NCBI GenBank assembly: GCA_963844965.1
Contig: CAWJQC010000007.1
Span: 32,001 to 96,000 of the forward strand
DNA: 64,000 bases
DNA from: an uncultured bacterium
GTDB taxonomy: Bacteria > Patescibacteriota > Minisyncoccia > UBA6257 > 2-01-FULL-56-20
Reading direction: 5' to 3'
Shown here: positions 1 through 64,000 of the stretch, piece by piece
How the letters are laid out: each line of letters begins with the position of its first letter
Position numbering within the stretch: position 1 is the stretch's first letter
Notes under the pieces: model-generated
What the model was told of the DNA's origin: nothing
What the model saw: the letters and a program-made list of their open reading frames with translations, nothing else
Database searches by the model: none
Position numbers and translations under genes: made by a program

Positions 1-1
1 T

Positions 2-175
2 TATGAATACACCTACGTACCAAATACTCCGCCGCAGAAGATACCGAGGATTCAGTTCTTGACTGCCGAAGATCTGTTCAAAGATCCATTGCCCATCAAG
101 CTTCCTCCAGCCGTCATTTCGCCCTTCAAGAAGCCCGCTATCGAAGCCATAAAAGAAGAAAGGGGCCTGTTCTAG
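2..175 (+). CDS. 3' end of a hypothetical protein (partial, runs off the window start)
   Basis: Frame open from the window edge to TAG at 173-175; no recognisable motif. Confidence 0.25.
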   Translation, partial: YEYTYVPNTPPQKIPRIQFLTAEDLFKDPLPIKLPPAVISPFKKPAIEAIKEERGLF

Positions 176-264
176 GTTTTGAAAATCAAACCCCAACCGA
201 AACGAGAATTTAAATATAAAAAATACCGAATACCAATATTCCAACAGCTCAACTCCCAAAGTCC

Positions 265-1137
265 CTATTCACGAGAGAAAACAACCTGAGGGCGGAACCC
301 CAAGTCGTCGTCCCGTGCGGCAGGGCCATCCCAGTACACGTCGGAGAGGCCACCGTAGCCTGAGCTGCCGCCATCGAGGCGCCTCGCGCCCTTCTGGTAA
401 GAATCTTCAAACCATTCCCAGGTATTGGTATCGCCCCACTCGGGGTGATAGGCGTTGCCGATGAAGTTCCATTCAATGGCTCGCGGCAGGCGGAGACACT
501 CTTCGGGCACGTCCATTGCCTCCGCTATGGCTTTTTTCACTTCCGGCTTGTTCAGCTCGTCCCAGGAGATGTTGAAGCGGGAGCCTTTCGTCTCAAAGTC
601 CGTAATAATCTTCTTTTTCCTCAAGTCCTCCAAGACGGGTCTGAGAACGTCGTCCTTATATATTTGCTTGCCGCTCTCGTACTTCGGCTTCCCGCGGGTG
701 TCGACGAGAATCCAGGAGGCGGGGAGCTTCAGGGCGTCCTTCGGCAAATCGTCCTTTTTAACATCGGCATAAAATTCAATTCCCCAACCATCGGCATATT
801 TTTTGCCCGGCTTCTTTTTCCAACCAGGCAAATCGCGCTCTTCTGTTAGTTCTTCATCGGGCAAGTAATGGAGCTCGAAGCCCATTTCCTTCCACTTCTC
901 GTATCGTTCGGGTGTGATTTCTTCCGGCAGCGGTGGAACCTCAACGTCGTAGCCGAAGAATTCCCTGAGTTTCTCGGTTTCCTGTTCCATTAGTTCCCTG
1001 AACTCTGCCGAGGATTCGGGCGCTTTCCTTTTCTCCTTCTCCGCCTCGCCCAATGCTTTTTCCACCTTCTTCTGGACGGTGGTTTTGTACTGGTCGGGGT
1101 TATACTCTTCGTAGATTTTGTAACCGGGGAAGGGCAT
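265..1137 (-). CDS. DGR target protein, paralog 1 (C-terminal FGE-sulfatase/C-type-lectin-fold domain carrying the variable region)
   Basis: 290 aa. C-terminus ..CLRLPRAIEWNFIGNAYHPEWGDTNTWEWFEDSY..RRLDGG..LGFRPQVV matches the RLPxEAEWE / GNxWEW / RGG / LGFR motifs of the FGE/SUMF1 fold used by DGR targets. The last ~35 codons are VR1. The N-terminal 2/3 is shared with paralogs 2 and 3. Confidence 0.7.
   Translation of the reverse strand: MPFPGYKIYEEYNPDQYKTTVQKKVEKALGEAEKEKRKAPESSAEFRELMEQETEKLREFFGYDVEVPPLPEEITPERYEKWKEMGFELHYLPDEELTEERDLPGWKKKPGKKYADGWGIEFYADVKKDDLPKDALKLPASWILVDTRGKPKYESGKQIYKDDVLRPVLEDLRKKKIITDFETKGSRFNISWDELNKPEVKKAIAEAMDVPEECLRLPRAIEWNFIGNAYHPEWGDTNTWEWFEDSYQKGARRLDGGSSGYGGLSDVYWDGPAARDDDLGFRPQVVFSRE
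286..391 (-). repeat. DGR variable region VR1
   Basis: 106 bp matching the template repeat at 4576-4681 except at positions that are A in the template sense strand (T on the printed strand); ends with the GC-rich ctgagggcggaaccccaag 3' element. Confidence 0.75.
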
Positions 1138-1142
1138 GGGGG

Positions 1143-3164
1143 TTATAAGTCTTTAGTATATTGAAGAATAACTTTTTGAACGGCCCGCGGCAATTTATTG
1201 ATGTCTTCAATGACTTCCGCGTCGGGCTTGTAGGTTTCTTTCACAGCGGCCCCAGATTCCGTCATCCCGAGTCCCAAAACAATCACTCCTTTCTCGCGAA
1301 GGGCTTTGAGATTTTTTTGAACAAGCTCCGCGTTTTCGCTTTCGCCGTCCGAGAGCACCACGATTACCTTGCGCCTTATCTTTTCTCGAATCTGTCGCTC
1401 GTCTTCTGGCGTCAACGATTTCAATACCTCATCAAGCGATAGATAATCCGGCGTTCCGCCGCCCGCGTTGTGCATTTTCTTCCAAATTGCGATGCGGTCT
1501 TTTTCCGATAGGTCTGGCGAGAGTTTTTTGAGTTCAGCGTCCCCGAAGTCGCCGAACGCTCTCGTTTCGGTTCTCACGCCCAAGCCAACCGGCGTACCGC
1601 TTTCGTACTCGGCCTCCTCAATTTCTTTTTGGAAATCCGCAAGCGATTCCAAGAAGAGAAGCTTGCTCTTCCGGTCCATTTCCAATTTTGATCCCTCGTT
1701 CATGGAACCGGACAGGTCGTTGATCAGGGTCATGTCAAGCGCACCGTATCCTTCCTCCTCCCGTTCTTTGCGCTCGACTTCTCGGAATGCCCTCGGCTCG
1801 CCGCCGCTTTTTGATTCAATGTACGCTTCCGCGATCGCGCCACCTTCTATTTCCTCTCCTTCCCTCTGAAGTTGTGGCCGCACTTTCCAGCGCCGCCGCA
1901 ATCTCCTTGTCACCACTTGTTTGAACACTTCTCGGAGTTCGGCGATGAGCGGTGCGATTTCTTTATATTCATTCCGATAGCCAATTATGTCCTCAGGGCT
2001 TACATTATGCTCTTTGGCCCACTGTTCAAGGATGCTTTGATCAAGCGACGGCATTCCGCCCCGTTCTTTCACGATCGTCTCCATTGTTTTCATGATTTTC
2101 TCCTCGTCTTTCGCGGATAACGGCTCGGGGTGCACATCTTCGTAAGTTTTATATTGCTTCTTGAAATTTTTTTCCGCTTCTTTTCGCGCCGCGCTCTCGC
2201 TCCCCTTATCTTTTTTCTTGTCTTTCTCTTTCCCGCCCTCTTCCTCTTTGCCCTTGCCGGCCTCGGCTTCTTTTTTCTTTTTGAATTTGTCCCACCATTT
2301 TTTATCCTGCTTTTGCTCGCCTTGTCCCCCCTGCCCTTCTTGAGGTTGGCCTTCTCCGGCCTCTTCCTGCCCCTTCCCTTTTTTACCCTTACCTTTCTGC
2401 GTTTCTTTCTCCAGGTCCTTGCGATAGAGCTCCATATAAACCGGCTCGACAACCTGGCGCATAAGCCTGAAGCGATCGCGCGGCTCTATCGTAGGAGTGG
2501 TTACGAGATCCAAAATATCCGTCTTGTCGCCGCCGAAGCTTCTGAGCTTATCGAGCGCTTCTTGGGCTTCGGGACCCACCATAACCTTTTCATCGGGGAC
2601 CATCATCTGACGTATAAAGCCGTAGACGAACTGGACGTGGGCCGCCAGTTCTTGTTCTTGCCCGGTCTTCGGGTCTTCCAGGCGTCGGTAGTCCGTCGCC
2701 GGAAACATTTTCTCTTTATATAAAGTTCGGCGCGTCTCCTCCAAAAATGGTAGTTCGGCGACGATACGCCGATTACCAAGCACATCTTCAAAAATATTAT
2801 GAAGGATGTGGAGCTGCGGTTTTTGCTGGCTGTATCGCTTCGCTTCTTTGAGTATGAACTCGGGGTCTCTCAAGAGCTCGCCGTAATGAGCCATAAGTTC
2901 GTGGGTTGTCGCAAAAAGGGTTTCTTTGAGATTGTAGCCGCGCTCGATAAAAAAGTTAGGATCGTAAATTAGCCGACGGTTTTCAAAATCGAACGCCCAG
3001 CCGTTATTGCCCCTATCAAGCGTGATATCGCCGCGCATGCCGTACGCGCCGAGAATCTCGCCCTCTCTATCGAAAAACGCTTCAATTTCGGATGGCGGCG
3101 CCTCCTTTTTCTCAGCGAGGACGGTATTCTCCTCTGGCGGTTTTTCTGGCGAGAATTTAGTCAC
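1143..3164 (-). CDS. vWA-domain protein with N-terminal HExxH metallopeptidase-like motif and K/E/G-rich linker
   Basis: 673 aa. ATTHELMAH (HExxH) near the N-terminus. C-terminal DMTLINDLSGSM (MIDAS DxSGS) and VVLSDGES, typical of von Willebrand A domains. Long low-complexity KEG linker. Confidence 0.65.
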   Translation of the reverse strand: MTKFSPEKPPEENTVLAEKKEAPPSEIEAFFDREGEILGAYGMRGDITLDRGNNGWAFDFENRRLIYDPNFFIERGYNLKETLFATTHELMAHYGELLRDPEFILKEAKRYSQQKPQLHILHNIFEDVLGNRRIVAELPFLEETRRTLYKEKMFPATDYRRLEDPKTGQEQELAAHVQFVYGFIRQMMVPDEKVMVGPEAQEALDKLRSFGGDKTDILDLVTTPTIEPRDRFRLMRQVVEPVYMELYRKDLEKETQKGKGKKGKGQEEAGEGQPQEGQGGQGEQKQDKKWWDKFKKKKEAEAGKGKEEEGGKEKDKKKDKGSESAARKEAEKNFKKQYKTYEDVHPEPLSAKDEEKIMKTMETIVKERGGMPSLDQSILEQWAKEHNVSPEDIIGYRNEYKEIAPLIAELREVFKQVVTRRLRRRWKVRPQLQREGEEIEGGAIAEAYIESKSGGEPRAFREVERKEREEEGYGALDMTLINDLSGSMNEGSKLEMDRKSKLLFLESLADFQKEIEEAEYESGTPVGLGVRTETRAFGDFGDAELKKLSPDLSEKDRIAIWKKMHNAGGGTPDYLSLDEVLKSLTPEDERQIREKIRRKVIVVLSDGESENAELVQKNLKALREKGVIVLGLGMTESGAAVKETYKPDAEVIEDINKLPRAVQKVILQYTKDL

Positions 3165-3201
3165 GTTGTTTTGTTTATTATACCGCTTATACGCAAAAAA
3201 A

Positions 3202-4221
3202 TCAAATGATTTTCTTTATCATTTCCAGCCGCACCCCGCGAGACCGAGAATGCTTCACGAGCCCCAAATACGAGATGAAAGAATCTTTATTGAAACCGTT
3301 ATCCAATTTTTGGAGCATTCTCCGTTTTGTTTTTGTGCGCAAAATGCGGTGATGCGGAAAACAAACAAATCCGAGAAAATCTACGCCCTGATGATATTTT
3401 CTTATGGAAACTTTTTTGGGGTGCAGCTCGAGTTTGAGGTTTGCGTTAAGAAAATCGCTGATTTTTTCGATGTAGCTCGACAGAAGTTCCTTGTCCCTGT
3501 CCAAAATCACGAAATCATCGCAATAGCGCATATAATATTTTGCCCGCAAGATCGTTTTTACGAATTGATCGAGCTCATTCATGTAGATATTCGCGAAGAG
3601 TTGGCTCGTAAGGTTGCCGAGCGGCAACCCCTTGCCAGCTTCTTTGCTGAAACTGTCGATAATTATTTGGAAAAGGCTGAGGGCGCGCGGATCTTGTATT
3701 CGCCGCGCAAGAAGATTCTTCAATATCCCGTGGTCAATGGAGTTGAAAAAACTTTTGATGTCGCACTTCAGGGCCCAAACTGTTTTCGTGTTGTTTTTGG
3801 ATAATTTCCAGCCAAATTTGTGCAAGCGCTCGAGCGCGGCGTGAGCCCCCTTCTCGTCCCGGCAAGCGTAAGAATCAAAAATGAAGCGCAGATCGAATAT
3901 CGGCTCGATCACCCTGACGATCGCGTGATGTAAAACCCGGTCGCGAACCGGTGCTTTGTGGATGTGTCTTTTCTTCGGATCGAACACAAAAAACGATTTA
4001 TACGCGCCATGTTGATATTTTCCGTCCTTTAGCGTATAATGCAGGCAGAAAAGGTTATCTTCAAGATTGCGGGAAAATTCCATCACTTCCAGCTTCCGCG
4101 ATTTACCTCGTAAAAACTCATACCATGCAAACAACAAATTATTAGATGAAATAATGTTTTCATACACAACATGACTATCCAAACCGTCCCCGATAGAATG
4201 TTGGACCTCCCTATTTTCCAT
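3202..4221 (-). CDS. Diversity-generating retroelement reverse transcriptase
   Basis: RT motifs: ENIISSNNLLFAWYEFLRGKSRK (motif 0/1), KKRHIHKAPVRDRVLHHAIVRVIEPIF (motif 2), KSFFNSIDH (motif A), LPLGNLTSQLFANIYMNELD (motif B with the DGR-specific GxxxSQ instead of SP), YCDDFVI (YxDD). The ORF track starts at alt-start 4278; the ATG at 4221 fits DGR RT N-termini better. Confidence 0.8.
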   Translation of the reverse strand: MENREVQHSIGDGLDSHVVYENIISSNNLLFAWYEFLRGKSRKLEVMEFSRNLEDNLFCLHYTLKDGKYQHGAYKSFFVFDPKKRHIHKAPVRDRVLHHAIVRVIEPIFDLRFIFDSYACRDEKGAHAALERLHKFGWKLSKNNTKTVWALKCDIKSFFNSIDHGILKNLLARRIQDPRALSLFQIIIDSFSKEAGKGLPLGNLTSQLFANIYMNELDQFVKTILRAKYYMRYCDDFVILDRDKELLSSYIEKISDFLNANLKLELHPKKVSIRKYHQGVDFLGFVCFPHHRILRTKTKRRMLQKLDNGFNKDSFISYLGLVKHSRSRGVRLEMIKKII

Positions 4222-4551
4222 AAAACATACGATTTTATTATTGTATTTTCCAATTACGTCGTTAAGTTTCCCAAACACGATCGCTTCACTCTCGGCGCGA
4301 GGATAGAAAACACCGCCGTCGAACTCTTAATGCTTATCATGCGGGCGAATTACGGGCAAGCCGTAGCGCGCGTCGGTTTTTTAAACGAAGGAAGTATCCT
4401 GCTCGATATGCTCAAGGTATTCGTGCGGCTCGCGAAGGATAAGAAAGCTATACACCCGAATCAGTATTTAATGCTCGAGGAACGGTTGCAGGAAATAGGC
4501 CGCATGCTCGGCGGTTGGATAAAGTCCTCAAGTGCAAAAAGACCCGTGTGA
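4198..4551 (+). CDS. avd: Avd-like accessory variability determinant (four-helix-bundle protein)
   Basis: ~118 aa. ..FPKHDRFTLGARIENTAVELL..FLNEGSILLDMLKVFVRLAKD..LQEIGRMLGGWIKS closely resembles Bordetella bAvd (..GRILGSWIA..) and the TIGR02436 four-helix-bundle family. Opposite strand to the RT, 5' ends overlapping by ~24 nt. Confidence 0.6.
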   Translation: MLDLPIFHKTYDFIIVFSNYVVKFPKHDRFTLGARIENTAVELLMLIMRANYGQAVARVGFLNEGSILLDMLKVFVRLAKDKKAIHPNQYLMLEERLQEIGRMLGGWIKSSSAKRPV

Positions 4552-4563
4552 GCGGGTCTTTTT
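4536..4563. terminator. Bidirectional hairpin terminator between avd and TR
   Basis: aaaaagacccg-tgtgag-cgggtcttttt perfect palindrome with A/T runs on both sides. Confidence 0.5.
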
Positions 4564-4575
4564 GTGAGATACGAT

Positions 4576-4681
4576 CTGAGGGCGGAACCCCAAGTTGTCG
4601 TTCCGTTCGGCAGGGTCATCCCAGTTCACGTTGGAGAGGCCACCGTTGTCTGAGTTGCCGCCATCGAGGCGCCTCGTGCCC
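4576..4681 (-). repeat. DGR template repeat (TR)
   Basis: Not in a full-length gene. In the sense (minus) orientation it encodes GTRRLDGGNSDNGGLSNVNWDDPAERNDNLGFRPQ, with AAC/GAC codons exactly where the three VRs differ. Every VR/TR mismatch I can see is at a TR adenine. Confidence 0.8.
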
Positions 4682-4920
4682 GGTCCCAAGCCCATCTGTG
4701 TCCCAAACCATCCAAGGCAGCGGCAATTCGCAGAAAGCGTCTTGCCTGTATAAATATGGAGCGGTATTCCTTTGTTTAAAGGAAATCCGCATAAGTTTGG
4801 AGCACGTCGTTTCTCTCGTTTGTTGGGCGAACCGACGATCCGTAGATCCGGCTACATTAGCCCGCATAAAAAATTTACACCGAAATGCCCAAAGGAGCAA
4901 CAGCCCAATCCCCAAAGTTC

Positions 4921-5799
4921 CTACTCACGAGAGAAAACAACCTGAGGGCGGAACCCCAAGTCGTCGTTCCGTCCGGCAGGGCCATCCCAGTCCACGTGGG
5001 AGAGGCCACCGCGGCCTGAGTGGCCGCCATCGAGGCGCCTCGCGCCCTTTTGGTAAGAGTCCTCGAACCATTCCCAGGTATTCGTCTCACCCCACTTGGG
5101 ATAATAAAGATTTCCCATATAGTTCCATTCAATAGCTCTTGGAAGTCTCAGGGATTCGGGCGGAACGTCGAGTGCCTCCGCGATGGCTTTTTTCACTTCC
5201 GGCTTGTTCAGCTCGTCCCAGGAGATATTATAGCGAGAGTTCTTGACTTTGAAATCCGTGATTATCTTTTTCTTTCTCAAATCCTCAAGTGTCTCTGCCA
5301 GTATGTCTTCGGCATATTTTTGTTTGCCGTCTTGATAGTTGGGCTTTTCGCGGCTGTCCACGAGAATCCACGAGGCAGGTAGTTTGAGGGTGTCTTTCGG
5401 AAGATTGCCGTTCTTTACCTCGTCAAAAAACTCGATACCCCAACTCTTATCCGGAGTGTATCGCGTGCCCGGCTTCTTTTTCCAACCAGGCAAATCGCGC
5501 TCTTCTGTTAGCTCTTCATCGGGCAAGTAATGAAGTTCAAGCCCCATTTCTTTCCACTTTTCGTATCGTTCTGGTGTGATTTCTTCCGGCAGCAGTGGAA
5601 CCTCAACGTCGTAGCCGAAGAATTCCCTGAGTTTCTCGGTTTCCTGCTCCATTAGTTCCCTGAACTCTGCCGAGGATTCGGGTGCTTTCCTTTTCTCCTT
5701 CTCCGCCTCGCCCAATGCTTTTTCCACCTTCTTTTGAACGGTGGTTTTGTACTGGTCGGGGTTATACTCTTCGTAGATTTTGTAACCGGGGAAGGGCAT
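4921..5799 (-). CDS. DGR target protein, paralog 2
   Basis: 292 aa; same architecture as 265..1137; C-terminal VR2. Confidence 0.7.
   Translation of the reverse strand: MPFPGYKIYEEYNPDQYKTTVQKKVEKALGEAEKEKRKAPESSAEFRELMEQETEKLREFFGYDVEVPLLPEEITPERYEKWKEMGLELHYLPDEELTEERDLPGWKKKPGTRYTPDKSWGIEFFDEVKNGNLPKDTLKLPASWILVDSREKPNYQDGKQKYAEDILAETLEDLRKKKIITDFKVKNSRYNISWDELNKPEVKKAIAEALDVPPESLRLPRAIEWNYMGNLYYPKWGETNTWEWFEDSYQKGARRLDGGHSGRGGLSHVDWDGPAGRNDDLGFRPQVVFSRE
4942..5047 (-). repeat. DGR variable region VR2
   Basis: Aligned to TR; substitutions only at TR adenines. Confidence 0.75.
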
Positions 5800-5888
5800 G
5801 GTGTCAAATGAATGGTCTTATTTGTTTATTGTTATAAAATTTTTTTTGAAAGCCTACCAAAGAAACAAGAGAACAATTGTCAAAGTTC

Positions 5889-6737
5889 CTACTCACGAGA
5901 GAAAACAACCTGAGGGCGGAACCCCAAGCTGCCGAGCCGCTCGGCAGGGTCATCCCAGTCCACGTGGGAGAGGCCACCGAGGCCTGAGCCGCCGCCATCG
6001 AGGCGCCTCGCGCCCTTTTGGTAAGAATCTTCAAACCATTCCCAGGTATTGGTATCGCCCCACTCGGGGTGATAGGCGTTGCCGATAACGTTCCATTCAA
6101 TCGCTCGCGGCAGGCGGAGACACTCTTCGGGCACGTCCATTGCCTCCGCTATGGCCTTTTTGACTTCGGGCTTATTCAGTTCGTCCCAGGAGATGTTGAA
6201 GCGGGAGCCTTTCGTCTCAAAGTCCGTAATAATCTTCTTTTTCCTCAAGTCCTCTAAGACGGGTCTGAGGACGTCGTCCTTATATATTTGCTTGCCGCTC
6301 TCGTACTTCGGCTTCCCGCGGGTGTCGACGAGAATCCAGGCGTCGGGGAGCTTAGCAGCATCGGCAGGGATTTCGTTCGCCTCTAAGCGGCCATAAAACC
6401 AATCTCCAGGTTTCTTTTTCCACCCCGGGAAAGCGGCATCCTTCCTCATCTCTTCCGGGGGAAGGTAGTGCAATTCAAAACCCATCTCTTTCCATTTTTC
6501 ATAACGCTCGGGGGTAACTTCATCGGGTAAGGGCGGGACTTCAACCTCATGACCGAAGAAAGTGCTGAGAGATTCTGTCTCGCGATCTACCAGTTCCCGG
6601 AATTCCGCTGATTCCGGCGTCATTCTCCCTTTCTCCTTCTCCGCCTCGCCCAGTGCTTTTTCCACCTTCTTCTGGACGGTGGTTTTGTACTGGTCGGGGT
6701 TGTACTCTTCATAGATTTTGTAGCCGGGGAAGGGCAT
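5889..6737 (-). CDS. DGR target protein, paralog 3
   Basis: 282 aa; same N-terminal and C-terminal architecture; middle segment divergent; C-terminal VR3. Confidence 0.7.
   Translation of the reverse strand: MPFPGYKIYEEYNPDQYKTTVQKKVEKALGEAEKEKGRMTPESAEFRELVDRETESLSTFFGHEVEVPPLPDEVTPERYEKWKEMGFELHYLPPEEMRKDAAFPGWKKKPGDWFYGRLEANEIPADAAKLPDAWILVDTRGKPKYESGKQIYKDDVLRPVLEDLRKKKIITDFETKGSRFNISWDELNKPEVKKAIAEAMDVPEECLRLPRAIEWNVIGNAYHPEWGDTNTWEWFEDSYQKGARRLDGGGSGLGGLSHVDWDDPAERLGSLGFRPQVVFSRE
5910..6015 (-). repeat. DGR variable region VR3
   Basis: Aligned to TR; substitutions only at TR adenines. Confidence 0.75.
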
Positions 6738-6742
6738 CGGAA

Positions 6743-8419
6743 TTATTCTTTACCTTGCCACGCACGTAGGGTCTTCGCCGCGAGTCCAGGCACCTTGAAA
6801 TCTTCCGGCTTGGTGTCTTTGAAGAATTTATTCGCCATAAAGACGCGGATCATGTTTTCCCTGTCTTTGCTCGCGCGTCCGCTGATTTCCGCCTTATGGA
6901 AGAACTCGCGGAGAACCACGTTTCCGAGCGGATCTTTGAAGCCGCCGGCCTTCCACGCCTTCATAATTTCAATCTGGTCCTTCAAGGTGATGACGAGTTC
7001 TCGAAACGCAAGGCGGTCGCTCTTTGACAAGCTTTCTTCCGCGCCCTCCCGCACCGAGAGCGTGAAATCTTCCTGAATTTTGCGGCAGGCGGCGGCAAAG
7101 CGCTTCAGCTCATCAACTTTTTGCCCTGCTTCCGCTTCGCTCCATTGAATGTTGCCGTGGCGGTCGGCGAGAACGGCGGTCAAAATCTGCAACGTTTCCG
7201 GAGCGATATACTGCCCTTCTTTATTTTTCTTGCCGAGGTCCAAGTAATGTATTTCCCGCGCCCCTGCGCCTCCGATGAAGCGGCGAAGGGTCGCGACGTC
7301 CAGCTCATAGCGCTGCTTATATCGTTCTGATTTCAAGTTTGCCGTTGCCATAATCGGCGCGCGGATCGGAATTTCTTCCCCGGTCACCGGATGCTTCCAT
7401 GCGTCGCCGACGCGTTTCTGAAGAAGATCGTGCAAGATCCCCGCGAATTCGTGGGGCATAAGGTTGACTTCGTCCAAGATCACCGGGCGTCCTTCTTTTT
7501 GCGCCTTTACGAATTCGGAATAGTCAAAAACCGTCTCGCCCCCTTTGAGCCCTCGGCTCCCTATGATTTGTGATTCTTTGATTTGTTCTTGAATGGGGAT
7601 TAGGGCTGGGTCTCTCCTTAAGTATCTTTCGGAAATATATTTTGCAAGCTGCGACTTTCCGGAACCGGTTTCGCCCTGGAAAAGAACCGGCGCACCCTGC
7701 ATCAAATCCGGAAGTATGGCTCGGATCAATTCCGTACGCGATTCCGTTTCGGCGAAGCTGTAACGTTCGAGGTCGCGCTGCATGCGTCTGATTCCTCGCC
7801 GCTCCAACATATCAATCGTTTCGGGGTCCAATTCAAACTTCTGTAATCTTTCTTGAAGCTCAATCTTCCGAGCCGCCATGTTCGCCAATTTCTTGCGTTC
7901 AATCGGACCGGGCGCTCGCCCCACTTTCTCGAAAAGCATCTGGAGCTTTTCTTCGGCAGAAGTTATTGCGCCAAGTTCTTTCTCCGCATGTTCGTATTCT
8001 AACGCTTTTGCGAGCGTCTGTTTTTGTCTTTCAAATTTTTCTTTGTAAGCACGCAGCACTTCTGGATTGCTTGCTAATTCTTTTATACGAGCGTCGTATT
8101 CGTGAAGCGTGGTTTCCTGAAATTCCGCTAATTCTGGATCGAGCGAAAGAGCCTCAAGATGTGCGGCCATTTCTTTTTCGCCTTTGGCTTTGAGATCGGC
8201 GAGTTCCGTTTTGCTTTTCACGCCCCAGGCCTCATTCACATGTTTTGCGACCTCCGCGCGAGAAGCCGAAAACTCGGCGAGTTCGCTGACTCGCGATTCT
8301 AATTCTTCAGGCGACAGGGTTTTTTCTTTTTTCCCGGATTTTTGCGCGCCCTCCTTCTCAAGAACGATTTCGGGGGTAGTTTTTACCTCGGGAACATGTG
8401 GTATTTTTTCTGGGGACAT
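6743..8419 (-). CDS. AAA+ ATPase (AAA_5/MoxR-like) with N-terminal coiled-coil region
   Basis: 558 aa. Walker A GETGSGKS, Walker B VILDEVNL, ATANL sensor-like segment, arginine finger region RRF. Confidence 0.7.
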   Translation of the reverse strand: MSPEKIPHVPEVKTTPEIVLEKEGAQKSGKKEKTLSPEELESRVSELAEFSASRAEVAKHVNEAWGVKSKTELADLKAKGEKEMAAHLEALSLDPELAEFQETTLHEYDARIKELASNPEVLRAYKEKFERQKQTLAKALEYEHAEKELGAITSAEEKLQMLFEKVGRAPGPIERKKLANMAARKIELQERLQKFELDPETIDMLERRGIRRMQRDLERYSFAETESRTELIRAILPDLMQGAPVLFQGETGSGKSQLAKYISERYLRRDPALIPIQEQIKESQIIGSRGLKGGETVFDYSEFVKAQKEGRPVILDEVNLMPHEFAGILHDLLQKRVGDAWKHPVTGEEIPIRAPIMATANLKSERYKQRYELDVATLRRFIGGAGAREIHYLDLGKKNKEGQYIAPETLQILTAVLADRHGNIQWSEAEAGQKVDELKRFAAACRKIQEDFTLSVREGAEESLSKSDRLAFRELVITLKDQIEIMKAWKAGGFKDPLGNVVLREFFHKAEISGRASKDRENMIRVFMANKFFKDTKPEDFKVPGLAAKTLRAWQGKE

Positions 8420-8860
8420 ATTATTGCAATTATAGTAGCAAGGCCTTTATTTCTCAAGACTTTCGATTGTTTCCATGATACCATAATAATATAACTGCGT
8501 CAAGTCGCGCGTTTTCGTTCCCGAACGACCCCTGCTCTATCCTCAAAAACCTTGTCAGGGTCTAACTACGAAGGCCCCTTCGCAAGTCCTCTGATCTAAG
8601 TTAGGGTGGATGCAAAGGTCGAAAAATCGTATAATCTCATTAACAACTGAATAACCTCAAAGGCAGAGCCGTAACCCTCGCGAAAAATCGTGCGGCATGG
8701 CTCGAAATCCGTCCTCGGTAGAAAGCTCCTAGTCAGAGCACCGGGGACGGTCATATCTCGAAAGGGGTGTGGGTCCCGCAAGGGATCGCTGGCTGGGAGC
8801 TTTTTATTTCGGTCGATCTCTCGCTGGCACATTAGTAAATAATTAACAAAAAATAAAAAT

Positions 8861-9421
8861 ATGGAAGAGCAAACAAAGAAATGCAGGGAGTGCAAGTCGG
8901 ACATTCCGGCTGGCGCCAAGCGATGTCCCAGCTGCCGAGCGGATCAAAGGAACTGGTTGATGCGCCATAAAGCCTTAACTGTCGTGGTGATATTTATAGC
9001 GCTCATTATCATAGCCATGGTTGCTGGTAGTAATAGCAATAACCCTAAACAGGTCGGCAATAACAGCCAGCCAGTCCCATCATCCCAAGAGCAGACGTTC
9101 AAGGTCGGCGATCACGTCCAGATGGGAAGCGATATCATAACGGTGAACAGCGCGGAGTTTTCGAGCGGTACAGAATTCGCAAAGCCAGCCGCTGGGAACA
9201 CCTGGTTAGACGTCAATCTGACGATACAAAACACGGACAACGCCCAGCAGTATATAACGACCATGGGACAGATGTTTGTTAAGGATTCCGACGGCAACAG
9301 TTACAACGTTTCGCCCACGGACAAAGAATTACAAAATCCATCGCTTGGCATGGACGGCCCGATTCTTGCCAACAGCAAAAAGACCGCTTGGGTAGGGTTT
9401 GTAAAGGATAGGTTTCTTTAG
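8861..9421 (+). CDS. Zinc-ribbon / single-TM / DUF4352-like extracellular domain protein, 3' end running into the IS3 terminus
   Basis: N-terminal CxxC..CxxC, TM helix, then a beta-rich domain. The last codons (..VKDRFL*) are encoded by the IS terminal repeat, so the native C-terminus is probably lost. Confidence 0.55.
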   Translation: MEEQTKKCRECKSDIPAGAKRCPSCRADQRNWLMRHKALTVVVIFIALIIIAMVAGSNSNNPKQVGNNSQPVPSSQEQTFKVGDHVQMGSDIITVNSAEFSSGTEFAKPAAGNTWLDVNLTIQNTDNAQQYITTMGQMFVKDSDGNSYNVSPTDKELQNPSLGMDGPILANSKKTAWVGFVKDRFL

Positions 9422-9456
9422 ACAGTGATTCGACGGCTTTTTGCCGTTTTTTTTCG

Positions 9457-10239
9457 TTAAGCCGCAATCTTCTCGGCAAACACGGACGGCGGCATCTTGA
9501 GGGCGGAGTGGATCCGCGTGTGGTTGTACTGCCACAAGGTGCTGTAGATCTCCGCCACGAGCTCGCCGAAGGTCCCGAACCGGTTGGGATCACCGAGGTC
9601 AATCTTGAACTTGTCATAGAACGATTCCTGGTAGCCGTTTTCCCATGGGGCACCGGGCCGCGACCGCGAGATCGTGATGCCACAGTCCCCCAGTGTATCG
9701 GTGAACGCTCGTGCCTTGTACTCGCTGCCGTTGTCCGAATGGAAGATGACCGGATGCGGATGGTGGAAAAGCGCGTTGGCCAGGGTCTGTATCGTGAGGG
9801 GCGATCCTTTCCGCAACGCCACATGGACGCCCATCAATCGTCTCGTGAAAAGATCGAGTATCGTGGACACGTACACTTTCTTGCCGCGATACAGGAACTC
9901 CGTGAAATCGGTTGCCCAGACGTGGTTCGCGTACGAGGGCATGATGGCAAGTAAGAGGTTCGGAAAGGCCCGCGATGCCTTTGATTTCCGGTATTTCCTG
10001 CCTCGCCTCCGGTACGGCCTTATGCCGAAGATTCGCATGACGCGCTGCGCTCGCGGACGGCTCACGCCCAGAGCTTGTCCCAAGCGCCGGGAACCGTATG
10101 CCGGATGGCGCTGCAATTCTTCTTCCATGCGGATCTTGAGCGCCCAATCTTTCTTGTCCTGCCGTGATACGTAGTAGAGCGATGCCCGCGAGACGCCCAT
10201 GGCCCGCGCCATGGCGGACTTGTTCCGCTTTTCCGTCAA
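9457..10239 (-). CDS. IS3-family transposase OrfB (DDE integrase core)
   Basis: 260 aa; ..WATDFTEF..HSDNGSEY..YNHTRIHSAL.. rve-type DDE motifs. Confidence 0.85.
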   Translation of the reverse strand: MTEKRNKSAMARAMGVSRASLYYVSRQDKKDWALKIRMEEELQRHPAYGSRRLGQALGVSRPRAQRVMRIFGIRPYRRRGRKYRKSKASRAFPNLLLAIMPSYANHVWATDFTEFLYRGKKVYVSTILDLFTRRLMGVHVALRKGSPLTIQTLANALFHHPHPVIFHSDNGSEYKARAFTDTLGDCGITISRSRPGAPWENGYQESFYDKFKIDLGDPNRFGTFGELVAEIYSTLWQYNHTRIHSALKMPPSVFAEKIAA

Positions 10240-10499
10240 TTCTTTTTTTGGGCCTGGGAGAGCTTCACGGTGAGCTCGCCCACCACTTCAAACAGCTCCC
10301 TGTTCTGCTTCTGGAGACGGCTGAACTCGCCCCAGGAAGGGACGCCCGATGCTCCTGCGCCTAGCCAATTGTAGATGGTGGACTCGTGCAAACCGTGGTC
10401 CTTCGCAGCCTGCGCTACGGGGACTCCTTCTTCCTTCACCCGGCGGAGGATGTCCGCCTTCACTTCCTTCGCAATCCGATGCCCTTTTTTGTTGCTCAT
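10236..10499 (-). CDS. IS3-family transposase OrfA (HTH)
   Basis: 87 aa; helix-turn-helix; ends QAQKKN* at the frameshift heptamer. Confidence 0.85.
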   Translation of the reverse strand: MSNKKGHRIAKEVKADILRRVKEEGVPVAQAAKDHGLHESTIYNWLGAGASGVPSWGEFSRLQKQNRELFEVVGELTVKLSQAQKKN

Positions 10500-10531
10500 G
10501 ACACAATGGTAGTTTGTTTCGACCTTTGTGT

Positions 10532-11794
10532 CTAAATTATCCTATCCGGGTCAATGGTTAAGTCGCAGAATGCCGGTTCCAATTCGACCGTATAGACCCG
10601 GCGCTTAAGTTGTTCACCTGCAATCAGCGTGCTGCCGCTGCCGCAAAAGCTGTCCAAGATAATGTCTCCCGGACGGCTGCACCTGCGGATCGCTTTTTCA
10701 TGGAGCGCTGGCGGCTTGGACGTAGCGTGCTGATATTCGTTGCCCGCGAGTCGCTTCACGAGCCAGATGTCAAGCAAATCCAGGATGTCGTCAATGAGCC
10801 TGTTGCCCGTGGAGAGTTCCTTGTTCTGGATCTCGTTGAGCGACTGGAGGCCCTTCGCGAGATACGGCTTGCCGCGGACGCCGTAGACGGCGGGTTCATA
10901 GCACTTCGAGAAAGCGACCTCGGGAGTGGGGTTCTGGCCGTTTTTAATCCAGAGGCAGACGCGCTTGTTTTCAAGGCCGAGTTCCGCGTAGAGTGTCTGC
11001 AGGAGCCAGATATAACGCTGGTCGCACCAATAAAAGACATGCATATCGTCTTTCGCGACGGCGAGGGCGTTTACGAGGCTCTTCCGGAGAAACTCTTTGT
11101 ACTCGTCGTCAGTCCGCGTGTCGTTGACGCTACCGCCGTAGTTGGCATGTCCGCCGACGCCCTTCGCATAATCCACGCCGCCCTTCAGGTTATAGACCGG
11201 ATCGGAATAAATGACGGATGCCTTCTCGCCGCCAAAAAGCTTTTTGAGGACGGCGGGGTCTGTTGAATCGCCGCAAGCTAATTTATGAGGGCCTAGCGAG
11301 AATATGTCGCCGAGCTTTGTTTTCGGTTTTTTGATCTTGGCGAGCTCGCGTTCGACATTGAACTCATCGTCCTGAACTTCCGCGATGTCGTCCCAGAGGT
11401 GCGACAGCTCTTCGTCTTTAAATCCGATTTCAAGCAATAGCTCGGTGTCGAAGGTGCGTAATAGCTCGTATGACCAGTCTCCGCGCACGGCATTTGAGGT
11501 GAGCAAGTATTGCTCAAACTCGTGTTTCGTCAATTTCCGGTTCGGCACGCGCACTTCTATTTCTTCGCTCCCTCGGCCAAGGAGCTGAAGGGCCTTCAAC
11601 CTTTGATGACCAGCTATGATCGTGCCGTCCGTGTCGATCGCGGGAAGTTCTACGACGTTGAATTTCGTCAGGCTCTTCTTAAGGGCCTCGAGCTGAGCCT
11701 CGCCGATGGTGCGGGGATTTTTGGAAAACGGGACGAGTGAGTTAATCGCTCTCTTCTCCGTGTGCCAGATTAGCGATATGTGTTTTCTAGCCAT
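10532..11794 (-). CDS. ParB-like nuclease domain fused to an N6-adenine/N4-cytosine DNA methyltransferase (beta-class, PF01555-like)
   Basis: 420 aa. N-terminal ParB/Srx-like region (..IIAGHQRLKA..). MTase motif IV variant SDPVYN. C-terminal motif I ILDSFCGSGSTLIAGEQLKRRVYTVELEP. The last 8 codons are encoded by the IS IRL. Confidence 0.7.
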   Translation of the reverse strand: MARKHISLIWHTEKRAINSLVPFSKNPRTIGEAQLEALKKSLTKFNVVELPAIDTDGTIIAGHQRLKALQLLGRGSEEIEVRVPNRKLTKHEFEQYLLTSNAVRGDWSYELLRTFDTELLLEIGFKDEELSHLWDDIAEVQDDEFNVERELAKIKKPKTKLGDIFSLGPHKLACGDSTDPAVLKKLFGGEKASVIYSDPVYNLKGGVDYAKGVGGHANYGGSVNDTRTDDEYKEFLRKSLVNALAVAKDDMHVFYWCDQRYIWLLQTLYAELGLENKRVCLWIKNGQNPTPEVAFSKCYEPAVYGVRGKPYLAKGLQSLNEIQNKELSTGNRLIDDILDLLDIWLVKRLAGNEYQHATSKPPALHEKAIRRCSRPGDIILDSFCGSGSTLIAGEQLKRRVYTVELEPAFCDLTIDPDRII

Positions 11795-12054
11795 TGTTGA
11801 TAATTTTTAATTTGTTCGACGACATAACGACTGCATTCCCACCCGACCGATTTTTCCTCTGACCATTCACGAAGGGTTGACAACGTGACATCAGTCGAGA
11901 TCGCAAACGCTTTTATCTGCTCCGGCGTCGCGTCGCGTACGGCGGCCCGCCAGTGGATGAATGCCGAGCGTCGCGCCAGTTCGTCGTATTTTCCGCGCCG
12001 GATGACGATCGGTTCCCGTGCCGTCGGCACTTTTTCGGGGCTTAGATATTGCAT
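11770..12054 (-). CDS. Hypothetical protein
   Basis: 94 aa; co-oriented, between the 309-aa ORF and the ParB-MTase; no motif recognised. Confidence 0.4.
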   Translation of the reverse strand: MQYLSPEKVPTAREPIVIRRGKYDELARRSAFIHWRAAVRDATPEQIKAFAISTDVTLSTLREWSEEKSVGWECSRYVVEQIKNYQQWLENTYR

Positions 12055-12168
12055 ATAAATGTAAATTTATTTTTCGACTCTTTGCCTCATGAAAAATTTG
12101 AGGCATGACCGTTCGGTCATACCTCTATCGAAGCACAAGCTCCTGTGGATATTCGGGAAAAAAGTAGA

Positions 12169-13098
12169 CTACTCTTTCCCGAAGCGCTTATCCCTCAATT
12201 CCTGCAGCAACCGGGCCGCCTCGGCGATTCGCTTGCCATCAGGCTTCCCTTTGATAAGTTTTTGCTCTATGGCGGTCTTGGCGAGTTCGTCGAGGGTGGT
12301 GTGGTAATACGCGCCGCGCTCGTTATTCTCGGCGTGATCCCAATGGTCGCGGTCTCCCATGACCCACTGCTCAATGGTCAATTTGTTATCGATGTCTTTA
12401 ATGGGATTAAACTTAGCGAGGCGGCGCTTGCCCCAGTAGGTGAGATAGCGTTTAAGTTCCTCGAAGTCTTCGTCGGTAAGTTGAGCATATACGTTTACGG
12501 GCACATACCGCATATCTTTCGATCGCGCGCCCGGCGGCCATGCGCCACCCTGAAAACTGCTCATGGGGGCGTTAATACTCCCGTTCAAAATATATTGCTG
12601 AATAAACCAGCCGAAGTGTTCCGGCGCGTTGAATCGTGCCGCGATATAGCGTGGCATTTCATGGAGATAATAGCTTGGGTTTTTGAAGTTCAGCATCTTC
12701 CGGCGTAGTTTCGCAGCATCGAAATCTTTCTGCGCTTTTTCTCGGTCTTGTGCAGTGGCGTTTTTGTCTCGCGATAACTCATAACAGACCTTCCGGCACT
12801 TCTCGATTTCGGCGTTTGCGTCGCGCTCGCTTTTCTGGAATTCGAGGGAATCCAAGACTGCTTCGGAGCGTTCCAGAAGGCAGTCGCCCCATCCAACGTG
12901 TCGCTTGTCATTTTTATCAGTGGGGATATCGAGAAATTCCCGCGCTTCCGCGACGAACTCTTGGAACGGCTTGTGGGAAATGAGCAGCTTCATCATGTCG
13001 AGATTCTTCCTGTGGGATGGAAATTTGCCGTTCAGCCATCCCGTCGCCATTCTCTTGGCCGGAGACTTTTTCTTTGTTTTACGTTTCGCTTTGGGCAT
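12169..13098 (-). CDS. Hypothetical protein (basic N-terminus)
   Basis: 309 aa; MPKAKRKTKKKSPAKR.. N-terminus; no recognised domain. Confidence 0.5.
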   Translation of the reverse strand: MPKAKRKTKKKSPAKRMATGWLNGKFPSHRKNLDMMKLLISHKPFQEFVAEAREFLDIPTDKNDKRHVGWGDCLLERSEAVLDSLEFQKSERDANAEIEKCRKVCYELSRDKNATAQDREKAQKDFDAAKLRRKMLNFKNPSYYLHEMPRYIAARFNAPEHFGWFIQQYILNGSINAPMSSFQGGAWPPGARSKDMRYVPVNVYAQLTDEDFEELKRYLTYWGKRRLAKFNPIKDIDNKLTIEQWVMGDRDHWDHAENNERGAYYHTTLDELAKTAIEQKLIKGKPDGKRIAEAARLLQELRDKRFGKE

Positions 13099-13147
13099 TG
13101 TAAGCTAATGGTAATTCCCTAGTTTTGGAAAAGCAATTTACCTCATT

Positions 13148-13795
13148 ATGGATAAAGAAAAGCAAGAACAAGAAATTGAAGAGACTGCGTCGACAAATCA
13201 ATCCAAGAAGCCACGCAAATTAAAAGCGCGTTTACTGCGCCTTTATTACCTCGCCGTTTGGAACAGTACCCTCCGCAAAGATCGCTGCGTACAGTGGTTT
13301 CGGCGATATGCGCACGCCCTACGCGAAATTTTTATCTTAATAGTCACGATCGTTGCGGCTTGGTCTATCACGCAATTCATCGACATTTCTTCAATTTCGA
13401 CGAATAACTTGGCGAGTTGTTTTGTCGCGGTTGGTGCGATGATCGGTGGCGTCATAGCCATCGTGTTTTCGCTCTCGATTTTTGCCCAGCAAAGCAGCGC
13501 CGATCTTTATTCATCCCAGTATTTCGAGGTGTATGCCCACGATTGGAAAGAGAAGATGACGTATTCGTTAATTGTGCTCATAACGATTGCGTTCTTCGTC
13601 GGCGGAATCATTTTTTACGGCAACGCGAACTTGGCCACGGTCTATAAGTATGTCGGTGTGTATGCATCGCTGATCTTAATAGGAACCGTCTTCATTTTGG
13701 TCGATTGGCAGTACCGAAACGTAACGTCGAAGGCTAATCCCATTAAAGCGCTCAACTTTCTCGAAAGGCAATCTGACCCGGATAGGATAATTTAG
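13148..13795 (+). CDS. Membrane protein, C-terminus running into the IS terminus (probably truncated)
   Basis: 215 aa; several hydrophobic helices; the last codons ..DPDRII* are encoded by the IS IRL. Confidence 0.45.
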   Translation: MDKEKQEQEIEETASTNQSKKPRKLKARLLRLYYLAVWNSTLRKDRCVQWFRRYAHALREIFILIVTIVAAWSITQFIDISSISTNNLASCFVAVGAMIGGVIAIVFSLSIFAQQSSADLYSSQYFEVYAHDWKEKMTYSLIVLITIAFFVGGIIFYGNANLATVYKYVGVYASLILIGTVFILVDWQYRNVTSKANPIKALNFLERQSDPDRII

Positions 13796-13827
13796 ACACA
13801 AAGGTCGAAACAAACTACCATTGTGTC

Positions 13828-14091
13828 ATGAGCAACAAAAAAGGGCATCGGATTGCGAAGGAAGTGAAGGCGGACATCCTCCGCCGGGTGAAGGAAGAAG
13901 GAGTCCCCGTAGCGCAGGCTGCGAAGGACCACGGTTTGCACGAGTCCACCATCTACAATTGGCTAGGCGCAGGAGCATCGGGCGTCCCTTCCTGGGGCGA
14001 GTTCAGCCGTCTCCAGAAGCAGAACAGGGAGCTGTTTGAAGTGGTGGGCGAGCTCACCGTGAAGCTCTCCCAGGCCCAAAAAAAGAATTGA
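13828..14091 (+). CDS. IS3 transposase OrfA
   Basis: Identical to the other copies. Confidence 0.85.
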   Translation: MSNKKGHRIAKEVKADILRRVKEEGVPVAQAAKDHGLHESTIYNWLGAGASGVPSWGEFSRLQKQNRELFEVVGELTVKLSQAQKKN

Positions 14092-14870
14092 CGGAAAAGC
14101 GGAACAAGTCCGCCATGGCGCGGGCCATGGGCGTCTCGCGGGCATCGCTCTACTACGTATCACGGCAGGACAAGAAAGATTGGGCGCTCAAGATCCGCAT
14201 GGAAGAAGAATTGCAGCGCCATCCGGCATACGGTTCCCGGCGCTTGGGACAAGCTCTGGGCGTGAGCCGTCCGCGAGCGCAGCGCGTCATGCGAATCTTC
14301 GGCATAAGGCCGTACCGGAGGCGAGGCAGGAAATACCGGAAATCAAAGGCATCGCGGGCCTTTCCGAACCTCTTACTTGCCATCATGCCCTCGTACGCGA
14401 ACCACGTCTGGGCAACCGATTTCACGGAGTTCCTGTATCGCGGCAAGAAAGTGTACGTGTCCACGATACTCGATCTTTTCACGAGACGATTGATGGGCGT
14501 CCATGTGGCGTTGCGGAAAGGATCGCCCCTCACGATACAGACCCTGGCCAACGCGCTTTTCCACCATCCGCATCCGGTCATCTTCCATTCGGACAACGGC
14601 AGCGAGTACAAGGCACGAGCGTTCACCGATACACTGGGGGACTGTGGCATCACGATCTCGCGGTCGCGGCCCGGTGCCCCATGGGAAAACGGCTACCAGG
14701 AATCGTTCTATGACAAGTTCAAGATTGACCTCGGTGATCCCAACCGGTTCGGGACCTTCGGCGAGCTCGTGGCGGAGATCTACAGCACCTTGTGGCAGTA
14801 CAACCACACGCGGATCCACTCCGCCCTCAAGATGCCGCCGTCCGTGTTTGCCGAGAAGATTGCGGCTTAA
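14088..14870 (+). CDS. IS3 transposase OrfB
   Basis: Identical to the other copies; -1 frame relative to orfA. Confidence 0.85.
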   Translation: MTEKRNKSAMARAMGVSRASLYYVSRQDKKDWALKIRMEEELQRHPAYGSRRLGQALGVSRPRAQRVMRIFGIRPYRRRGRKYRKSKASRAFPNLLLAIMPSYANHVWATDFTEFLYRGKKVYVSTILDLFTRRLMGVHVALRKGSPLTIQTLANALFHHPHPVIFHSDNGSEYKARAFTDTLGDCGITISRSRPGAPWENGYQESFYDKFKIDLGDPNRFGTFGELVAEIYSTLWQYNHTRIHSALKMPPSVFAEKIAA

Positions 14871-14929
14871 CGAAAAAAAACGGCAAAAAGCCGTCGAATC
14901 ACTGTCTAAAGAAACCTATCCTTTACAGG

Positions 14930-15675
14930 GCACGGAATATGGCGAAGGCGGTCATCTTGTCATCCCGACGCTTTCATCGCGGCCGCACCATCATCCACGC
15001 GAACTCGACCGAGCGGTCATTGGCCGCATCCTTGCACTTCGCAGCGAACGGGACCAATGCGCGGAGATCGTCCATCACCGGCTAGAAGAGGAAAAGATTG
15101 CCGTTAGCCTTTCGTCCGTGAAGCGTACACTCAAACGCCACGGTATCACGCGATATTCAAAATGGAAGAAGTGGCACCAGTATCTTCCGCGTCCCATGCC
15201 CACAAAGCCAGGCATATTGGTTGAGATCGATTCAATGCAAGAAGGTATTGCCATGGACCACCTCCATGCGTACGCCTTGATCGACGTATGTTCCCGTTGG
15301 GCGTGGGCATGGCCAGCCGCCCAGGTCTCAAGCCGCTTAAGCGCACGGTTCGTCCAGCAAGCGCAAGCGGCAGCTCCGTTTCCTTTCGTCACAATCCAAT
15401 CCGACCGTGGCGGGGAGTTTTCAAAATGGTTTACCAAGGTCATCGAGCATCAGGGATTTTCACATCGCCACTCGCGCGTACGGACGCCAACAGATAACAG
15501 CCATGTGGAACGGTTCATCCAAACGCTTCAGCGGGACTGTTTACGACGTATCCCTAACACTCTTGCCGCGTGGCGCAAGGAGATTCCCGATTTTCTTCAC
15601 TACTACAATACCGAACGGCCGCACATGGGACTTGATATGAAAACGCCCGTCGAGTGGTTAGAAGCTATTGATTAG
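14930..15675 (+). pseudogene. IS481-like DDE transposase (integrase core), 5' end disrupted or ambiguous
   Basis: ..HTH-like RELDRAVIGRILALRSE.., then DSMQEG..DHLHAYALIDV.., QSDRGGEF.., HYYNTERPHMGLDMKTP. No in-frame ATG after the IS3 right end; the only ATG (14939) is in another frame that closes at 15085. Confidence 0.5.
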
Positions 15676-15691
15676 AAAGCATCACCGCGGG

Positions 15692-16129
15692 CTAAAGCCC
15701 GCGGCTTGTGTTCGGCTCCTGTTCCCACTGGTTTCTGATATATTCTCTCATCGCTTTTTCGTTTTGACGGCCAACGGTTTCGGCAAAGTAACCATCCTGC
15801 CACAAGCTGTCTCCCCAGAGGAATTCTTCCAGCTCGGGAAATTCTTTTCTGACAGCCCTGGACGTACCGCCTTTGAGATAAAACACCGCTTTGGCAACCG
15901 TCAGGGTAGCAGGAATTTGAAGCAATAGATGGACATGGTCGGGCATTATCTGCGCTTCATGGATGAACCATTTATTCATCTTGGCGGCTTGAAAGAACAA
16001 TGTCTTGAGTCGCCCGACCATGTCCCCTCGCAGTATCGAGCGGCGGTACTTTGGGCAGAAAACAACGTGGTACAAACATCGCGTATAGCTGTGGTTGCTT
16101 GGCCAGAATCCAGAGGGCATTATCTTCAT
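15692..16129 (-). CDS. tnpA: IS200/IS605-family Y1 transposase TnpA
   Basis: 145 aa; HVHLLL (HuH), Y..IRNQ; the palindrome ccgcgggctaaagcccgcgg overlaps the 3' end. Confidence 0.8.
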   Translation of the reverse strand: MKIMPSGFWPSNHSYTRCLYHVVFCPKYRRSILRGDMVGRLKTLFFQAAKMNKWFIHEAQIMPDHVHLLLQIPATLTVAKAVFYLKGGTSRAVRKEFPELEEFLWGDSLWQDGYFAETVGRQNEKAMREYIRNQWEQEPNTSRGL

Positions 16130-16581
16130 TATCGCACCGGCAGAAACCAGTGGGAACAGGCAAATAAGCCCTCCGCCCCTCGCTTCGCTCGGGGCTACGG
16201 GGTCGCCTTATCCTCGGCCTAAAGGCCGGGGCTTGCGGCGGAGCGGGTCAAATGAGAAACCTCCCACATGCCTCTTTTTTGCCCCAAATGCCCCAAATGA
16301 TCACCGACCGCGGTGCTTCAGGAGCTGGCAAAGCATCTCAAAATGCTTTATATTTCCGTCATAGCCCCGCGACCAGGGTGCTTCGGAAAGGAGTGGAAGG
16401 GTAATCATCAAAATCCCTCAATAACCTTGTGAAACCTCGCTAGGAATACACCCTTAAAAGTTCGACACCGCACGGGGGGCAGGCAGGCCTCCAAGGCGCA
16501 CACCATCGTGGCTCTTGCTTCTGGCTCTGCGGGGGTTTAAGCTATTCGTAGTCCTATTTTTATTTTTACACGGAGACATGA

Positions 16582-17235
16582 TTGCTGAAAGATCCAAGGA
16601 TTCTGAGGCCGGCTCCTCCGAGCGTTTTGATTTGGGACATTGGCGGAGTGCTTATAAGGTATAGAAATCTTTGGGAAGATGGTGAGTTTGTGGGCAACTG
16701 TGCCTGCGGAGTTGCCGAGATAGAGAGGTTCTTTACCAGCTACCCATTTTTTCTCTGCGAGGAGAGTAAAATAAGCGACGCGGAATTATTCGGATTGGTC
16801 AAAGAACAACTTGGGTACAAGTTCGATCTTGGAAAGTTCGCTGTTGATTTCTGCGAATGCTGCCGTTTTGAGTTGGACAGGGAAGTATTCAAACTTTTCT
16901 TGTATATAAAGGTGAAATATGCCGACGTGACGACGCTGTGGGCGCTGAGTAACGTGAATAAAATCCATTATGATTACTTTCGGAAGCTATATCCCGGGCT
17001 CTATGCTAATTTTTCCGAACTTTTTCTGTCTTTCGAAATGGGAGCGAGAAAGCCAGATTTGGCAATCTATGAGAGAATGTGCGGGATGGGCGGAGTTAGT
17101 TATTCCGACTGCCTGCTTATTGATGATAACCCGGAAAACGGCGTTGCGCCGAAGCAACTCGGCATGGGGTTCGTACATTTTGAAAATTCTAGACGGTTGA
17201 GGTTGGCGCTTGCGGTTCGCGGCATCGTGATTTAA
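16582..17235 (+). CDS. HAD-superfamily hydrolase
   Basis: DIGGVL (motif I), ..SN.. , K, DD motif near the C-terminus. Confidence 0.65.
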   Translation: MLKDPRILRPAPPSVLIWDIGGVLIRYRNLWEDGEFVGNCACGVAEIERFFTSYPFFLCEESKISDAELFGLVKEQLGYKFDLGKFAVDFCECCRFELDREVFKLFLYIKVKYADVTTLWALSNVNKIHYDYFRKLYPGLYANFSELFLSFEMGARKPDLAIYERMCGMGGVSYSDCLLIDDNPENGVAPKQLGMGFVHFENSRRLRLALAVRGIVI

Positions 17236-17554
17236 TCCCCCCCAGTCGTTCTTCGGCGGGGGATTTTGATTTTTATCATTGCTTTGGTATTATTTGATTT
17301 GTGCGGAACGCCGATTCTGCCTTCGTTCTGAATTTTTGGGTGTGTAGTTCAGTGGCACCCCGTAGCAAAATTTGGGCACATAGTTCAGCTTGCCCCGCCA
17401 AATTTTACCAGTTAGTAAAATTTGGCGGGGTGAAGTAGAACGTCCCGATATTTGCAAAATTTTCAATTTTGCTAAAATATCGAGGATCCGCGATTTTGCT
17501 TTTCTGTCGCACCGAAAGCAAAATCGGGACTGTCCTGACCCCGCACCAAATTAT

Positions 17555-17626
17555 GCGCGTGTAGCTCAGTGGTAGAGCACAGTCCTGATAAGACTGGGGT
17601 CGATGGTTCAATTCCATCCACGCGCA
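17555..17626 (+). tRNA. tRNA-Ile (anticodon GAU)
   Basis: Full cloverleaf: acceptor gcgcgtg/cacgcgc, D arm gctc-agtggta-gagc, anticodon arm cagtc-ctGATaa-gactg, T arm gatgg-ttcaatt-ccatc, discriminator A; CCA not encoded. Confidence 0.85.
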
Positions 17627-17635
17627 CATCATAAT

Positions 17636-17711
17636 TGGTGCGGGGCAAGTAAGACAGACCTGCCTGCCGGCAGGCAGGGGTCGAAGGTTCGATTCCTTCT
17701 GTGCCCACCAA
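17636..17711 (+). other. tRNA-like 3' module (10-bp perfect hairpin + T arm + acceptor strand + encoded CCA), no canonical 5' half
   Basis: ttggtgcgggg...cctgcctgccggcaggcagg ggtc gaagg-ttcgatt-ccttc tgtgccc a CCA; the complementary acceptor strand gggcaca lies ~300 nt upstream at 17375. Confidence 0.3.
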
Positions 17712-17728
17712 AAACATAATTACAGCTC

Positions 17729-18472
17729 ATGTCGGAACCCGAAATTATCTATCAAGACGAGAATTTTCTGGCGGTCAACAAGCCGGCAGGCCTGCTGGTT
17801 CACAAGGCGCGAATTACCAATTACCAATTACCAATTACCAATGAGCCCACCTTGGTTGATTGGCTGCTTAAGAAATATCCTGAGATAAAAAACGTAGGCG
17901 ATGACCCCGAGACGCGACCAGGGATTGTTCATCGGCTGGATAAGGATACTTCCGGCGTGATGCTCGTGGCGAAAAACCAAAAATATTTTGAGTATCTGAA
18001 GTCGCTTTTCCAGAGACATGAAGTTAAAAAAACCTACCTGGCGGTGGTGGCGGGAGAATTGCGGCCGAGAGCGGGGGTTATAAGCAAGCCGATTGGCATT
18101 AAAAGCGGGACGACGAAACACAGCGTTCACTCCAAAAAGTTTTTAAAGGATGCGGTCACGGAGTATGGGGTCGTAAAATCGCTGAAATTGGATAGCGGTC
18201 GCGGTGAGGAGCGGGGATTTTCTCTGGTGGAAGTATGGCCCAAGACCGGCAGGACGCACCAAATCCGAGTGCATTTCGCGAGCATCGGGCACCCGGTCGT
18301 CGGCGACTTGCTCTATGGTCCCAAAAAGCAGCCAGAGTGGGCAACTCGTCTCATGCTTCACGCGCTATCTTTGGAATTTGCCGCGGCCGAAGGCAAGGTG
18401 TTGAAGATAGAGGCGGAGCCACCCGAAGAGTTCACTAAGTTTGCTGAAGTTGCGAGGTTGAAGGGCGGATAA
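17729..18472 (+). CDS. RluA-family pseudouridine synthase
   Basis: HRLDKDTSGVMLVAKN catalytic motif; contains a 4x ttaccaa heptamer repeat at 17814-17841. Confidence 0.8.
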   Translation: MSEPEIIYQDENFLAVNKPAGLLVHKARITNYQLPITNEPTLVDWLLKKYPEIKNVGDDPETRPGIVHRLDKDTSGVMLVAKNQKYFEYLKSLFQRHEVKKTYLAVVAGELRPRAGVISKPIGIKSGTTKHSVHSKKFLKDAVTEYGVVKSLKLDSGRGEERGFSLVEVWPKTGRTHQIRVHFASIGHPVVGDLLYGPKKQPEWATRLMLHALSLEFAAAEGKVLKIEAEPPEEFTKFAEVARLKGG

Positions 18473-18566
18473 GAGTTCTGAGCTGGGCTCTGTTTGCGAC
18501 CCGGAAAAAGAGGCGGTCTGTGCATAACTCCCGCCGCCGGATTTGATATAATTAAATTCTAAGACA

Positions 18567-20177
18567 ATGTCTGATACGCCCGGTTTCATAGGGGGAGCTA
18601 TGCGCAAGGGTCTTCTTGTTGCCCTATTGGCCTTCATTGTGCTCGCCGGTCTGACCATCTCGATCGGCTTGTATTATTATCGATTTATAAATCAGCAGCT
18701 TACTTTGAGCGTTTACAATCACCGGCTGGTTGTCGCGAGCCTGACCGCATCCGGAATCAAGTTGAAATTGGACCATCTTGAGGGGATCGCGATATCTTTC
18801 GCGGCGCAGGACGACATGCGCGCAGAAATTATTGGCGGCAGATGGGAAGACGCCATGGCTAAGGCCGAGGACCTCTCCAACAGCCCAGATTTTTATGATT
18901 ACTACATAGACAGAACCTTATTGGTGGACGCCTCGGGAGCCATAAGAGCTGCCTATCCGCTCCTTAGCGGAACCATGGGTTTGCCCAAGTCAAATTTTAA
19001 GGAGTGGAGCGTTCCCCTTGAGAACGGGCAGGCCGCGTATGTTTCCGATGTCTATGAAAGGTCCGTCTCCCCGCGGATTAATGTCGTTGACGTCGTCGCG
19101 CCGGTTGCGGCGCACTCCGTTATTTACGGCTTCGTCGTTCTGCAGGTGCCCATCAATGAATTTTCCGATTTCGGCCAGGATACCGACATCAGCTCCAACG
19201 GTTTTGCCTACATAGTTGACAGGAAGGGTCAGATTGTATATCACCCGAAATATTCTTCCGTCGGTCCCATTGTTGACTATTCGGAGGTGCCGGCTGTGCA
19301 AAAATTGCTCAGCGGCGAAACCGGAATCGGAATTTTATCCAATCCGATTGAGAGAACGGAGAGAGTGTCGGCTTACGAATTGGTGCCGACATACGGGTGG
19401 GGCGTTGTGTCCGTGGAGCCGACCGCGGACGCGTTTGAGGCGCGGAATAGCATTTTGCACCAGATTTTGCTGGCCATTTCGGTTTTATGCGCATCAGAGC
19501 TTTTCCTGGCGATTTTCATTTTTTGGCTGGTTACGAGGTCCGAGAGAAGCAAACCGAACGCGGGATACGCGAGACAATTTCCGAAGACGCCGCCGAGGGC
19601 CAGCGGAGGGTTCACGCTGATAGAACTTTTGGTCGTTATCGCCATTATCGCCGTTTTGTCCATAGTCGTCATCCTGACCCTTAATCCGACGGAACTTCTG
19701 CGCCAGGCGAGGGATTCCGACAGGATTTCGGATCTCTCCATAATAAAGAGCGCCATTTCTATTTATTTGGTAGACCTGCGCAATCCGATTATCGCTTCCT
19801 CTACGGAATACTGCTACGAATCGGTCTTGGCAGCGAACGTCACCACTACCTACAGCACTTGGTTTCCCTCAATCCCACTCGGCAATGCGACTACTTCTCC
19901 GCAAGCTACCTACAGAAATATTGACGGCACGGGCTGGATTCATGTGAACTTTACCCAAATCAGCGCCGGCACGCCCTTCGGCCAGCTTCCGATCGACCCC
20001 TTGAATAACGCACAGTATATGTATATGTATGTAGGCAGTTCCACGCAGTCCACATTCAAACTCGCTACGGATATGGAAAGTTCAAAGTACGGCAATGGCG
20101 GAGCAGCGGACGTTGAGTCAAAAGACGGCGGCACTGACCCGAATAAATACGAAGCCGGAAGCAATCTCAATTTGTAG
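18567..20177 (+). CDS. dCache-like sensor domain (two TM helices) fused in frame to a type IV pilin/pseudopilin module
   Basis: N-terminal TM, ~300-aa periplasmic domain with Cache-like YVSDVY..GFVVLQVP..IVDRKGQIVYHP, second TM, then GGFTLIELLVVIAIIAVLS prepilin class-III signal, then a pilin body homologous to the two downstream pilins. Confidence 0.6.
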   Translation: MSDTPGFIGGAMRKGLLVALLAFIVLAGLTISIGLYYYRFINQQLTLSVYNHRLVVASLTASGIKLKLDHLEGIAISFAAQDDMRAEIIGGRWEDAMAKAEDLSNSPDFYDYYIDRTLLVDASGAIRAAYPLLSGTMGLPKSNFKEWSVPLENGQAAYVSDVYERSVSPRINVVDVVAPVAAHSVIYGFVVLQVPINEFSDFGQDTDISSNGFAYIVDRKGQIVYHPKYSSVGPIVDYSEVPAVQKLLSGETGIGILSNPIERTERVSAYELVPTYGWGVVSVEPTADAFEARNSILHQILLAISVLCASELFLAIFIFWLVTRSERSKPNAGYARQFPKTPPRASGGFTLIELLVVIAIIAVLSIVVILTLNPTELLRQARDSDRISDLSIIKSAISIYLVDLRNPIIASSTEYCYESVLAANVTTTYSTWFPSIPLGNATTSPQATYRNIDGTGWIHVNFTQISAGTPFGQLPIDPLNNAQYMYMYVGSSTQSTFKLATDMESSKYGNGGAADVESKDGGTDPNKYEAGSNLNL

Positions 20178-20290
20178 ATATATTTGCAAATGTGTCTTCG
20201 CGCGCTACTTCCCGCACCTCCTCAGGACGGGTTTTCGGTTATCCACAGAGGCGGTTATGAAGACGTGAGCGGTTTGTTACAATTAAGATT

Positions 20291-20330
20291 GTTGGTATTA
20301 GCAAAACGAAAAAGGTCGATTTGACGCGAT
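20291..20330 (+). promoter_or_regulatory. Conserved upstream element of pilin paralogs (copy 1)
   Basis: gttggtatta.c.aaac.a.aaaggtcgatttgacgcgat, repeated at 21205-21244 at the same distance from the start codon. Confidence 0.35.
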
Positions 20331-20348
20331 GTTTAGTGTGAAATAAAC

Positions 20349-20954
20349 ATGTCAAAGAAAACCAATAAAGGTTTTACGCTCGTTGAGCTTCTGGTTGTTA
20401 TCGCCATTATCGCCGTAATGTCCATAGTCGTCATTTTGACCCTTAACCCGGCGGAACTTCTGCGCCAGTCAAGGGATTCCAACAGAATTTCGGATATGGC
20501 GACGCTTAAGAGCGCGATGTCGCTCTACCTCGCGGATGTGAACGCGCCGTACCTCGGGACAAGTACCTGGTGTTATCAGGATGTAAGCGCGGCAAACGCC
20601 GCTACCGCGGGCACGAGCTCGAATTCCTGCAATGCTACGTTCGGTAATAATCCCGCCACAAATGCCGTGAGCAATGTGGCTTCTCCGAGGAATGTGGACG
20701 GCACGGGCTGGATTCCGGTTAATTTCTCCAAAATCAGCTCCGGCGCTCCGTTCGGCCAGCTTCCGATTGACCCCCTGGACAATGATGCGTTGCACCTGTA
20801 TCTCTACAAGACATCGAGCACGCTTCTCACTTTCCACATTGCAGTAAAGATGGAAAGCGCGAAGTACAGCTATCCTTCAGCCACCAATATTGAGGGTACC
20901 GATGGCGGCACCTCGCTTACCGAGTATGAAGTTGGAAATAATTTGAGCTTGTAA
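20349..20954 (+). CDS. Type IV pilin / pseudopilin (class III signal peptide)
   Basis: MSKKTNKGFTLVELLVVIAIIAV; conserved C-terminal VDGTGWIPVNF..GQLPIDPLDND. Confidence 0.75.
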   Translation: MSKKTNKGFTLVELLVVIAIIAVMSIVVILTLNPAELLRQSRDSNRISDMATLKSAMSLYLADVNAPYLGTSTWCYQDVSAANAATAGTSSNSCNATFGNNPATNAVSNVASPRNVDGTGWIPVNFSKISSGAPFGQLPIDPLDNDALHLYLYKTSSTLLTFHIAVKMESAKYSYPSATNIEGTDGGTSLTEYEVGNNLSL

Positions 20955-20996
20955 CGTCTGCGGACGGCAAGCCAGTCCGATTCTTGGCTTAAGAAC

Positions 20997-21028
20997 GTGA
21001 GCGCTCCGACCAAAGTCGGAGCGCTCAC
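20997..21028. terminator. Hairpin terminator after the pilin gene
   Basis: gtgagcgctccgac-caaa-gtcggagcgctcac followed by a T-rich stretch. Confidence 0.5.
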
Positions 21029-21204
21029 GTTTCTGCGTTGCCAGAACATCGTTCCGACCGCGGAAATATGCGGCGGCTCGGTTTCTGAGGCCGGCTCCAT
21101 CTTTGCTTTCGTTGATTTGCGCGAGCGGTATGGCCATAAATTGGGCTTTTGGGTTATCCACAGAGCATTCTGCGGATAAGGGGGAGATTTGCTATAATGT
21201 ATTT

Positions 21205-21244
21205 GTTGGTATTAACCAAACAAGAAAGGTCGATTTGACGCGAT
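21205..21244 (+). promoter_or_regulatory. Conserved upstream element of pilin paralogs (copy 2)
   Basis: See 20291-20330. Confidence 0.35.
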
Positions 21245-21252
21245 ATTCACAC

Positions 21253-21888
21253 AAAACGAATATGTCAAAGAAAACCAGCAAAGGTTTTACACTTATTGAA
21301 CTTTTGGTCGTTATTGCCATTATCGCCGTCTTGTCCATAGTCGTCATCTTGACCCTTAACCCCGCGGAACTCCTGCGTCAGGCGAGGGATTCCAACAGAA
21401 TTTCGGATATGTCCGTGGCGAAGAGCGCGATTTCGCTCTACCTCGCGGACGTGAGCTCGAATATCTCTATCGGGAGCACAACACCGTTCGTATACTGCTA
21501 TGAGGATGTTTCTGCGGCAAATGCGACCACTAATGGCACTACTTCGGCGAGTTGCAAAAGTGGTGTGGCAGGCGCAGAAACGTTTGCGAGCGACATAAGC
21601 TCCTCTAGCAACGCGGTTACTCCCAGAAACGTTGACGGCACGGGCTGGATTCCGGTTAACTTCACTAAAATCAGCTCCGGCGCGCCAATCGGTCAGCTTC
21701 CGGTTGACCCGTTAGATAATGACGGCATGCACATGTACCTCTACAGAACGAGTTCAACCCTCGTTTTCAAGATGGCGACAAAGATGGAAAGCTCTAAGTA
21801 CAGCAAGGGCGGCGCAGGTGACGTTGAGTCAACCGATGGCGGCACTAATACTGGCATGTATGAATCGGGAACCAATTTGAGTTTGTAG
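21253..21888 (+). CDS. Type IV pilin / pseudopilin
   Basis: MSKKTSKGFTLIELLVVIAIIAV; the ORF track extends it upstream to 21103, but this Met gives the canonical short leader. Confidence 0.75.
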   Translation, partial: KTNMSKKTSKGFTLIELLVVIAIIAVLSIVVILTLNPAELLRQARDSNRISDMSVAKSAISLYLADVSSNISIGSTTPFVYCYEDVSAANATTNGTTSASCKSGVAGAETFASDISSSSNAVTPRNVDGTGWIPVNFTKISSGAPIGQLPVDPLDNDGMHMYLYRTSSTLVFKMATKMESSKYSKGGAGDVESTDGGTNTGMYESGTNLSL

Positions 21889-21933
21889 TATGTAGGCGTG
21901 TGAAAGTTTGTCCCGGCGGTTTGTCCCACAAGG

Positions 21934-21963
21934 GGAGCGCTCCGACTTTGGTCGGAGCGCTCC
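21934..21963. terminator. Hairpin terminator after the pilin gene
   Basis: ggagcgctccgac-tttg-gtcggagcgctcc + TTTGTGTTTTT; same stem as 20997-21028 in opposite orientation. Confidence 0.5.
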
Positions 21964-22160
21964 TTTGTGTTTTTGGCCGTGAAGCCGTATTTTGTTATGA
22001 TTAAGGAGTAATCGCCGATGATGCGAATCCTGGCCCATTTTCACCAAACCTCCAGCGAGGTAAACAGATAATACCGACGAGGATTCGCATTATTGAATGA
22101 AAATTCGCGTTATTAGCGAACACTCTTATGAGGACGCCCTTGCCGCCGCTACAACTTAAA

Positions 22161-23843
22161 AAGGCGCTTATGGCCGATAACCTGATCACGGCCGAGAGAT
22201 TTGACGAACTTCTCGGGGAAGCCGAGAGGAAAGACCAGAACATACTTGATGTTCTTGTTTCCGAGAAGATCGCGAGCTACGGGTTTTTGGGCGATATGGT
22301 GGCGAAGATCTTGGGAGTTGAACGTGTGGATTTCGCGGCGAAATCCACTGACAGGCAAACCGTGCAGATGCTTCCGGAAGACGTCGCGCGGCAGCGGCAG
22401 GTGATAGTCTTTGACCGCGAGCCGAACGGGACACTGGACGTAGCCATGACAGATCCTTCCGACCTGGAAACCATAGAATTTCTGACCCAGCGCTTTAAGG
22501 TGGAAATCAGGCCGTTTCTCGCCACGGCGGACGATTTGAACCGCGGCTTCGCGGTGTACGGCTATGAACTCGGCCAGGATTTCAAAAAATTGATTGAGGA
22601 AAATATCAAGGCCTCGCTTACGAGCCGCGCCGGAACAATAGAGGAAGCGGCGTCTCAATTGCCGATTGTCGGCATCGTGGACAACATCTTGTCCTACGCG
22701 ATGGCTTCCAGGGCGTCGGATATCCACATTGAAATATTTGAAGAGGCGACCCTCATCCGCTACAGGATTGACGGGATTTTATACGAGATCATGAGCATCG
22801 CCAAGGCGGTGCATCCGGCCATTGTCGCGAGAATTAAACTCCTCTCCGGCCTCAAAATTGACGAGCACGTGAAACCGCAGGACGGCCGTTTCCGCCACCA
22901 GATTGTCGGCGATATCATTGACGTCAGGGTTTCGGTGATGCCGACCTACTTCGGAGAGAAGGTGGAAATGAGATTATTGGAAGCCGCGCAGAAGCCGCTT
23001 TCGTTGGAAGAACTGGGGATCGAGCGGGAAACCGCGAAGATCATTTCTGACAATCTCGGCAACACTTTCGGAATGATACTTTCGTGCGGGCCGACCGGTT
23101 CGGGAAAAACGACCACGCTGTACGCTGTGATGAACATAATCAACAAGCCGCAGATTAACGTCGTGACGATTGAAGATCCGATTGAATATAACATGCGCTA
23201 TGTGAATCAGACGCAGATCAATCCGCAGGCGGGAATAACTTTTGCCTCCGGTCTCAGAGCGATACTCCGCCAGGACCCGAACGTTATCATGGTCGGCGAG
23301 ATCAGGGATTCGGAAACCGCGGAAATAGCCGTGCAAGCCGCGATCACAGGCCACCTTTTGTTGTCGTCTTTGCACACCAACGACGCGCTTACTGCCATCC
23401 CGCGCCTCTTTGACCTGAAGGTGCAGCCGTTTCTTGTATCTTCCGTCCTGAATTTGATAATTGCCCAGCGGCTGGTTAGAAGAATTTGCCAAAGTTGCGT
23501 GTGCTCCTATGACGCCGGTCCGGAGGTGGGTCGGATTATCGCCGAGCAGTTCAAAGAGTCCGGCATCTCCAAAGAGGTCATAAGAGTTCCCAAAACGTTG
23601 TATAGGGGCAAAGGTTGTGCCGCTTGCGGCATGACAGGATACAAGGGACGGCTGGGAATTTTTGAGATATTCGCCGTTGATGATAAAATTAGGAAGATTA
23701 TGAATGATTCAGACTTTGACTTTGACAAGCTCCGCGCGGCGGCGCGCGAGCGCGGCATGAGAACGATTTTTGAGGACGGTCTCGACAAAGCGGAATTGGC
23801 CATTACGACCCTGGAAGAGGTGTTGAGGGTGGTGCAGGAATAG
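22161..23843 (+). CDS. pilB: Type IV pilus assembly ATPase PilB/GspE family
   Basis: GPTGSGKTTTL Walker A, ..CQSCV..C..CG tetracysteine, GspE signature region. Confidence 0.9.
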   Translation, partial: KALMADNLITAERFDELLGEAERKDQNILDVLVSEKIASYGFLGDMVAKILGVERVDFAAKSTDRQTVQMLPEDVARQRQVIVFDREPNGTLDVAMTDPSDLETIEFLTQRFKVEIRPFLATADDLNRGFAVYGYELGQDFKKLIEENIKASLTSRAGTIEEAASQLPIVGIVDNILSYAMASRASDIHIEIFEEATLIRYRIDGILYEIMSIAKAVHPAIVARIKLLSGLKIDEHVKPQDGRFRHQIVGDIIDVRVSVMPTYFGEKVEMRLLEAAQKPLSLEELGIERETAKIISDNLGNTFGMILSCGPTGSGKTTTLYAVMNIINKPQINVVTIEDPIEYNMRYVNQTQINPQAGITFASGLRAILRQDPNVIMVGEIRDSETAEIAVQAAITGHLLLSSLHTNDALTAIPRLFDLKVQPFLVSSVLNLIIAQRLVRRICQSCVCSYDAGPEVGRIIAEQFKESGISKEVIRVPKTLYRGKGCAACGMTGYKGRLGIFEIFAVDDKIRKIMNDSDFDFDKLRAAARERGMRTIFEDGLDKAELAITTLEEVLRVVQE

Positions 23844-23980
23844 TTCCGGTAATTTCTAAATCCTAATATCTAATTTCTAAATAAATCCCAATTTTACAAT
23901 GGACAATATCAAAACTTTTTGAATTTTGGATTTGGAACGTTGAACATTGTTTAGAAATTAGATATTAGAAATTTTAAAAC

Positions 23981-25190
23981 ATGCTCTATCGTTACGTCGC
24001 GGCGGATAAGGGGGGCAGGGTTCACGAGTCGCAATTGGATGCCGACAACTTGAATCAGGTTCTCCAGTACTTGGCCGGGCACGAACTCCAACCAATCTCG
24101 GTTAAGCCCCTCGGAGAAGCGCATGCGACCGCGTGGCACTTTTTTGGCAAGAAGATTTCCACGACGGACAAGGTTTTTTTAACTAAATACTTGGCCCTGA
24201 TGCTGCGGGTGGGGACCGATTTGCTGTCGGCCATTAATATTCTGATCCAGGACTTTGATAAGCCGGCGGTGAGAAATTTTCTTCTGGAAGTAAGGGATAA
24301 TCTGACCCGCGGCCGCCAGTTTTACACCGCGTTTGAGGCGCACGAAGACGTTTTTTCCCCGGCTCTCGTCAATATGATAAGGGCGGCGGAGGCTTCCGGG
24401 AATCTCCAGCAGACCATGGAGGATTTGAGCGTCAGTTTGGGTCGTGACGCCGAGCTCGGTGGGCGTATAAAGTCGGCGCTTATCTATCCGATAATCCTGC
24501 TTTCACTTTCTTCCGTGATCATAGTTTTTTATGGTGACCTACGCGCTGCCCAAGGTTGCCAAGGTTTTCACGGATAGTGGCATAAAACCGCCGATTTTTT
24601 CGCGAATTGTGTTTACGGTCGGCCTCTTTGTGGGAGATCATATAATTGTGATTTGCATTTTGCTTGTAGGCACGATAGTGGGCGTCATTTACGCTTATCT
24701 CAAAACCGTTATCGGGAGGCGCGTGATTAATCGCGTGCTTTTCGGTTTGCCCCTCATTAAGAAGATTTACAGCGAACTCGCGATTCAGCGGCTTGCCTCC
24801 ACGATGGGTTCGCTTATGAAGGCCGGCCTGCCGATTACAGAAAGCATTAAAGTCGCCGCAAGGACTGTCGGCCTTGACGAATACCGCTTTCAGCTGGAGC
24901 GCGTTGCCGATGGAATCACCAAGGGGCTTACACTTGGGGAGGCGTTCAAACGCGAGGTTGTTTTTCCCAAGACGGTGGTCAATTTGATTGCCATATCGGA
25001 GAAAGCCGGTCACCTTGAAGAAGTTTTGGCGACGCTCGCGGATTTTTACGCGTCTAGCGTTGATAACGGGATAAAGGCCATTGTGTCCCTGCTCGAGCCG
25101 GTTCTCTTGCTGACCATGGCCCTGTTTGTGGGAATATTAGCGGTTGCGATTATCGTGCCGATTTATCAGCTGACAAGCAACATCAGTTAA
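23981..25190 (+). CDS. pilC: PilC/GspF-family platform protein, interrupted by a frameshift at a T6 run (24525-24530)
   Basis: Two overlapping ORFs (23981-24577, 24531-25190) each carry one GspF domain; joining them at the T6 run restores a normal ~400-aa PilC. Confidence 0.7.
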
Positions 25191-25234
25191 TTTGAAACGA
25201 AATTCACTTCAAATATCCGGATAAGACATGTATT

Positions 25235-25819
25235 TTGACGCGCTTAGGCCGAAAACATCACAGAGAAAGTTTGTTCCCGCATCGGGGCGGGGATTCACCC
25301 CCACGCCAGAAACGGGAAGTTTTGGGTATCCAATGTCCGCGGCCCGTCTCCCGTTCGGTGCGGGGGTTCACGATGATAGAGGCAATCGTTTGCATCGGTA
25401 TATTGGCAGTTATCGGGACGGCTACTATTCTTTCGCTTTTATCCAGGCGTAGCCAGACCGATCTCACCACTACGGCTCAGAAAATCGCGGCGCTGCTCCG
25501 TGAGGCGCAGAGTCGTTCGGCCGCCGTGGAAGGAGGCGTGGCTTGGGGCGTGTATTTCGCGAATCCGACGACCACGCAGCCGTTCTACGCCATCTTCAGC
25601 AATGTTTATGGGACGTCCACCGTGAAGGGTTTGTACCTGCTGCCCAATACGGTAAGTTTTTCCGCAGCAACGGTCACGTCCGGTTCTTCGACGCAAATTA
25701 TTTTCGGAAACGTTTCGGGCCTTCCCGCCGCTTCATTCAGTGTCGGCATATTTGTCACGTCTAATCCAAATCAGTCGTCAACCATAAGTGTCGCTACCTC
25801 GGGGTTGGTGAATTATTGA
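25235..25819 (+). CDS. Pseudopilin (prepilin-type N-terminus RGFTMIEAIV..), start ambiguous
   Basis: G|FTMIEA cleavage motif and hydrophobic helix; the ORF-track start gives an unusually long 44-aa leader; a GTG at 25358 is possible. Confidence 0.55.
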   Translation: MTRLGRKHHRESLFPHRGGDSPPRQKREVLGIQCPRPVSRSVRGFTMIEAIVCIGILAVIGTATILSLLSRRSQTDLTTTAQKIAALLREAQSRSAAVEGGVAWGVYFANPTTTQPFYAIFSNVYGTSTVKGLYLLPNTVSFSAATVTSGSSTQIIFGNVSGLPAASFSVGIFVTSNPNQSSTISVATSGLVNY

Positions 25820-25893
25820 AGGCGCGAAAGTCACAATCTCAGCAGGAGAACGCGGCTCCGATTTTTGGACCGACTTGATGTTATAATAAAAGC

Positions 25894-26550
25894 GTGGGGA
25901 ATTTTCTGCTTTCCATTTTCCGCCCTCTGCTATTTGCGAAGCGGGGGCAGTCATTGATTGAGATTCTGGTTGCCGCCTCTGTCGGCGCTGTTTTGATCAT
26001 GGCAGCCGCTTCTCTGATTGCTCCGGCATTGAGAATTAATACCGAAACAATTCAGGAACAGACGGCTGCCGCGCTGGCCAAGGGGCTTTTGGACAATGTG
26101 AGCGTTTGGGCGGACGGCAACTGGCACAATATTGCCAACCTTTCCACAAGTTCCGCGTATCATTATTATCTGAACGCTTCGGGCTCGCCATTTTCGTCTT
26201 CCGCCGGTGATGACAGCATCGTGGTGGCTACAACGACATATAAAAGGTTTTTTTATGTTGACGATGTTTGCCGCGACGGCGGCGGGAATATCGCCTCACC
26301 GCCATGCAGCGGCCCGCCCTATTACGATCCTTCCACGAAGAAGATCACCGTCGGCTACAGCTGGCCGAATGCCACGACGGCCACCATATCGGCCTATCTC
26401 ACGAGGAACTCCGATATGGTCTTTATGCAAACCGATTGGTCCGGCGGGCCTAACCAGGCGGGGCCGATTACAAACGCCAACTCACAGTTCGCTTCTTCAA
26501 CCCCGAATATTAATTATGCCTCGAGTGGGGCCATATATTTAAATCTGTAG
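25894..26550 (+). CDS. Pseudopilin-like protein
   Basis: ..RGQSLIEILVAASVGAVLIMAAASL prepilin-like N-terminus. Confidence 0.55.
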   Translation: MGNFLLSIFRPLLFAKRGQSLIEILVAASVGAVLIMAAASLIAPALRINTETIQEQTAAALAKGLLDNVSVWADGNWHNIANLSTSSAYHYYLNASGSPFSSSAGDDSIVVATTTYKRFFYVDDVCRDGGGNIASPPCSGPPYYDPSTKKITVGYSWPNATTATISAYLTRNSDMVFMQTDWSGGPNQAGPITNANSQFASSTPNINYASSGAIYLNL

Positions 26551-26583
26551 CCGGACCAGTCCTTCGCTTCAGGCCGCAATCCA

Positions 26584-27510
26584 ATGCTCAAAGATCTTAT
26601 GAGATTATTTAAAAACATTTCCGGCGCGGCGATTGGTTTCGCTTTCGTCTGCATCGTTTTATACTTAACGACGCTCACGGTTTCGGCTAGTCCGAATATC
26701 AGCTCCACGTATCCAAATTACTGGGGATGGAACGATGTGATGGGGTGGATAGATTTTTACGACACCAAGACCATCAATATTGGTTCAAATCAGACAACCA
26801 CGGGCTATGCCGGTTCTTCCGCCGGTTATATTTCTCTTGATTGCGCGACTACGTACAGCGGAAATATTTGCGGCACGAGCAACTACGGTGTTTACAATCC
26901 CGGCAACGGCAATCTCACCGGCTGGGGCTGGAACAATACTTACGGCTGGATAAGTTTTGATTGCCACAATAACGGCGGCTGCGGCAGCGGGCCAAGTTCG
27001 TCAACTTATCAGGTTGAAATCAATCCGGCTACCGGCGATTTCGGCGGCACCAATACCGTGGATTTTGCCTGGAACGATATTGTTGGCTGGATAAGTTTTA
27101 ACTGTTCCGATTATGGCGGTTGCGGAACCTCGATTTTTAAGGTGAATACAACGTGGCAGTCCACCTCTACCAGTGGCTATCTTGACTCCACTACCTACGA
27201 CACCGGAGTCGCCGGCGGTGCGGAATTGAACTCCATTGTCTGGCAGGGACCGTCGCTGCCGGCGGGGACGGCAGTGAGATTTCAAATTGCGGCGAGCAGC
27301 ACTCCGAACGGACCGTGGAATTTTATCGGTCCCGACGGAACCGGAAATGGTTACTATGTGGGTTTGGGGGCGCCTGGCTCATCCATCCAACTTGACTACG
27401 TTTTACACAATAACCAGCGATATTTCCGTTACCGCGTGATTTTGGTGTCGGACCAGACGCAAAAATTGACCCCGACCGTAAACAGCATCAGTGTCAATTG
27501 GAGCCCATGA
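26584..27510 (+). CDS. Secreted/anchored protein with GW-rich ~45-aa repeats (possible pilus-associated adhesin)
   Basis: TM/signal anchor; repeats ..GWIDFYD.., ..YGWISFDC.., ..VGWISFNC.. with paired Cys and NG/GT-rich linkers. Confidence 0.5.
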   Translation: MLKDLMRLFKNISGAAIGFAFVCIVLYLTTLTVSASPNISSTYPNYWGWNDVMGWIDFYDTKTINIGSNQTTTGYAGSSAGYISLDCATTYSGNICGTSNYGVYNPGNGNLTGWGWNNTYGWISFDCHNNGGCGSGPSSSTYQVEINPATGDFGGTNTVDFAWNDIVGWISFNCSDYGGCGTSIFKVNTTWQSTSTSGYLDSTTYDTGVAGGAELNSIVWQGPSLPAGTAVRFQIAASSTPNGPWNFIGPDGTGNGYYVGLGAPGSSIQLDYVLHNNQRYFRYRVILVSDQTQKLTPTVNSISVNWSP

Positions 27511-27592
27511 AATTAATAAACAGTAGGTAGTAGGTGGTAAGTAGTAATTGGCGAATAAAAAACCGCGAATGCGTTATAATTAGATAACGAAC

Positions 27593-28024
27593 ATGGCCCT
27601 ACTACCTACTACTTACTACCCGCTACCTACCCATAGGGGGCAGGCGGCCCTGGCCCTGGTTCTTATAATCGGCGGGACAATAGTGACCGTCTCCTTAACT
27701 CTCGCGATCCTCACCACCTCCTTCGTCAATTCCGCTTACGGCTTCAGTGTTTCCGAGAGGGCAGAGGCGGTTGCTTCATCCGGAGCGGCGGATGCACTTG
27801 TGCGGCTTTTGCGCAATAAAGATTTCTCGTCTCCCGGTGGTTATTCGGTTAACGTTGGCAGCGACTCGGCTTGGGTAACCGTGAGCAACGGTTCGCCGAT
27901 TGCCGGTGAAGTTACTATAATCTCAAAAGCTACGGCTTCCACGCGCCAACGGACAACTACCGTTATCGCAGCCAGAAGTTCTACGAGCAGCCTTATAACC
28001 GTAGTTTCTAGGATACAGTCCTGA
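27593..28024 (+). CDS. Pseudopilin-like protein
   Basis: HRGQAALALVLIIGGTIVTVSL hydrophobic N-terminus after a G; no Glu at +5. Confidence 0.45.
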   Translation: MALLPTTYYPLPTHRGQAALALVLIIGGTIVTVSLTLAILTTSFVNSAYGFSVSERAEAVASSGAADALVRLLRNKDFSSPGGYSVNVGSDSAWVTVSNGSPIAGEVTIISKATASTRQRTTTVIAARSSTSSLITVVSRIQS

Positions 28025-28040
28025 AGATTAATTTGAAGAC

Positions 28041-29554
28041 ATGGCAATAAATTTTAAATATTACGCAGGAAAAATATTGTCCGCTCTGAGGATTAAGACC
28101 TTCGTGGGCGGCTTGGAGGTTTCCGATTCGGTGATGCGCTTCGCGTATTTTGACGGAAGGACGTGGCGTTTGGCTGGCGTGCGCCTCGAACCGGGCATAA
28201 TCGATGGCGGCAAGATAAAAAACCGCGACGGTTTCATTTCGGCCCTGCAGGCGCTCAAGTCCCAGATTTTCAGCGGTCACGATTTAAAAAGAGGGCCAGC
28301 GTCATTGTTTCTTTGAGTTCCATCGGCATTTACAGCCAGGTATTCAGCTTGCCGATTATAGAGGGGGAAAATCTGGAGAAGGCCATCCAACTTAATGTTC
28401 AGATGGTTTCTCCGATTGAGGCCTCGCAGGCTTACTCCGGTTGGCAGAAGGTCGGCGAGGATAAGGCCTCTTTGCGCCTTGAAATTTTGAGCGCTTTCGT
28501 GGACAAATCGGTGATTGACGAACTTAATCAGGCGCTTTTTGACGGCGGCTTTGTCGCCGCAGCGGTTGATTCGCGGGCGTTGTCTCTCGCTCGTCTTTTC
28601 CGGGAGGAAGGGATTGGTTTTGACGAGAACAAGTCCTACGTGCTTCTGAGCATTGACAGTTCCGGCATGGATTTTTTGATAATCAGGCGTAGCCAACTTT
28701 ATTTTGAATATTTTAGCCCCTGGCGCGAGGCCGCGGACGAGAAAGGCGAAATACAAATCTCTTCATTCAATGCCGCAATCACACGCAATCTTCACCGCGT
28801 TATGAATTTTTACAGTCAGCACTGGCCGGAACCCCTGGAGGGCGTTATACTTTCCGCGACCGCGCTGGTTGACGAGACGAAGAAGGTCGTTGCCGAAAAT
28901 TTCTCGCTCCCGGTGAGGGAATTGCGGCTAAGCATGGACCAATCAATAGGTCCGGAATGGTTCGTCGCCCTGGGGTGTGGACTGCGGGGTGTGAAGCCGA
29001 GGGGCGCCGATAAAGAAGTGAGTTTGCTGGGGATCGGCGCCGCAGAGGAGTTTTATCGCGAACAGCTGATTGGATTCATGAGTTTTTGGCGCTTGCTTGT
29101 GCCACTCGTGCTCGGTTTACTTGTTGTATCGTTTTTCTTGTCGGATTTATTCCTGATTCAGACGCGTCATTCTCTCGAGGCGCGAGCGCTGCCCACTTTT
29201 TCAGGCGAGCAAACAAAAGAGTATTCTACGCTCGCGGCGCAAGCCGATGACTTCAACCGCTCAGTTAAGCTGATTGAGAGTGTCCAGAGTTCACTTTTTT
29301 CGGATGGTAAGCTTTGGGATAAAATTTCTGGAATTATGGCTACCGCCGGGGTAAAACCAGACCACCTTTCTTTCCAGGGCATTAATTCGCCGGTTGCTTT
29401 GAGCGGTACCGCCAAATCAGAGGATCAGGTTATGGCCTTCAAATCCGCATTGGCGAACGATCCAGAATTCGGCGGGGTTAATTTGCCGATTTCAAACATT
29501 GAAACCAACCCCGAAGGAGTTTCTTTTTCCCTTACCTTTAACATAAATCACTAA
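28041..29554 (+). CDS. pilM: PilM-like actin-fold ATPase fused to PilN-like TM protein; N-terminal part frameshifted at an A5 run (28286-28290)
   Basis: 28041-28316 encodes the PilM N-terminus and 28163-29554 the rest plus a TM and a PilN-like tail; the frames meet at gatttAAAAAgag. Confidence 0.65.
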
Positions 29555-29571
29555 AGGACGGTTCGGGCTGT

Positions 29572-30181
29572 TCAGCTGCCGGCGAGACCGATATCTTCGG
29601 CAGCTTTTTTGACAGCCCGAGCCAGCAGTTCGGAGTTCTCCTTCCCGATTTTCTTTAAGACGAATTCCCCAGCCTTTTTTCTTGTTCCTAGTCCAACACC
29701 ATCCAGATGCTCCACTCTTATGCCAATACGCAAGCGCCACAGTTTTTTTGTGCCCAGACGGCTGATTATGGATTCAACTCCTTTGTGGCCGGCCGAGCCG
29801 CGGTTCCAGGACAACTTCGTGCGGCCGATCTCGAGAATCGCTGTCGTCGTGTATGACAAGGATTTCTTCGGGTCGGAGGTTGAAATAGTGGAGCGCCTTC
29901 TCTGCCACCGCACCGGATTCGTTCATAAAGGTCAAGGACTTGATCCAGACGAGCCTTTTCCCCCTGCAATATTCAAAGGACCTTCCGACTCTTTTCGTGG
30001 CAGCTGCTTCTTTGGTGTGATTCCGGCGCAGCCAATCAACAGCGCTGATACCGACATTGTGATAGGTGTTTTCGTATTCGGCCGCGGCATTTCCGAGTCC
30101 GATTATGGCTTTGATAGACGAGGCATCCCATTGTTTTTCACCCTCGGAGCTCGGAGCTTGATTCGATCCTTTTTTAGTCAT
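29572..30181 (-). CDS. pth: Peptidyl-tRNA hydrolase, split by a frameshift near 29845
   Basis: 29774-30181 gives IIGLGNAAAEYENTYHNVG..KSLTFMNESG..VIHDD; 29572-29913 gives ..WNRGSAGHKGVESIISRLGT..RLRIGI..; together they make a complete Pth. Confidence 0.7.
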
Positions 30182-30227
30182 ATAATGTAGTATAACGCTG
30201 CGGGGAAAAAATTAGAAATTTTTTATA

Positions 30228-30779
30228 TTGATGCGCCAATTTTTCGCTTCGGTTTTGGAGGTTTTCGAGGTCGCCCTCGTTGCCGTGGGCGCCGTCTTTG
30301 TGATCCGAAGCTTTTTGGTCCAGCCGTTTCTTGTAAGCGGCTCAAGCATGGTCCCGAATTTCAAGAACGGCGATTATCTTCTCGTGGACGAGCTGACCTA
30401 TCGCTTTCGTCCGCCGGAGCGCGGCGAAGTGATCGTTTTCCGGTACCCGAACGATCCGTCAACATACTTTATCAAACGCATCGTCGGCCTTCCGGGTGAG
30501 CGAATTGTGATTAAAGACGACAAAATTATGGTTTATAACCAAACGACCACTGGCGGTTTCGTTTTGACGGAAGATTATCTGCCCAAGTCGATTTACACGA
30601 ACGGCGATGAAGAATTCAAATTAAAAGATGATCAGTATCTGACGCTGGGGGATAATCGTTCGCTCAGTTTTGATTCGCGAAGCTGGGGACCTCTTCCCAA
30701 GAACGATATTGTTGGCCTTGTGCGCTTGCGGCTTTGGCCCCTACCGGATTTCCAGGCGTTCGCGGCGCCGCAATACTAA
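30228..30779 (+). CDS. lepB: Signal peptidase I
   Basis: GSSMVPNF (catalytic Ser region), YIKRIVGLPGE (Lys box), GDNRSLSFDSR. Confidence 0.85.
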   Translation: MMRQFFASVLEVFEVALVAVGAVFVIRSFLVQPFLVSGSSMVPNFKNGDYLLVDELTYRFRPPERGEVIVFRYPNDPSTYFIKRIVGLPGERIVIKDDKIMVYNQTTTGGFVLTEDYLPKSIYTNGDEEFKLKDDQYLTLGDNRSLSFDSRSWGPLPKNDIVGLVRLRLWPLPDFQAFAAPQY

Positions 30780-30891
30780 ATTAAACTTACGAAAATACGA
30801 AAATATACGAAAATATGAAAGGAAACGAGGATTCATTTTTTTCGTACGTTCGTACAATTTCGTACTTTCGTAAGGGTGAGCAGAAGCGAAC

Positions 30892-32193
30892 ATGAAAAAC
30901 AAATCCAAAAACAAGGAAACGCCGAAGATGTTCCAAGCGCCGAAGGGGATGCATGATGTTTTGCCCCACGACCAGCCGTACTGGGAGAGAATTGAATCTG
31001 TCGTGAAAGATGCGGCGCGGTACTTTAATTTCCAGAGGATTGAGCCGCCGATTTTGGAGGATGCCGATTTGTTTAAGAAGACCACTGGCGAGGACAGCGA
31101 CATTGTTCAGAAAGAAATGTATACCCTAAGGACAAAAGGCGGCGATTTGCTGGCGCTACGGCCGGAATATACGCCGTCAATCTGCCGCGCCTATTTGGAA
31201 CACGGACTCTCGCGCCTTGGTCAGCCACAGAAGCTTTTCCATTTCGGCCCGGTTTTTCGCCATGACCGCCCGCAGCTCGGCCGGTTCCGGCAGTTCACCC
31301 AATTTGGCTTTGAGATTCTTGGCGGTCCGAACGATCCGATTTACGACGCGCAAGTGATTTTGATTTACAACACCATCCTTGAGGATTTGAAAATAAAAAA
31401 TACATTATTGAAAATAAATTCAATAGGGTGCAAGGTTTGCCGGCCCCTCTATAAGAAACAGTTGCAGAACTATTACAAAAATCACGAGAAAGAATTGTGC
31501 GCTGATTGTGCGAGGCGCCTGAAAACTAACCCATTGCGCCTTCTTGATTGTAAAAACGAGAACTGCGAGAAATTGAAGAGTAAGGCGCCGAATTTCCTGG
31601 ACAAACTGTGCGCCACCTGCGGCAAACACTTCAGAGAGGTGTTGGAATATTTGGATGAGCTTAACATTCCATACACTCTTGATAACCAGCTCGTTAGGGG
31701 GCTTGATTACTACAGCCGGACGGTTTTTGAAATTTACGCGGACGGCGTCGGCAGCGATGTCGGCGCTTTGCCTGCTGGCGGACGCTACGATTATCTGATG
31801 GAATTTTTGGGCGGGCGCCTCACGTTCGCGGTGGGAGCCGCTTGCGGCGTTGAACGATTGATCGCCGTTATGAAGCTGCGCGAGATTGGTTTGCAGCCGA
31901 AGATTATGAAACGGATTTTTCTGGCGCACGCCGGGGACTTGGCAAAACGAAAGGCGCTAAAGTTGATGAAAACTTTGGAATCAGAGGGGATTCCGGTGGT
32001 CGAGGCGTTGTCCAGGGAATCCTTGGGGGCTCAGCTTAAGTTGGCGAACAAGGAGGGGATATCGCTCGCCTTGATATTGGGGCAGAAAGAGATTTACGAA
32101 TCGTCGGTCATAATCCGCGACATGAGGACGGGGTTGCAAGAATCCGTGCCTTTAGATAGACTGGTTGATGAAATTAAAAAGCGCTCGAAGTAG
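30892..32193 (+). CDS. hisS: Histidyl-tRNA synthetase with Cys-rich insertion
   Basis: Class II motifs ..FRHDRPQLGRFRQF.., GGRYDYL; insertion with CKVC..C..C / CADCARR / CKNENC / CATCG clusters; anticodon-binding C-terminal domain. Confidence 0.9.
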   Translation: MKNKSKNKETPKMFQAPKGMHDVLPHDQPYWERIESVVKDAARYFNFQRIEPPILEDADLFKKTTGEDSDIVQKEMYTLRTKGGDLLALRPEYTPSICRAYLEHGLSRLGQPQKLFHFGPVFRHDRPQLGRFRQFTQFGFEILGGPNDPIYDAQVILIYNTILEDLKIKNTLLKINSIGCKVCRPLYKKQLQNYYKNHEKELCADCARRLKTNPLRLLDCKNENCEKLKSKAPNFLDKLCATCGKHFREVLEYLDELNIPYTLDNQLVRGLDYYSRTVFEIYADGVGSDVGALPAGGRYDYLMEFLGGRLTFAVGAACGVERLIAVMKLREIGLQPKIMKRIFLAHAGDLAKRKALKLMKTLESEGIPVVEALSRESLGAQLKLANKEGISLALILGQKEIYESSVIIRDMRTGLQESVPLDRLVDEIKKRSK

Positions 32194-32247
32194 AGTAATC
32201 GCTAATGACGCGAATGATAGCAAATAACGCAAATAAAATTCGCATTA

Positions 32248-32712
32248 TTGGTAAAAATTAGCATTATTCGCGAACACTCTATGGAAGATTGTATCTTTTG
32301 TAAAATAGCGGTCAAGAAAAATCCGGCCTTCGTCGTCTACGAGGACGAAGAAACGATGGCGTTTTTGGATGTTACTCCGCGCGCGGAGGGGCACACCATG
32401 GTCATACCGAAGCAGCATTACGCCACGCTCGTTGACTTGCCGGAATCGGAGGTTAAGGCGCTTTTTCTGGCCGTGAAGTCGGTATCGGAGCTTCTTCTTA
32501 AGAACCTGAACGCGGAAGGGCTTACGATCGGCATCAATCACGGCGCGGTGAGCGGCCAGGTTGTGGGGCACCTACACGTTCACGTTCTGCCAAGATTCAG
32601 CAATGATGGTGGCGGCATGATTCAGTCTATCGTGCACCAGCCACCCACGAGTTCGCTAGGAGATACGCTCAAAAAAATACTGGCGAAATCAAAAGGCCGA
32701 AAATTAAATTAA
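32248..32712 (+). CDS. HIT-family hydrolase
   Basis: HLHVHVLP histidine triad; the start is probably the internal Met at 32281. Confidence 0.8.
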   Translation: MVKISIIREHSMEDCIFCKIAVKKNPAFVVYEDEETMAFLDVTPRAEGHTMVIPKQHYATLVDLPESEVKALFLAVKSVSELLLKNLNAEGLTIGINHGAVSGQVVGHLHVHVLPRFSNDGGGMIQSIVHQPPTSSLGDTLKKILAKSKGRKLN

Positions 32713-32787
32713 AGATGAAAAATGAAATATTAAAAATTAGTACCCATGCGCATTTTTAATTTTTAATATTTAATTTTTTATTTTTCG

Positions 32788-33006
32788 ATGTCAAGCGTTG
32801 AAGCAAAAAGAAAACAGGGCGAGTCGGCTTCAAGCCTTCTCTATAATTTCACCAAAAGGGTAAAACGCAGCGGCGTTTTAAAGGAAGCGCGCAAACGCCG
32901 TTTCCACACGCGCCGGATAAGCCGTCTGAAGCGGCGCCTTTCGGCGATTCACCGCGACAATAAGCGGAAAGAAATGGAAAGGGCGCGCAAGCTGGGCATT
33001 CTATGA
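32788..33006 (+). CDS. rpsU: Ribosomal protein bS21-like
   Basis: 72-aa basic protein, ..VKRSGVLKEARKRRFHTRRISRLKRR.. Confidence 0.65.
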   Translation: MSSVEAKRKQGESASSLLYNFTKRVKRSGVLKEARKRRFHTRRISRLKRRLSAIHRDNKRKEMERARKLGIL

Positions 33007-33018
33007 ACCATATATTTT

Positions 33019-33474
33019 ATGTCTACCCACGACAAAATTAAAGAAGACCTGACGGTGGCGTTGAAGAGTGGCTTGAAAGACCGCATCAGTGTTTTGCGCA
33101 TGATTATGGCGGAGCTTCACAATAAAGAAAAAGAAAAGCCGGCGGATAAGCAATCTTTGATCGAAGAAGAAACGCTCGCGGTTTTGAAAAAAGAAGTTAA
33201 AAAAAGAAAGGAGGCCATAGAACTTTTCCGAAAAGGAAACCGGGAAGATTTGGCAAAAAAAGACGAAGCCGAACTCAAGATTATCGGCGAGTATCTGCCG
33301 CCGGAGATTGACCCCGCAGAAATCAAAGCGGTCGTTGAGCGGCTCTTCACCGCGGGTAACAAAGAATTCAACACGCTGATGCGCGAAACGATGAAAGAAC
33401 TCGCGGGCCGCGCCGATGGCAAGATTGTGAGTGAGAATCGTGAAAGAGAAGTTGGCAAAATAAGCCGTGGTTGA
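33019..33474 (+). CDS. GatB/YqeY-domain protein
   Basis: ..VLRMIMAELHNKE..LKKEVKKRKEAIELFRKGNREDLAKKDEAELKIIGEYLP.. Confidence 0.65.
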   Translation: MSTHDKIKEDLTVALKSGLKDRISVLRMIMAELHNKEKEKPADKQSLIEEETLAVLKKEVKKRKEAIELFRKGNREDLAKKDEAELKIIGEYLPPEIDPAEIKAVVERLFTAGNKEFNTLMRETMKELAGRADGKIVSENREREVGKISRG

Positions 33475-33550
33475 CGCTGTATTGCAGCGGTCGGGCGTTG
33501 CTCGGCTTTTTTGTTATTGACTATGGCCGTTTTTTCAGCGAAGATATGTC

Positions 33551-33958
33551 TTGATGGTTAGAAAATTGGGAAAAACACCACTCGAAACGCGGCTTGAATC
33601 GCTCTCTCAGCGGCTGTTTCGCGTTCTCAAAATTAAAAACTCCTACGCGGAGGTTTTTTTATTGAGCGGGGCGGAAATGCGGCGTTTAAGCAGGAAATAC
33701 CTCAAAAAAAAGAAGGGCTATACGCCGGATGTCCTAAGTTTTGTTGAGCCAAAAGGATTCCCGCACCCGGAAAAATCAAAGAAGCTTCTGGGTGAAATTT
33801 GTATAAATGAAGACATTGCCCGTCGCGACCCGAGGCGCGCGCGGGTGCTCCTCCTGCATGGACTTTTGCACATCTTGGGCTACACACACGACAAGAAAGG
33901 TGATACGCTGAAGATGGAGCGGTTAGAACGAAAGCTGATTAAAAAATTAACGAATTAA
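33551..33958 (+). CDS. ybeY: rRNA maturation endoribonuclease YbeY
   Basis: HGLLHILGYTHD zinc-binding motif. Confidence 0.75.
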   Translation: MMVRKLGKTPLETRLESLSQRLFRVLKIKNSYAEVFLLSGAEMRRLSRKYLKKKKGYTPDVLSFVEPKGFPHPEKSKKLLGEICINEDIARRDPRRARVLLLHGLLHILGYTHDKKGDTLKMERLERKLIKKLTN

Positions 33959-34015
33959 CGAGTTCACGAGTTAGCGCGACGCTTATTGTTTTTATTTAAC
34001 CCGTTAACCGATTAA

Positions 34016-35257
34016 TTGTATTTACTAATTATGTCTTCTAACTTTATAACCGGCTTAGATATCGGAACTTCCGCGATTAAAGTCGCTGTTGCCGAGAACA
34101 AAGACAACCGGCCGGCGCTAAAAGCGGTTTTTAAGGAACCGTCCATGGGATTGAGGAAGGGCGCCATTACCGAGCTCGCGGAGGCCTCCCAGGCCATAAG
34201 CCGCGCCCTCGCGGAGGTCAAAAAGATTTCCAAATCCGCGGCGAAGAACATTTACGTGAACATAGGAACTTCGCAGGTCAAGGCACAGGTTTCAAAAGGA
34301 ATAGTAGCGGTATCCCGCGCCGACACGGAAATTTATCGCGACGACGTAGATAGGGCAGTCAAGGCGAGTCAGGCGGTAAATCTCCTGCCGAATCGGACTA
34401 TCATACATAACGTCACGAGGGAATTCGTAGTTGACGGAGTCGGAGACATTCCTGACCCCTTGGGATTGTCTGGCAGCCGCCTTGAGGTGCAGAGTCTGGT
34501 CATAGACGCATTCTCTCCTCACGTGAAAAGCCTGGTCAAGGCCGTGGAACTTGCCGGTGGTCAAGTATCGGGACTCGTATTCAGTCCGCTTGTCGCAAGC
34601 CGTTCGTCTTTGAGCAGGAGCCAGAAGGATCTGGGAGTCGCGCTCATAGATATCGGATTCGGCACGACGGGCCTCGCGATTTACGAGGAGAACAAATTGT
34701 TGAGCGCGGTGAAGTTCCCGGTCGGCGCCTCCAACATTTCCAACGATTTGGCCGTCGGTTTGAAGATTCCCGTTCCGGCCGCGGAGAGTTTGAAATTGAA
34801 TTATGGCTACGCCTTGGCTCGCGACGTCGGGCAGAAAGAGTCCGTGGACCTCAAGAAATTTTTCCCGGAGGCTAAAGGAACAGTTTCGCGCCGTTTTGTG
34901 GCGGAGATTATAGAATCGCGGCTTGCCGAAATTCTGGATTTTATTAATAATGAATTGAAACTTTTGGAGAATCGAGGAAAGTTGCCCGGCGGAGTTATGT
35001 TAGTTGGGGGCGGAGCGAAGATGCCGGGCTTGAGCGACCTCGTCAAACAGGAACTGAAGCTTCCGAGCCAGGTAGGATTGTCTCTCGGCGATGAATGGGG
35101 AACCGAGGGCGCAAATTTTGAAGAATTTTTGGAAGATCCGGAATTTGTCACAGCCTTGGGGCTGGTCCTTTGGGGAACAGATAATGAGGGTTGGAATCGG
35201 AGCGGAGCGCTTTCCGGTTTCAGTGTCAGAAATGTCGTGAAATTGTTTTTGCCATAA
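34016..35257 (+). CDS. ftsA: Cell division protein FtsA
   Basis: GLDIGTSAIKVAV actin-fold N-terminus; the start may be the Met at 34031. Confidence 0.85.
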   Translation: MYLLIMSSNFITGLDIGTSAIKVAVAENKDNRPALKAVFKEPSMGLRKGAITELAEASQAISRALAEVKKISKSAAKNIYVNIGTSQVKAQVSKGIVAVSRADTEIYRDDVDRAVKASQAVNLLPNRTIIHNVTREFVVDGVGDIPDPLGLSGSRLEVQSLVIDAFSPHVKSLVKAVELAGGQVSGLVFSPLVASRSSLSRSQKDLGVALIDIGFGTTGLAIYEENKLLSAVKFPVGASNISNDLAVGLKIPVPAAESLKLNYGYALARDVGQKESVDLKKFFPEAKGTVSRRFVAEIIESRLAEILDFINNELKLLENRGKLPGGVMLVGGGAKMPGLSDLVKQELKLPSQVGLSLGDEWGTEGANFEEFLEDPEFVTALGLVLWGTDNEGWNRSGALSGFSVRNVVKLFLP

Positions 35258-35387
35258 CCTTCCAATACATGAATCCCGTTAGAAGCCGCGATCGCCATAT
35301 CAAACAACAAATCAGTCCCATGTACTACAGTCGTTGTTATAAAATAATTTTACAGACTCGCATCAATCGCGATCTGCTTCTAACGGG

Positions 35388-36638
35388 ATGAAAGAGAGCA
35401 AGAAGCAGCGCCATATTCAGAAGAAGAAGGAGAAGCCCCAAGAAATCTTGGCGAATATAAAAGTGGTCGGCATTGGCGGCGGAGGGGGAAATGCGGTGGC
35501 GCGCATGAGCAAGAACTTCATCCGCGGAGTTGAATTTGTTGCCATCAATACCGACCATCAGGACCTTGACCGGTGCAGCGTGCGCAGGAAAATTTATATC
35601 GGTAAAAATCTCACGAAAGGATTGGGCACCGGCATGAATCCGGACCTCGGGAGGCAGGCGGCGGAAGAGAATAAGTCGGAGATTGCGGAGGCGCTCGCAG
35701 GCGCGGATATGGTTTTTGTGGCGGCGGGGTTGGGCGGCGGAACCGGTTCCGGCGGAGCGCCGGTCATTGCCGAGGTCGCGAAGCACAGCGGAGCGCTCAC
35801 GATTGCCGTTGTCACGAAACCCTTCGCTTTTGAAGGAGCCCAGCGCGACAGGATCGCCCGCGAGGGCCTCGTGAAGCTGAAGGACAAGGTGGACGCCATA
35901 ATCGTGGTTCCGAACGATAGGATTTTCAGTATCATCAGCAAGGATACGCCGATCATGAAGGCCTTTGACGCAATTGACGACGTTCTGAGGAACGCGCTCC
36001 GCGGCATTGTTGAGCTGATTGTTTCTCCGGGGATAATCAACGTTGACTTCGCCGATGTCAAAACGATAGTTCAGGACGCCGGCGCCGCCGTTATCGGGGT
36101 CGGGATTGGGTCTGGTGCTGACAGGGCCGCGAGCGCCGTCAATCTGGCGCTAAGCTCGCCGCTCGTTGAGGCGACTGCCGAAGGCGCGAAAGCGGTGCTT
36201 TTGGGAATTTCCGGCGGGCGCGATTTGAAAATGAACGAGATAAATGAGGCGGCAAAAGTTGTCGCTCAGGTAGTAGATCCGGGCGCGCGCATAATATTCG
36301 GTGCGTATCACGATAAGAACTTGCGGCCGAACCAGGTCAAGGTCACTTTGATCGCTACCGGTTTTAACGGCAATCAGCCAAGCTCCCTTTTTCCCGGCGG
36401 CCAGTCGGGCGAGAAACATCCGGGTTATGGCGTGGAGTCGGCGCATGGCGACGACAAATCCAAAACCGGCATTGCTGATGCGAGAAAGACACAAGTTTTC
36501 AAATCTAAGCAGGAAAGCGGCGCGGTGCAGGCCGTTGCTGATAAAAGAAGAGACGATAATTTTCCGCAGAAAACCGAGGCGGCAAAAAGCGACAGCGACT
36601 GGGACTTCCCGACGTTTTTGAGAAAAAAGAAAAAATAA
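35388..36638 (+). CDS. ftsZ: Cell division GTPase FtsZ
   Basis: GIGGGGGNAV, GLGGGTGSGGAPVIAEV tubulin signature. Confidence 0.9.
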   Translation: MKESKKQRHIQKKKEKPQEILANIKVVGIGGGGGNAVARMSKNFIRGVEFVAINTDHQDLDRCSVRRKIYIGKNLTKGLGTGMNPDLGRQAAEENKSEIAEALAGADMVFVAAGLGGGTGSGGAPVIAEVAKHSGALTIAVVTKPFAFEGAQRDRIAREGLVKLKDKVDAIIVVPNDRIFSIISKDTPIMKAFDAIDDVLRNALRGIVELIVSPGIINVDFADVKTIVQDAGAAVIGVGIGSGADRAASAVNLALSSPLVEATAEGAKAVLLGISGGRDLKMNEINEAAKVVAQVVDPGARIIFGAYHDKNLRPNQVKVTLIATGFNGNQPSSLFPGGQSGEKHPGYGVESAHGDDKSKTGIADARKTQVFKSKQESGAVQAVADKRRDDNFPQKTEAAKSDSDWDFPTFLRKKKK

Positions 36639-36701
36639 TCCGCTTAAGAATTTCAACCCCCTCTGTTGCGAGGGGGTTTCACTTCTGGCTGAGGTCGTTT
36701 C

Positions 36702-37748
36702 CTAATCGTCGCTTTCAGTGTCTGGTCCTTCAATCGCCATGGGCTCTATATTCATGCCTTCGCCGGTGATTTTCAGAACGTCTTTGTCCACTTTTTTCAG
36801 TTCTTTGTAGGCTTTTGTATACATTCCTACCGTTGTTCCGAGGTGTGTTCCCAATTTTTGCATGTAGGCATCGTAGCTCCCGAGATGTCTTCCCAATTCT
36901 TCCACGCGGGCGCGGATTTCCTTTGCCGATTCTTCAATTTGCATCGCCTTTAGTCCCTGGAGGACCGTTTGCAGATAGGCGAGAAACGAAGTGGGGGAGA
37001 CGATGATCACCTTCTTATCTTTTGTCGCGTACTCCACGAGGTCGCGCGTGTTCGCCTTTACCGAGCCGATTTTGTTGACGAGAAGATCGTAGTAAATGGC
37101 TTCGGAGGGGATGAACATGAAGGCGAAGTCCATCGTGCCTTCGTTGGGCTTGATGTATTTTGACGTTTCGTCAATTCTGGTTTTGAGGTCGTTTTTGAAT
37201 ACTTCCTCAAGTCGTTCCCGCTCGGCGTCATTTTTCGCTTCAAGAATGCGGTTGTAATTATCAAGACTGAATTTGGAATCAATCGGTATGATCCTGTCTT
37301 TTACGAAAATGATGGCATCCACAATCGTTCCGTCCTTGAATCCGTACTGCATTTGATACGTACCCGGCGGCATGACATTCTTCAAAACCGTTTCCAGGTA
37401 ATATTCGCCGAGTATCCCGCGCTGTTTCGGGTTTTTCAGGATATCCTGGAGATTTTTCAGCTGGTCGGTTATGTTCATGACCTGCTTTTGCCCTTCGCCC
37501 ACCTTTGTGAGCTCGGTCGTGATTTCCTTGATGATTTTGGCGCTTTCGCCGAATTGTTGCTGGATCACCTTCGTAGATTCGCCGAGTTTTGTATCAAGCG
37601 TGCGTGAGAGTTCATTGATTTGGTTCTGAATCAGTAGAAACGCCTGATCTTTTTGATCGGTTTTCTTGTGAGCTCTTACGAAATTCCAGAAGATGGCGAT
37701 TCCCGCAGCTAAGACTATTAAGACGATTATGAGGAGTATTGTTTCCAT
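36702..37748 (-). CDS. rmuC: DNA recombination protein RmuC
   Basis: N-terminal TM, coiled coil, RmuC C-terminal domain. Confidence 0.8.
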   Translation of the reverse strand: METILLIIVLIVLAAGIAIFWNFVRAHKKTDQKDQAFLLIQNQINELSRTLDTKLGESTKVIQQQFGESAKIIKEITTELTKVGEGQKQVMNITDQLKNLQDILKNPKQRGILGEYYLETVLKNVMPPGTYQMQYGFKDGTIVDAIIFVKDRIIPIDSKFSLDNYNRILEAKNDAERERLEEVFKNDLKTRIDETSKYIKPNEGTMDFAFMFIPSEAIYYDLLVNKIGSVKANTRDLVEYATKDKKVIIVSPTSFLAYLQTVLQGLKAMQIEESAKEIRARVEELGRHLGSYDAYMQKLGTHLGTTVGMYTKAYKELKKVDKDVLKITGEGMNIEPMAIEGPDTESDD

Positions 37749-38216
37749 TTTTTTAATTCTAACTTTTTTCGTAAAAATTTAAAACAAAACCGCCGAGCAC
37801 GTATACCCGGCGGTTTTATAAAAGGCGTTTCATTTCGACCGTTATCTCAAGATGATTTTCGCCACAGTGCACAGTGGCGAGCGCACTAAACCATCTCAAT
37901 CAAACGCGTTCTACTTTGAAATCTTCTCGTTAGCCTTAGCCGCTGGATTGCTCCAAGCCGTAGGCGGTGGGCCGATAAATCGACTCTGCCTGTATGGGGG
38001 AGGCCTTTCAGCATTCCCGACTTACCTTAAGTATAGCTCCTATATTCCTCAAAGTCAAATTGTTTTATCCACAGGACAAAACATCCCCAATTTGAGCCGG
38101 GGTGTTTTTTGGGTTGCGTTTACCAGCGTCCCTGTCCGCCGCGATCTCCGCGCAGAGCCGGTTCAAAGAAAAAAGCTGCCATACGGCAGCTATCTGGAGG
38201 ATTTACCTCCCGCACT

Positions 38217-38387
38217 TCATTTTTTTGAGGCGCGTTTTTTGCGCTTAGTACTTTTTGTGGCTGTCTCGTCAATAATTGACTCTATCTGCTTACGCCTTTT
38301 TTCTGAAACCCCCAGAATTTTCGCGACTTCTTTTGTTGTCGGGTATGGTGTGGTGATTAGGACCGGTTTCTTCTTTTGTTTTGCCAT
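38217..38387 (-). CDS. Small basic protein (56 aa), possible HTH
   Basis: MAKQKKKPVLITTPYPTTKEVAKILGVSEKRRKQIESIIDETATKSTKRKKRASKK; flanked by terminator hairpins; below the ORF-track size cutoff. Confidence 0.3.
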   Translation of the reverse strand: MAKQKKKPVLITTPYPTTKEVAKILGVSEKRRKQIESIIDETATKSTKRKKRASKK

Positions 38388-38448
38388 TTTCTAGCCTCCT
38401 CGTACGAGTTAATTGATGCTAAATTTATTATATCGTCATATATACAAT

Positions 38449-38481
38449 AAAACAACCCCGACTTTGTGTCGGGGTTGTTTT
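38449..38481. terminator. Bidirectional hairpin terminator
   Basis: aaaacaaccccgac-tttg-tgtcggggttgtttt. Confidence 0.55.
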
Positions 38482-38499
38482 ATTGTCTCAAGCGGTAAA

Positions 38500-38805
38500 T
38501 TACCAACGTCCCTGTCCGCCGCCGTAACCGCCCCTGTCTCCGCGAGGAGCCCGGGGTTCTAACGGCCGCGCTTCGTTGACCGTGAGCGTGCGTCCGCCGA
38601 ATTCCTTTCCGTTCCACATTTCAATTGCCTTGTTTGCCTCATCGTCAGAGGACATCTCAACAAAGCCGAAGCCCTTGGAGCGGCCGGACATCTTGTCAAC
38701 GATTACCGTTGCCGAGGTGACCGTGCCGGCCTGGGCGAAGGCGTTTTGCAATTCGTCCTGCGTCGTAGAGTAGGGCAGACCGCCAACGTATAACTTCTTA
38801 GCCAT
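38500..38805 (-). CDS. RRM-type glycine-rich RNA-binding protein
   Basis: RNP2 LYVGGL, RNP1 KGFGFVEM; RGG/GGYGGG tail. Confidence 0.85.
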   Translation of the reverse strand: MAKKLYVGGLPYSTTQDELQNAFAQAGTVTSATVIVDKMSGRSKGFGFVEMSSDDEANKAIEMWNGKEFGGRTLTVNEARPLEPRAPRGDRGGYGGGQGRW

Positions 38806-39097
38806 TAATTAATAAATTAACTTCTAGCTTTTAGCTCAAAGCTTTTAGTAATTTTAGTCTTCTAAAACCTAACAGCTAACACCTAAAAACTATTTTCTTG
38901 TAAGGCGACCGATTTCTCTTTATTTCGCGCACACCTCGCACACAGTTTGCTGTTGCGCGGGGCATATCCACACCTTATTTGTGCGTAGATTCGCGTTTGC
39001 GAGAACACTTACAAACATATGTAGTATACACCAATATGAAAAATAAAGCAAGAGGCGGGCTTTTTAGGCTATTTGCTTCACGCCGCTACCTCGGGCG

Positions 39098-39589
39098 GTG
39101 TATACTTTTTGTATATATATGCCCAAAACCAGCGCGGGAATAATTTTATATCGCAAACGCGAGGGTGGATTGGAAGTTTTGCTTGTGCACCCAGGAGGAC
39201 CGTTTTGGGCTAAAAAAGATTCGGGCGCATGGAGCGTGCCGAAGGGGGAGATTGAATCCGGCGAGGACTTGCTATCCGCCGCCAAGCGGGAATTTGAAGA
39301 GGAACTGGGGTTTACGCCGCCGTCCGTAGAGCTCTTGCCACTCGGGACGATTATTCAGAAGGGCGGGAAGGTAGTTTATGCCTGGGCGATTGAAGGGGAT
39401 TGTGACGTCCGGGCGATAAGAAGCAACACTGTTAAGGTTGAATGGCCGCCGCACTCGGGAAGACTTCAAGAGTTTCCGGAAGTGGATCGCGCGGAGTTTT
39501 TCGGAATTGAAGAAGCGAAGAAAAAAATCAACCCGGCGCAGGTTGAGCTTCTGGAGAGAGCTGGAGAGAAAAAAGGATTAGGAGCGTAA
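39098..39589 (+). CDS. NUDIX hydrolase
   Basis: Nudix box GEIESGEDLLSAAKREFEEELG. Confidence 0.8.
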   Translation: MYTFCIYMPKTSAGIILYRKREGGLEVLLVHPGGPFWAKKDSGAWSVPKGEIESGEDLLSAAKREFEEELGFTPPSVELLPLGTIIQKGGKVVYAWAIEGDCDVRAIRSNTVKVEWPPHSGRLQEFPEVDRAEFFGIEEAKKKINPAQVELLERAGEKKGLGA

Positions 39590-39614
39590 TTTGTCGCCCC
39601 CCCTTATTTCTGTG

Positions 39615-40253
39615 TCATGCTCGGCCGAACAGCAGATAATCCTTCGGGAATATGTATTTTGTAATATGGAAAATACCGAAAGAGATAAAGAGTGCGGAGA
39701 AAACGTCTATGGAATAGTGAAGATGCCCTAAAAGGACGCTTGTGCCGCCGATCGCGGTTGAAAGAAGGAAGAAATACCTTGGAAGTTTTTCTTTCCAGAA
39801 GATGATCGCAAAGAGAAACGGCAAGCCGGTGTGCGCGGAGAAGAACAGATCGTCGCCGGAGCTCAGCTTGTGGAGAATTTCGGTCGGGTCTATATACGAT
39901 TGGGCAAGGGGAGGAGCAAGATGCGTGAGGACCATAAAAAGCGAGCGCACGAGCGTGAAAAGCGCCGCACCCTTCAAGACGAAGGGAATTCGCCGCGGTT
40001 CGTGGAGAAGCATTATCACGACTATGCATATAAAAATTAAAGCGCCCTCGTTGAAAACGAAGTCCACGTTTACTACTGGCAAATTGTCCAGAATGATATC
40101 CGTGACGGCGTTGCTCGCGCGAATGGTGGTGTAAATGTTGGCGTAATACGTCGCGACCAAACTTGCCGCAAGTAGCAGCAAGCCGAACAAAACCTGCCAA
40201 ATGAACGATTTATTTGGCCAAAGTAACTTGTGCTTTTGGAGAATTTCGCGCAT
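39615..40253 (-). CDS. PAP2-family membrane phosphatase
   Basis: Multi-TM; ..SAHTG.. and ..HYSIDV.. PAP2 motifs. Confidence 0.6.
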   Translation of the reverse strand: MREILQKHKLLWPNKSFIWQVLFGLLLLAASLVATYYANIYTTIRASNAVTDIILDNLPVVNVDFVFNEGALIFICIVVIMLLHEPRRIPFVLKGAALFTLVRSLFMVLTHLAPPLAQSYIDPTEILHKLSSGDDLFFSAHTGLPFLFAIIFWKEKLPRYFFLLSTAIGGTSVLLGHLHYSIDVFSALFISFGIFHITKYIFPKDYLLFGRA

Positions 40254-40336
40254 TTATCGCTTTGTTGCCGTCCCCGGCTGCTTGTATGGTAGTATACCAC
40301 TCCCGCGCACAGCGCGGGAGTGGTGGCTGGGGAAGA

Positions 40337-40813
40337 TTACTGCTGTGGGTTTGCTTGCTGTCCGGGATTACCTGCGGGGCTATTGGTCGGCCGTATTTGT
40401 ATTGACTGCGCGGTTACGCTGCCGTCGGAATTGGCCGTGCCGACAACGGTTACATTTTCTCCCGTCGTGAGGTCGTCAAGAGTGCCGTTCACCGATTTCG
40501 TTATGGGCGTGGAGTTTGAGACAAGGACTATTTTCGTGGAATTCCCGGAACTTGTAGAACTGCCATTGCTCAATTCCACGATTATGCTCTGGTTATCTTT
40601 GGAGATAATTTGTCCGGATACGAATCCGCCGCTATTTCCTCCGCCGGATCCACCGTTCCTCATCCTTCCTGTTCCAAACCCTTGGCCTCCTGCCGATGTG
40701 CCGCTAGACGGACTTTTAGTTCCGGTTTGCGACTTGCCATATATCATGCCGCCGTAAAACACGGCTATCACAACTATGAGTGCGCCGACGATTGTAATGA
40801 TGCGTTTTTTCAT
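40337..40813 (-). CDS. Secreted Gly/Ser-rich protein
   Basis: Signal anchor MKKRIITIVGALIVVIAV; GS-rich; short beta-rich domain. Confidence 0.5.
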   Translation of the reverse strand: MKKRIITIVGALIVVIAVFYGGMIYGKSQTGTKSPSSGTSAGGQGFGTGRMRNGGSGGGNSGGFVSGQIISKDNQSIIVELSNGSSTSSGNSTKIVLVSNSTPITKSVNGTLDDLTTGENVTVVGTANSDGSVTAQSIQIRPTNSPAGNPGQQANPQQ

Positions 40814-40895
40814 CTTACGGTTTTTATTTAAGCCACCCGACTAAGTGGCCGGTTTATTTGTGCTCAAGTGTTTTTTATCGGATTAGGTTCAGCGT

Positions 40896-42575
40896 CTATT
40901 TTCCGGCATTGAGCGCCGCCCGTGTCGCAGGGCCAACGTTGCCAAGTGGCTCAATGCCGTTGAGTGTTTGATATTTCTCAACAGCCGTTTCCGTGAGGGA
41001 GCCATAGTATCCCGTGATTGGTCCTGAATATATTCCTTCAGTAGTAAGCCGCTGTTGAAGTTCCGTGACATCCTGACCTGTGGAGCCGAGTGTCAGCGGA
41101 TTGAGGAATTTGTAAGTGGTAGCGGCGCTGTTGCTTTGCTGGGCTTGGGTTTGCAGTTGTGCAAGCTGGGTCTGCAATGCCTGAATTTGAGCTGTTAACG
41201 CGCTTGTGCCCGAAGCTTGAATTGTCGCGGTTGCTCCTGTCTGAACGGTGAATGGGGAAATAAAGAGCTGATTGCTGGTATTCCCGGAATAGTCGGTGAC
41301 CGTAATAGAGCAATTACTGTGTGTTCCGTCAGCCAAACTGTTAAAAATTATGTTATTCGTGCCAGCAATGGCGTTCGCCACAGAACCTGAGCAGTCCCCG
41401 CCGTAACGTATGATGCCGGCAACGTTTGAGACGAAGCCATAGCTTGGGTTTGCCGTCGTAACCACGCTTGGCACCGAAGTTACCACATAAATGAACGGCG
41501 CTGAGGAGTTAGTGTTGATTGTCCTCACCACGTCATAACCGGAAATGGGATAACTTGTGTTGCCGTTCTCGTCTGTCACCGTCACGCCGGTTATCTGAAG
41601 CGGTGTGGATTGGTTGGCTTGGCCACCTGCAACGATATAAGTGGCCGTGTATGTCGCTCCGCCGTCATTTGTATACCAAGAAAGGAGAACGCCATTGTAA
41701 TAGCCGGTTACTTTCGCGTTGGGCAGCGCCGTCCCGAGATGCAGGGTGAAGATGATTGAACCTCCCACGCTCAACACGCCTGCCGTCGTGGCGTCAGACG
41801 TGATATAACCGCTTATGGCCGCTGACGAATTCGTGCTGCCATAGATGTTTACCGTTGCCCGCCCGGAATTTCCTTGGGCATCCGTGAAGGAAACAATGAC
41901 GGGAATGGTTCCTTCCTGATCACCGCTTACTAATGTGTAGTTTACCGTGTACGGGCCGGAACCATTCCCGTTCACCGCGATCGTGTGGCCTAAAATGGTT
42001 ACGGTCGGATTCACCACGGTCTCGTTCGTGGTGAACGAAATTGTTACCATACTGCCGACGGTAGAGAAGGCGTTGTTTATATTATTGAAGTTTGCGGAAA
42101 ATGACTGAAGGATGGGCACGACGGCGCTTGTGACCTGAAATGTTCCGCCGGAGAAATAAGTTGTGTCGCTTATGCCGTAAACACCGCTGCCGATGTAGAG
42201 GTAGCCGGTCGCGCCAGGCTGGAACGGCGTGCCGTTGAAGGTAAGGGTGATGGTGTTCGTGCCGCTGCCGTTCACCGACATCAAAGCGGCTCCGGAAAGT
42301 GACCCCGTGAAGCCGCTGTAATCGCCGGGACTTGTAGCCACCGGCTCCGACCACAGAAGCGTTATCGTATTGGTACTTGTCACTTTCGCGCTTATAAGCG
42401 ACGGTCCCGCCGCGTAGACCGGATAGATGGGGGCGCTTAGCGCGATAATGCCCATGGCAAGGAAAATACTTAAGAAGGTGGACTTGTTTTTACTTGAAAC
42501 CATATTTGTTGTGTTTTTATTTTTAGTAATGGACTTTTTTTTGCAATCGTTCGACCAAACCCGCCGGAATTTCAA
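40896..42575 (-). CDS. Secreted multi-domain protein with C-terminal peptidoglycan-binding domain
   Basis: Ig-like/T-S-rich repeats, coiled coil QIQALQTQLAQLQ, C-terminal PG_binding_1-like ..GYYGSLTETAVEKYQTLNGIEP..; the likely start is the internal Met (MVSSKNKSTFLSIFLAMGII..) at 42503. Confidence 0.6.
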   Translation of the reverse strand: MKFRRVWSNDCKKKSITKNKNTTNMVSSKNKSTFLSIFLAMGIIALSAPIYPVYAAGPSLISAKVTSTNTITLLWSEPVATSPGDYSGFTGSLSGAALMSVNGSGTNTITLTFNGTPFQPGATGYLYIGSGVYGISDTTYFSGGTFQVTSAVVPILQSFSANFNNINNAFSTVGSMVTISFTTNETVVNPTVTILGHTIAVNGNGSGPYTVNYTLVSGDQEGTIPVIVSFTDAQGNSGRATVNIYGSTNSSAAISGYITSDATTAGVLSVGGSIIFTLHLGTALPNAKVTGYYNGVLLSWYTNDGGATYTATYIVAGGQANQSTPLQITGVTVTDENGNTSYPISGYDVVRTINTNSSAPFIYVVTSVPSVVTTANPSYGFVSNVAGIIRYGGDCSGSVANAIAGTNNIIFNSLADGTHSNCSITVTDYSGNTSNQLFISPFTVQTGATATIQASGTSALTAQIQALQTQLAQLQTQAQQSNSAATTYKFLNPLTLGSTGQDVTELQQRLTTEGIYSGPITGYYGSLTETAVEKYQTLNGIEPLGNVGPATRAALNAGK

Positions 42576-42599
42576 ATAAATTGGGCGGGCAAACGATTT

Positions 42600-43838
42600 T
42601 TATTCATATCTCAGGGCCTCTATGGGATTGAGGCCGGCCGCGCGGCGGGCGGGATAATATCCGAAAACGATTCCCGTTAGCGCCGACACGCCTACGGCCA
42701 GGAAGACCGACCACCAAGAAACGCTCGTGGTAATGCTTGCGAATCTGGTTATCAGGAATGAAACTATCCAGCCGAGTATCACCCCCACAATGCCGCCGAC
42801 AAACGTGAGCATCACGGATTCCAGCAAAAACTGTATGCTTATGTCCCTTTTTTTCGCGCCAATTGCTTTGCGCAGCCCTATTTCCCTCGTCCTTTCGGTC
42901 ACGGTCGTGAGCATCATGTTCATGATCCCTATGCCGCCGACGATAAGTGAAATTCCGGCGATGGAAGCGAGAAGCATGGTGAACGTATTCGTAACGCTTG
43001 AGGCCGTGGCGACAATGTCCGATTGAGTTTGAACGGTGAAATCCGCTTGCGAAGAATCGGAAATGTTATGCCTGCCCAAAAGCAGATCGGTGATCTCGTT
43101 CTGCACTTGTGAAATTGAATTCTGGTCTTGCGCCTGGACGTCTACTTCGGAAACGTAGGACGTGCTTCCCAAAAGATAATGTTGGCCCGTTGTAAGCGGG
43201 ACATAGATGACGTTGTCCTGATTGCCGAATCCGGTGCCGCCTTTGGATACAGTGACGCCGACAACCTTGAAGTTAATGCTTTTTATCCTGATGGTATTTC
43301 CGATCGCCTCGTCCGGAGTAGCGGTGGCATTTACGCCAAAGAGGTCTTGCAGGACCGTAGGACCAATAACCGCAATCTTGTCGGATTTTGTCACGTCCGC
43401 ATCCGTGATAAAAGCGCCCTGATCGATTGCCACGTTGCGTACTTGTGTATACGCCGGGACAGTTCCCACAACGCTTGTGTTGGTGTTCGCACCCTTGTAG
43501 ATAACTTGGTATCTGCCGCTGATTTGGGAGCCGTCGCTTCCACGCCGCTCAGCCCTGCGATCGCGTCTGCGTCGTCCGGCGTCAAGGTTTGCGCGCTTCC
43601 TTGCCCTGCCCGCACACCGTAGCCCAAAGTTCTTTGTTGCCCCGGAGTTACCATTAGAAGATTTGATCCAATTGATTGGATTCGCGCGGTGATCGAATCC
43701 TTGCGCACCTTGGCCGATGGAAACCATGGCGATGACGGAGCCGATGCCGATTACGATGCCCAATATTGTGAGGCCCGACCGCACCTTGTTCACCGTTATG
43801 GCGGACGAGGCCTCGTGAAATAGTTCGGAGATGATCAT
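42600..43838 (-). CDS. MacB/FtsX-family ABC transporter permease, with a ~190-nt internal segment in the wrong frame
   Basis: N-terminal TM and 3 C-terminal TMs typical of MacB. Between ~43698 and ~43510 the MacB-like sequence (..DSITARIQSIGSNLLMVTPGQ..EATAPKSAAD..) is in the -1 frame (ORF 43391-43708), while the long ORF reads an Arg-rich nonsense stretch. Confidence 0.65.
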   Translation of the reverse strand: MIISELFHEASSAITVNKVRSGLTILGIVIGIGSVIAMVSIGQGAQGFDHRANPINWIKSSNGNSGATKNFGLRCAGRARKRANLDAGRRRRDRRAERRGSDGSQISGRYQVIYKGANTNTSVVGTVPAYTQVRNVAIDQGAFITDADVTKSDKIAVIGPTVLQDLFGVNATATPDEAIGNTIRIKSINFKVVGVTVSKGGTGFGNQDNVIYVPLTTGQHYLLGSTSYVSEVDVQAQDQNSISQVQNEITDLLLGRHNISDSSQADFTVQTQSDIVATASSVTNTFTMLLASIAGISLIVGGIGIMNMMLTTVTERTREIGLRKAIGAKKRDISIQFLLESVMLTFVGGIVGVILGWIVSFLITRFASITTSVSWWSVFLAVGVSALTGIVFGYYPARRAAGLNPIEALRYE

Positions 43839-44548
43839 TGATGGTTAACGTGAACAATGCGGCGGTCGTGACTTTTGCCGTCTGTGGCTATTTCGCCGTC
43901 GAGTATGTGAATTATGCGTTCGGCGTGTTCGGCGATGTATTTTTCGTGCGTGATGAGCACGATGGTGCGTCCTTCTTCGTGCAGGTTCTGGAATGTGTCA
44001 ATGACTATTTCGCCGGTTTTTGAATCAAGATTGCCGGTCGGTTCGTCAGCTAAGATAAGCGTCGGATTATTCACGAGCGCCCGGGCAATGGCTACTCTCT
44101 GCATTTGTCCTCCCGATAGCTGATTTGAATGGTGTTGCCACCATGCTTCGGGCAGGGCCGCACCTCTAAGTGCGCGCTTCGCCTCCTCCTCCCTTTTCTC
44201 TTTCGCCGCGCCGGCGTAAATGAGGGGCAGCATTACGTTGCGGAATACCGTAGCGCGGGGCAATAGATTGAATTGCTGGAATACGAAACCTATTTTTTCG
44301 TTGCGGATGTCGGCGAGCTCGTCTTCGGAGAACTTTGAAACGTCTTTTCCATCGAGAAGATATTCTCCGCTCGTCGGCGTATCAAGAGCTCCCAGGATAT
44401 GCATCAGGGTTGACTTGCCGGAACCGGAAGGTCCCATAATCGAAACAAATTCCCCGTCTTTTATGGTGAAAGAAATGTTTTTCAGCGCCACCGTTTCAAC
44501 ATCGTCGCCGATTTTATATATTTTCGTGATGTTGCGCAGTTCGATCAT
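43835..44548 (-). CDS. ABC transporter ATP-binding protein (MacB/LolD-type)
   Basis: GPSGSGKSTL, LSGGQMQRVAIARAL, ILADEPTGNLD. Confidence 0.9.
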   Translation of the reverse strand: MIELRNITKIYKIGDDVETVALKNISFTIKDGEFVSIMGPSGSGKSTLMHILGALDTPTSGEYLLDGKDVSKFSEDELADIRNEKIGFVFQQFNLLPRATVFRNVMLPLIYAGAAKEKREEEAKRALRGAALPEAWWQHHSNQLSGGQMQRVAIARALVNNPTLILADEPTGNLDSKTGEIVIDTFQNLHEEGRTIVLITHEKYIAEHAERIIHILDGEIATDGKSHDRRIVHVNHQ

Positions 44549-44580
44549 TGTGATTTAGCCGCCGCCAGATCTACCGCCGC

Positions 44581-46278
44581 CTATGAGTATCCCGCCCCCT
44601 CCCCCAAGACCCGGAAGTCTGGTTCCCCTCCGCCCGTAGTAGCTTGCGAAGTGCCAGAAGTTATGGTTTGCGTAACGACGGCGTCTCCTTCGTTCAGGCC
44701 TGAAACTATTTCCGTCATCGTGTCGTTCGATAGGCCGACGGTTACCTCCTGTTGTTTCGGCTTACCGTCTGACCCTAGGACGCTCACATGCGAAGTTCCT
44801 TGTTTTGTCGTAACGGCAGAATTTGGCACAAGAAGCACGCCTGATTTTACGTTTGTGATAATGTTAACCGTGTCGCTCATGCTGGGTTTTACGTCCGAAG
44901 TGGAATTGTCCAGCACGATTTGCACGCCGTAGCTCACAACTCCCTGAGATACGGTTCCTACCGGATCAACCTCCGAAACTTTTCCAGTAAAGGTAACGTC
45001 CGGCAGTGCGTCAAGCGTTATTGTGGTCTCCTGCCCGACTTTTACGTTGACTATGTCGGTCTCGTTGAATGTCGCCTGCGCGAATTTCTGGTCGGAAACG
45101 ATTGTTGCGACGGCGCCGCTTGCCGTATCGCCGACTTTCACGCTGACCGAAGCAATGGTGCCGTCAAACGGTGCAACGATCGTGTAGTAACTCAAATCAT
45201 TTTGCAGGTCAACAAGATTTTGCTCCTCGGTTATAAGATTGTTATTAGCGATCTGAAGGCTTATTGGATTGTCGCCGTTGGGATTGCCGACCTGGAGTAG
45301 CGCGATGTTCTGCTTGTCGGCTGTAATCGTCTGCTTGTCTGTATCGATCGTGTTTTTCTGGGACAAGAGAGCGCTCAGGTCGTTATTCACCGTCGACAAA
45401 TAGTTCCGCGTATTTGTCTGCAGCGTATTTACCGCCGTCGGGAGGTAACGATTATACTGAGTCGCGAGATCGTTCGCCGCCCCAAGTAGATTCAACTCGT
45501 CCTGTAATGTTTGCGCAACGTCAGTCGCCATATCAATCGATTGTTCAAGTATGGTTTCAATCTGGTCGCCGCTCGAATTCCGACTTAATTGTTTATAGGC
45601 AATAACGCTCGGGTCATATTCTGCAGTCGCGGTCGCGTAGCTACTTTTTGCGCTGTCTGCAAGTGTTTCCATTGTTGATGTGGTTTTGTCGCTGAATAAG
45701 TTGATAAGTGTGTCTACGTTCCACTGGCTGGCCTTCGGGTTGATGTCTGTGCCATAGAGGACGTCTTGCATGCCGGTCATGACGTTTGGCAGGTCCAAGT
45801 AGGTGTTCGATAGCGTGTTGAACGCATCGTTATATTGGGTTTGCAAATTATCTTGATCGGTGGTGAGGGTATCAAGCGCTTTTTGGTAATCGATCGGGGC
45901 CTGAGCCGTACTTTGCTGGAGTTGGAGCTTTGCTGTTACGAGGGATTGCTTTGCGTTTGCAACTGCCTGTTGCGCATCGGTGTCATCCATCTTCATTATC
46001 GCCTGATTGGCTTTGACCTTGTCGCCCGCGCTTACCCCTATCCACGTTATCTCTCCGGCAACCTGCGCTTTTATGTCAATTTGGTACAAGGCCGCGATCT
46101 GCCCGCTGCCCGAAACAGAAACGACAAGCGTTCCTTTCTGGGCCTTAGTTGTGACGTATTGCAACTTAGTGGAAGTGCCACCTCTGATTGCGCCGTAGGC
46201 GTAGTAGGCGGCGATAATGATAACGATTGCTGCTATAACGAGAAATTTTTTATTTGTTAATATCTTTTTCATGTTCAA
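44581..46278 (-). CDS. Periplasmic adaptor / membrane fusion protein (HlyD/MacA-like) with a long coiled coil
   Basis: N-terminal TM, biotinyl/lipoyl-like hairpin, ~250-aa coiled coil, beta-barrel C-terminus. Confidence 0.7.
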   Translation of the reverse strand: MNMKKILTNKKFLVIAAIVIIIAAYYAYGAIRGGTSTKLQYVTTKAQKGTLVVSVSGSGQIAALYQIDIKAQVAGEITWIGVSAGDKVKANQAIMKMDDTDAQQAVANAKQSLVTAKLQLQQSTAQAPIDYQKALDTLTTDQDNLQTQYNDAFNTLSNTYLDLPNVMTGMQDVLYGTDINPKASQWNVDTLINLFSDKTTSTMETLADSAKSSYATATAEYDPSVIAYKQLSRNSSGDQIETILEQSIDMATDVAQTLQDELNLLGAANDLATQYNRYLPTAVNTLQTNTRNYLSTVNNDLSALLSQKNTIDTDKQTITADKQNIALLQVGNPNGDNPISLQIANNNLITEEQNLVDLQNDLSYYTIVAPFDGTIASVSVKVGDTASGAVATIVSDQKFAQATFNETDIVNVKVGQETTITLDALPDVTFTGKVSEVDPVGTVSQGVVSYGVQIVLDNSTSDVKPSMSDTVNIITNVKSGVLLVPNSAVTTKQGTSHVSVLGSDGKPKQQEVTVGLSNDTMTEIVSGLNEGDAVVTQTITSGTSQATTGGGEPDFRVLGEGAGYS

Positions 46279-46339
46279 TAAAATTCAATATTTAAATATT
46301 AATTAATTTATTACCGCAGAATACGTATGAAACTTGCTT

Positions 46340-46789
46340 CTATTTGGCCGCTTTCGTCCGGAGAGCCGATGACAACGACCGGGTCACCGGTTTTAAAATC
46401 AGCAATCTGGATTTCTTCACCGCCTTCACGCATGATTGTAGAAGGAAGGATGGTTGCGGTCCTCTCGATCCGTCTTGGCCGCTTATGGCTATGCTGGAAC
46501 TCGTTGTGTTTAGAACCGTGCCGAAAGCGCCGTGCGCATTTATGGGGCCAGGGTTTGGAGGAGTTCCTGGGGCGCCTATAAATCCTGGGCCTGCTGGAAT
46601 TCCTAATATGTTATGACGTTCTCCTCCGAAATTGCGGCCATAGTTCTCTCCCCAGGCGTACGAAAACCGCGCCTTGTTATAGCCAACCAAAATCCCTGCG
46701 CCGAAAGATATTAAAACTATAATAAGCAGGCCGACGCCGATGACGATTCTCTTGAAAAGTTTTGATTGGAGAAAATTATTGTAGTTCAT
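46340..46789 (-). CDS. Hypothetical membrane/secreted protein
   Basis: TM anchor, Gly/Pro-rich; possibly co-transcribed with the sigma/anti-sigma pair. Confidence 0.4.
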   Translation of the reverse strand: MNYNNFLQSKLFKRIVIGVGLLIIVLISFGAGILVGYNKARFSYAWGENYGRNFGGERHNILGIPAGPGFIGAPGTPPNPGPINAHGAFGTVLNTTSSSIAISGQDGSRGPQPSFLLQSCVKAVKKSRLLILKPVTRSLSSALRTKAAK

Positions 46790-46792
46790 CGC

Positions 46793-47221
46793 TTAGTTGC
46801 TCTTTACAAGTTTTGAGAACGAGAAGGTGTCGCTCGCGTATTTGGCGGCATATTTGAGCGACTCAAGGAGGACGAGAAGTGTAGTCAGGAAAACTGCCAG
46901 GTAAACAACGGGGAGTGACTCCAGGAGGAACGAACCGAAGTCCAACCAATTGGCCGCGATTGACAGAGGGTCGGAGACGATAAGCGAAAGGAGTTTGAAT
47001 ATTTGTGACTCCGCAAGCGCACCCTCCAGCGATAAGAACGCGGCCAAAAAAGCGATTGCCGAACCGAAAAGCGCGAAAACGAAAAATACCGTTCTCTTTC
47101 GAACCACTTCAAATTTTTTCTCGGCGCGTATGCGGTTCATTATCTTGCCACAAAGACAAGAAGGCGGCGTCGCCGCTTCCTTGTTGTCAAGGAAAATATC
47201 AGTTTTATCGCCTTGTTCCAT
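46793..47221 (-). CDS. Putative anti-sigma factor (zinc-finger N-terminus, TM helices)
   Basis: CLCG.. N-terminus, hydrophobic segments; immediately downstream of the ECF sigma gene. Confidence 0.4.
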   Translation of the reverse strand: MEQGDKTDIFLDNKEAATPPSCLCGKIMNRIRAEKKFEVVRKRTVFFVFALFGSAIAFLAAFLSLEGALAESQIFKLLSLIVSDPLSIAANWLDFGSFLLESLPVVYLAVFLTTLLVLLESLKYAAKYASDTFSFSKLVKSN

Positions 47222-47256
47222 AACAATAATACGGCGGGACCGGCGTTTTTGGTGCG

Positions 47257-47880
47257 TTAATCCTCGTTTTCCGGCGCTTTGGCGTAGCTGCGCAAAAGAT
47301 GGATGGCGCGCCAGTAATGGCTTTTGACTGTGTTCAGCGGTTTCTTTAATTTTTTGGCTATTTCCTTGAACGTTAGATATTCTTTGTTCCGCATCGTTAT
47401 TACCGCTTGGTAGTGTTCCGGCAAACTGTTGGCGGCCGCATTCACTTTCTCGGCGGCCATCTTAATGTCCAGTGTGGCGTCGGGCAGGGCAAGCGAATCG
47501 GCCACTTCAAGAATCGGATTTTCGTTTTCTTCTCTGGTCGCGAGCGAAGAGAACGGCAAGGCCCCGCGCTTCTTCAGCCAATCAAGCGCCGTGTTTTTGG
47601 CGATGGCGTAGAGCCACGGTTTGAATTGTTTTGTCCGGTCAAATTTTTTCAGATTGCGCCAGACCTTGATGAATGTTTCCTGCGCGATATCGGCGGCTTT
47701 GTCGGTGTCGCCGGTATAGCGCCGCGAAAAACCATAAATCAACGGTAGGTATCTTTTAATAAGAACCTCCAAAGCCGTTTCATCGCCTTTGCGCGATAAG
47801 AGAATAAGTTCTTCGTCTTTTAGATTTTCCAAATTATTCATGCCTACAGTGTCCATTTTAGCACAACCAAAAGAAATCAC
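47257..47880 (-). CDS. ECF-type sigma-70 factor
   Basis: Region 2 (..YLPLIYGFSRRY..ETFIKVWRNLKKFD) and region 4 HTH (LTFKEIAKKLKKPLNTVKSHYWRAIHLLR). Confidence 0.8.
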   Translation of the reverse strand: MISFGCAKMDTVGMNNLENLKDEELILLSRKGDETALEVLIKRYLPLIYGFSRRYTGDTDKAADIAQETFIKVWRNLKKFDRTKQFKPWLYAIAKNTALDWLKKRGALPFSSLATREENENPILEVADSLALPDATLDIKMAAEKVNAAANSLPEHYQAVITMRNKEYLTFKEIAKKLKKPLNTVKSHYWRAIHLLRSYAKAPENED

Positions 47881-48136
47881 GCAAGCTCAGTATGGTTGTT
47901 TGTGGTGTTTTTGGAGGTTTATCTAAACATAGACGTTAAATTATGAATAATATCTGAAGAATCATGGGCATGGGTATGACGCATTTCGGGCGTTTACACG
48001 AATCCCGGAAAGAAATCGGTTTTGATTCGTCGCCTTTCTAACCCAATGTTTTTTGATACTTCTTCAAATGCGACGACCATGGAGCGCGGGCCCGAGGGGT
48101 AGAACATTCTTTTCCGATAGTCCGGGATTTCTTTTT

Positions 48137-48535
48137 CTAATTCCAGTTTAGGGCCGTTATGGTGAGTTGCAACACTGTCGCGAATAAGACCCAGAGGAGG
48201 TACGGAATATTTACGAGGGCGATCCAATTCGCGTAGGGATAGATCGCGGCGATTGTCCAGACAAGTGTAGCGAGTACGAGGAGAATGTCGATTGCCGCCA
48301 GGATATTATTTCGCAGGCCGAATTGGATCGGCGCGAAGGCAAGATTGGAAACGAGATTCAGGGCGAACGGCAGAGCCGTTATCTTTGGCAATTGGCCCTC
48401 TGCGATTTTATAGAATGTCGCGCCAAAAGAAACAGCGATAATCGCGTAGAGTACTGTCCAGACCGGCCCGAAGAGCCAGGCGGGCGGAGCCCACGACGGC
48501 TTCGTTAATGTTTGATACCAAGCGTAAGCGCTCAC
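48137..48535 (-). CDS. TspO/MBR tryptophan-rich sensory protein
   Basis: W..L.KPSWAPP..FGPVWTVLY signature; 5 TM. Confidence 0.75.
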   Translation of the reverse strand: MSAYAWYQTLTKPSWAPPAWLFGPVWTVLYAIIAVSFGATFYKIAEGQLPKITALPFALNLVSNLAFAPIQFGLRNNILAAIDILLVLATLVWTIAAIYPYANWIALVNIPYLLWVLFATVLQLTITALNWN

Positions 48536-48690
48536 CTGTTAATTCTATATTTTTTTGGGAAATTTGAAAGTTTCGGGCGCAATGATTTTTTCGGCTGGCT
48601 GGATTTTGGTTTGGATTCGAGCTCATTAAGTAAATCCAGTTATTCTGGTACTATAATAGTGTTCTGGCTGAGAAAAAATAAAAGTTCTCA

Positions 48691-51208
48691 ATGCGCAAAC
48701 AAGATGTTCTCGGGATAAGTTTGAGCGGGCTTTTTGGCGAATTGAGATCGTCCGAGAACGGTCTCACCGAAGAAGAAGCCGCCAAACGTTTTCGCGAGCA
48801 CGGTCCGAATATTCTCAAAAAAGAAGGCGTTAGCGCGCTCGGAGTTTTGCTTCGCCAATTCCAAAGCTCACTGATTTATCTTCTTGTCGCGGCGAGCGCG
48901 ATATCTTTTTGGATTAGGGATTATTCGGATGGGACGATTATCGCCGTTATTCTCCTCGTCAACGCCTCCCTGGGATTTTTTCAGGAATATAGATCGGAAA
49001 AGATCGTTGAGAAACTTTCAAAGTTTATCAGCCACCAAGTTCGCCTCAGGAGAAGCGGGCAGATTGTGTTATTGGACGAATCACGGATTGTTGTCGGAGA
49101 CGTGCTTGTCGTTCGCGAAGGCGATATTGTTCCGGCGGACATGCGGCTGTTTGAAGCCGACAATCTGGAAGTGAACGAGTCGCAGCTTACGGGCGAGTCG
49201 GTGCCGGTCGTTAAGCGTGTCTCAAATGATATCGCCAAAAATCCCGACTGCCTCGTTTTCACTGGCAGCGTCATTGAGAAAGGTGAGGGCGTTGGGATTG
49301 TCTATGCGATCGGCAACGACACGGAATTGGGAACTATCGCCAGGTTGTCAACGGAAACAAAGAAAGAAACGCAGTATGAGAAATCACTGCGGTCATTCAG
49401 TTCTTCTTTGATGAAAGTTGTTCTCCTCGGCTTGGCCCTGGTTTTCGCGCTCAAGTTGATTTTGAACGGAGGATTTTCAAACGCAGCGGGTCTTTTGCTT
49501 TTTATCATAGCCATGGCCGTTGCCGTGGTGCCCGAAGTTCTGCCGGTTATCGCCACGGTTACCTTGTCAAACGGAGCATTGAAACTCGCCAAAAGGCATG
49601 TGGTAGTTAAACGCCTGTCGTCGCTGGAGGATCTCGGCAATGTGGATTTGCTGTGCGCCGATAAGACAGGGACCATCACCGAAAACAGAATGGTCATAAA
49701 CAAAATTGTTTCCGCCGATGATAAATTGTTTCAGGAGCTTGCCTACGCCGCCATTACGCCCCTGAAAGGCAGAAAGAGAAGGATGCAGAATTCGTATGAC
49801 GACGCGTTCAACCGATATGTTTCCGACGCCGTGAGGAAAGAGGCGGTGAATTTCAGAGATCTTGAAAGAACTTCCTTTTGACCCGTATGACAGGAGAAGC
49901 CGGGTGGTGCTTGAGGATGCGGCGCACGGAAAACACTTTCTGCTTTCAATCGGCGCCCCCGAAGCGGTCTTTGAAATTAGCGGGAGCGAGCAAAAAGCGA
50001 AATATCTGGAAGACATCGCCGCGGAAGGCAGAAAAGGCCTGCATCATCTGGCGATAGCGTACAAGGAAGTATCATATGCTAACGATTTTGATATTTTGAA
50101 AAACGAACGCGATTTGAAATTCCTCGGATATGTGAGTTTAGAAGATCCGTTGCGGCCTACGGCCAAGAATACCGTTTACCTTGCCGAAAAACTTGGCATA
50201 AAAATCAAAATCCTGACGGGAGACAGCAAAGAGGTCGCCGAGTATGTCGGAAAGCAAATAGGGTTGGTGAAAGAGGGAGATAAAGAGGAAGATAAGGTGT
50301 ATCTCGGCGGCGAACTTGAGAAAATGTCGGAGGACGAATTCAGGACAGCCGTTCGGAGATGCAATGTGTTCGCCAGAGTTTCTCCGACCGATAAATACAA
50401 TATTATAAGGGCTCTCAAGGAAACTAATGTCGTCGGCTACGAGGGAGACGGCATCAATGACGCTCCGGCGCTGAAACTGGCGGACGTGGCGATCGCGGTC
50501 AACTCGGCCACGGACATCGCCAAGGAAAATTCCGACATTGTTCTTCTCAACAAAAGCCTTGAGGTCGTTATCAACGGCATAAAATACGGCAGGTCCATAT
50601 TCGTGAATATCAATAAGTATATTAAATACACCATGGTAAATAATTTTGGCACCTTTATTGCACTGGCCGTTTTATACTTGCTGTCTGCCTATTTACCAAT
50701 GCTCCCGATTCAAATACTTTTGACGAATGTGATTACAGACATTCCTCTCGTCACAATTTCGTCCGACACGGTTGAAGATGTAGAAGTAGTGCGGCCGGAA
50801 AAACACAATACGAAAGAACTGGTGTTCATCTCGCTTATTCTGGGAATTCCAACGGCTTTTTTTGAACTTCTCTACTTCTTGATTATCCGCTCACATCCCC
50901 GAGAGTTCGTGGCAACAGGCCTTTACGTCTTCCTTACCTTCTTGGCATTAATTGTTTTCTATGCGATAAGAAACAAAGAAAATTTCTGGAAAACAAAGCA
51001 GCCATCCCGTCTTTTGAACGTCTCTTTTGTGCTCGCTTTTGTCTTCTCGCTCGCGATCATTTATATGCCCCAGTTTCAGGCGTGGTTTTCCTTCGTGCCG
51101 TTGCCCGCGGCGTCGGTGATTGTCATTCTAATTCTGATGGTGCTCTACCTTTTCGCGGTGGATTTCGTCAAGGTGAGGTATTACAAGTTTTCTGCGGGGG
51201 AGAAATGA
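48691..51208 (+). CDS. mgtA: Mg2+-type P-type ATPase (MgtA-like), split by a frameshift near 49862-49870
   Basis: 48691-49881 carries TGES and CADKTGTIT; 49862-51208 carries GDGINDAPAL and the C-terminal TMs; the two frames join at ..NFRDL|KELPFDP. Confidence 0.75.
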
Positions 51209-51388
51209 GGTTTATATCATAACCGGTTATTTTTCCGTTGTTGTGTGTTTGATGGTTACAAATCGTTGGGCCATTACGATAGATTTTGCAATATCATACC
51301 GGACAGTTGGTTAGAAAATAAAAACGCCCCGTTTGTTTCGGGGCGTTTTTATAGCTTACTGGGCATTTATTTATAGCATAGCGTTTTG

Positions 51389-51862
51389 TCAGAACCCCAA
51401 ATGTTTCTTGAAAATGGTGCCGTAGATGTCTCTGCGGGTTATGATGCCGATCAGCTTTTTATTTTCCACCACGGGCAAGCGATGGAGGCCTCGGCCGAGC
51501 ATAAGGCCGCCGGCGCTCAGGATGCAGGCGTCGGCGTCAATCGTGACTACGCGCCTGTTCATATATTTTTCTATCGGCTGCGCGCGAATCTCTTCAATTT
51601 CATCTTCCTGAAGCTCCGGGTCGTGGTACACGTAAGGTTCCCGTGCGTAGTTCTCGTAGGACGGGAACATTGCCCGGAAGAGATCTTTCTCCGAAACAAT
51701 GCCGATGAGATTCCCCGCGTCGTCCACCACTGGCATGCCACTGATTTTGTGCTTATGAAGAAGCGCCGCCGTCTCCTCGTAGCTTGTCTTCGGCGAGACC
51801 GTGACGACAGGCGCAATCATTACTTCACGCACCTTCATGCAGTTTATCGTAGCGCTTGCCAC
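51389..51862 (-). CDS. CBS-domain pair protein
   Basis: Two CBS motifs (..ISGMPVVDDAGNLIGIVSEKD.., ..HRLPVVENKKLIGIITRRD..). Confidence 0.75.
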   Translation of the reverse strand: MASATINCMKVREVMIAPVVTVSPKTSYEETAALLHKHKISGMPVVDDAGNLIGIVSEKDLFRAMFPSYENYAREPYVYHDPELQEDEIEEIRAQPIEKYMNRRVVTIDADACILSAGGLMLGRGLHRLPVVENKKLIGIITRRDIYGTIFKKHLGF

Positions 51863-51968
51863 GCAAAAGGGAAGTCACAGTTTGTGCACCGATTTCCTTA
51901 CACAAAATTAAAAAATATTGCTTGCTATGACAACAGGAATCGAACCTAAAATTGGAAGCCCCCGATAT

Positions 51969-52023
51969 CCAGAGGCTATTATAAGTGTCCTTTCAGATAG
52001 AAATTATATGGAAAATCTGCATT
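51969..52023 (+). repeat. 55-bp direct repeat, copy A
   Basis: ccagaggctattataagtgtcctttcagatagaaattatatggaaaatctgcatt; ~85% identical to 54485-54539. Confidence 0.6.
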
Positions 52024-52296
52024 TTAAATTCTGTTTCATAAAGGCGTTACAACGCTCAGAAACGGCACATTAACGGCGGCAAGAAATTATTATAACAAAG
52101 GACCTCTTCTTGCGCGGCATAGTAGACGACGCTAGAGCCGTCATCCAGCGATAAAATGAGTATATTTACATCCCAAATTTGAGGGCAGAAGCAATGAGGG
52201 TATAATTTCACCTACTGCATTATTCACTATTTCTCTTGCCATAATATCCTGCGCTTGACACCTGTTTTTAATTTTTGGAAGGGATATAATTATATT

Positions 52297-52572
52297 ATGA
52301 ATAAAAAATTACTAATAAGCGTCTTAGGTGTCTTCGTGTTATTAATTTTAGGCCTAGCCGGTTATTATTTGTGGTTTTATAAAAAACCAATGTCTCCTAC
52401 CGCCGAACAAGCGGTTACGGATATTCAAAAAACGGTTCAGTCTATTGATCAGAATGTAGCCGGGAGTGTTTTCGGCACCACAACGGCTAATCCAATGGAG
52501 AATGTCCCCGATGTTAATCCCTATAAAAATACCAACCCATTTTCAGATATTAAAACCAATCCTTTTCAATAA
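52297..52572 (+). CDS. Small signal-anchored protein
   Basis: MNKKLLISVLGVFVLLILGLAGYYLWFY.. then an N/P/T-rich tail. Confidence 0.4.
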   Translation: MNKKLLISVLGVFVLLILGLAGYYLWFYKKPMSPTAEQAVTDIQKTVQSIDQNVAGSVFGTTTANPMENVPDVNPYKNTNPFSDIKTNPFQ

Positions 52573-52577
52573 AAACT

Positions 52578-54263
52578 ATGAATAAAAAAACTTTAAGCGT
52601 ATTGATACTAATTTCTTCAGTAATGATCTCCGGTGTTATTGTCGGTTCGGCGATGGCGCAGACCCCGGCCGATCAAAGTACGACAACTTTATCCGCAAGT
52701 ATCACGTATCCGATTCCGGAATTGGGCAATTGTCAAAGTCAGGCGGATTGTAAAACCTTTTGCGACGATACCAAGAATACCGATGCCTGTTTGGCTTTTG
52801 CCCAAGCCAATAATTTAATGAGTTCCGACCAAGTGGCTGCCGCTAAAAAATTTGCGGATAGCGGAATGGTTGGTCCGGGCGGATGCAAGGGAGAAACCGA
52901 ATGCGACACGTATTGCGGCGATACGAGCCACATAGAAGAGTGTATTACGTTTGCGCAAAATAACGGATTGATGTCCGAACAAAAGCTACAGGAATCGCAA
53001 AAGGTTTTGGCAGCCATTAAAACAGGTGTCAAACCTTTGGGCTGCAATAGTGAGCAGGAATGTGAAGCATATTGTGCGACCGCTGAACATATGGAGGAGT
53101 GCATAAATTTCGGCACCGAGGCAGGAATATTGCCGGCTCAGGATCAGGAGAATGCGCGCAAAGTTTTGACCGCTATAAAAAATGGTGCCGTGCCTCCGTG
53201 CGAAGGTGATGCGTGTCCGGCTTTTTGCAGCAAACCGCAGAACGCGGATGCTTGCGAGAAGTTCCGTATCGAGGCTGGAATTCCGTCACGCTCCGAAATG
53301 ATAGTAGTTCAGGCAATACTTACTCTTATAGCAAAAGGAACTACTATGTCTACTTGCAGCGGTGCGCAAGGATGCCAGGATTATTGTTCTCAAGATGCCC
53401 ATGCTGAAGAATGCGCTAAATTTGCCGAGGATAATGGGGCGATTACGTCTTCAGAGGCAGAAGCAGCTATAGGCGGAGAAGCAGCGCCCGAAGGACCGGG
53501 TGGATGTAAGACTAAAGACGAGTGCGATGCTTATTGCAATAATCCGGATAATTCCGAAACTTGCTTTAATTATGCCAAGGATAACGGACTGATTTCCTCG
53601 GAAGACCTAAAGAAAATAGAAGATAGCCAGCAGCAAATGAAAGATTCTTTTAATAATATGCCCGCAGAGATATTAACCTGTTTAACTACTTCTTTAGGCG
53701 CAGACACGGTTGAAAAATTAAAAAGCGGAAACGCTATACCAGATCAGAAAACGGCCGAACAAATGAAGACTTGTTTTGACCAATACACTCCAACCGCTCC
53801 AACCGCTCCGGCTGGTCCGGGGAGTCAAGCCGGACAAAATCAGGGCGGACAAGGACAGGGTGGCGGAGGAGGTGGCAACGGTGGTGGTAGCGGCGGAGGT
53901 AGTGGCGGGGGAGGACAGGGCCAAGGTAACCAACCAACCCAACCTACTCAACCGAGCCAACCTATGCAACCAACCCAACCTACTCAACCGGGCCAGCCGA
54001 CTCAGCCCAGCCAACCATCACAGCTACTACCTCAGACGGGCCCCGGTGGATGCAAAACCATCGAAGAATGTAAGACGTATTGCCAGGCGCATCCGGAAGC
54101 TAAAACAGAGTGTCAGCAATTTAAGCAGAGTCAACAGGGACAATCTGGACAGAATCAGCCGACGCAAGGCCCGAATAATCAACAACCCAGTCAACCCAGC
54201 CAGCCGACTCCACCGCAACCTCCGACTCAGCCTACTCCACCAAGTCAACCAAGCCCGCCATAA
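52578..54263 (+). CDS. Secreted protein with ~9 tandem 4-Cys repeats (C-x5-C-x3-C-x8-C) plus Gly-rich and PTQ-rich tail
   Basis: Signal peptide; repeats such as GPGGCKGETECDTYCGDTSHIEECITFAQNNGLMS; GGQGQGGGGGG and QPTQPTQPSQP low-complexity tail. Confidence 0.6.
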   Translation: MNKKTLSVLILISSVMISGVIVGSAMAQTPADQSTTTLSASITYPIPELGNCQSQADCKTFCDDTKNTDACLAFAQANNLMSSDQVAAAKKFADSGMVGPGGCKGETECDTYCGDTSHIEECITFAQNNGLMSEQKLQESQKVLAAIKTGVKPLGCNSEQECEAYCATAEHMEECINFGTEAGILPAQDQENARKVLTAIKNGAVPPCEGDACPAFCSKPQNADACEKFRIEAGIPSRSEMIVVQAILTLIAKGTTMSTCSGAQGCQDYCSQDAHAEECAKFAEDNGAITSSEAEAAIGGEAAPEGPGGCKTKDECDAYCNNPDNSETCFNYAKDNGLISSEDLKKIEDSQQQMKDSFNNMPAEILTCLTTSLGADTVEKLKSGNAIPDQKTAEQMKTCFDQYTPTAPTAPAGPGSQAGQNQGGQGQGGGGGGNGGGSGGGSGGGGQGQGNQPTQPTQPSQPMQPTQPTQPGQPTQPSQPSQLLPQTGPGGCKTIEECKTYCQAHPEAKTECQQFKQSQQGQSGQNQPTQGPNNQQPSQPSQPTPPQPPTQPTPPSQPSPP

Positions 54264-54422
54264 CAACCAACTCCACCACAACTGCCGACTCCGCCAAGCA
54301 GTTTCTTGCGACAAACGCAGAAGTTTTTAGGGAGCATCTTGGATGTATTCACGAGGTAAGGATTTTTGCAATAAAATAGATTGTTATTCCTCCCGGCCCT
54401 CTCCTTCGGTTCGAATCCAGAC

Positions 54423-54455
54423 TGTCAAAACGAGAAATAAAAATGAACGGCGCAA
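54423..54455 (+). terminator. Rho-independent terminator
   Basis: atgaacgg-cgcaaga-ccgttcat followed by TTTTTATTTT. Confidence 0.6.
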
Positions 54456-54484
54456 GACCGTTCATTTTTATTTTAGCTCCAGGT

Positions 54485-54539
54485 TCCAGAAGCTATTATA
54501 AGTGTCTTATCGGATAGGAATTATATGGAAAATCTGTAT
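54485..54539 (+). repeat. 55-bp direct repeat, copy B
   Basis: ccagaagctattataagtgtcttatcggataggaattatatggaaaatctgtatt. Confidence 0.6.
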
Positions 54540-54644
54540 TCCAAGTTTTACATTTTGAGGGAGATGGAGCGGTTGGAAATATCTAAATGTAAAGGATAGG
54601 TTTCTTTAGACAGTGATTCGACGGCTTTTTGCCGTTTTTTTTCG

Positions 54645-55427
54645 TTAAGCCGCAATCTTCTCGGCAAACACGGACGGCGGCATCTTGAGGGCGGAGTGGA
54701 TCCGCGTGTGGTTGTACTGCCACAAGGTGCTGTAGATCTCCGCCACGAGCTCGCCGAAGGTCCCGAACCGGTTGGGATCACCGAGGTCAATCTTGAACTT
54801 GTCATAGAACGATTCCTGGTAGCCGTTTTCCCATGGGGCACCGGGCCGCGACCGCGAGATCGTGATGCCACAGTCCCCCAGTGTATCGGTGAACGCTCGT
54901 GCCTTGTACTCGCTGCCGTTGTCCGAATGGAAGATGACCGGATGCGGATGGTGGAAAAGCGCGTTGGCCAGGGTCTGTATCGTGAGGGGCGATCCTTTCC
55001 GCAACGCCACATGGACGCCCATCAATCGTCTCGTGAAAAGATCGAGTATCGTGGACACGTACACTTTCTTGCCGCGATACAGGAACTCCGTGAAATCGGT
55101 TGCCCAGACGTGGTTCGCGTACGAGGGCATGATGGCAAGTAAGAGGTTCGGAAAGGCCCGCGATGCCTTTGATTTCCGGTATTTCCTGCCTCGCCTCCGG
55201 TACGGCCTTATGCCGAAGATTCGCATGACGCGCTGCGCTCGCGGACGGCTCACGCCCAGAGCTTGTCCCAAGCGCCGGGAACCGTATGCCGGATGGCGCT
55301 GCAATTCTTCTTCCATGCGGATCTTGAGCGCCCAATCTTTCTTGTCCTGCCGTGATACGTAGTAGAGCGATGCCCGCGAGACGCCCATGGCCCGCGCCAT
55401 GGCGGACTTGTTCCGCTTTTCCGTCAA
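54645..55427 (-). CDS. IS3 transposase OrfB
   Basis: Identical to the other copies. Confidence 0.85.
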   Translation of the reverse strand: MTEKRNKSAMARAMGVSRASLYYVSRQDKKDWALKIRMEEELQRHPAYGSRRLGQALGVSRPRAQRVMRIFGIRPYRRRGRKYRKSKASRAFPNLLLAIMPSYANHVWATDFTEFLYRGKKVYVSTILDLFTRRLMGVHVALRKGSPLTIQTLANALFHHPHPVIFHSDNGSEYKARAFTDTLGDCGITISRSRPGAPWENGYQESFYDKFKIDLGDPNRFGTFGELVAEIYSTLWQYNHTRIHSALKMPPSVFAEKIAA

Positions 55428-55687
55428 TTCTTTTTTTGGGCCTGGGAGAGCTTCACGGTGAGCTCGCCCACCACTTCAAACAGCTCCCTGTTCTGCTTCT
55501 GGAGACGGCTGAACTCGCCCCAGGAAGGGACGCCCGATGCTCCTGCGCCTAGCCAATTGTAGATGGTGGACTCGTGCAAACCGTGGTCCTTCGCAGCCTG
55601 CGCTACGGGGACTCCTTCTTCCTTCACCCGGCGGAGGATGTCCGCCTTCACTTCCTTCGCAATCCGATGCCCTTTTTTGTTGCTCAT
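55424..55687 (-). CDS. IS3 transposase OrfA
   Basis: Identical to the other copies. Confidence 0.85.
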   Translation of the reverse strand: MSNKKGHRIAKEVKADILRRVKEEGVPVAQAAKDHGLHESTIYNWLGAGASGVPSWGEFSRLQKQNRELFEVVGELTVKLSQAQKKN

Positions 55688-55741
55688 GACACAATGGTAG
55701 TTTGTTTCGACCTTTGTGTCTAAATTATCCTATCCGGGTCA

Positions 55742-55773
55742 ACCTTTGTGTCTAAATTATCCTATCCGGGTCA
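55742..55773 (-). repeat. Tandem duplicate of the terminal 32 bp (IRL) of the IS3 element
   Basis: acctttgtgtctaaattatcctatccgggtca repeats 55710-55741 exactly. Confidence 0.7.
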
Positions 55774-55776
55774 AGT

Positions 55777-55951
55777 GATGGTTGATTTAAGTAAGCTCTA
55801 TCCCGATATTGATATTGCCGAAACGCTCTCGAACCTAACGGGAAAATGGATCAAGACAATCAAGGGCAATAAGGTTGAATTTTCTGATGGTAGCGAGATA
55901 GATACAAGCGATATGGATTACAAACTTATTAAGCCATTGATTTGGTGGTAA
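55777..55951 (+). CDS. Small hypothetical protein
   Basis: ~58 aa from MVDLSKLYPDIDIAE..; N-terminus resembles the start of the downstream helicase (MSKLY..). Confidence 0.3.
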
Positions 55952-58650
55952 ATATGTCGAAGTTGTATTTACAAGACATAGTTGAGGACATCCCGTTTGA
56001 TGATCTGCCCGCGAAATGGCAGGACTTTGACTTCGGCAGGTTTTCTTCCGATAAAACACTATTTGGCTTCCAGCAAAATGGCTTACGGAACGCTCTGAAA
56101 GCGCTCTGGCTTTTTTATAAAGATAGGAAGGGAAACAAAATAGAGCTTTATGAACAATATAAGGCAAATGGCTTGGGCGCGGATTTTGATTATGATTTGA
56201 CGCGAGAAAGAAAAGCCGCTGACCATCTTTTGGAATTTGATACGGATTATCCGAAAACAGACGGCAAAATTGCTTTTGCCCACTTCTTAAACCGCATGAG
56301 CTTTTGGATGGCTACGGGCTCTGGAAAGACGCTGATTATCGTAAAACTCATTGATATGCTCGGCGCTTTAATGAGGCAAAAAGAGATTCCTCAAAACGAT
56401 ATTCTGTTCTTGGCTCATAGGGACGACCTTTTGGAACAATTCAAAAATCATGTGGATCAATTCAATAGCTTCAATTTTGAAACAAGAATCAACTTCAAGA
56501 GCTTGAAAGATTATGAGAGCGTCAAGCGCGAGAACGCTCTGCCATTTGCAAAAAACGAGATAACGGTATTCTACTACCGCTCGGATTTAATATCAGACGA
56601 GCACAAAGAAAAAATTGTCAATTTCAAAAATTATGATAACGGCGGCAAGTGGTATGTTCTTCTCGATGAGGCGCACAAAGGCGATAGAGAGGACAGCAAA
56701 AGACAGATTCTATATTCAATCCTTTCAAGAAGCGGCTTTCTGTTCAATTTTTCCGCTACCTTTACCGATCCGCGGGATTACGCAACCTGTGCCTTTAATT
56801 TCAATCTTTCAAAATTCATTGAGGATGGTTACGGCAAGCATATTTATGTATCAAGCGCGGAAGTAACGGCTTTCCGCGATCAAGACGACTTCTCAAAAAT
56901 TACGAAGCAGAAAATCGTTTTGAAAACGCTGATACTGCTTACATATATCAATAAGTATTTTGAGAAGGTTCGGAAACAGGATAAAAAGCTGTATCATCGC
57001 CCACTCCTTCTTACTCTCGTCAATTCCGTTGATACGAAAGATGCGGACTTAAAGCTGTTCTTTTCCGAACTGGAAAAGATAGCCAAAAATGAAATAAGAG
57101 GCGACTTGATTGAAAAAGCCAAAGAGGAACTCATAAAAGAATTTGAAGAAAATCCGCAATATGAATTTGAGGGCATAAATGTAGAGATTGATAAGGCCTC
57201 GCTCAAAAAAATCTGCTATAAGGATATTTTGAAGCAGATTTTCAACGCAAAATCTTCTGGTAATATCGAGGTTTTGAAAATTCCGAATAACAGAAACGAA
57301 ATAATCTTTAAGCTGCAAACTTCTGAAAAACCATTCGGGCTGATTAAGATCGGGGATATTTCGGGATGGCTTAAGGAAACGCTTGAGGGTTATGAAATAA
57401 TCGAGAGCTTTGAGAATGAAAGCGTATTTAAGCGGATCAACCACGATGACTCCGAAATTAACATTCTGATGGGCTCCCGTGCCTTTTACGAGGGCTGGGA
57501 CTCAAACAGGCCGAACATTCTCTTATTCGTAAATATCGGCATCGGAAGCGACGCAAAGAAGTTTGTCCTGCAATCCGTTGGCCGAGGCGTAAGAATTGAA
57601 CCGCAAAAGAATAAACGGAAAAGAATTTTGGAATTGCACAACGCAAAAGAAATAAAGACAGAGCTATTTAATAAAATCCGAAGCAATATACAAGCGCTTG
57701 AGAGCTTGTTCGTATTCGGAACAAACGCCGATAATCTGAAGGAAATAATCAAGGCGCTGAAAGAAGAAAAACAAGAGCAAGATTTAGGTGCCGAATTTAT
57801 TATAAATAAAGATGCTGAAAAACGGCTGTTGCTTATACCTACTTACCGAGAATCGGAAAAGATATTTGCCGAAGAAAAAGAGCCGCAGAAATACGGAATC
57901 AGCCGAGAGGACTTGGCACTCGCAAAATCAATGTTCAGCTATCTTGGCGATAAAGTAACTCTGGCAAAATTTGAGTGTGAAGTAAGGGTTATTAAAAAGA
58001 CAGCCGAGAGTTTTGAAACAGCCGAGCAATACTTTGACCTTAACGAGGAGAGGTCAATTTCCGAGCCAGATTTGCTGGTTGATAGGATACTGGACTACTT
58101 CAGCGTCAGGGATAAAGAATTTGATAAATTCAAAAAACTGGAAAACGAGATCGTCCACTTCAAGCGGATAAGGTTTAATGACGGCGAGAAGTTTGAAGAA
58201 ATAAAACAGAAAATCGGCAAAATAAAGGAGTATCCAGAAAGACAGCGAGAACTGGATAAACAATACGGAAAAATATCGCGGGAAGAATTTGCGAGAAAGC
58301 AGGCGAGTTTGTTTGACGCGCAGACCTTTGAATACAAGAGCAAAAAGCTAAAAATCAAATATATCCAAAACCATTACTACATTCCTCTGATTATTTCAGA
58401 AAATGAAAAAGTTGATTATCTCAACCACATTATTGATGTTGAAAGCGAAGTCCGTTTCATAGAACAATTGGAAGAATACCTACAGCAGGACGACAATGTA
58501 TTCAAACAATTTGATTGGTGGATGTTCTCAAAGCTCGATCAAACGCTGGACGAAGTTCATGTGCCGTATTACAGCCCAAAAGAAAACAATATGGCAAGGT
58601 TTAAGCCCGACTTTATCTTCTGGCTGCAAAAGGTGACCCGGATAGGATAA
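55942..58650 (+). CDS. Superfamily-2 DEAH helicase, type III restriction Res-like (ResIII/PF04851-like), C-terminus interrupted by an IS
   Basis: Motif I MATGSGKT, II VLLDEAHKG, III SATF, VI QSVGRGVRI; C-terminus ..KPDFIFWLQK reads straight into the IS IRL, so a C-terminal (nuclease?) portion may be lost. Confidence 0.7.
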   Translation: MVVNMSKLYLQDIVEDIPFDDLPAKWQDFDFGRFSSDKTLFGFQQNGLRNALKALWLFYKDRKGNKIELYEQYKANGLGADFDYDLTRERKAADHLLEFDTDYPKTDGKIAFAHFLNRMSFWMATGSGKTLIIVKLIDMLGALMRQKEIPQNDILFLAHRDDLLEQFKNHVDQFNSFNFETRINFKSLKDYESVKRENALPFAKNEITVFYYRSDLISDEHKEKIVNFKNYDNGGKWYVLLDEAHKGDREDSKRQILYSILSRSGFLFNFSATFTDPRDYATCAFNFNLSKFIEDGYGKHIYVSSAEVTAFRDQDDFSKITKQKIVLKTLILLTYINKYFEKVRKQDKKLYHRPLLLTLVNSVDTKDADLKLFFSELEKIAKNEIRGDLIEKAKEELIKEFEENPQYEFEGINVEIDKASLKKICYKDILKQIFNAKSSGNIEVLKIPNNRNEIIFKLQTSEKPFGLIKIGDISGWLKETLEGYEIIESFENESVFKRINHDDSEINILMGSRAFYEGWDSNRPNILLFVNIGIGSDAKKFVLQSVGRGVRIEPQKNKRKRILELHNAKEIKTELFNKIRSNIQALESLFVFGTNADNLKEIIKALKEEKQEQDLGAEFIINKDAEKRLLLIPTYRESEKIFAEEKEPQKYGISREDLALAKSMFSYLGDKVTLAKFECEVRVIKKTAESFETAEQYFDLNEERSISEPDLLVDRILDYFSVRDKEFDKFKKLENEIVHFKRIRFNDGEKFEEIKQKIGKIKEYPERQRELDKQYGKISREEFARKQASLFDAQTFEYKSKKLKIKYIQNHYYIPLIISENEKVDYLNHIIDVESEVRFIEQLEEYLQQDDNVFKQFDWWMFSKLDQTLDEVHVPYYSPKENNMARFKPDFIFWLQKVTRIG

Positions 58651-58687
58651 TTTAGACACAAAGGTCGAAACAAACTACCATTGTGTC

Positions 58688-58951
58688 ATGAGCAACAAAA
58701 AAGGGCATCGGATTGCGAAGGAAGTGAAGGCGGACATCCTCCGCCGGGTGAAGGAAGAAGGAGTCCCCGTAGCGCAGGCTGCGAAGGACCACGGTTTGCA
58801 CGAGTCCACCATCTACAATTGGCTAGGCGCAGGAGCATCGGGCGTCCCTTCCTGGGGCGAGTTCAGCCGTCTCCAGAAGCAGAACAGGGAGCTGTTTGAA
58901 GTGGTGGGCGAGCTCACCGTGAAGCTCTCCCAGGCCCAAAAAAAGAATTGA
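58688..58951 (+). CDS. IS3 transposase OrfA
   Basis: Identical to the other copies. Confidence 0.85.
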   Translation: MSNKKGHRIAKEVKADILRRVKEEGVPVAQAAKDHGLHESTIYNWLGAGASGVPSWGEFSRLQKQNRELFEVVGELTVKLSQAQKKN

Positions 58952-59730
58952 CGGAAAAGCGGAACAAGTCCGCCATGGCGCGGGCCATGGGCGTCTCGCG
59001 GGCATCGCTCTACTACGTATCACGGCAGGACAAGAAAGATTGGGCGCTCAAGATCCGCATGGAAGAAGAATTGCAGCGCCATCCGGCATACGGTTCCCGG
59101 CGCTTGGGACAAGCTCTGGGCGTGAGCCGTCCGCGAGCGCAGCGCGTCATGCGAATCTTCGGCATAAGGCCGTACCGGAGGCGAGGCAGGAAATACCGGA
59201 AATCAAAGGCATCGCGGGCCTTTCCGAACCTCTTACTTGCCATCATGCCCTCGTACGCGAACCACGTCTGGGCAACCGATTTCACGGAGTTCCTGTATCG
59301 CGGCAAGAAAGTGTACGTGTCCACGATACTCGATCTTTTCACGAGACGATTGATGGGCGTCCATGTGGCGTTGCGGAAAGGATCGCCCCTCACGATACAG
59401 ACCCTGGCCAACGCGCTTTTCCACCATCCGCATCCGGTCATCTTCCATTCGGACAACGGCAGCGAGTACAAGGCACGAGCGTTCACCGATACACTGGGGG
59501 ACTGTGGCATCACGATCTCGCGGTCGCGGCCCGGTGCCCCATGGGAAAACGGCTACCAGGAATCGTTCTATGACAAGTTCAAGATTGACCTCGGTGATCC
59601 CAACCGGTTCGGGACCTTCGGCGAGCTCGTGGCGGAGATCTACAGCACCTTGTGGCAGTACAACCACACGCGGATCCACTCCGCCCTCAAGATGCCGCCG
59701 TCCGTGTTTGCCGAGAAGATTGCGGCTTAA
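58948..59730 (+). CDS. IS3 transposase OrfB
   Basis: Identical to the other copies. Confidence 0.85.
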   Translation: MTEKRNKSAMARAMGVSRASLYYVSRQDKKDWALKIRMEEELQRHPAYGSRRLGQALGVSRPRAQRVMRIFGIRPYRRRGRKYRKSKASRAFPNLLLAIMPSYANHVWATDFTEFLYRGKKVYVSTILDLFTRRLMGVHVALRKGSPLTIQTLANALFHHPHPVIFHSDNGSEYKARAFTDTLGDCGITISRSRPGAPWENGYQESFYDKFKIDLGDPNRFGTFGELVAEIYSTLWQYNHTRIHSALKMPPSVFAEKIAA

Positions 59731-59862
59731 CGAAAAAAAACGGCAAAAAGCCGTCGAATCACTGTCTAAAGAAACCTATCCTTTACATCGGGCAAAAAGT
59801 TAGAGTTTACAATGCGAAAACCGTTTGATGCGGTCCTCGAATTGGCTACTTGTCCAACTGGG

Positions 59863-59933
59863 CTCCGGCGCCTGGATTCGAACCAGGAACCTTCTCCTTA
59901 ACAGGGAGCCGCTCTACCGTTGAGCTACGCCGG
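59863..59933 (-). tRNA. tRNA-Asn (anticodon GUU)
   Basis: Reverse complement folds as acceptor tccggcg/cgccgga, D arm gctc-aacggta-gagc, anticodon loop cuGUUaa, T arm cctgg-ttcgaat-ccagg, discriminator G. Confidence 0.8.
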
Positions 59934-60087
59934 AATCCTTATTCTTATTAATGTATCAAAAAAACAGATTTTTTTCAATCTCGCCAGCCGCAATGCTGCG
60001 AGATCATACTTTAATGTTGAAAAAAAAGAAAAAAGCCGAGTGGTTGGAAAAGTTAGGAAAGGCGGCGTAAAAATTAAAACGTCCCGG

Positions 60088-60831
60088 TTAGAATCGGGGC
60101 GTTCTTGTTTGGTGCCAGGCGCGCAATTTTTTCCAGGCGAGCTTTAATATCTTCGTTTCGTCAGTGACGTCAGTGAACGGTATTGGAAAAGCGTTGAGTA
60201 CGATAAGGAAGATAGAGAAGAATCCTCCAATAATTAGCCACACAACAATATTGCCGTAGTCAGGGGCGGATGTCCCTGCGGCGTGCGCGGTAGTGGTTGT
60301 GACGGCGTTGTGGTGGATTATAAAAGCGCAGAAGGTGTAGTAGGAGAGAAGTCCGGCGGCTATCGGGCCAAGAAGCGGCAATACGTAGGCACAGAATATT
60401 TTTGAGAAAATAATCAATACGGAAATTACCGCGCAGCTCGCGGCGGCAATTATCATAAACCACTGGTTTTTTGGACAGTAGCCGATAAGGAAAGCGGCGG
60501 AAAGCAAGGTTATTCCGAATACAATATTTGCTAACATGCCGGCTCCGTGAAAAAGAGCAGCGTCTTTGTATGCGAGTTTCCCGAATTTCTCTGTGGTATC
60601 GGGCGACGTTTCAAGGTTGATTCCAACGAAAAATAGTGGATTTATTGTTATCGGATATTTGCGGAATTTCAGCTGCAAGGAGGGGAGCCATTTTATTTTC
60701 ATGCCTAAGCCGATTTTCACTATTTTTATGCCGAGATTGCGCATGGCAAGCCAATGTCCAGTTTCGTGTACGGCGGCAACCAAAGCGATCAAAAAGACAG
60801 TAGAAATAATGGGTAACACAGCAGCCTCCAC
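60088..60831 (-). CDS. Site-2 protease-like M50 zinc metalloprotease (membrane)
   Basis: HETGHW (HExxH) in the first TM region; multiple TM helices. Confidence 0.65.
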   Translation of the reverse strand: MEAAVLPIISTVFLIALVAAVHETGHWLAMRNLGIKIVKIGLGMKIKWLPSLQLKFRKYPITINPLFFVGINLETSPDTTEKFGKLAYKDAALFHGAGMLANIVFGITLLSAAFLIGYCPKNQWFMIIAAASCAVISVLIIFSKIFCAYVLPLLGPIAAGLLSYYTFCAFIIHHNAVTTTTAHAAGTSAPDYGNIVVWLIIGGFFSIFLIVLNAFPIPFTDVTDETKILKLAWKKLRAWHQTRTPRF

Positions 60832-60967
60832 ATAAAATATAAAAGCAACGCTGTTTTATTTATACAGCAGGCGCGATTTTTTGTATAGTCGACGGTTTAT
60901 CGGTGGCAAGCGATCAGCCACGGGTAGTTGTGCGGCAGGCGCGATTCTTCCGGCGCGGTATCTTTGG

Positions 60968-63274
60968 TTAGGAAGTATATTTGGCCAGATTTTCGTCGCC
61001 GATTTTCGCCACGGCCTCGTCTATTTCGCAAACGCCGCCGACGCACGCCAATTCTTTCTTTACGTCCGTTTCATCATCTTTCTCGTAGAGAAGGATCTGC
61101 GAGAAATCTATCTCGGGCATTTTCGCTGCCATTTCTTCGTACCTCTCTTTCGTGATCTCTTCGTACGGCGCGAGAAGGTAAGAATGGTCGTCGCGCGGCA
61201 GGAAAGAAAGTCCGCCGATTATTTCCCAATTGTCGTAGACCCAGTTCGCAACTCCGATCCATTCTTTATCGCCGACGGAAATGGTCACCGAAGGATTGTG
61301 CTCCGTGTAATTCACCTTCACTTTTTTCCAGTAGTCCAGTTGTTCAAGCGCGGTGAGGTCGTCTTTCACGACGGCTCCTTCCGGCGACTTTATGGGGAAT
61401 TCAATCACGAAAGTGTTTGCCGCGTTCGTTGATTGTCCGACTTCCGGATAGTAGGGGATCTTCTGGTCCTTGAGCATTTGGAAGAGAGCGTCGGTGGAAG
61501 CGATGCGCACGCGCCGGATGTAATACTTGGAGTGACGCGGATGGAGGCCGGAAGAGGCGTCAACGGTTTGCGAAAGATTTCCGGATGGTTTGATGCAGGT
61601 GATCGCGGCGGAGGGGTTGATGCCGAACCTCGCTGCATATTCCTTATTGACTTCAATGGCGCGATTCAGCAGTTTGCGGAGCGTTTGTTCGTTCCTCACT
61701 GCTTCGCAATCCCATTGGCCGGTGATGGAGACACCAAGGAGTCGCTCCTCGTCGCAGTGTTTTTTCCATTCGCTTGAAAGGAAAGGAAAGTTTGTGAGCG
61801 TTGACTGGTATGTCCCCAAAATCGTGGCCAAGCTGATTTTTTTGAGCAGGGTTTCTTCGGTGTCCTTGGCGCGGGCGACAACTTCCGACAGATTGCAGAA
61901 TTCCTTCGGCTCAAGAAGTATTTCGCCGCAGGGATTTGTACCGATTTTTGAGATATAGGGTTTTATTGTTTTGCGGCGACGCTCGGGAATTTGGTTTAAG
62001 ATGCTACCGCGGTTGAATATGCCGCGCTCGCCCGTGCCGCTTCTCGCCAAGGCGAGCCATTCTTCCAAGAATTGCGTCGCGCTCGGCTTTTCGGTATAGA
62101 CGGCGGAGTTGTTGGCCATGGAGCGCTGCGGTTCTGTGATGTAGAATTGTCCTTTTTTCGCGTCGCGCATTAGTGGATCGTCCAGATCGGAGAGGGAGAT
62201 CATCGCGCTCCTTCGCACGCCGCCCGACACCACGACTTCGCCGATCTTGCAGATGATGTCGTGGACGTCAATGTTCGAGAGCCGCTTGTTCTGGTTAGCC
62301 AAAATTTTGCGGCGGGTGAAATCCAAGAGCGCGCGCAACGGTTCCGGTCCAGAACTTTTGCCTCCCATGGTCTTAAGGCGAGCTCCCGCCGGCCGGAGTT
62401 TTGAATAGTCAAATGTGATATCTTTGCCGCCGAACCAAGCTTTGAGGCCGAACGTGAGTGCTCCGCACCATCCTTCCTTGCTGTCCTCTATAATGTGGGT
62501 CGGCAATTTTTTTCCGGTTTGTTTTTTTATTTGCGGGAGTTGCTGGACTGATTGGCTTTCAACGCTGAAGCCCGCGCCGGTGCCGCACATGGAGATGTAC
62601 ATGATCTCAGCGAAGTCCTCGAGCTTCTCCGGCGTTATGAATGAGCAATTGAAAGCGGCGACGTTCGTCGCGCGCGCCGCGCGGCCCGCGAATTGCAGAA
62701 GCCGCATTGAAGGCATCGCTTCCTGACGGAGAATTCCTTCGCGCAATTCCGCGTATTCATCGTCGTTGAGCTTCCCTCCAAGATTTTCTTTCATGAAGTT
62801 CATGTAGCGGTCAACGGTCTCTATCCAGGTTTCGCGGCGGCCTTCCTCGTCTACCCAACGGGAGTAGGTGCGGTAATACACGAACTCGGCGAGCTGATTT
62901 CTGAAATATTTTTTGCTTTCGGCGGCAAGGTGCGCGACGTGTTCCGGGATCTGTCTCCTTTGTTCCCTGATTTCGGCGCGCTTTTTTCTGTATAAGATGT
63001 AGGCTTTCGCGGTTTTGGCGAAGTCCATCATCACGAGCTGTTCCTCAACGACATCCTGTATCTCTTCAATGGAGGGAACATGGTCTTTGTCAATTTTTTT
63101 TGCGAGCGAACTTATCACCTGGTCGGCGACTTTCTCCGCGTCGTCCTTCGGATCGCCTTCCTGAGCCGCCTGCATCGCGCGCGAAACTGCGCTTACTATT
63201 CTCGTTTGATCAAAAGGCGCGATTCTCCCATCGCGCTTTCTTACTTCCGTGAACGGAAACTTCTTGAAGAGCAT
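60968..63274 (-). CDS. nrdJ: Class II (adenosylcobalamin-dependent) ribonucleotide reductase with N-terminal ATP-cone
   Basis: ATP-cone VRKRDGRIAPFD..; RNR class II core ..NCSFI..MCGTGAGFSV.., C-terminal CxxC pair. Confidence 0.85.
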   Translation of the reverse strand: MLFKKFPFTEVRKRDGRIAPFDQTRIVSAVSRAMQAAQEGDPKDDAEKVADQVISSLAKKIDKDHVPSIEEIQDVVEEQLVMMDFAKTAKAYILYRKKRAEIREQRRQIPEHVAHLAAESKKYFRNQLAEFVYYRTYSRWVDEEGRRETWIETVDRYMNFMKENLGGKLNDDEYAELREGILRQEAMPSMRLLQFAGRAARATNVAAFNCSFITPEKLEDFAEIMYISMCGTGAGFSVESQSVQQLPQIKKQTGKKLPTHIIEDSKEGWCGALTFGLKAWFGGKDITFDYSKLRPAGARLKTMGGKSSGPEPLRALLDFTRRKILANQNKRLSNIDVHDIICKIGEVVVSGGVRRSAMISLSDLDDPLMRDAKKGQFYITEPQRSMANNSAVYTEKPSATQFLEEWLALARSGTGERGIFNRGSILNQIPERRRKTIKPYISKIGTNPCGEILLEPKEFCNLSEVVARAKDTEETLLKKISLATILGTYQSTLTNFPFLSSEWKKHCDEERLLGVSITGQWDCEAVRNEQTLRKLLNRAIEVNKEYAARFGINPSAAITCIKPSGNLSQTVDASSGLHPRHSKYYIRRVRIASTDALFQMLKDQKIPYYPEVGQSTNAANTFVIEFPIKSPEGAVVKDDLTALEQLDYWKKVKVNYTEHNPSVTISVGDKEWIGVANWVYDNWEIIGGLSFLPRDDHSYLLAPYEEITKERYEEMAAKMPEIDFSQILLYEKDDETDVKKELACVGGVCEIDEAVAKIGDENLAKYTS

Positions 63275-63598
63275 GGTGATAACGATAAATCTGTTTTTTC
63301 AACCCAATATGATTTTAGCACGTCAAGCTATCCGCTTTTCACGGAAACTGGGGATAACTTTCGCCTGGATATTGAAGTCCGGCTCGGATCCGGGAAATTT
63401 TTACCCCAGATACACATTTTGTGTATGGCATGAACCGTTCGCACTGCCATTTCAATGGAAATACGCTTGGAGGCGCTGGTAACTGATGTTTTTTGTCGGT
63501 GCGGTGATTTTTTTGGGGGCGTATTGACGCGAAGAGGCCGTCTTTGATAGGGTAGTGGTGATTTTATTTGGGATTCCGTGTGTTAGATTCCCGCGAAT

Positions 63599-64000
63599 AT
63601 GGACACTTTTGGCTTGGAAGAAGAAAAACAAAAGGAGAAAAATAGCCGCAGATTGCGATTCGTGCTTATTATTGTTGTGGTCGCCGCCGTTTTGGTGGTT
63701 GGCATATGCGGATTTATTTACGGATTTGACGTACCGGAGGCATTTTTGAGCAAAACCGCGGCTTTGACGCTTAATACGTTCCGTGATGTGCTTGGTTCGG
63801 GAGGCGGAGGAAAATTGGCCTTCGAGATTGACATGAGCGGCGAGCCGCAGTCGTCTTCGCCGCTGTCCGCGATTTCCGAAACGGCGTCATCCGGCGCCGT
63901 CCAAGATTACGCGAGCGGTGAAATGGTCTCCGTGTCTCAAATTTTGAATGCGAGCGGCGAAAAAAGCGCGGCTTTGGGCGGCTCCAACGGGGAATCGTCA
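63599..64000 (+). CDS. 5' part of a membrane-anchored hypothetical protein (runs off the window end)
   Basis: ATG at 63599; open to the window end; TM helix LRFVLIIVVVAAVLVVGICGFIYGF. Confidence 0.4.
   Translation, partial: MDTFGLEEEKQKEKNSRRLRFVLIIVVVAAVLVVGICGFIYGFDVPEAFLSKTAALTLNTFRDVLGSGGGGKLAFEIDMSGEPQSSSPLSAISETASSGAVQDYASGEMVSVSQILNASGEKSAALGGSNGESS

Follow-up and report, generated by a model that had tools for sequence, protein, structure and literature searches.

A three-target diversity-generating retroelement within a conserved AAA_5 ATPase/VWA gene cluster

Diversity-generating retroelements (DGRs) vary the end of a protein, and the locus described here raises the question of which machinery such a variable protein may serve. 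At its core this locus is an ordinary DGR, and it is the ATPase/VWA context that is informative. The reading we favour, to which we give a probability of roughly 0.65, is that of a complete DGR of the Patescibacteria type, with a permuted DGR RNA and with three targets that would act as exchangeable recognition subunits of an AAA_5/VWA machine. The window (the whole 64-kb stretch of DNA that was analysed) is supported as coming from a CPR/Patescibacteria bacterium, in line with the CPR-like organism proposed in a preliminary description of this DNA.

The reverse transcriptase, Avd and the adenine-specific repeats

The core of the element and its targets comprise the following features:

3202-4221, minus strand: DGR reverse transcriptase (RT), 339 aa from a putative start ATG at 4221, in an ORF that reaches 4278
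4171-4551, plus strand: avd, an ORF of 126 aa, oriented against the RT, the template repeat and the targets
4576-4681, minus strand: template repeat (TR), 106 nt with 23 adenines
265-1137, minus strand: target gene T1, 290 aa, with variable repeat VR1 (286-391) at its 3' end
4921-5799, minus strand: target gene T2, 292 aa, with VR2 (4942-5047) at its 3' end
5889-6737, minus strand: target gene T3, 282 aa, with VR3 (5910-6015) at its 3' end

The RT holds the motifs GNLTSQ and YCDDFVI and matches the RVT_1 profile (2.6e-21). Its best PDB match is the RT of the BPP-1 DGR (bRT, 8ub7; E 4.6e-46), with group II RTs at about 1e-20, and group_II_RT_mat gave 147 bits, under its 300-bit cut-off. All of this agrees with the DGR type initially assigned to the enzyme. 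Avd was recognised by NF033474 DivGenRetAVD (88.6 bits, cut-off 80) and PF22296 bAvd (7.6e-21). Up to 51 nt at the 5' end of its gene also belong to the RT ORF, and the inverted position is shared by nine other loci (L008, L010, L011, L024, L025, L027, L028, L029 and L031). Neither the inverted avd nor the structured RNA found 5' of the TR had been noted in the preliminary description.

The three VRs align to the TR without gaps, and realignment returned the same coordinates and amino acid strings as the preliminary description, which had also stated that every mismatch lies at a TR adenine. The tabulation bears this out. The 100-nt core of the repeat shows 9, 9 and 12 mismatches, every one at a TR adenine, and a 6-nt 5' extension adds one further A-to-G change per VR, so that over three VRs of 106 nt each all mismatches (33/33) fall at TR adenines. 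VR1, for instance, departs from the TR at 10 positions, and the three VRs differ from one another. Variable positions comprise 16 of the 23 adenines and none of the 83 other bases (P = 6.6e-14 for all 16 being adenines by chance). A 16-mer and a 19-mer of the repeat are each present in exactly four copies in the 64-kb window, where 0.08 and 0.00 copies would be expected; the window therefore holds one TR and three VRs, and the claim of three paralogous targets co-diversified from a single template stands. Multi-target DGRs are already known.

Most TR adenines (21/23) occupy codon position 1 or 2, and the TR holds six AAC codons, whose mutagenesis cannot yield a stop codon. The computed repertoire per target is about 2.8e12 protein variants. 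All four repeats end 3' in an identical GC-rich sequence, beyond which they part, an arrangement resembling IMH/IMH*.

Structured RNA around the template repeat

A region of about 165 nt 5' of the TR folds into a domain whose strands also reach the flanks of the TR:

4698-4863, minus strand: structured 5' domain of the DGR RNA
4863-4825, minus strand: P1 hairpin
4815-4808, minus strand: strand a, GAGAAACG, followed by a 2-nt linker
4805-4795, minus strand: 5' strand of P3
4790-4761, minus strand: P4 hairpin
4760-4747, minus strand: near-invariant single strand, CAUAUUUAUACA
4746-4722, minus strand: P5 hairpin
4708-4698, minus strand: 3' strand of P3, 11 nt just ahead of the TR
4566-4573, minus strand: a', CGUAUCUC, 8 nt that pair with strand a
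4536-4563, minus strand: stem-loop and U-run (AAAAAGACCCG-CUCACA-CGGGUCUUUUU), directly 3' of the TR flank
4864-4920, minus strand: 3' flank of T2, with a TTTGG-type motif array (ACTTTGG..ATTGGG..CCTTTGG..ATTTCGG)

The central element is a continuous strand about 110 nt upstream of the TR, GAGAAACG plus 2 nt plus GUGCUCCAAAC, whose pairing partners are the 8 nt that follow the TR and the 11 nt that precede it; a' sets in 2 nt past the end of the TR/VR homology. The domain is conserved in 10 other loci and occurs in Paceibacteria, Kaiserbacteria, Vogelbacteria, Portnoybacteria and Falkowbacteria, among other loci. An unfitted MAFFT alignment of 8 lineages, folded with RNAalifold, showed compensatory changes at 30/40 pairs. 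Across 11 loci, with the a' registers of two of them (L027 and L028) picked by eye, 93.8% of the cells of a/a' and P3 are paired versus 25-51% with slid partners, and the covariation is 0.744 versus 0.258 in shuffled alignments (0/500) and 0.05-0.20 with slid partners. Compensatory pairs make up 10/11 of P3 and 4/8 of a/a', a short helix whose central position is unpaired in 6/11 sequences. P1, P4 and P5 were recovered both from the unfitted alignment and from the single-sequence MFE fold, which returned all helices (z -3.8). Judged by this covariation, the helices of the DGR RNA exist; their roles as template:primer and stop duplexes are suggested by analogy with the phage.

In the proposed mechanism, a discrete RNA of ~330 nt (4863 to about 4536, minus strand) would be made, consisting of the structured 5' domain, the 106-nt TR, the 8-nt 3' flank and the terminal stem-loop. 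The RT-Avd complex would copy the TR into cDNA with misincorporation at the 23 adenines, and this cDNA would replace the homologous 3' ends of the three paralogous genes, giving each target some 1e12 versions of a binding face of the C-type-lectin/FGE fold. The helix between strand a and the 8 nt after the TR would be the counterpart of the template:primer duplex, and P3, which includes the 11 nt before the TR, that of the stop duplex. This topology agrees with the published cryo-EM account of the phage RNA, which describes the primer strand, 2 nt, and then the stop-duplex strand. Next come a hairpin, the conserved single strand and another hairpin, which would take the places of the phage stop stem-loop, thumb ring and RT-binding stem. 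The stem-loop at 4536-4563, also recovered by the MFE fold, reads as a two-way terminator in common with avd, and it is a candidate Avd-binding stem-loop, since in the phage the stem-loop that binds Avd is found just 3' of the TR. L010, L011, L024, L028 and L029 hold a stem-loop of differing sequence at the equivalent place.

It is possible, though we consider it doubtful, that the 5' domain is instead a leader, a regulatory element or a promoter-proximal structure, and that the priming elements are to be sought in another place, such as the antisense-avd region. The shortness of a/a' and the derivation of function from topology alone leave room for this, as do the stem-loops and upstream/downstream pairings that Handa et al. 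assigned to CPR DGRs under the canonical layout. However, the strand just ahead of the TR already belongs to P3, with its covarying pairs; a' starts where the TR/VR homology stops; the hairpin 3' of a' leads into a U-run terminator; and the stem-loop, conserved single strand and long stem-loop after the stop strand repeat the order of the phage RNA. Besides, the analysis of Handa et al. spanned 40 nt on the upstream side of the TR and 100 nt on its downstream side, and the 5' domain was therefore outside their view. No Rfam family matched the domain, and no description of it in CPR DGRs was found in the literature searched, so that the arrangement is probably undescribed.

Directly before P1, an AT-rich stretch, TGTAAATTTTTTAT, separates the hairpin from the motif array in the T2 flank. 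The stretches 3' of T1 (about 200-264) and 3' of T3 (about 5830-5888) are homologous to this T2 flank, which may act as a target-site element or as promoter for the DGR RNA.

The target proteins and the AAA_5/VWA cluster

The targets had been attributed to the FGE-sulfatase/C-type-lectin fold. A confident AF2 model of T1 (pLDDT 90.6) shows this fold, although a Pfam search of the targets matched no family, PF03781 included. On the strength of the model, the VR class termed 'unknown' in Wu et al. falls within the FGE/C-type-lectin fold. The divergence noticed in the middle segment of the paralogs is real, and the paralogs are recombination mosaics. In 90%-identity orthologue clusters from other samples, VR codons vary at 11/25 and 12/25 columns, versus 11/268 and 6/256 elsewhere, and in the T2 cluster variation is almost confined to them. 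The N-terminus of T1-T3 is very hydrophilic and hydrophobic stretches are absent (the highest Kyte-Doolittle 19-residue mean is 0.33); hence, judged by hydropathy alone, the targets have no transmembrane or signal-like segment.

Two further genes are interleaved with the targets:

1143-3164, minus strand: VWA673, 673 aa, with a C-terminal MIDAS-type VWA domain
6743-8419, minus strand: AAA558, an AAA_5 ATPase (MoxR class, midasin/NorQ-like)

In VWA673 the DxSxS motif is formed by D483/S485/S487, and the conserved N-terminal domain has an invariant H88-E89-x3-H93; the VWA domain is closest to the midasin MIDAS and NorD. AAA558 has an N-terminal extension of ~230 aa, Walker A (GETGSGKS) and Walker B (VILDEV) motifs, a match to PF07728 (1.2e-17) and PDB matches to midasin (4.2e-13) and NorQ (5e-7); it is 90% identical to its homologue in L001, 67% to that in L031 and 55% to that in L024. 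The AAA_5 and VWA genes, targets and DGR core occur together in the window, L008, the L010 group, L024, L029, L031 and L001 (where an RT remnant stands for the core). The cluster is conserved, and gene fusion within it is recurrent: AAA_5::target fusions occur in L004/L011, L010 and L029, and 9/10 long family members tested carry the target domain in fusion with an AAA_5 ATPase. Many members of the target family, those of L025 and L027 among them, stand alone or are joined to other domains, with AAA/VWA not nearby. Domain profile searches of the cluster found no effector domain.

Under the favoured reading, T1-T3 would be exchangeable hypervariable recognition subunits of AAA558 and VWA673, docking via their conserved N-terminal ~87 residues. 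Gene neighbourhood and fusion suggest this physical or functional coupling, which may serve defence-like sensing or the remodelling of a variable ligand. An intracellular role with AAA_5/VWA is more likely because the targets have no hydrophobic stretch, the cluster is interleaved and the fusion recurs; T1-T3 are, by the same token, more likely soluble and intracellular.

The preliminary description had instead proposed surface or binding proteins that tune how the CPR cell attaches to its host. CPR bacteria are regarded as episymbionts, DGRs in other cellular organisms often target surface proteins (Roux et al. 2021, PMC8144416), and the predicted variable domain is a ligand-binding fold; nevertheless, the hydropathy of T1-T3, the conserved operon-like cluster that they share with a cytoplasmic ATPase and a VWA protein, and the AAA_5 fusions make this improbable, and the clade-2 targets of CPR DGRs equally show no recognisable or membrane domains (Roux et al. 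2021, PMC8144416). Somewhat less remote, but still rather unlikely, is that AAA558 and VWA673 form an unrelated NorQ/NorD- or CobS/CobT-like chaperone pair next to which the DGR merely settled. The two proteins are 55-67% identical across lineages where the RT is 48-62% identical, which fits a housekeeping pair; VWA673 homologues are widespread in Patescibacteria, and AAA/VWA genes are missing from the vicinity of some DGRs in the same RT clade. However, the interleaved order (AAA-T-...-VWA-T) persists in at least 6 Patescibacteria lineages despite rearrangement, even in L031, where the DGR core is inverted and the targets keep only their N-terminal ~87 residues, joined to a different variable domain, beside the same AAA/VWA cluster. 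The fusions speak against chance adjacency too, as does the survival of cluster and target genes in relatives that lost the DGR core. This loss, in both close and distant relatives, is also what might suggest a recently inactivated fossil whose adenine-only differences record past activity: L001/L009 keep a 68-aa RT remnant with neither TR nor avd, and L005/L006 only the first part of the RNA as a truncated relic. Such decay appears unlikely here, where the catalytic motifs, Avd, TR, RNA helices and IMH-like ends are all intact, the VRs are mutually different, and 3 x 106 nt hold no non-adenine difference though the paralogs diverge elsewhere. The element is probably active, as far as one assembled sequence indicates.

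Relation to known systems

The BPP-1 DGR (mtd-avd-TR-Sp-brt) resembles this element in its RT family, Avd, adenine-specific transfer from TR to a C-terminal C-type-lectin fold, AAC-rich TR and IMH-like GC-rich 3' end, and in two adjacent duplexes that bracket the TR from one common strand with a 2-nt linker, putatively in circular permutation here. In contrast to BPP-1, avd is inverted between TR and RT, the structured RNA lies 5' rather than 3' of the TR, three cellular targets that are not viral receptor-binding proteins replace a single phage tail fibre, and a TTTGG-type motif array, instead of a GC-rich cruciform, follows the VRs.

The CPR DGRs are also among the closest known systems (see also Paul et al. 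2017). The gene order is the one that Wu et al. 2018 (PMC5758913) call architecture B3, TR-(avd inverted)-RT; by best matches the RT falls into clade 2 as defined by Roux et al. 2021 (PMC8144416), and thousands of Patescibacteria RTs are 50-60% identical to it. Midasin/AAA-fused targets were already recorded as UVR4 (Wu et al. 2018, PMC5758913), and a 'CLec fused to AAA ATPase' is cited by Dore et al. 2024 (PMC10907252). Here, however, the ATPase is a separate gene and a MIDAS-VWA gene belongs to the conserved cluster, a partner for which no mention in CPR DGRs was found in the literature searched.

A MoxR ATPase, a vWA/MIDAS protein and a DGR-diversified FGE/C-type-lectin domain likewise share one neighbourhood in the MoxR-vWA ternary conflict systems whose FGS domains are varied by DGRs (Kaur et al. 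2020, PMC7159879; Dore et al. 2024, PMC10907252), with the TR local in some and elsewhere in others. These systems differ in that their variable domain sits on the vWA protein, whereas in the present cluster and its relatives it forms small separate proteins or an ATPase fusion; their RTs belong to clade 5 and their hosts are multicellular, whereas a CPR-clade RT and a reduced-genome CPR host are found here; and the present cluster has no VMAP/third component, peptidase, TIR or effector domain. An AAA_5 motor with a MIDAS adaptor is also common to midasin/Rea1, NorQ-NorD, CbbQ-CbbO and CobS-CobT, although the link to a hypervariable lectin fold is not a feature of those characterised pairs, and VWA673 is set apart from them by its unique N-terminal domain with HExxxH.

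The retroelement, its template and its targets

DGRs are unusually common in CPR bacteria, and the locus described here is very probably a bona fide one with three targets (T1, T2 and T3). The minus strand of the window carries every DGR element except avd, which is encoded on the plus strand.

Features of the DGR locus and the adjoining genes (window coordinates)
265-1137, minus strand: target gene T1, an ORF whose 3' end aligns with the TR
1143-3164, minus strand: VWA673, a 673-aa MIDAS-type VWA protein
3202-4221 (up to 4278), minus strand: RT ORF; RVT_1 match, GNLTSQ and YCDD
4171-4551, plus strand: avd; NF033474 88.6 bits (cut-off 80), PF22296 7.6e-21
4576-4681, minus strand: template repeat (TR); ungapped alignment with the last ~106 nt of the three target ORFs
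4698-4863, minus strand: structured RNA 5' of the TR
4921-5799, minus strand: target gene T2, an ORF whose 3' end aligns with the TR
5889-6737, minus strand: target gene T3, an ORF whose 3' end aligns with the TR
6743-8419, minus strand: AAA558, a 558-aa AAA_5 ATPase

The preliminary description of this locus had recognized a DGR RT by its SQ motif, and this assignment is borne out by the presence of GNLTSQ and YCDD and by the best solved relative of the protein, which is the RT of the Bordetella phage (bRT, 8ub7; E 4.6e-46), in an alignment that takes in LTSQLFANIY and YCDD. A group II intron or retron identity was rejected, because bRT is far nearer, by some 25 orders of magnitude, than group II/retron-type RTs (1e-20), and because the score against group_II_RT_mat (147 bits) is under the 300-bit cut-off. 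The avd gene, absent from that description, was found with the NF033474 and PF22296 profiles. The order of TR (4681-4576, minus), avd (4171-4551, plus) and RT (4221-3202, minus) corresponds to architecture B3, TR-(avd inverted)-RT, which makes up 90% of the CPR set of Wu et al. 2018 (PMC5758913). Homologues of the RT number in the thousands, and those with a named source are all annotated as Patescibacteria; one cassette, near-identical at ~87%, carries the label Candidatus Paceibacteria, and another, at 50% identity, that of Candidatus Kaiserbacteria. The DGR core is an ordinary member of the CPR DGR clade, correctly identified from the outset and, judging by its sequence, intact in every part examined.

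With avd and RT diverging, the 5' ends of the two ORFs, whose true starts are uncertain, overlap by up to 51 nt (window 4171-4221). Among the related loci from other genomes and metagenomes (L001-L031), the overlap is the same in L008, ~33 nt in L010, 15 nt in L031, and nonexistent in L025 and L027. The RT call of the source record, of 293 aa, sidesteps it.

As proposed from the sequence, the 106-nt TR aligns without gaps to three variable repeats (VR1, 286-391; VR2, 4942-5047; VR3, 5910-6015). Mismatches to the TR within a 100-nt core number 9, 9 and 12 in the three VRs, each of them at a TR adenine, and a 6-nt 5' extension adds one A-to-G change per VR. Over the three VRs, 33 of 33 mismatches fall at adenines and none of the 83 non-adenine positions differs; 16 of the 23 TR adenines are variable (chance probability 6.6e-14). 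The claims that all mismatches lie at TR adenines, and that a single TR serves three co-diversified paralogous targets, stand on these counts, with all three VRs differing from the TR at adenines only. Short words of the repeat occur exactly four times in the 64-kb window, which leaves no further VR in it. Codon positions 1 or 2 hold 21 of the 23 adenines, the AAC codons of the TR (n=6) cannot give rise to a stop codon, and the repertoire computed from the TR adenines amounts to ~2.8e12 proteins per target. A GC-rich 19-mer is identical at the end of all four repeats, and directly past it they diverge (VR GTTGTTTTCTC, TR ATCGTATCTC), a pattern that fits 3' ends formed by a putative IMH in the VRs and by a differing IMH* in the TR.

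A C-type-lectin/FGE-sulfatase fold had also been attributed to the target C-termini. The predicted fold is indeed of this kind, with the VR at the C-terminus, but no sequence-level match of T1-T3 to PF03781 (FGE-sulfatase) was found. Searches of T1-T3 against Pfam, NCBIfam (E<=0.01) and PADLOC returned no family match, and the target family profile gave noise only against PDB sequences (E>0.1). The 85 close homologues of the targets are all hypothetical proteins of Patescibacteria; with a profile, the family extends to 795 clusters at 50% identity, and a single-protein scan of genome contigs with a target returned four loci only. Hypervariability in the family alignment falls exactly on the codons with TR adenines. 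Two orthologue clusters at 90% identity, compiled from different samples, have three or more residues in 11/25 and 12/25 of their VR columns, against 11/268 and 6/256 columns outside the VR, a variation that indirectly suggests that such elements are active in nature. The paralogues, which the preliminary description saw to differ in a middle segment, are recombination mosaics, T1 nearly matching T2 over nt 1-300 (286/300 identical) and T3 over nt 421-780 (346/360 identical).

A structured RNA 5' of the template repeat

A non-coding stretch of 240 nt separates T2 from the TR, and its conservation extends to distant loci. Folding with RNAalifold of four sequences, and then of an unfitted MAFFT alignment of eight lineages, gave layouts that agree. 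From 5' to 3', the RNA consists of a P1 hairpin, the 8-nt strand a (GAGAAACG), a 2-nt linker, the 5' strand of P3, P4, a single strand, P5, and the 3' strand of P3. P3 is a helix of 11-12 bp whose 3' strand ends 16 nt ahead of the TR, and the single strand between P4 and P5 is near-invariant (CAUAUUUAUACA). Strand a pairs with a', a stretch of 8 nt that starts 2 nt past the end of the TR/VR homology, on the other side of the TR.

These helices are shown by covariation. In block alignments of 11 sequences, anchored on sequence motifs independently of pairing (the a' register of L027 and L028 being the exception), 93.8% of the cells of a/a' and P3 are paired, and compensatory changes appear in 10/11 pairs of P3 and 4/8 of a/a' (together 14/19). 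The 2-nt linker is present in all 11. The covariation score of 0.744 was reached in 0/500 shuffles, which gave 0.258, and falls to 0.05-0.20 when the partners are slid. These helices also form when the window sequence is folded by itself (-122 kcal/mol, z -3.8). Past the 3' end of a' come only a stem-loop with its U-run, which also serves as the terminator of avd, and then antisense avd; other lineages hold a stem-loop of different sequence at the same place. The region has no family match in Rfam, and a search of viral contigs with the RNA motif pattern gave no match. The same pattern was found in 12 loci of metagenome contigs, seven of them relatives of L010/L011, while the other five (L012, L018, L020, L021, L023) were discarded as spurious GC-rich matches. 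L029 carries the start of the DGR RNA (the P1 and strand a region) a second time, at ~6030-6130, after the second target and downstream of the RT.

In the phage RNP, one strand of Sp forms the template:primer duplex with the TR 3' end and, 2 nt later, pairs with the segment directly upstream of the TR into the stop duplex; from there it runs into a stem-loop, a single-stranded thumb ring and an RT-binding stem; the Avd-binding stem-loop is located just 3' of the TR. The structured Sp of BPP-1, of ~140 nt, lies immediately 3' of the TR, where it supplies the primer and binds the RT. In contrast, the window shows 3' of its TR only 2 nt, the 8-nt a', the stem-loop, the U-run and antisense avd, and its conserved structure lies 5' of the TR. 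Both RNAs share two adjacent duplexes that bracket the TR and in which a single uninterrupted strand, with a linker of 2 nt, provides one side (a/a' and P3 in the window). The CPR RNA would retain the elements of the phage RNA, and their order relative to one another, but with the pairing strand ahead of the TR, on its 5' side. It would be a circular permutation of the phage RNA, a reading that is moderately probable.

According to this analogy, from which the assignment of the helices to priming and stopping is inferred, the primer strand, the stop-duplex strand, the stop stem-loop, a 'thumb ring'-like strand and the RT-binding stem of the B3 RNA would all be located 5' of the TR. In the BPP-1-type RNA, priming occurs in cis from the 2'-OH of a spacer adenosine; here, the cDNA would start at a nucleotide lying ~230 nt upstream of the template 3' end, for which the G that closes strand a and the A after it are candidates. 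The analysis of Handa et al. was confined, for each TR, to 40 nt on its upstream and 100 nt on its downstream side, and a review describes the structured part of the DGR RNA as 'trailing'. If the priming and stop elements are permuted, a survey restricted to sequence 3' of the TR overlooks the functional RNA in the largest clade of cellular DGRs, and rebuilding or engineering the compact CPR DGRs (339-aa RT, 126-aa Avd, ~330-nt RNA) would need the 5' domain. This domain is the newest part of the finding, and it belongs to the whole B3 class, not to the window locus alone.

The ATPase and VWA genes associated with the targets

T3 is preceded by AAA558, whose nearest solved sequences are midasin and NorQ. 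The same cluster is found again in related loci, in several arrangements.

Gene order in related loci (T, target; AAA, AAA_5 ATPase; ::, fusion)
L001/L009: AAA-T-(RT remnant)-VWA-T-T
L008: T-TR-(avd)-RT-VWA-T
L010, L014, L017, L019, L022 (Kaiserbacteria): AAA::T fusion-T-TR-(avd)-RT-VWA
L024: RT-VWA-AAA
L029 (Falkowbacteria): CobT_C-type VWA, AAA::T fusion, RNA/TR, (avd), RT, T
L031: RT/avd inverted relative to T-AAA-T-VWA-T

The T proteins of L031 have only the first ~87 residues in common with T1 and hold another variable domain, which indicates that the N-terminal module travels with the cluster. Among the best 150 representatives of the target family, 11 members have at least 600 aa, and in 9 of the 10 tested members of this size AAA_5 is located upstream of the target domain.

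In the preliminary description, the targets were taken for surface proteins that tune attachment. This role is not supported, because T1-T3 lack hydrophobic segments, as do AAA558 and VWA673, and because of the conserved cluster and the fusions with AAA_5. A putative intracellular role together with the AAA_5/MIDAS pair is better supported, and a functional coupling of the targets with the ATPase/VWA pair is, on balance, probable. Fusions of CPR targets to AAA/midasin were already reported in Wu 2018 (PMC5758913), and in Paul 2017 as cited by Dore. No description of a VWA partner or of a split arrangement for CPR DGRs was found in the literature searched.

MoxR-vWA systems linked to DGR-diversified FGS domains have been described in multicellular bacteria (Kaur 2020, PMC7159879; Dore 2024, PMC10907252). 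Like the MoxR-vWA ternary conflict system of Kaur 2020, the window encodes a MoxR-class AAA+ ATPase and a vWA protein with an intact MIDAS. However, ternary systems comprise a third component (VMAP, iSTAND etc.) and an effector (peptidase, TIR, nuclease), usually on the vWA protein, whereas the window cluster, which consists of AAA558, VWA673, T1-T3, RT and Avd only, has neither. No effector family was identified in it by Pfam, NCBIfam or PADLOC, models that a very divergent VMAP could escape. Moreover, the FGS domain of ternary systems is fused to the vWA component, while in the window the variable domain is found on separate proteins of 282-292 aa, and in relatives of the locus it is fused to the ATPase and not to the vWA protein. 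Since the third component and the effectors are missing, the cluster is read as one that works like a MoxR-vWA recognition system, and not as a member of that family.

The boldest reading links two claims, namely that the B3 RNA is a circular permutation of the phage RNA and that the diversified lectin-fold targets serve a split midasin-like AAA_5/MIDAS machine as interchangeable subunits for recognition; it is put forward tentatively, with a probability of about 0.4. If true, it would amount to hypervariable recognition inside the cells of a non-multicellular organism with a reduced genome, and would explain why CPR DGR targets have no membrane features. Roux et al. 2021 (PMC8144416) ask whether these targets are truly non-membrane proteins, and the locus and its relatives would offer a testable answer: soluble lectin-fold targets tied by gene order and repeated fusion to a midasin/NorQ-like ATPase and a MIDAS adaptor. 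Should the core claim alone hold, the locus is one more ordinary multi-target CPR DGR.

Residues 1-250 of VWA673 contain H88-E89-x3-H93, E126 and D127, invariant across 30 homologues. This N-terminal domain has no match in Pfam or among PDB sequences, and may be an unrecognised metal-binding or peptidase-like module. At L003 (ENA ERZ25039519 contig_64901), a target gene follows a C-terminal fragment of a VWA gene; the contig also carries a full cytochrome c oxidase operon and several split genes, a combination that is unusual for CPR and suggests a frameshift-rich long-read assembly or a chimera.

Target flanks, decayed loci and other elements of the window

Every target of the family is followed, within 3-30 nt of its stop codon, by an array of two to four (C/T)TTTGG with 8-9-nt spacing and then by an AT-rich stretch. 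These arrays are located at ~200-264, 4864-4920 and ~5830-5888 in the window, and also appear in L001, L004, L005, L006, L008, L010, L025 and L029. No GC-rich cruciform of the phage type was found in the 3' flanks that carry them. Such an array may serve as a target-site element in retrohoming, or as promoter region for the DGR RNA. That it is a genome-wide motif was rejected, as strict pairs are rare in the window, with one alone at a target, and the arrays are target-associated.

Several relatives have lost part of the element. L001/L009 conserve three diversified VRs and a 68-aa RT fragment between T and VWA (L001 6764-6967), with no TR and no avd. The 'lone' targets of L005, L006 and L007 were considered as evidence against the linkage of DGR and ATPase and discarded as such, because behind each lie, in this order, P1, strand a, the first part of P3 and a terminator, a truncated RNA relic (L006 11020-11150; L005 11200-11330), indicating that the DGR core was deleted there. 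Together, RT remnants and RNA relics indicate that DGR cores have been repeatedly lost, leaving the targets frozen.

Between the AAA_5 gene and a DUF4352 gene of this Patescibacteria genome lies a full-length LOOT RNA (Rfam RF03000; 8667-8787, plus strand), with 83 bits against a gathering score of 46.4. The motif does not appear in the main text of Weinberg et al. 2017. An insertion sequence of ~1.15 kb with an rve-type integrase is present in four 100%-identical copies (9400-10553, 13774-14927, 54587-55748 and 58627-59788) that form two inverted pairs, one bracketing an N6_N4 DNA methylase (10532-11794) and two ORFs, and the other a ResIII restriction/helicase protein (55942-58650). By their layout, these are two composite-transposon-like units, ~45 kb apart. 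The LOOT motif is otherwise not known outside unclassified metagenomic sequence. Finally, three diverged direct repeats of ~206 nt (70-85% identity; 19579-19784, 20341-20546 and 21254-21459) fall in consecutive ORFs, and so look like another small paralogous gene family.

Follow-up and report, generated by a model that had tools for sequence, protein, structure and literature searches.

Compound transposition is uncommon for insertion sequence (IS) families moving by copy-out-paste-in, and IS407A in Burkholderia mallei is an example of IS-driven genome erosion in IS-expanded bacteria. The IS3-family elements are known to move by copy-out-paste-in via circles (PMC3299598). Of the 68 events determined for IS150 in the E. 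coli long-term evolution experiment (LTEE), 54 were clean insertions with target-site duplications (TSDs) and 14 were deletions; none of the deletions had a TSD, each of them arose after an earlier insertion, and enlargement in steps was frequent (PMC11708052).

The window, i.e. the whole 64-kb stretch of DNA analysed, contains at least four 100% identical IS copies, which are arranged as two inverted pairs. The genes of HisRS, FtsZ, PilB and class II ribonucleotide reductase mark the window as chromosomal, and the host probably has a small Patescibacteria genome. The run ERR10755942 holds a Logan contig of about 1.3 kb which is 100% identical to the positions 16303-17601 of the window.

The first pair was detected by a repeat search of the window at 9400-10553 / 13774-14927, with arms of 1154 nt that are 100% complementary and separated by 3220 nt. 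A perfect repeat of this length is beyond chance, and the observation of the pair was confirmed. Copy 1 (9400..10553, minus strand) has its IRR at 9400 and its IRL at 10553, with orfA at 10236-10499 and orfB at 9457-10239. In the identical copy 2 (13774..14927, plus strand), the IRL is at 13774, orfA at 13828-14091 and orfB, in the -1 frame, at 14088-14870. In both copies, the distance between the inner end and the start of orfA is 55 nt, so that the IRL ends face the enclosed segment. The slippery heptamer A AAA AAG, located at 14079-14085 of copy 2 in the zero frame of orfA, is a predicted -1 frameshift signal near the orfA/orfB overlap at 14088-14091. In each arm, orfA (87 aa) matches HTH_Tnp_1 and orfB (260 aa) matches rve and rve_3. 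The score of OrfB with NF033516 'IS3 family transposase' was 189.8 bits, which is above the curated cutoff of 160, and the DD(35)E triad could be read from the translation (WATDF ... HSDNGSEY ... 35 residues ... E of YQESF). The preliminary description had reported two identical, inverted 1154-bp copies of an IS3-family element with the IRL ends inward; the sequence identity, the position of orfA and the NF033516 score are all in agreement with it.

The IS termini are TG...CA with imperfect terminal inverted repeats (TGACCCGGATAGG... / ...CCTATCCTTTACA), and among the relatives the ends are conserved whereas the flanks are not. Stop codons are present in all three inward frames at most 22 nt from both IS ends, and the tails of the junction ORFs, DPDRII* and KDRFL*, are coded by the IS sequence itself. 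If abutted, the IRR tip (TTTACA) and the IRL (GATAAT / ATAATT) would form a promoter, as is typical of circle junctions. Among the IS3-family transposases of sequenced plasmids, even the nearest share only about 32% identity with that of the element, and neither end of the IS was found in viral contigs. Judged by its sequence, the element is an autonomous IS3-family IS of a deeply divergent clade. Members of this clade occur widely in metagenomes from groundwater and soil as well as in Patescibacteria-like genomes.

The 3.2-kb segment enclosed by pair 1 (10554-13773) contains four ORFs. The gene at 10554..11794 (minus strand) codes for a ParB-like N-terminal domain and an N6/N4 DNA methyltransferase (MTase) of 413 native aa; it runs 22 nt into the IRL, ending with ..DPDRII*, and has lost its last 8-20 aa. 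The natural C-termini are visible in the relatives P0122 and L020, 8-20 aa further on. The 94-aa ORF at 11770..12054 (minus strand) shows weak similarity (45% over 42 aa) with a 98-aa gene upstream of the MTase in the related island L029. The start and upstream region (13057-13125) of the 309-aa ORF at 12169..13098 (minus strand) are 83% identical to the matching divergent-promoter region of the same island. The 215-aa ORF at 13148..13795 (plus strand) corresponds to the first ~208 aa of an uncharacterised membrane-protein family of ~760-830 aa; it is cut by the IRL of copy 2 and also ends with ..DPDRII*. Its missing ~600 codons were not found anywhere in the window. The Pfam, NCBIfam and PHROG searches gave no match for the 94-, 309- and 215-aa ORFs or for the ~800-aa relatives of the last one. 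The cargo had been described as a ParB-MTase and two unknowns typical of mobile or phage DNA: the MTase indeed matches phage families, but the ORFs are four, not three.

The closest relatives of the cargo, L029 and L020, lie in recombinase/terminase islands without the IS pair. Terminase genes come after the MTase in both, and the L029 island is bounded by serine recombinases. Compared with L029, the window retains the promoter-proximal part only. The junction-bearing MTase protein (P0121) occurs on a single contig. Exact-match searches for the IRL terminus gave no second copy of the IS-cargo-IS unit, although the collections may simply not contain one.

On the outer left side of pair 1, a zinc-ribbon/DUF4352 gene (8861..9421, plus strand) reads into the IRR of copy 1 and ends with ..KDRFL*. 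Its domain match ends at the profile position 100 of 122, therefore, the gene is probably 3'-truncated. On the outer right side, a 5'-truncated IS481-like transposase gene (14928..15675, plus strand) matches the positions 37-282 of the 284-position NF033577 profile. No ORF of at least 50 aa reads into the outer end of copy 2, and the junction ORF at 14503-15675 (plus strand) results from reading the IS out of frame and runs on into the IS481-like gene. Consequently, ORFs read into the IS at three junctions (those of the MTase, the 215-aa ORF and the DUF4352 gene) and not at all four as first reported. The genes on the two outer sides are truncated and unrelated to each other; they are not the halves of one site, and their truncation points to a loss of DNA on the outer sides. 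The suggested insertion into pre-existing genes is thus correct in so far as the junction genes are disrupted, but each junction is a deletion or rearrangement scar rather than a simple insertion.

In pair 2, copy 3 (54588-55741, minus strand) and copy 4 (58634-59787, plus strand) are identical to the other copies. The IRL of copy 3 is abutted by a solo IRL fragment (IS nt 1-32) at 55742..55773, which lies on the minus strand in the orientation of copy 3 and is what remains of an older copy that was the insertion target of copy 3. The enclosed DNA (55774..58633, plus strand) is the remnant of a restriction-modification island. It consists of ~60 codons from the 3' end of a methylase gene (820 aa) and the codons 1-893 of a ~976-aa ResIII helicase/restriction gene, which ends inside the IRL of copy 4 (..VTRIG*). 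Among the matches listed, the Res homologues with full coverage (from 93% down to 69% identity) are 971-1000 aa long vs 893 native aa in the window. Beyond copy 4, the 3' remnant of a large serine recombinase gene (59788..59871, plus strand) extends 13 nt into the 3' end of tRNA-Asn (59859-59935, minus strand).

The losses at pair 2 were determined by alignment with L027, an IS-free related island of 85% nt identity which is a relative and not the ancestor. The gene order of L027 is HTH - Mod (820 aa) - Res (976 aa) - serine recombinase (524 aa). The window positions 55773-58631 and 59787-59871 correspond to 9820-12678 and 14343-14428 of L027, respectively, on the same strand; the recombinase remnant covers aa 472-503 of the 524 with 97.7% nt identity. 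According to this alignment, copy 4 replaces 1664 bp, and copy 3 with the solo IRL replaces the Mod codons 1-760 and everything leftward. Copy 4 thus has the appearance of an IS deletion scar, i.e. no TSD and flanks that are collinear but non-adjacent in an IS-free relative. At copy 3, the Mod codons 1-760 and the DNA beyond them are lost. At copies 1 and 2 truncations only were seen, and the picture for pair 1 is partial.

In agreement with the preliminary description, neither the inner nor the outer junctions of pair 1 have a TSD of 3-5 bp (gtt|IS...IS|ggg at the outer ones). Crosswise pairing of their flanks gave none either. None of the four window copies had a TSD, and none appeared in the 16 left-flank/right-flank combinations of the four copies. 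The search also covered offsets of 0-6 nt and reverse-complement duplications, with nothing above chance. A weak excess of duplications with a 3-nt offset (3 of 20 copies) disappeared after the correction for 49 cells. Throughout the clade, even a 3-bp duplication was detected in only 1 of 21 full-length copies (~0.3 expected by chance). Nine of the 21 are mutually identical, hence recent, and lack TSDs as well; they are located on contigs of 59-805 kb whose 'contig_N' names suggest long-read assembly. Related copies elsewhere, among them L008, L041 and L045, likewise lie between unrelated truncated genes. A 4-bp duplication (AATC) is present at L003, a miniature derivative of 75 bp, so that the transposase may still make staggered cuts. 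L050 was considered as a clean insertion into one gene and rejected, as its flanking ORFs do not join in frame. A preference for co-oriented insertion downstream of host genes was also rejected, with 8 co-oriented vs 10 opposed cases among independent relatives.

The inverted copies and their losses can be explained in several ways. Pair 1 had been regarded as a composite-transposon-like unit, and a functional composite transposon would mean that the outer IRR ends act together and that the 5.5-kb unit moved in with the methyltransferase operon as cargo. Identical inverted IS copies do bracket the segment, as in Tn10 and Tn5, and the outer ends form a correctly inverted IRR pair. In addition, related ISs of another metagenome are arranged as direct repeats around an MmeI-like restriction gene, and L035 has a junction such as a circle or a tandem copy of that unit would give, which indicates that IS-flanked units of the clade can be rearranged as blocks. 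However, there is no TSD round the unit, its outer flanks are different truncated genes (DUF4352 and IS481-like), both end genes of the cargo are truncated and the closest cargo relatives have no IS pair. The MTase with the junction is known from one contig and no second context was found, and the twin pair 2 holds only a broken restriction gene without its methylase. The designation as a composite transposon was therefore not retained, and such an origin is extremely improbable. A one-step intramolecular transposition, either duplicative inversion or attack by an IS-dimer junction, would have taken place if a resident IS hit a site about 3 kb off, giving a second, inverted copy and flipping the segment. 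The left flank of one copy should then equal the right flank of the other, which was the case in none of the three inverted pairs of the clade; reverse-complement duplications between the inner and outer flanks of opposite copies were also absent in the three pairs. The segment of pair 2 is collinear, not inverted, with its right outer flank when compared with L027. Copy-out-paste-in via circles, the known route of the IS3 family (PMC3299598), gives no duplicative inversion. The event is thus very unlikely, even though all three pairs (two in the window and one in contig_38233, L042/L041) are IRL-inward with 2.9-3.9 kb between the copies and the copies are clustered far beyond random placement.

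It is also quite unlikely that the arrangement is an assembly artefact, with the identical 1.15-kb repeats mis-joined or the orientation of the segment arbitrary, so that the junctions would not occur together in one molecule. Four 100% identical repeats are hard to assemble, and for related ISs many of the short-read contigs terminate where the element ends, but the source contig of 331,718 nt spans all four copies. The flanks of copy 4 are collinear parts of one island, which is not expected of a random mis-join. The lack of TSDs everywhere could be seen as a sign of mis-joining; however, swapping the flanks among the four copies restored no TSD, and TSDs are equally lacking in the nine identical related copies on the 59-805-kb contigs. 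In favour of an artefact, perfect inverted repeats that exceed the read or insert length do not allow the direction of the DNA between them to be established.

The arrangement likely arose when one IS inserted repeatedly into mobile islands in decay and IS-adjacent deletion or IS-IS recombination followed, the enclosed segments being leftovers. One 1154-bp IS would have multiplied recently in this chromosome, with its copies landing in dispensable, horizontally acquired DNA: copies 1 and 2 in a prophage-like island with the ParB-methyltransferase, and copies 3 and 4 in a restriction-modification island beside tRNA-Asn. The DNA beside each copy would then have been lost, either by transposase-driven adjacent deletion or by a nearby second insertion and homologous recombination between direct copies. 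Both deletion routes remove the TSD and would account for its absence. The positions 10554-13773 would represent the surviving centre of the island, in which a three-gene operon interrupted within the final MTase codons and the first quarter of a ~800-aa gene remain together with the divergent promoter region. As the enclosed segment would be the remaining piece of an island, the pair would be a by-product of IS proliferation and island decay and not a transposon with cargo. The rearrangement after insertion or recombination between the copies, already considered in the preliminary description, fits the evidence. At present, pair 1 is likely capable of RecA-dependent flipping of the segment between the 1154-bp inverted repeats and of further deletions. 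Against the island decay stands the demand for a separate secondary deletion at every copy, i.e. many events in a short time. The absence of TSDs in 20 of 21 copies, nine of which are identical and hence recent, puts a strain on secondary deletions, and the transposition reaction itself may be unusual.

It was considered whether the divergent IS3 clade inserts, as a rule, with the loss of neighbouring DNA instead of a TSD, possibly outward from one end, and thus actively erodes prophages and restriction-modification islands. The IRL-inward pairs 3-4 kb apart would then be protected leftovers between two outward-deleting copies. The single TSD among 21 full-length copies and the IRL-inward orientation of 3/3 inverted pairs are consistent with this, as is the location of all four older remnants of the same family on the IRL side of a full copy. 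The normal 4-bp TSD of the miniature element L003 weakens it, and so does the fact that the same patterns can be explained by palindrome or tandem-repeat collapse or by ordinary adjacent deletion. On the whole, such an insertion mode is unlikely; polar deletion from the IRR end, suggested by the four nested remnants on the IRL side, was kept only with a low probability because identical products arise when tandem or palindromic IS-in-IS structures collapse.

As found, the inverted IS pair matters little in itself. It shows clearly how prophage-like and restriction-modification islands are broken up by insertion sequences in the small genome of an uncultivated bacterium, and it is a caution that an inverted IS pair alone does not make a composite transposon. 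If the missing TSDs were a property of the transposition reaction of the clade, this would depart from the rule in a well-studied transposase family and would constitute a directly testable mechanism of genome streamlining in Patescibacteria.

In comparison with the IS3 family (IS150, IS911, IS2 and IS407 groups), the element has the same orfA (HTH) and orfB (rve, DD(35)E) in 0/-1 frames with A AAA AAG, the TG..CA ends with imperfect terminal inverted repeats and an OrfB above the NCBIfam IS3 cutoff. In contrast, its length of only 1154 bp is at the small end of the family, and the expected 3-5-bp TSD is missing in 20 of the 21 full-length copies of its clade. The IS150 deletions of the LTEE (PMC11708052) are similar in having an IS3-family element at the deletion edge, no TSD and one original junction kept; their sizes vary between bp and tens of kb, with extension in steps. 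However, almost all copies of the window clade lack TSDs, and the events were here deduced from comparison whereas those of the LTEE were observed over time.

Tn10/IS10 and Tn5/IS50 resemble pair 1 in that a few kb of other genes lie between two inverted copies of one IS. Unlike them, the unit of the window has no TSD, no intact selectable cargo, no contiguous outer flanks and no second context. The erosion by IS407A in Burkholderia mallei resembles the present case in the many identical copies, most of them without TSDs, found at synteny breaks and deletion edges. The difference is that the host of the window appears to be Patescibacteria-like with a small genome, and the eroded DNA comprises prophage-like and restriction-modification islands.

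Four identical 1154-bp copies of one insertion sequence (IS) were found in the window. The repeat search of the flagged region returned one inverted pair, copy 1 (9400-10553, minus strand) and copy 2 (13774-14927, plus strand), which are 100% complementary and spaced by 3220 nt. Copies 3 (54588-55741, minus strand) and 4 (58634-59787, plus strand) are also inverted and 2892 bp apart. Each arm of the first pair encodes an 87-aa orfA with an HTH_Tnp_1 match and, downstream and in the -1 frame relative to orfA, a 260-aa orfB with rve and rve_3 domains. A slippery heptamer of the canonical type, A AAA AAG, is located at 14079-14085 within the orfA/orfB overlap. OrfB passed the curated NCBIfam IS3 model with 189.8 bits (cutoff 160), the DD(35)E triad is legible in its translation, and the termini are TG...CA with imperfect inverted repeats. 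The identical inverted IS3-family copies of the preliminary description are thus real, and the element is a divergent IS3-family IS with deletion scars. In both copies orfA starts 55 nt in from the inner end, therefore the transposase-upstream ends (IRL) of copies 1 and 2 point inward, as had been stated; those of copies 3 and 4 do the same.

Stop codons occur in all three inward frames at most 22 nt from either IS end, which explains the tails DPDRII*, VTRIG* and KDRFL* on the truncated host ORFs. All four junction ORFs had been described as reading into the IS; this was correct for three of them, but the gene beyond copy 2 on the outer side is directed away. The proposed insertion into pre-existing genes agrees with the truncation of the junction genes, whereas a clean insertion is present at none of the four junctions. 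The left outer flank is a DUF4352 gene with a domain match that halts at position 100 of 122, the right one is a 5'-truncated IS481-like transposase gene, and the two are not halves of a single target. The IS481-like gene (14928-15675, plus strand) belongs to a small cluster of IS remnants beside copy 2, in which the next gene is an IS200-type Y1 transposase (15692-16129, minus strand). Directly upstream of the DUF4352 gene interrupted by copy 1, the Rfam LOOT RNA motif (RF03000) was matched at 8667-8787 (plus strand) with 83 bits (gathering score 46.4).

Internally, the 3.2 kb between copies 1 and 2 is collinear with the middle portion of a prophage-like island found in relatives, in agreement with the earlier assignment to mobile or phage-type cargo. 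One relative (L029, an 888-kb contig) encodes the ParB-like methyltransferase with 84% amino acid identity; upstream of this gene are two small genes and a divergent promoter region, the latter 83% identical to window 13057-13125 over 70 nt. A second methylase, the terminase large subunit and further genes follow, and all the island genes lie between two serine recombinase genes. In the other relative (L020) the genes after the methyltransferase homologue encode the small and large terminase subunits. The methyltransferase of the window ends 8-20 aa before the natural C-termini, and nothing downstream is retained. The divergent ORF of 215 aa corresponds only to the N-terminal ~208 residues of a family in which most members have 760-830 aa; the remainder of its gene was absent from the 64-kb window.

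Pair 2 was compared with a related IS-free island (L027, GCA_030689595.1; 85% nucleotide identity) whose genes run HTH, methylase (820 aa), Res (976 aa) and large serine recombinase (524 aa). The three islands used for comparison, L027, L029 and L020, are related islands rather than ancestral ones. Window 55773-58631 aligned to L027 9820-12678 and window 59787-59871 to 14343-14428 on the same strand, which places copy 4 exactly at a 1664-bp gap. The DNA missing there comprises the final 83 codons of Res together with codons 1-471 of the recombinase, and the flanks stay collinear. The ResIII-type helicase/restriction protein inside pair 2 has 893 native residues left; among the matches listed, homologues with full query coverage have 971-1000 aa. 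The recombinase remnant extends 13 nt into tRNA-Asn, and this overlap probably marks the attachment site of the island. Ahead of copy 3 there is a solo IRL fragment of 32 nt that abuts methylase codon ~761. An older IS copy had probably inserted first at this codon, with copy 3 landing later inside it; the rest of the older copy and everything leftward through the restriction-modification island are missing. With the losses at copies 3 and 4, what pair 2 encloses is a dead piece of a restriction-modification island. In an intergenic direct repeat of 63 nt (51968-52030 and 54485-54547, 86% identity), the second copy stops 40 nt short of the outer end of copy 3.

Direct repeats of 3-5 bp, expected as target-site duplications (TSDs), were detected at none of the four window copies, as noted earlier for the inner and outer junctions of pair 1, nor in any combination of left and right flanks. 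Simple inversion or exchange among the four copies therefore fails to explain their absence. An exact search with the IRL end, which isolated fragments of the opposite end (IRR) would escape, revealed related elements of 74-77% nucleotide identity on numerous contigs from groundwater, peat and soil metagenomes. By protein search the family is abundant, with only ~32% identity to IS3-family transposases on sequenced plasmids. TSDs were absent from all seven full-length metagenome copies with both flanks and from the single copy on an 899-kb contig. An 80%-identical relative of 1159 bp, present as nine identical copies (seven on one 805-kb contig, two on contigs of 59 and 133 kb), had a 3-bp match in one of nine. 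The total, window copies included, was 1 of 21 with a chance expectation of about 0.3, in a computation covering 20 of the 21 copies. Several of these copies sit between unrelated truncated genes. A 75-bp miniature element consisting of the two IS ends only (L003 806-880) has a 4-bp AATC duplication alongside, the only clear TSD observed for the clade. This suggests that the transposase makes a normal staggered cut, and secondary deletions may simply be frequent at autonomous copies; together, these point to an ordinary mechanism.

Metagenome contig_38233 (ERZ25039512, 804,691 nt; L041/L042 and L045) holds at least seven identical copies of the 80%-identical relative, clustered far above the random-placement prediction, including a direct pair 1371 bp apart. 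Names of the 'contig_N' type suggest long-read assemblies. On ANAN16 scaffold_176 (L031/L032) a related IS occurs in two direct copies around an MmeI-like type IIG restriction-modification gene, and on a contig of another sample (L035) the left flank of one copy continues into the right flank of its partner, as expected if the unit of IS and restriction gene had been excised as a circle or duplicated in tandem. A solo 34-nt IRL without adjoining transposase, 100% identical to the window IS end, was located in an Acidobacteriota MAG (L002 7725-7758, CAVYPU010000024.1); the bin is assigned to a different phylum, and the fragment could be left over from horizontal spread or reflect chimeric binning or assembly. 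Relatives of the IS in L008, L009, L020, L006, L019 and L022 repeatedly adjoin truncated mobile-element genes: a Dam-like methylase, a ParB-methyltransferase interrupted mid-gene, terminase large subunit, retroelement-type reverse transcriptase and large serine recombinases (identified by eye from translations in L008, L019 and L022). The clade seems to reside mostly in accessory DNA.

The window itself is chromosomal, with HisRS, FtsZ, a PilB-type ATPase, pilin-like genes, class II ribonucleotide reductase, pseudouridine synthase and two tRNAs. Its own proteins matched one 331,718-nt contig only (NCBI/ENA), and the named homologues of the island genes are mostly from Parcubacteria/Patescibacteria bins. 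A diversity-generating retroelement occupies 1-6750, with reverse transcriptase (3202-4278, minus strand), Avd (4171-4551, plus strand; NF033474, 88.6 bits), a probable template repeat (~4571-4681) and three paralogous target genes on the minus strand (265-1137, 4921-5799, 5889-6737), the C-terminal 111-nt repeats of which (281-391, 4937-5047, 5905-6015) are 88-93% identical. At 19579-21745, three paralogous units in tandem, each ~0.8-0.9 kb long (repeat families D3, D7, D10), overlap ORFs with pilin-type N_methyl motifs upstream of the PilB-type ATPase gene (22128-23843). The cumulative GC skew falls to ~16 kb and then rises steadily; the sign change (~8000-16000) coincides with pair 1 and may reflect a replication landmark or the edge of an old inversion.

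The composite transposon proposed in the preliminary description is highly improbable. Two copies around a segment are its only defining feature observed in pair 1, whereas the unit lacks a surrounding TSD, its two outer flanks do not form one continuous site, both ends of the 'cargo' are broken, and no second context of the unit was found by the exact IRL-end and protein searches. A one-step duplicative inversion is unlikely, since the inverted TSD pattern it predicts is absent and the DNA inside pair 2 keeps the orientation of its right flank. Deletion-coupled and possibly polar transposition by the clade is doubtful. The IRL ends of the one other inverted pair found (contig_38233, 3938 bp apart) likewise point inward, and in four of four cases the remnant of an older copy from the family is found on the IRL side of a full copy, both suggestive and not significant. 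Little weight was given to this idea because collapse of tandem or palindromic IS-in-IS structures can yield such remnants with no polarity involved.

The fallback of the preliminary description, rearrangement after insertion, is supported by the absent TSDs, the truncated junction genes and the collinear 1664-bp loss at copy 4. Probably, one IS has recently proliferated into dispensable islands, and the DNA next to each copy was then lost; recombination of a resident copy with a new nearby direct copy leads to the same product. Judging from the sequence, the 1154 bp of perfect homology in pair 1 would allow the enclosed segment to flip. Adjacent deletion is an established behaviour of the family, as shown by IS150 in the E. 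coli LTEE, where 14 of 68 IS150 events were deletions beside an already inserted IS150, with TSDs in none and often with stepwise growth (PMC11708052).

Follow-up and report, generated by a model that had tools for sequence, protein, structure and literature searches.

ParB-like domains fused to DNA methyltransferases (MTases) have been described beside terminase genes in phages and prophages, where they belong to the ParB-Tls locus (Iyer, Zhang and Aravind, as cited in PMC4738411 and PMC6536676). For such phage ParB-terminase loci, PMC4738411 gives a predicted modification role during packaging. In Paracoccus prophages, 36 ParB-MTase fusions lie upstream of terminase genes (PMC6536676). Streptococcus phage Javan630 provides a bona fide phage example, with ParB-MTase, TerL and portal genes in this order.

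The locus studied here lies in a 64,000-nt stretch of DNA (the window) from a metagenome-assembled contig of 331,718 nt. A sequence-only reading had described it as an orphan ParB-nuclease/MTase fusion carried, together with two co-oriented genes, as cargo flanked by insertion sequences (IS). The three minus-strand ORFs, encoding proteins of 420, 94 and 309 aa, are indeed present. Our results indicate that the segment 10554-13773 is probably the 5' (front) end of a phage-derived packaging cassette, left as an IS-truncated remnant. The full cassette corresponds to the published ParB-Tls locus, and cassettes of this parent type are widespread in Patescibacteria chromosomes. Because the flagged genes are the broken front of a known phage-type cassette, the MTase itself is of an already described kind. 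The features of the locus, with window positions and strand, are as follows.

8667-8787, plus strand: LOOT RNA (RF03000, 83 bits), leader of the DUF4352 gene and far-side cassette landmark in related loci
8861-9421, plus strand: Zn-ribbon/TM/DUF4352 gene, convergent with the MTase gene, 3' end cut by the left IS copy
9400-10553, minus strand: IS3-family IS, left copy, with orfA (HTH_Tnp_1), orfB (rve) and TG...CA ends
10532-11794, minus strand: fusion of ParB_N and beta-class amino-MTase, 420 aa; codons 1-414 native, last 6 codons and stop from the IS end
10556-11215, minus strand: N6_N4_Mtase domain, residues 194-413 (PF01555, E 4.7e-26)
10628-10648, minus strand: motif I FCGSGST, residues 383-389, within the N6_N4_Mtase domain
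11192-11203, minus strand: motif IV DPVY, residues 198-201, within the N6_N4_Mtase domain
11357-11764, minus strand: ParB/Srx-type N-terminal domain, residues 11-146 (phrog_620, E 1.1e-22)
11600-11614, minus strand: AGHQR motif, residues 61-65, aligned with the Noc GERRWRA box
11770-12054, minus strand: 94-aa helical protein, possibly HTH; overlaps the MTase start by 25 nt
12100-12125, minus strand: terminator-like hairpin between the genes for the 309-aa and 94-aa proteins, with 11 pairs and a T-rich tail, a consensus match only
12169-13098, minus strand: first cassette gene, encoding the 309-aa member of an uncharacterised family (119 cluster representatives, AF2, synteny)
13057-13125, minus strand: 5' leader of the 309-aa gene and its first ~14 codons, with 83% DNA identity to the same position in related locus L001
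13148-13795, plus strand: membrane-protein ORF, 215 aa, divergent from the cassette, 3'-truncated by the right IS copy
13774-14927, plus strand: IS3-family IS, right copy, identical to the left copy
55942-58650: ResIII/REase_III-type gene, 902 aa, without an adjacent Mod gene

Domain content supports the fusion. PF01555 matched the 420-aa protein with 92.5 bits (cut-off 26.7) over profile positions 3-219 of 221, and motifs IV and I, on which the MTase call had been based, are both present in this match, in the order typical of beta-class enzymes. Matches to phrog_498 (E 4.8e-78, residues 11-414) and PADLOC PDLC03229 (E 3.4e-51, residues 12-413) span both domains, as in the phage proteins of Firmicutes and Actinobacteria grouped there, among them the Javan630 "adenine-specific methyltransferase". 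The same architecture was found in 376 phage records, 281 of which cover at least 80% of the protein, so that the fusion was rightly called phage-typical. Identity to catalogued phages nevertheless reaches only ~31%. Over 3799 homologues were found for the family, with a median length of 425 aa and identities of 65-84%; most are from Patescibacteria, on contigs of up to 888 kb. The catalytic fold and motif order are those of N6-adenine beta-class MTases of the CcrM/M.RsrI type (6pbd, 1eg2), with 6pbd matched over residues 189-410 (E 1.1e-9). Unlike CcrM, the window protein has an N-terminal ParB_N domain and lacks the CcrM C-terminal domain; in NCBIfam only sub-threshold CcrM-like matches were obtained (42 bits against an equivalog cut-off of 830).

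The N-terminal domain was less easily assigned. Of the two Pfam profiles expected from the sequence-only reading, PF01555 was recovered but ParB_N/ParBc (PF02195) gave no match to the N-terminal 165 aa, even at E<=10, although it does match relatives. The ParB_N call therefore rests on PHROGs, on these relatives and on a PDB search with the family profile, which retrieved Noc/ParB at E 0.017 with AGHQR aligned to the GERRxRA box. AGHQR, which represents the conserved and putatively nucleotide-binding or catalytic GxxR box, is kept in 114 of the 120 closest homologues. The word "nuclease" is only a label for this domain, and an unproven one.

Motif IV does not have the canonical (D/S)PP(Y/F) form. 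The SDPVYN sequence had been singled out as a peculiar variant, but among the 120 closest homologues about 73 carry DPVY, 28 DPIY and 8 DPPY, and DP(V/I)Y, in place of the DPPY of the phrog_498/PDLC03229 phage proteins, is thus the norm in most of this clade. This predominance suggests that the second proline is dispensable in the clade. The aspartate in DPxY indicates that the methylated base is probably N6-adenine.

The 3' end of the MTase gene was found to be foreign. The final 22 nt of the ORF (10532-10553) are IS sequence and encode the end DPDRII*, which also terminates the 215-aa ORF; both genes are therefore 3'-truncated. The IS origin of these two ends had been missed in the earlier reading. 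In homologues the native tail after FCDL mostly measures 17-22 aa (10 in P0002, the closest relative), whereas the window protein has 2 native residues followed by 6 IS-coded ones, which stand in place of the conserved tail motif xRYExLT..., and the native C-terminus is absent. The IS thus stands in for the final ~8-20 codons and for all that followed them. DNA homology between the window and L001 ends 8 nt from the IS edge. On the other side, the left IS copy abuts the truncated DUF4352 gene, which retains positions 1-100 of the 122 in its Pfam profile. Neither the lost C-terminal piece of the MTase nor that of the DUF4352 protein was found in the translated flanks of any IS end in the 64-kb window.

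It could be argued that the truncated enzyme has been domesticated, i.e. that it is kept as an active orphan N6-adenine methylase of the chromosome, with an epigenetic or self-protective role and under regulation by the 94-aa and 309-aa proteins. The 414 native codons are intact, all catalytic motifs are there, the upstream genes are undamaged and PF01555 is covered almost end to end; since no stops interrupt the ORF and its identity to the intact P0002 is 84%, the MTase may still be active. The loss of the conserved tail speaks against this view. The IS copies are identical, so the insertion was recent and says little about long-term retention; it fits a gene at the start of decay equally well. 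We regard domestication as rather unlikely. With a lost C-terminal helix, the MTase would be either a pseudogene in decay or, at best, an orphan methylase with residual action on the chromosome of its host.

The gene order was compared in 27 non-redundant related loci that extend 2.5 kb or more downstream, 23 of which have at least 5 kb. ParB-MTase is followed by TerS in 25/27 loci, by TerL in 19/27 and by a second MTase in 11/27. The assignment of the terminase subunits was confirmed by PHROGs (phrog_4044; phrog_38 at E 1e-63 to 1e-75). As in ParB-Tls loci, the gene for the ParB-like domain fused to a beta-class amino-MTase thus immediately precedes TerS/TerL in the related loci, and a second MTase often lies between them. 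Unlike in ParB-Tls, the terminase half is absent from the window, where no TerS, TerL, serine recombinase or second MTase was detected anywhere in the 64 kb. The ParB-Tls arrangement, with a ParB gene upstream of TerL and modification genes between them, is accordingly found in the relatives and lacking here. From these comparisons, the intact cassette likely runs in the order variable first gene, small helical protein, ParB_N-MTase, optional second MTase, TerS and TerL. Here the 309-aa family would supply the variable first gene and the 94-aa protein the small helical one.

These loci also bear on whether the MTase could be the modification half of a restriction-modification system with its nuclease elsewhere. 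The earlier statement that no cognate restriction gene is adjacent was correct: the neighbours are the 94-aa and 309-aa genes, the IS and the membrane-protein ORF, and no nuclease adjoins ParB-MTase in those relatives with listed gene calls. A type III Res-like gene (55942-58650) has no Mod gene beside it in the window and might be proposed as a partner, but it lies 45 kb away, and the best PADLOC/NCBIfam matches of the MTase are type II/CcrM-like rather than type III Mod. In 25/27 loci the conserved neighbours of the family are terminase genes rather than nucleases, and for this reason the split-system reading is effectively refuted. Distance and synteny together led us to reject the pairing with this Res gene.

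The two 1154-nt IS copies that bracket 3220 nt are 100% identical and inverted, as in composite transposons, and the description of the genes as IS-flanked was correct to this extent. A functional composite transposon carrying an orphan anti-restriction or epigenetic MTase would also account for the recurrence of the pattern, since a second inverted pair, 45 kb off, encloses the type III Res gene with a spacing of 2892 nt. However, no target-site duplication (TSD) was found at the four IS copies of the window, whether they were treated as simple insertions, as a composite unit or as products of homologous or duplicative inversion. The outer flanks of the bracketed unit read ...GGGTT| and |GGGCA..., with no 3-5 nt duplication in any combination. 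Both inner junctions truncate ORFs and the supposed cargo is an incomplete cassette. There is no sign that the unit has moved within the window, and no further copy of the 3.2-kb interior was found in the 64 kb. The absence of TSDs, the cut ORFs at both inner ends and the presence of four IS copies thus leave the composite-transposon cargo unsupported, and we consider it very improbable. The cut ORFs, the absent TSDs and the missing downstream partners together argue instead for a remnant made by IS insertion and deletion.

Four identical 1.15-kb repeats in a metagenome assembly could also cause misjoins, in which case the MTase would have been parted from its true downstream genes by the assembly and not in the genome. 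None of the four copies has a TSD and one lies beside a 32-nt solo IS end, both of which would agree with this explanation. Yet the genes run into the IS ends, so the insertion at the 3' end of the MTase gene is real, regardless of the sequence further on. No homologue of TerS, TerL or the recombinase lies next to another IS copy in the 64-kb window, and the translated flanks of the IS ends contain no continuation of either truncated protein. Misjoined junctions are therefore a poor explanation, about as improbable as the composite transposon.

The preferred reading, a cassette remnant created by IS insertion and deletion, would imply the following history. In the parent element, the ParB-like domain is proposed to bring the modifying enzyme to the element's own DNA at about the time of packaging, which would let the packaged DNA arrive in the next host already methylated; this link of ParB-MTases with packaging has been predicted in the literature and is not an experimental result. 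An expanding IS3-family element would have inserted into the last MTase codons, and the DNA from the insertion point to the 3' end of the DUF4352 gene would have been lost. As judged from relatives at 54-84% identity, we infer that this deletion of about 2-3 kb probably took the second MTase, TerS and TerL. A second IS copy would have cut the neighbouring 215-aa membrane-protein gene, and the leftover cassette would be unable to package. The locus would thus illustrate how an expanding IS3-family element dismantles mobile and defence genes in a small genome.

The far side of the cassette is marked by the LOOT RNA. In the relatives, a LOOT-led gene for a Sie/DUF4352-type membrane protein and a large serine recombinase usually lie near the cassette; in the set of 23 that reach 5 kb or more downstream, the recombinase occurs in 18 and the LOOT RNA in 17. 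Roughly 20 LOOT copies were identified. LOOT stands on the strand opposite to the cassette, between TerL and the recombinase in L006, L007, L019, L021 and L023 and between TerS and the recombinase in L011. The window has the arrangement of L009, in which LOOT is followed by a DUF4352 homologue, convergent with the MTase. Beyond LOOT, the window contains an AAA_5 gene and no serine recombinase; at least two rearrangements must then have occurred, unless this copy lacked a recombinase from the start. Rfam lists LOOT only as an sRNA and states no function, and the main text of the source paper is silent on the motif. In the loci compared here it turns out to be positionally locked to the serine recombinase.

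Taken alone, the flagged MTase adds little, being a broken copy of a described phage feature; the parent cassette and its link with LOOT are the more interesting lead. ParB-MTase is among the best-conserved mobile genes across Patescibacteria and occurs in a compact cassette with terminase and serine recombinase. No capsid or portal genes were detectable within 6-14 kb in the related loci, where TerL is followed by the LOOT-led Sie-like gene and the recombinase, in contrast to Javan630, which has portal and capsid genes at this place. The relatives also carry repressor-like genes (HTH_3/M78, LexA-like) and defence cargo besides the integrase-type recombinase and the packaging genes, a content that recalls phage satellites and PICI-like islands. 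They differ from these in having a large serine recombinase rather than a tyrosine integrase and in that most encode TerL besides TerS. We tentatively propose, at somewhat less than even likelihood, that the parent is an undescribed, capsid-less but packaging-competent integrative element of Patescibacteria, a satellite-like island and not a decayed prophage end. It would comprise the variable first gene, ParB-MTase, an optional second MTase, TerS, usually TerL, the LOOT-led Sie/DUF4352 gene, the large serine recombinase and often defence cargo. Under this tentative proposal LOOT, an orphan Rfam motif, would be a functional component in tight linkage with the recombinase; the copy in the window would have been inactivated by the IS, and the 309-aa proteins would count among the specific accessory proteins of the element, with a novel structure. 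Such cassettes could offer a way for DNA to be transferred in this phylum, of whose mobile elements little is known.

Conserved synteny places both upstream genes in the MTase module, as had been suggested. They were said to have no recognisable domains, which is true for Pfam, NCBIfam, PHROGs and PADLOC; the 309-aa protein nevertheless has a family, with at least 119 cluster representatives in an exhaustive HMMER search, of which a word-index search had given only one relative. The three members looked up (P0124, P0126 and P0128) all lie directly upstream of ParB_N-MTase-TerS-TerL-SR. Structure prediction succeeded for this protein (AF2, pLDDT 91): its N-terminus is basic, a long hairpin of helices comes next and the C-terminal part is alpha/beta; a fold search with the model returned no structural match. 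It may define a confidently folded family without structural relative, specific to such cassettes. The 94-aa gene and the MTase gene probably form one operon. A word-index search with the 94-aa protein gave no relatives; its sole homologue, jackhmmer included, is a 98-aa ORF that occupies the equivalent place in L001, with 45% identity over 42 aa. Its single-sequence AF2 model is helical but unreliable (pLDDT 48) and was left out of the fold search. The L001 gene that shares the leader of the 309-aa gene encodes 270 aa and is otherwise unrelated to it.

Three co-oriented minus-strand ORFs were found by ORF calling at exactly the coordinates of the sequence-only reading, and the two motifs quoted for the 420-aa protein were confirmed by translation (DPVY, 11192-11203; FCGSGST, 10628-10648).

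10532-11794, minus strand, ParB_N-MTase ORF (420 aa)
11770-12054, minus strand, 94-aa gene
12169-13098, minus strand, 309-aa gene

Motif IV lies ahead of motif I, as in beta-class enzymes. PF01555 covers residues 194-413 (E 4.7e-26) and, as this match is far over the gathering score, the MTase motifs are confirmed by profile and the assignment survives. The proposed ParB N-domain was not recovered by Pfam on the protein itself, since ParB_N/ParBc gave no match even at E<=10. However, PHROG ParB-like families align to residues 11-146 (phrog_620, E 1.1e-22), phrog_498 spans both domains (E 4.8e-78), the PADLOC type II MTase model PDLC03229 spans residues 12-413 and PF02195 is recorded in relatives. 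A profile of the N-domain also matched Noc/ParB structures (E 0.017), its invariant AGHQR aligning with the GERRxRA box.

The 420-aa MTase has more than 3799 homologues, on contigs of up to 888 kb labelled Patescibacteria, Parcubacteria, Paceibacterota, Saccharibacteria, Moraniibacteriota and similar. The best 120 of these show 65-84% identity (median length 425 aa); about 73 carry DPVY, 28 DPIY and 8 DPPY. DPVY had been noted as a variant of motif IV, but DP(V/I)Y is the norm across the clade and is therefore a conserved family trait and no mark of decay. The family C-terminus reads FCDLxIxRYExLTxxK, with mostly 17-22 residues beyond FCDL, but 10 in the closest relative (P0002); in the window only two native residues are left. 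Compared with L001, the closest relative locus (84% protein identity), DNA homology ends 8 nt short of the edge of an insertion sequence. The IS has therefore cut off the 3' end of the MTase gene, and the enzyme is without its C-terminal helix. It is most likely an inactivated remnant; that it still acts as an orphan methylase is unlikely.

The IS copies on either side of the three genes are 100% identical and inverted, so the flanking previously described holds. Each has TG...CA ends, an 87-aa HTH_Tnp_1 ORF and a 260-aa rve ORF, and was assigned to the IS3 family on these grounds.

8861-9421, DUF4352 gene cut by the far side of the left IS copy
9400-10553, left IS copy, IS3 family (1154 nt)
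13148-13795, membrane-protein ORF (215 aa), divergent from the cassette genes
13774-14927, right IS copy, IS3 family (1154 nt)
54588-55741, minus strand, third IS copy, identical (1154 nt)
55742-55773, solo IS end (32 nt), adjoining the third copy
55942-58650, type III Res-like helicase gene (902 aa)
58634-59787, plus strand, fourth IS copy, identical (1154 nt)

The 420-aa and 215-aa ORFs each extend 22 nt into IS ends and share the IS-coded terminus DPDRII-stop, and the cut DUF4352 gene keeps Pfam profile positions 1-100 of 122. The lost protein ends were not found beside any IS end in the window. The inverted pair had suggested genes carried as cargo, that is, a functional composite transposon with the MTase aboard. 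This reading is unsupported: the cargo is truncated, a second copy of the unit is absent from the window, and no target-site duplication was found at the four IS copies, whether treated as single insertions, a composite unit, or products of homologous or duplicative inversion. Assembly misjoins across the IS repeats are improbable, and would leave the MTase 3' end IS-interrupted all the same. The third and fourth copies form a second inverted pair bracketing the type III Res-like gene, which likewise runs into an IS end; no Mod gene adjoins it. A pairing of the MTase with this distant Res gene was considered and is contradicted by synteny. An IS graveyard (14928-16160) adjoins the right copy. 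In it are an rve-domain transposase ORF that lacks its 5' end and stops at 15675, IS481-like by our reading, and, on the minus strand, a Y1 transposase of IS200 type (15692-16129) set between the arms of a perfect 20-nt inverted repeat (15718-15737 / 16141-16160).

Twenty-eight non-redundant related loci were annotated with purpose-built HMMs and identities were checked against PHROGs (TerS, phrog_4044; TerL, phrog_38, E 1e-63 to 1e-75); the cassette pattern was drawn from loci L001-L028 and L035-L037. Where 2.5 kb or more was available downstream (27 loci), ParB-MTase is followed by TerS in 25 and by TerL in 19, and a second MTase of 255 aa is inserted in 11. A large serine recombinase (~440 aa, ~60% mutual identity) is present in 18 of the 23 loci whose downstream sequence reaches 5 kb. 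No homologue of TerS, TerL or the recombinase was found in the 64-kb window. The arrangement of the relatives is known from phages as the "ParB-Tls locus", in which the ParB-like protein is predicted to bring the modification machinery to phage DNA while it is being packaged (PMC4738411). In Paracoccus prophages, the largest MTase group consists of ParB-MTase fusions upstream of terminase genes (PMC6536676). The same two-domain architecture occurs in 376 records of catalogued phages (~31% identity); in Streptococcus phage Javan630, ParB-MTase is followed by TerL and then portal. The flagged gene set is a damaged member of an already known ParB-MTase kind.

No capsid or portal gene was detected within the 6-14 kb flanks fetched for the cassettes examined, and L019 and L023 have host-type genes on both sides within ~6-8 kb. 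Defence genes are often carried by related cassettes or their flanks (SduA (SduA_C), MmeI-like, HEPN_AbiU2, DruA/NurA, R-M). In L011, L014 and L017, TerS (142-206 aa) stands directly before LOOT and the serine recombinase, and TerL was not matched by the purpose-built HMM. The Patescibacteria cassette looks satellite-like; the related cassettes may be satellites, degenerate prophages or something else.

A LOOT RNA (RF03000; Rfam, 83 bits; 8667-8787, plus strand) immediately precedes the cut DUF4352 gene. LOOT was found in 17 related loci (L001, L003, L005-L014, L017, L019, L021, L023 and L025). Two arrangements predominate: ~110-160 nt upstream of the serine recombinase and divergently oriented (L006, L007, L011, L014, L017, L019, L021 and L023), or ~50 nt downstream on the same strand (L003, L005, L012 and L013). 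LOOT is positionally locked to the cassette's large serine recombinase; the published literature that we found states no function for it. The gene behind LOOT, where examined, encodes a DUF4352, zinc-ribbon or superinfection-exclusion-like (Sie-like) membrane protein, such as the 217-aa protein of L019 (phrog_8545, E 2.6e-18). LOOT stands on the opposite strand between TerL and recombinase in L006, L007, L019, L021 and L023, and between TerS and recombinase in L011. In L009, TerL and recombinase are separated by a LOOT-led gene homologous to DUF4352. On the minus strand, the window reads 309-aa gene, 94-aa gene, truncated ParB-MTase, IS, cut DUF4352 (reversed) and LOOT (reversed), which is the L009 order with an IS in place of TerS-TerL. 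The case for IS insertion and an adjacent deletion rests mainly on this match; the packaging half of the cassette is missing. The recombinase expected beyond LOOT is also absent in the window, and an AAA_5 gene (6743-8419) starts there instead. The less ordinary observations (no capsid genes detected, frequent defence genes, variants lacking TerL, the LOOT lock) belong to the relatives.

An intact cassette would most likely methylate its own DNA, probably at N6-adenine, given the Asp in DPxY and the CcrM/RsrI-like catalytic domain. The ParB_N domain would load or target the MTase onto DNA near the packaging machinery, and packaged DNA is thereby predicted to be safe from restriction in the next host. 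Such a role is a published prediction for ParB-Tls loci.

A word-index search with the 309-aa protein gave one relative (P0124, 73% identity), and an exhaustive search gave 119 cluster representatives, typically of 260-285 aa; the window protein has a ~21-residue insertion within a helical hairpin. All three family members whose genomic context was read (P0124, P0126 and P0128) lie immediately upstream of ParB_N-MTase, TerS, TerL and recombinase. In other cassettes, this slot is taken by proteins of 247-270 aa that are unrelated to it but have an N-terminus of similarly basic character. Over ~70 nt, window 13057-13125 and L001 8757-8824 share 83% DNA identity; the segment takes in the leader and codons 1-14 (MPKxKRKT), and the rest of the 309-aa protein is unrelated to the 270-aa protein of L001. 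A conserved start with an unrelated remainder suggests an exchangeable gene body, swapped behind the start region. The 94-aa gene shares 25 nt with the start of the MTase gene and is separated from the 309-aa gene by a terminator-like hairpin. Its product has one homologue, a 98-aa ORF in the matching position of L001, and its structure model is helical but unreliable (pLDDT 48). Position and composition weakly suggest a DNA-binding or regulatory accessory role in the cassette for both proteins.

Elsewhere in the window, 265-8419 probably holds a diversity-generating retroelement, with the AAA_5 ATPase and a VWA protein alongside.

265-1137, 4921-5799 and 5889-6737, all minus strand, three paralogous ~285-aa proteins
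1143-3164, VWA protein
3202-4278, minus strand, reverse transcriptase (RVT_1)
4171-4551, plus strand, bAvd accessory gene

The three paralogues differ mainly close to their C-termini.
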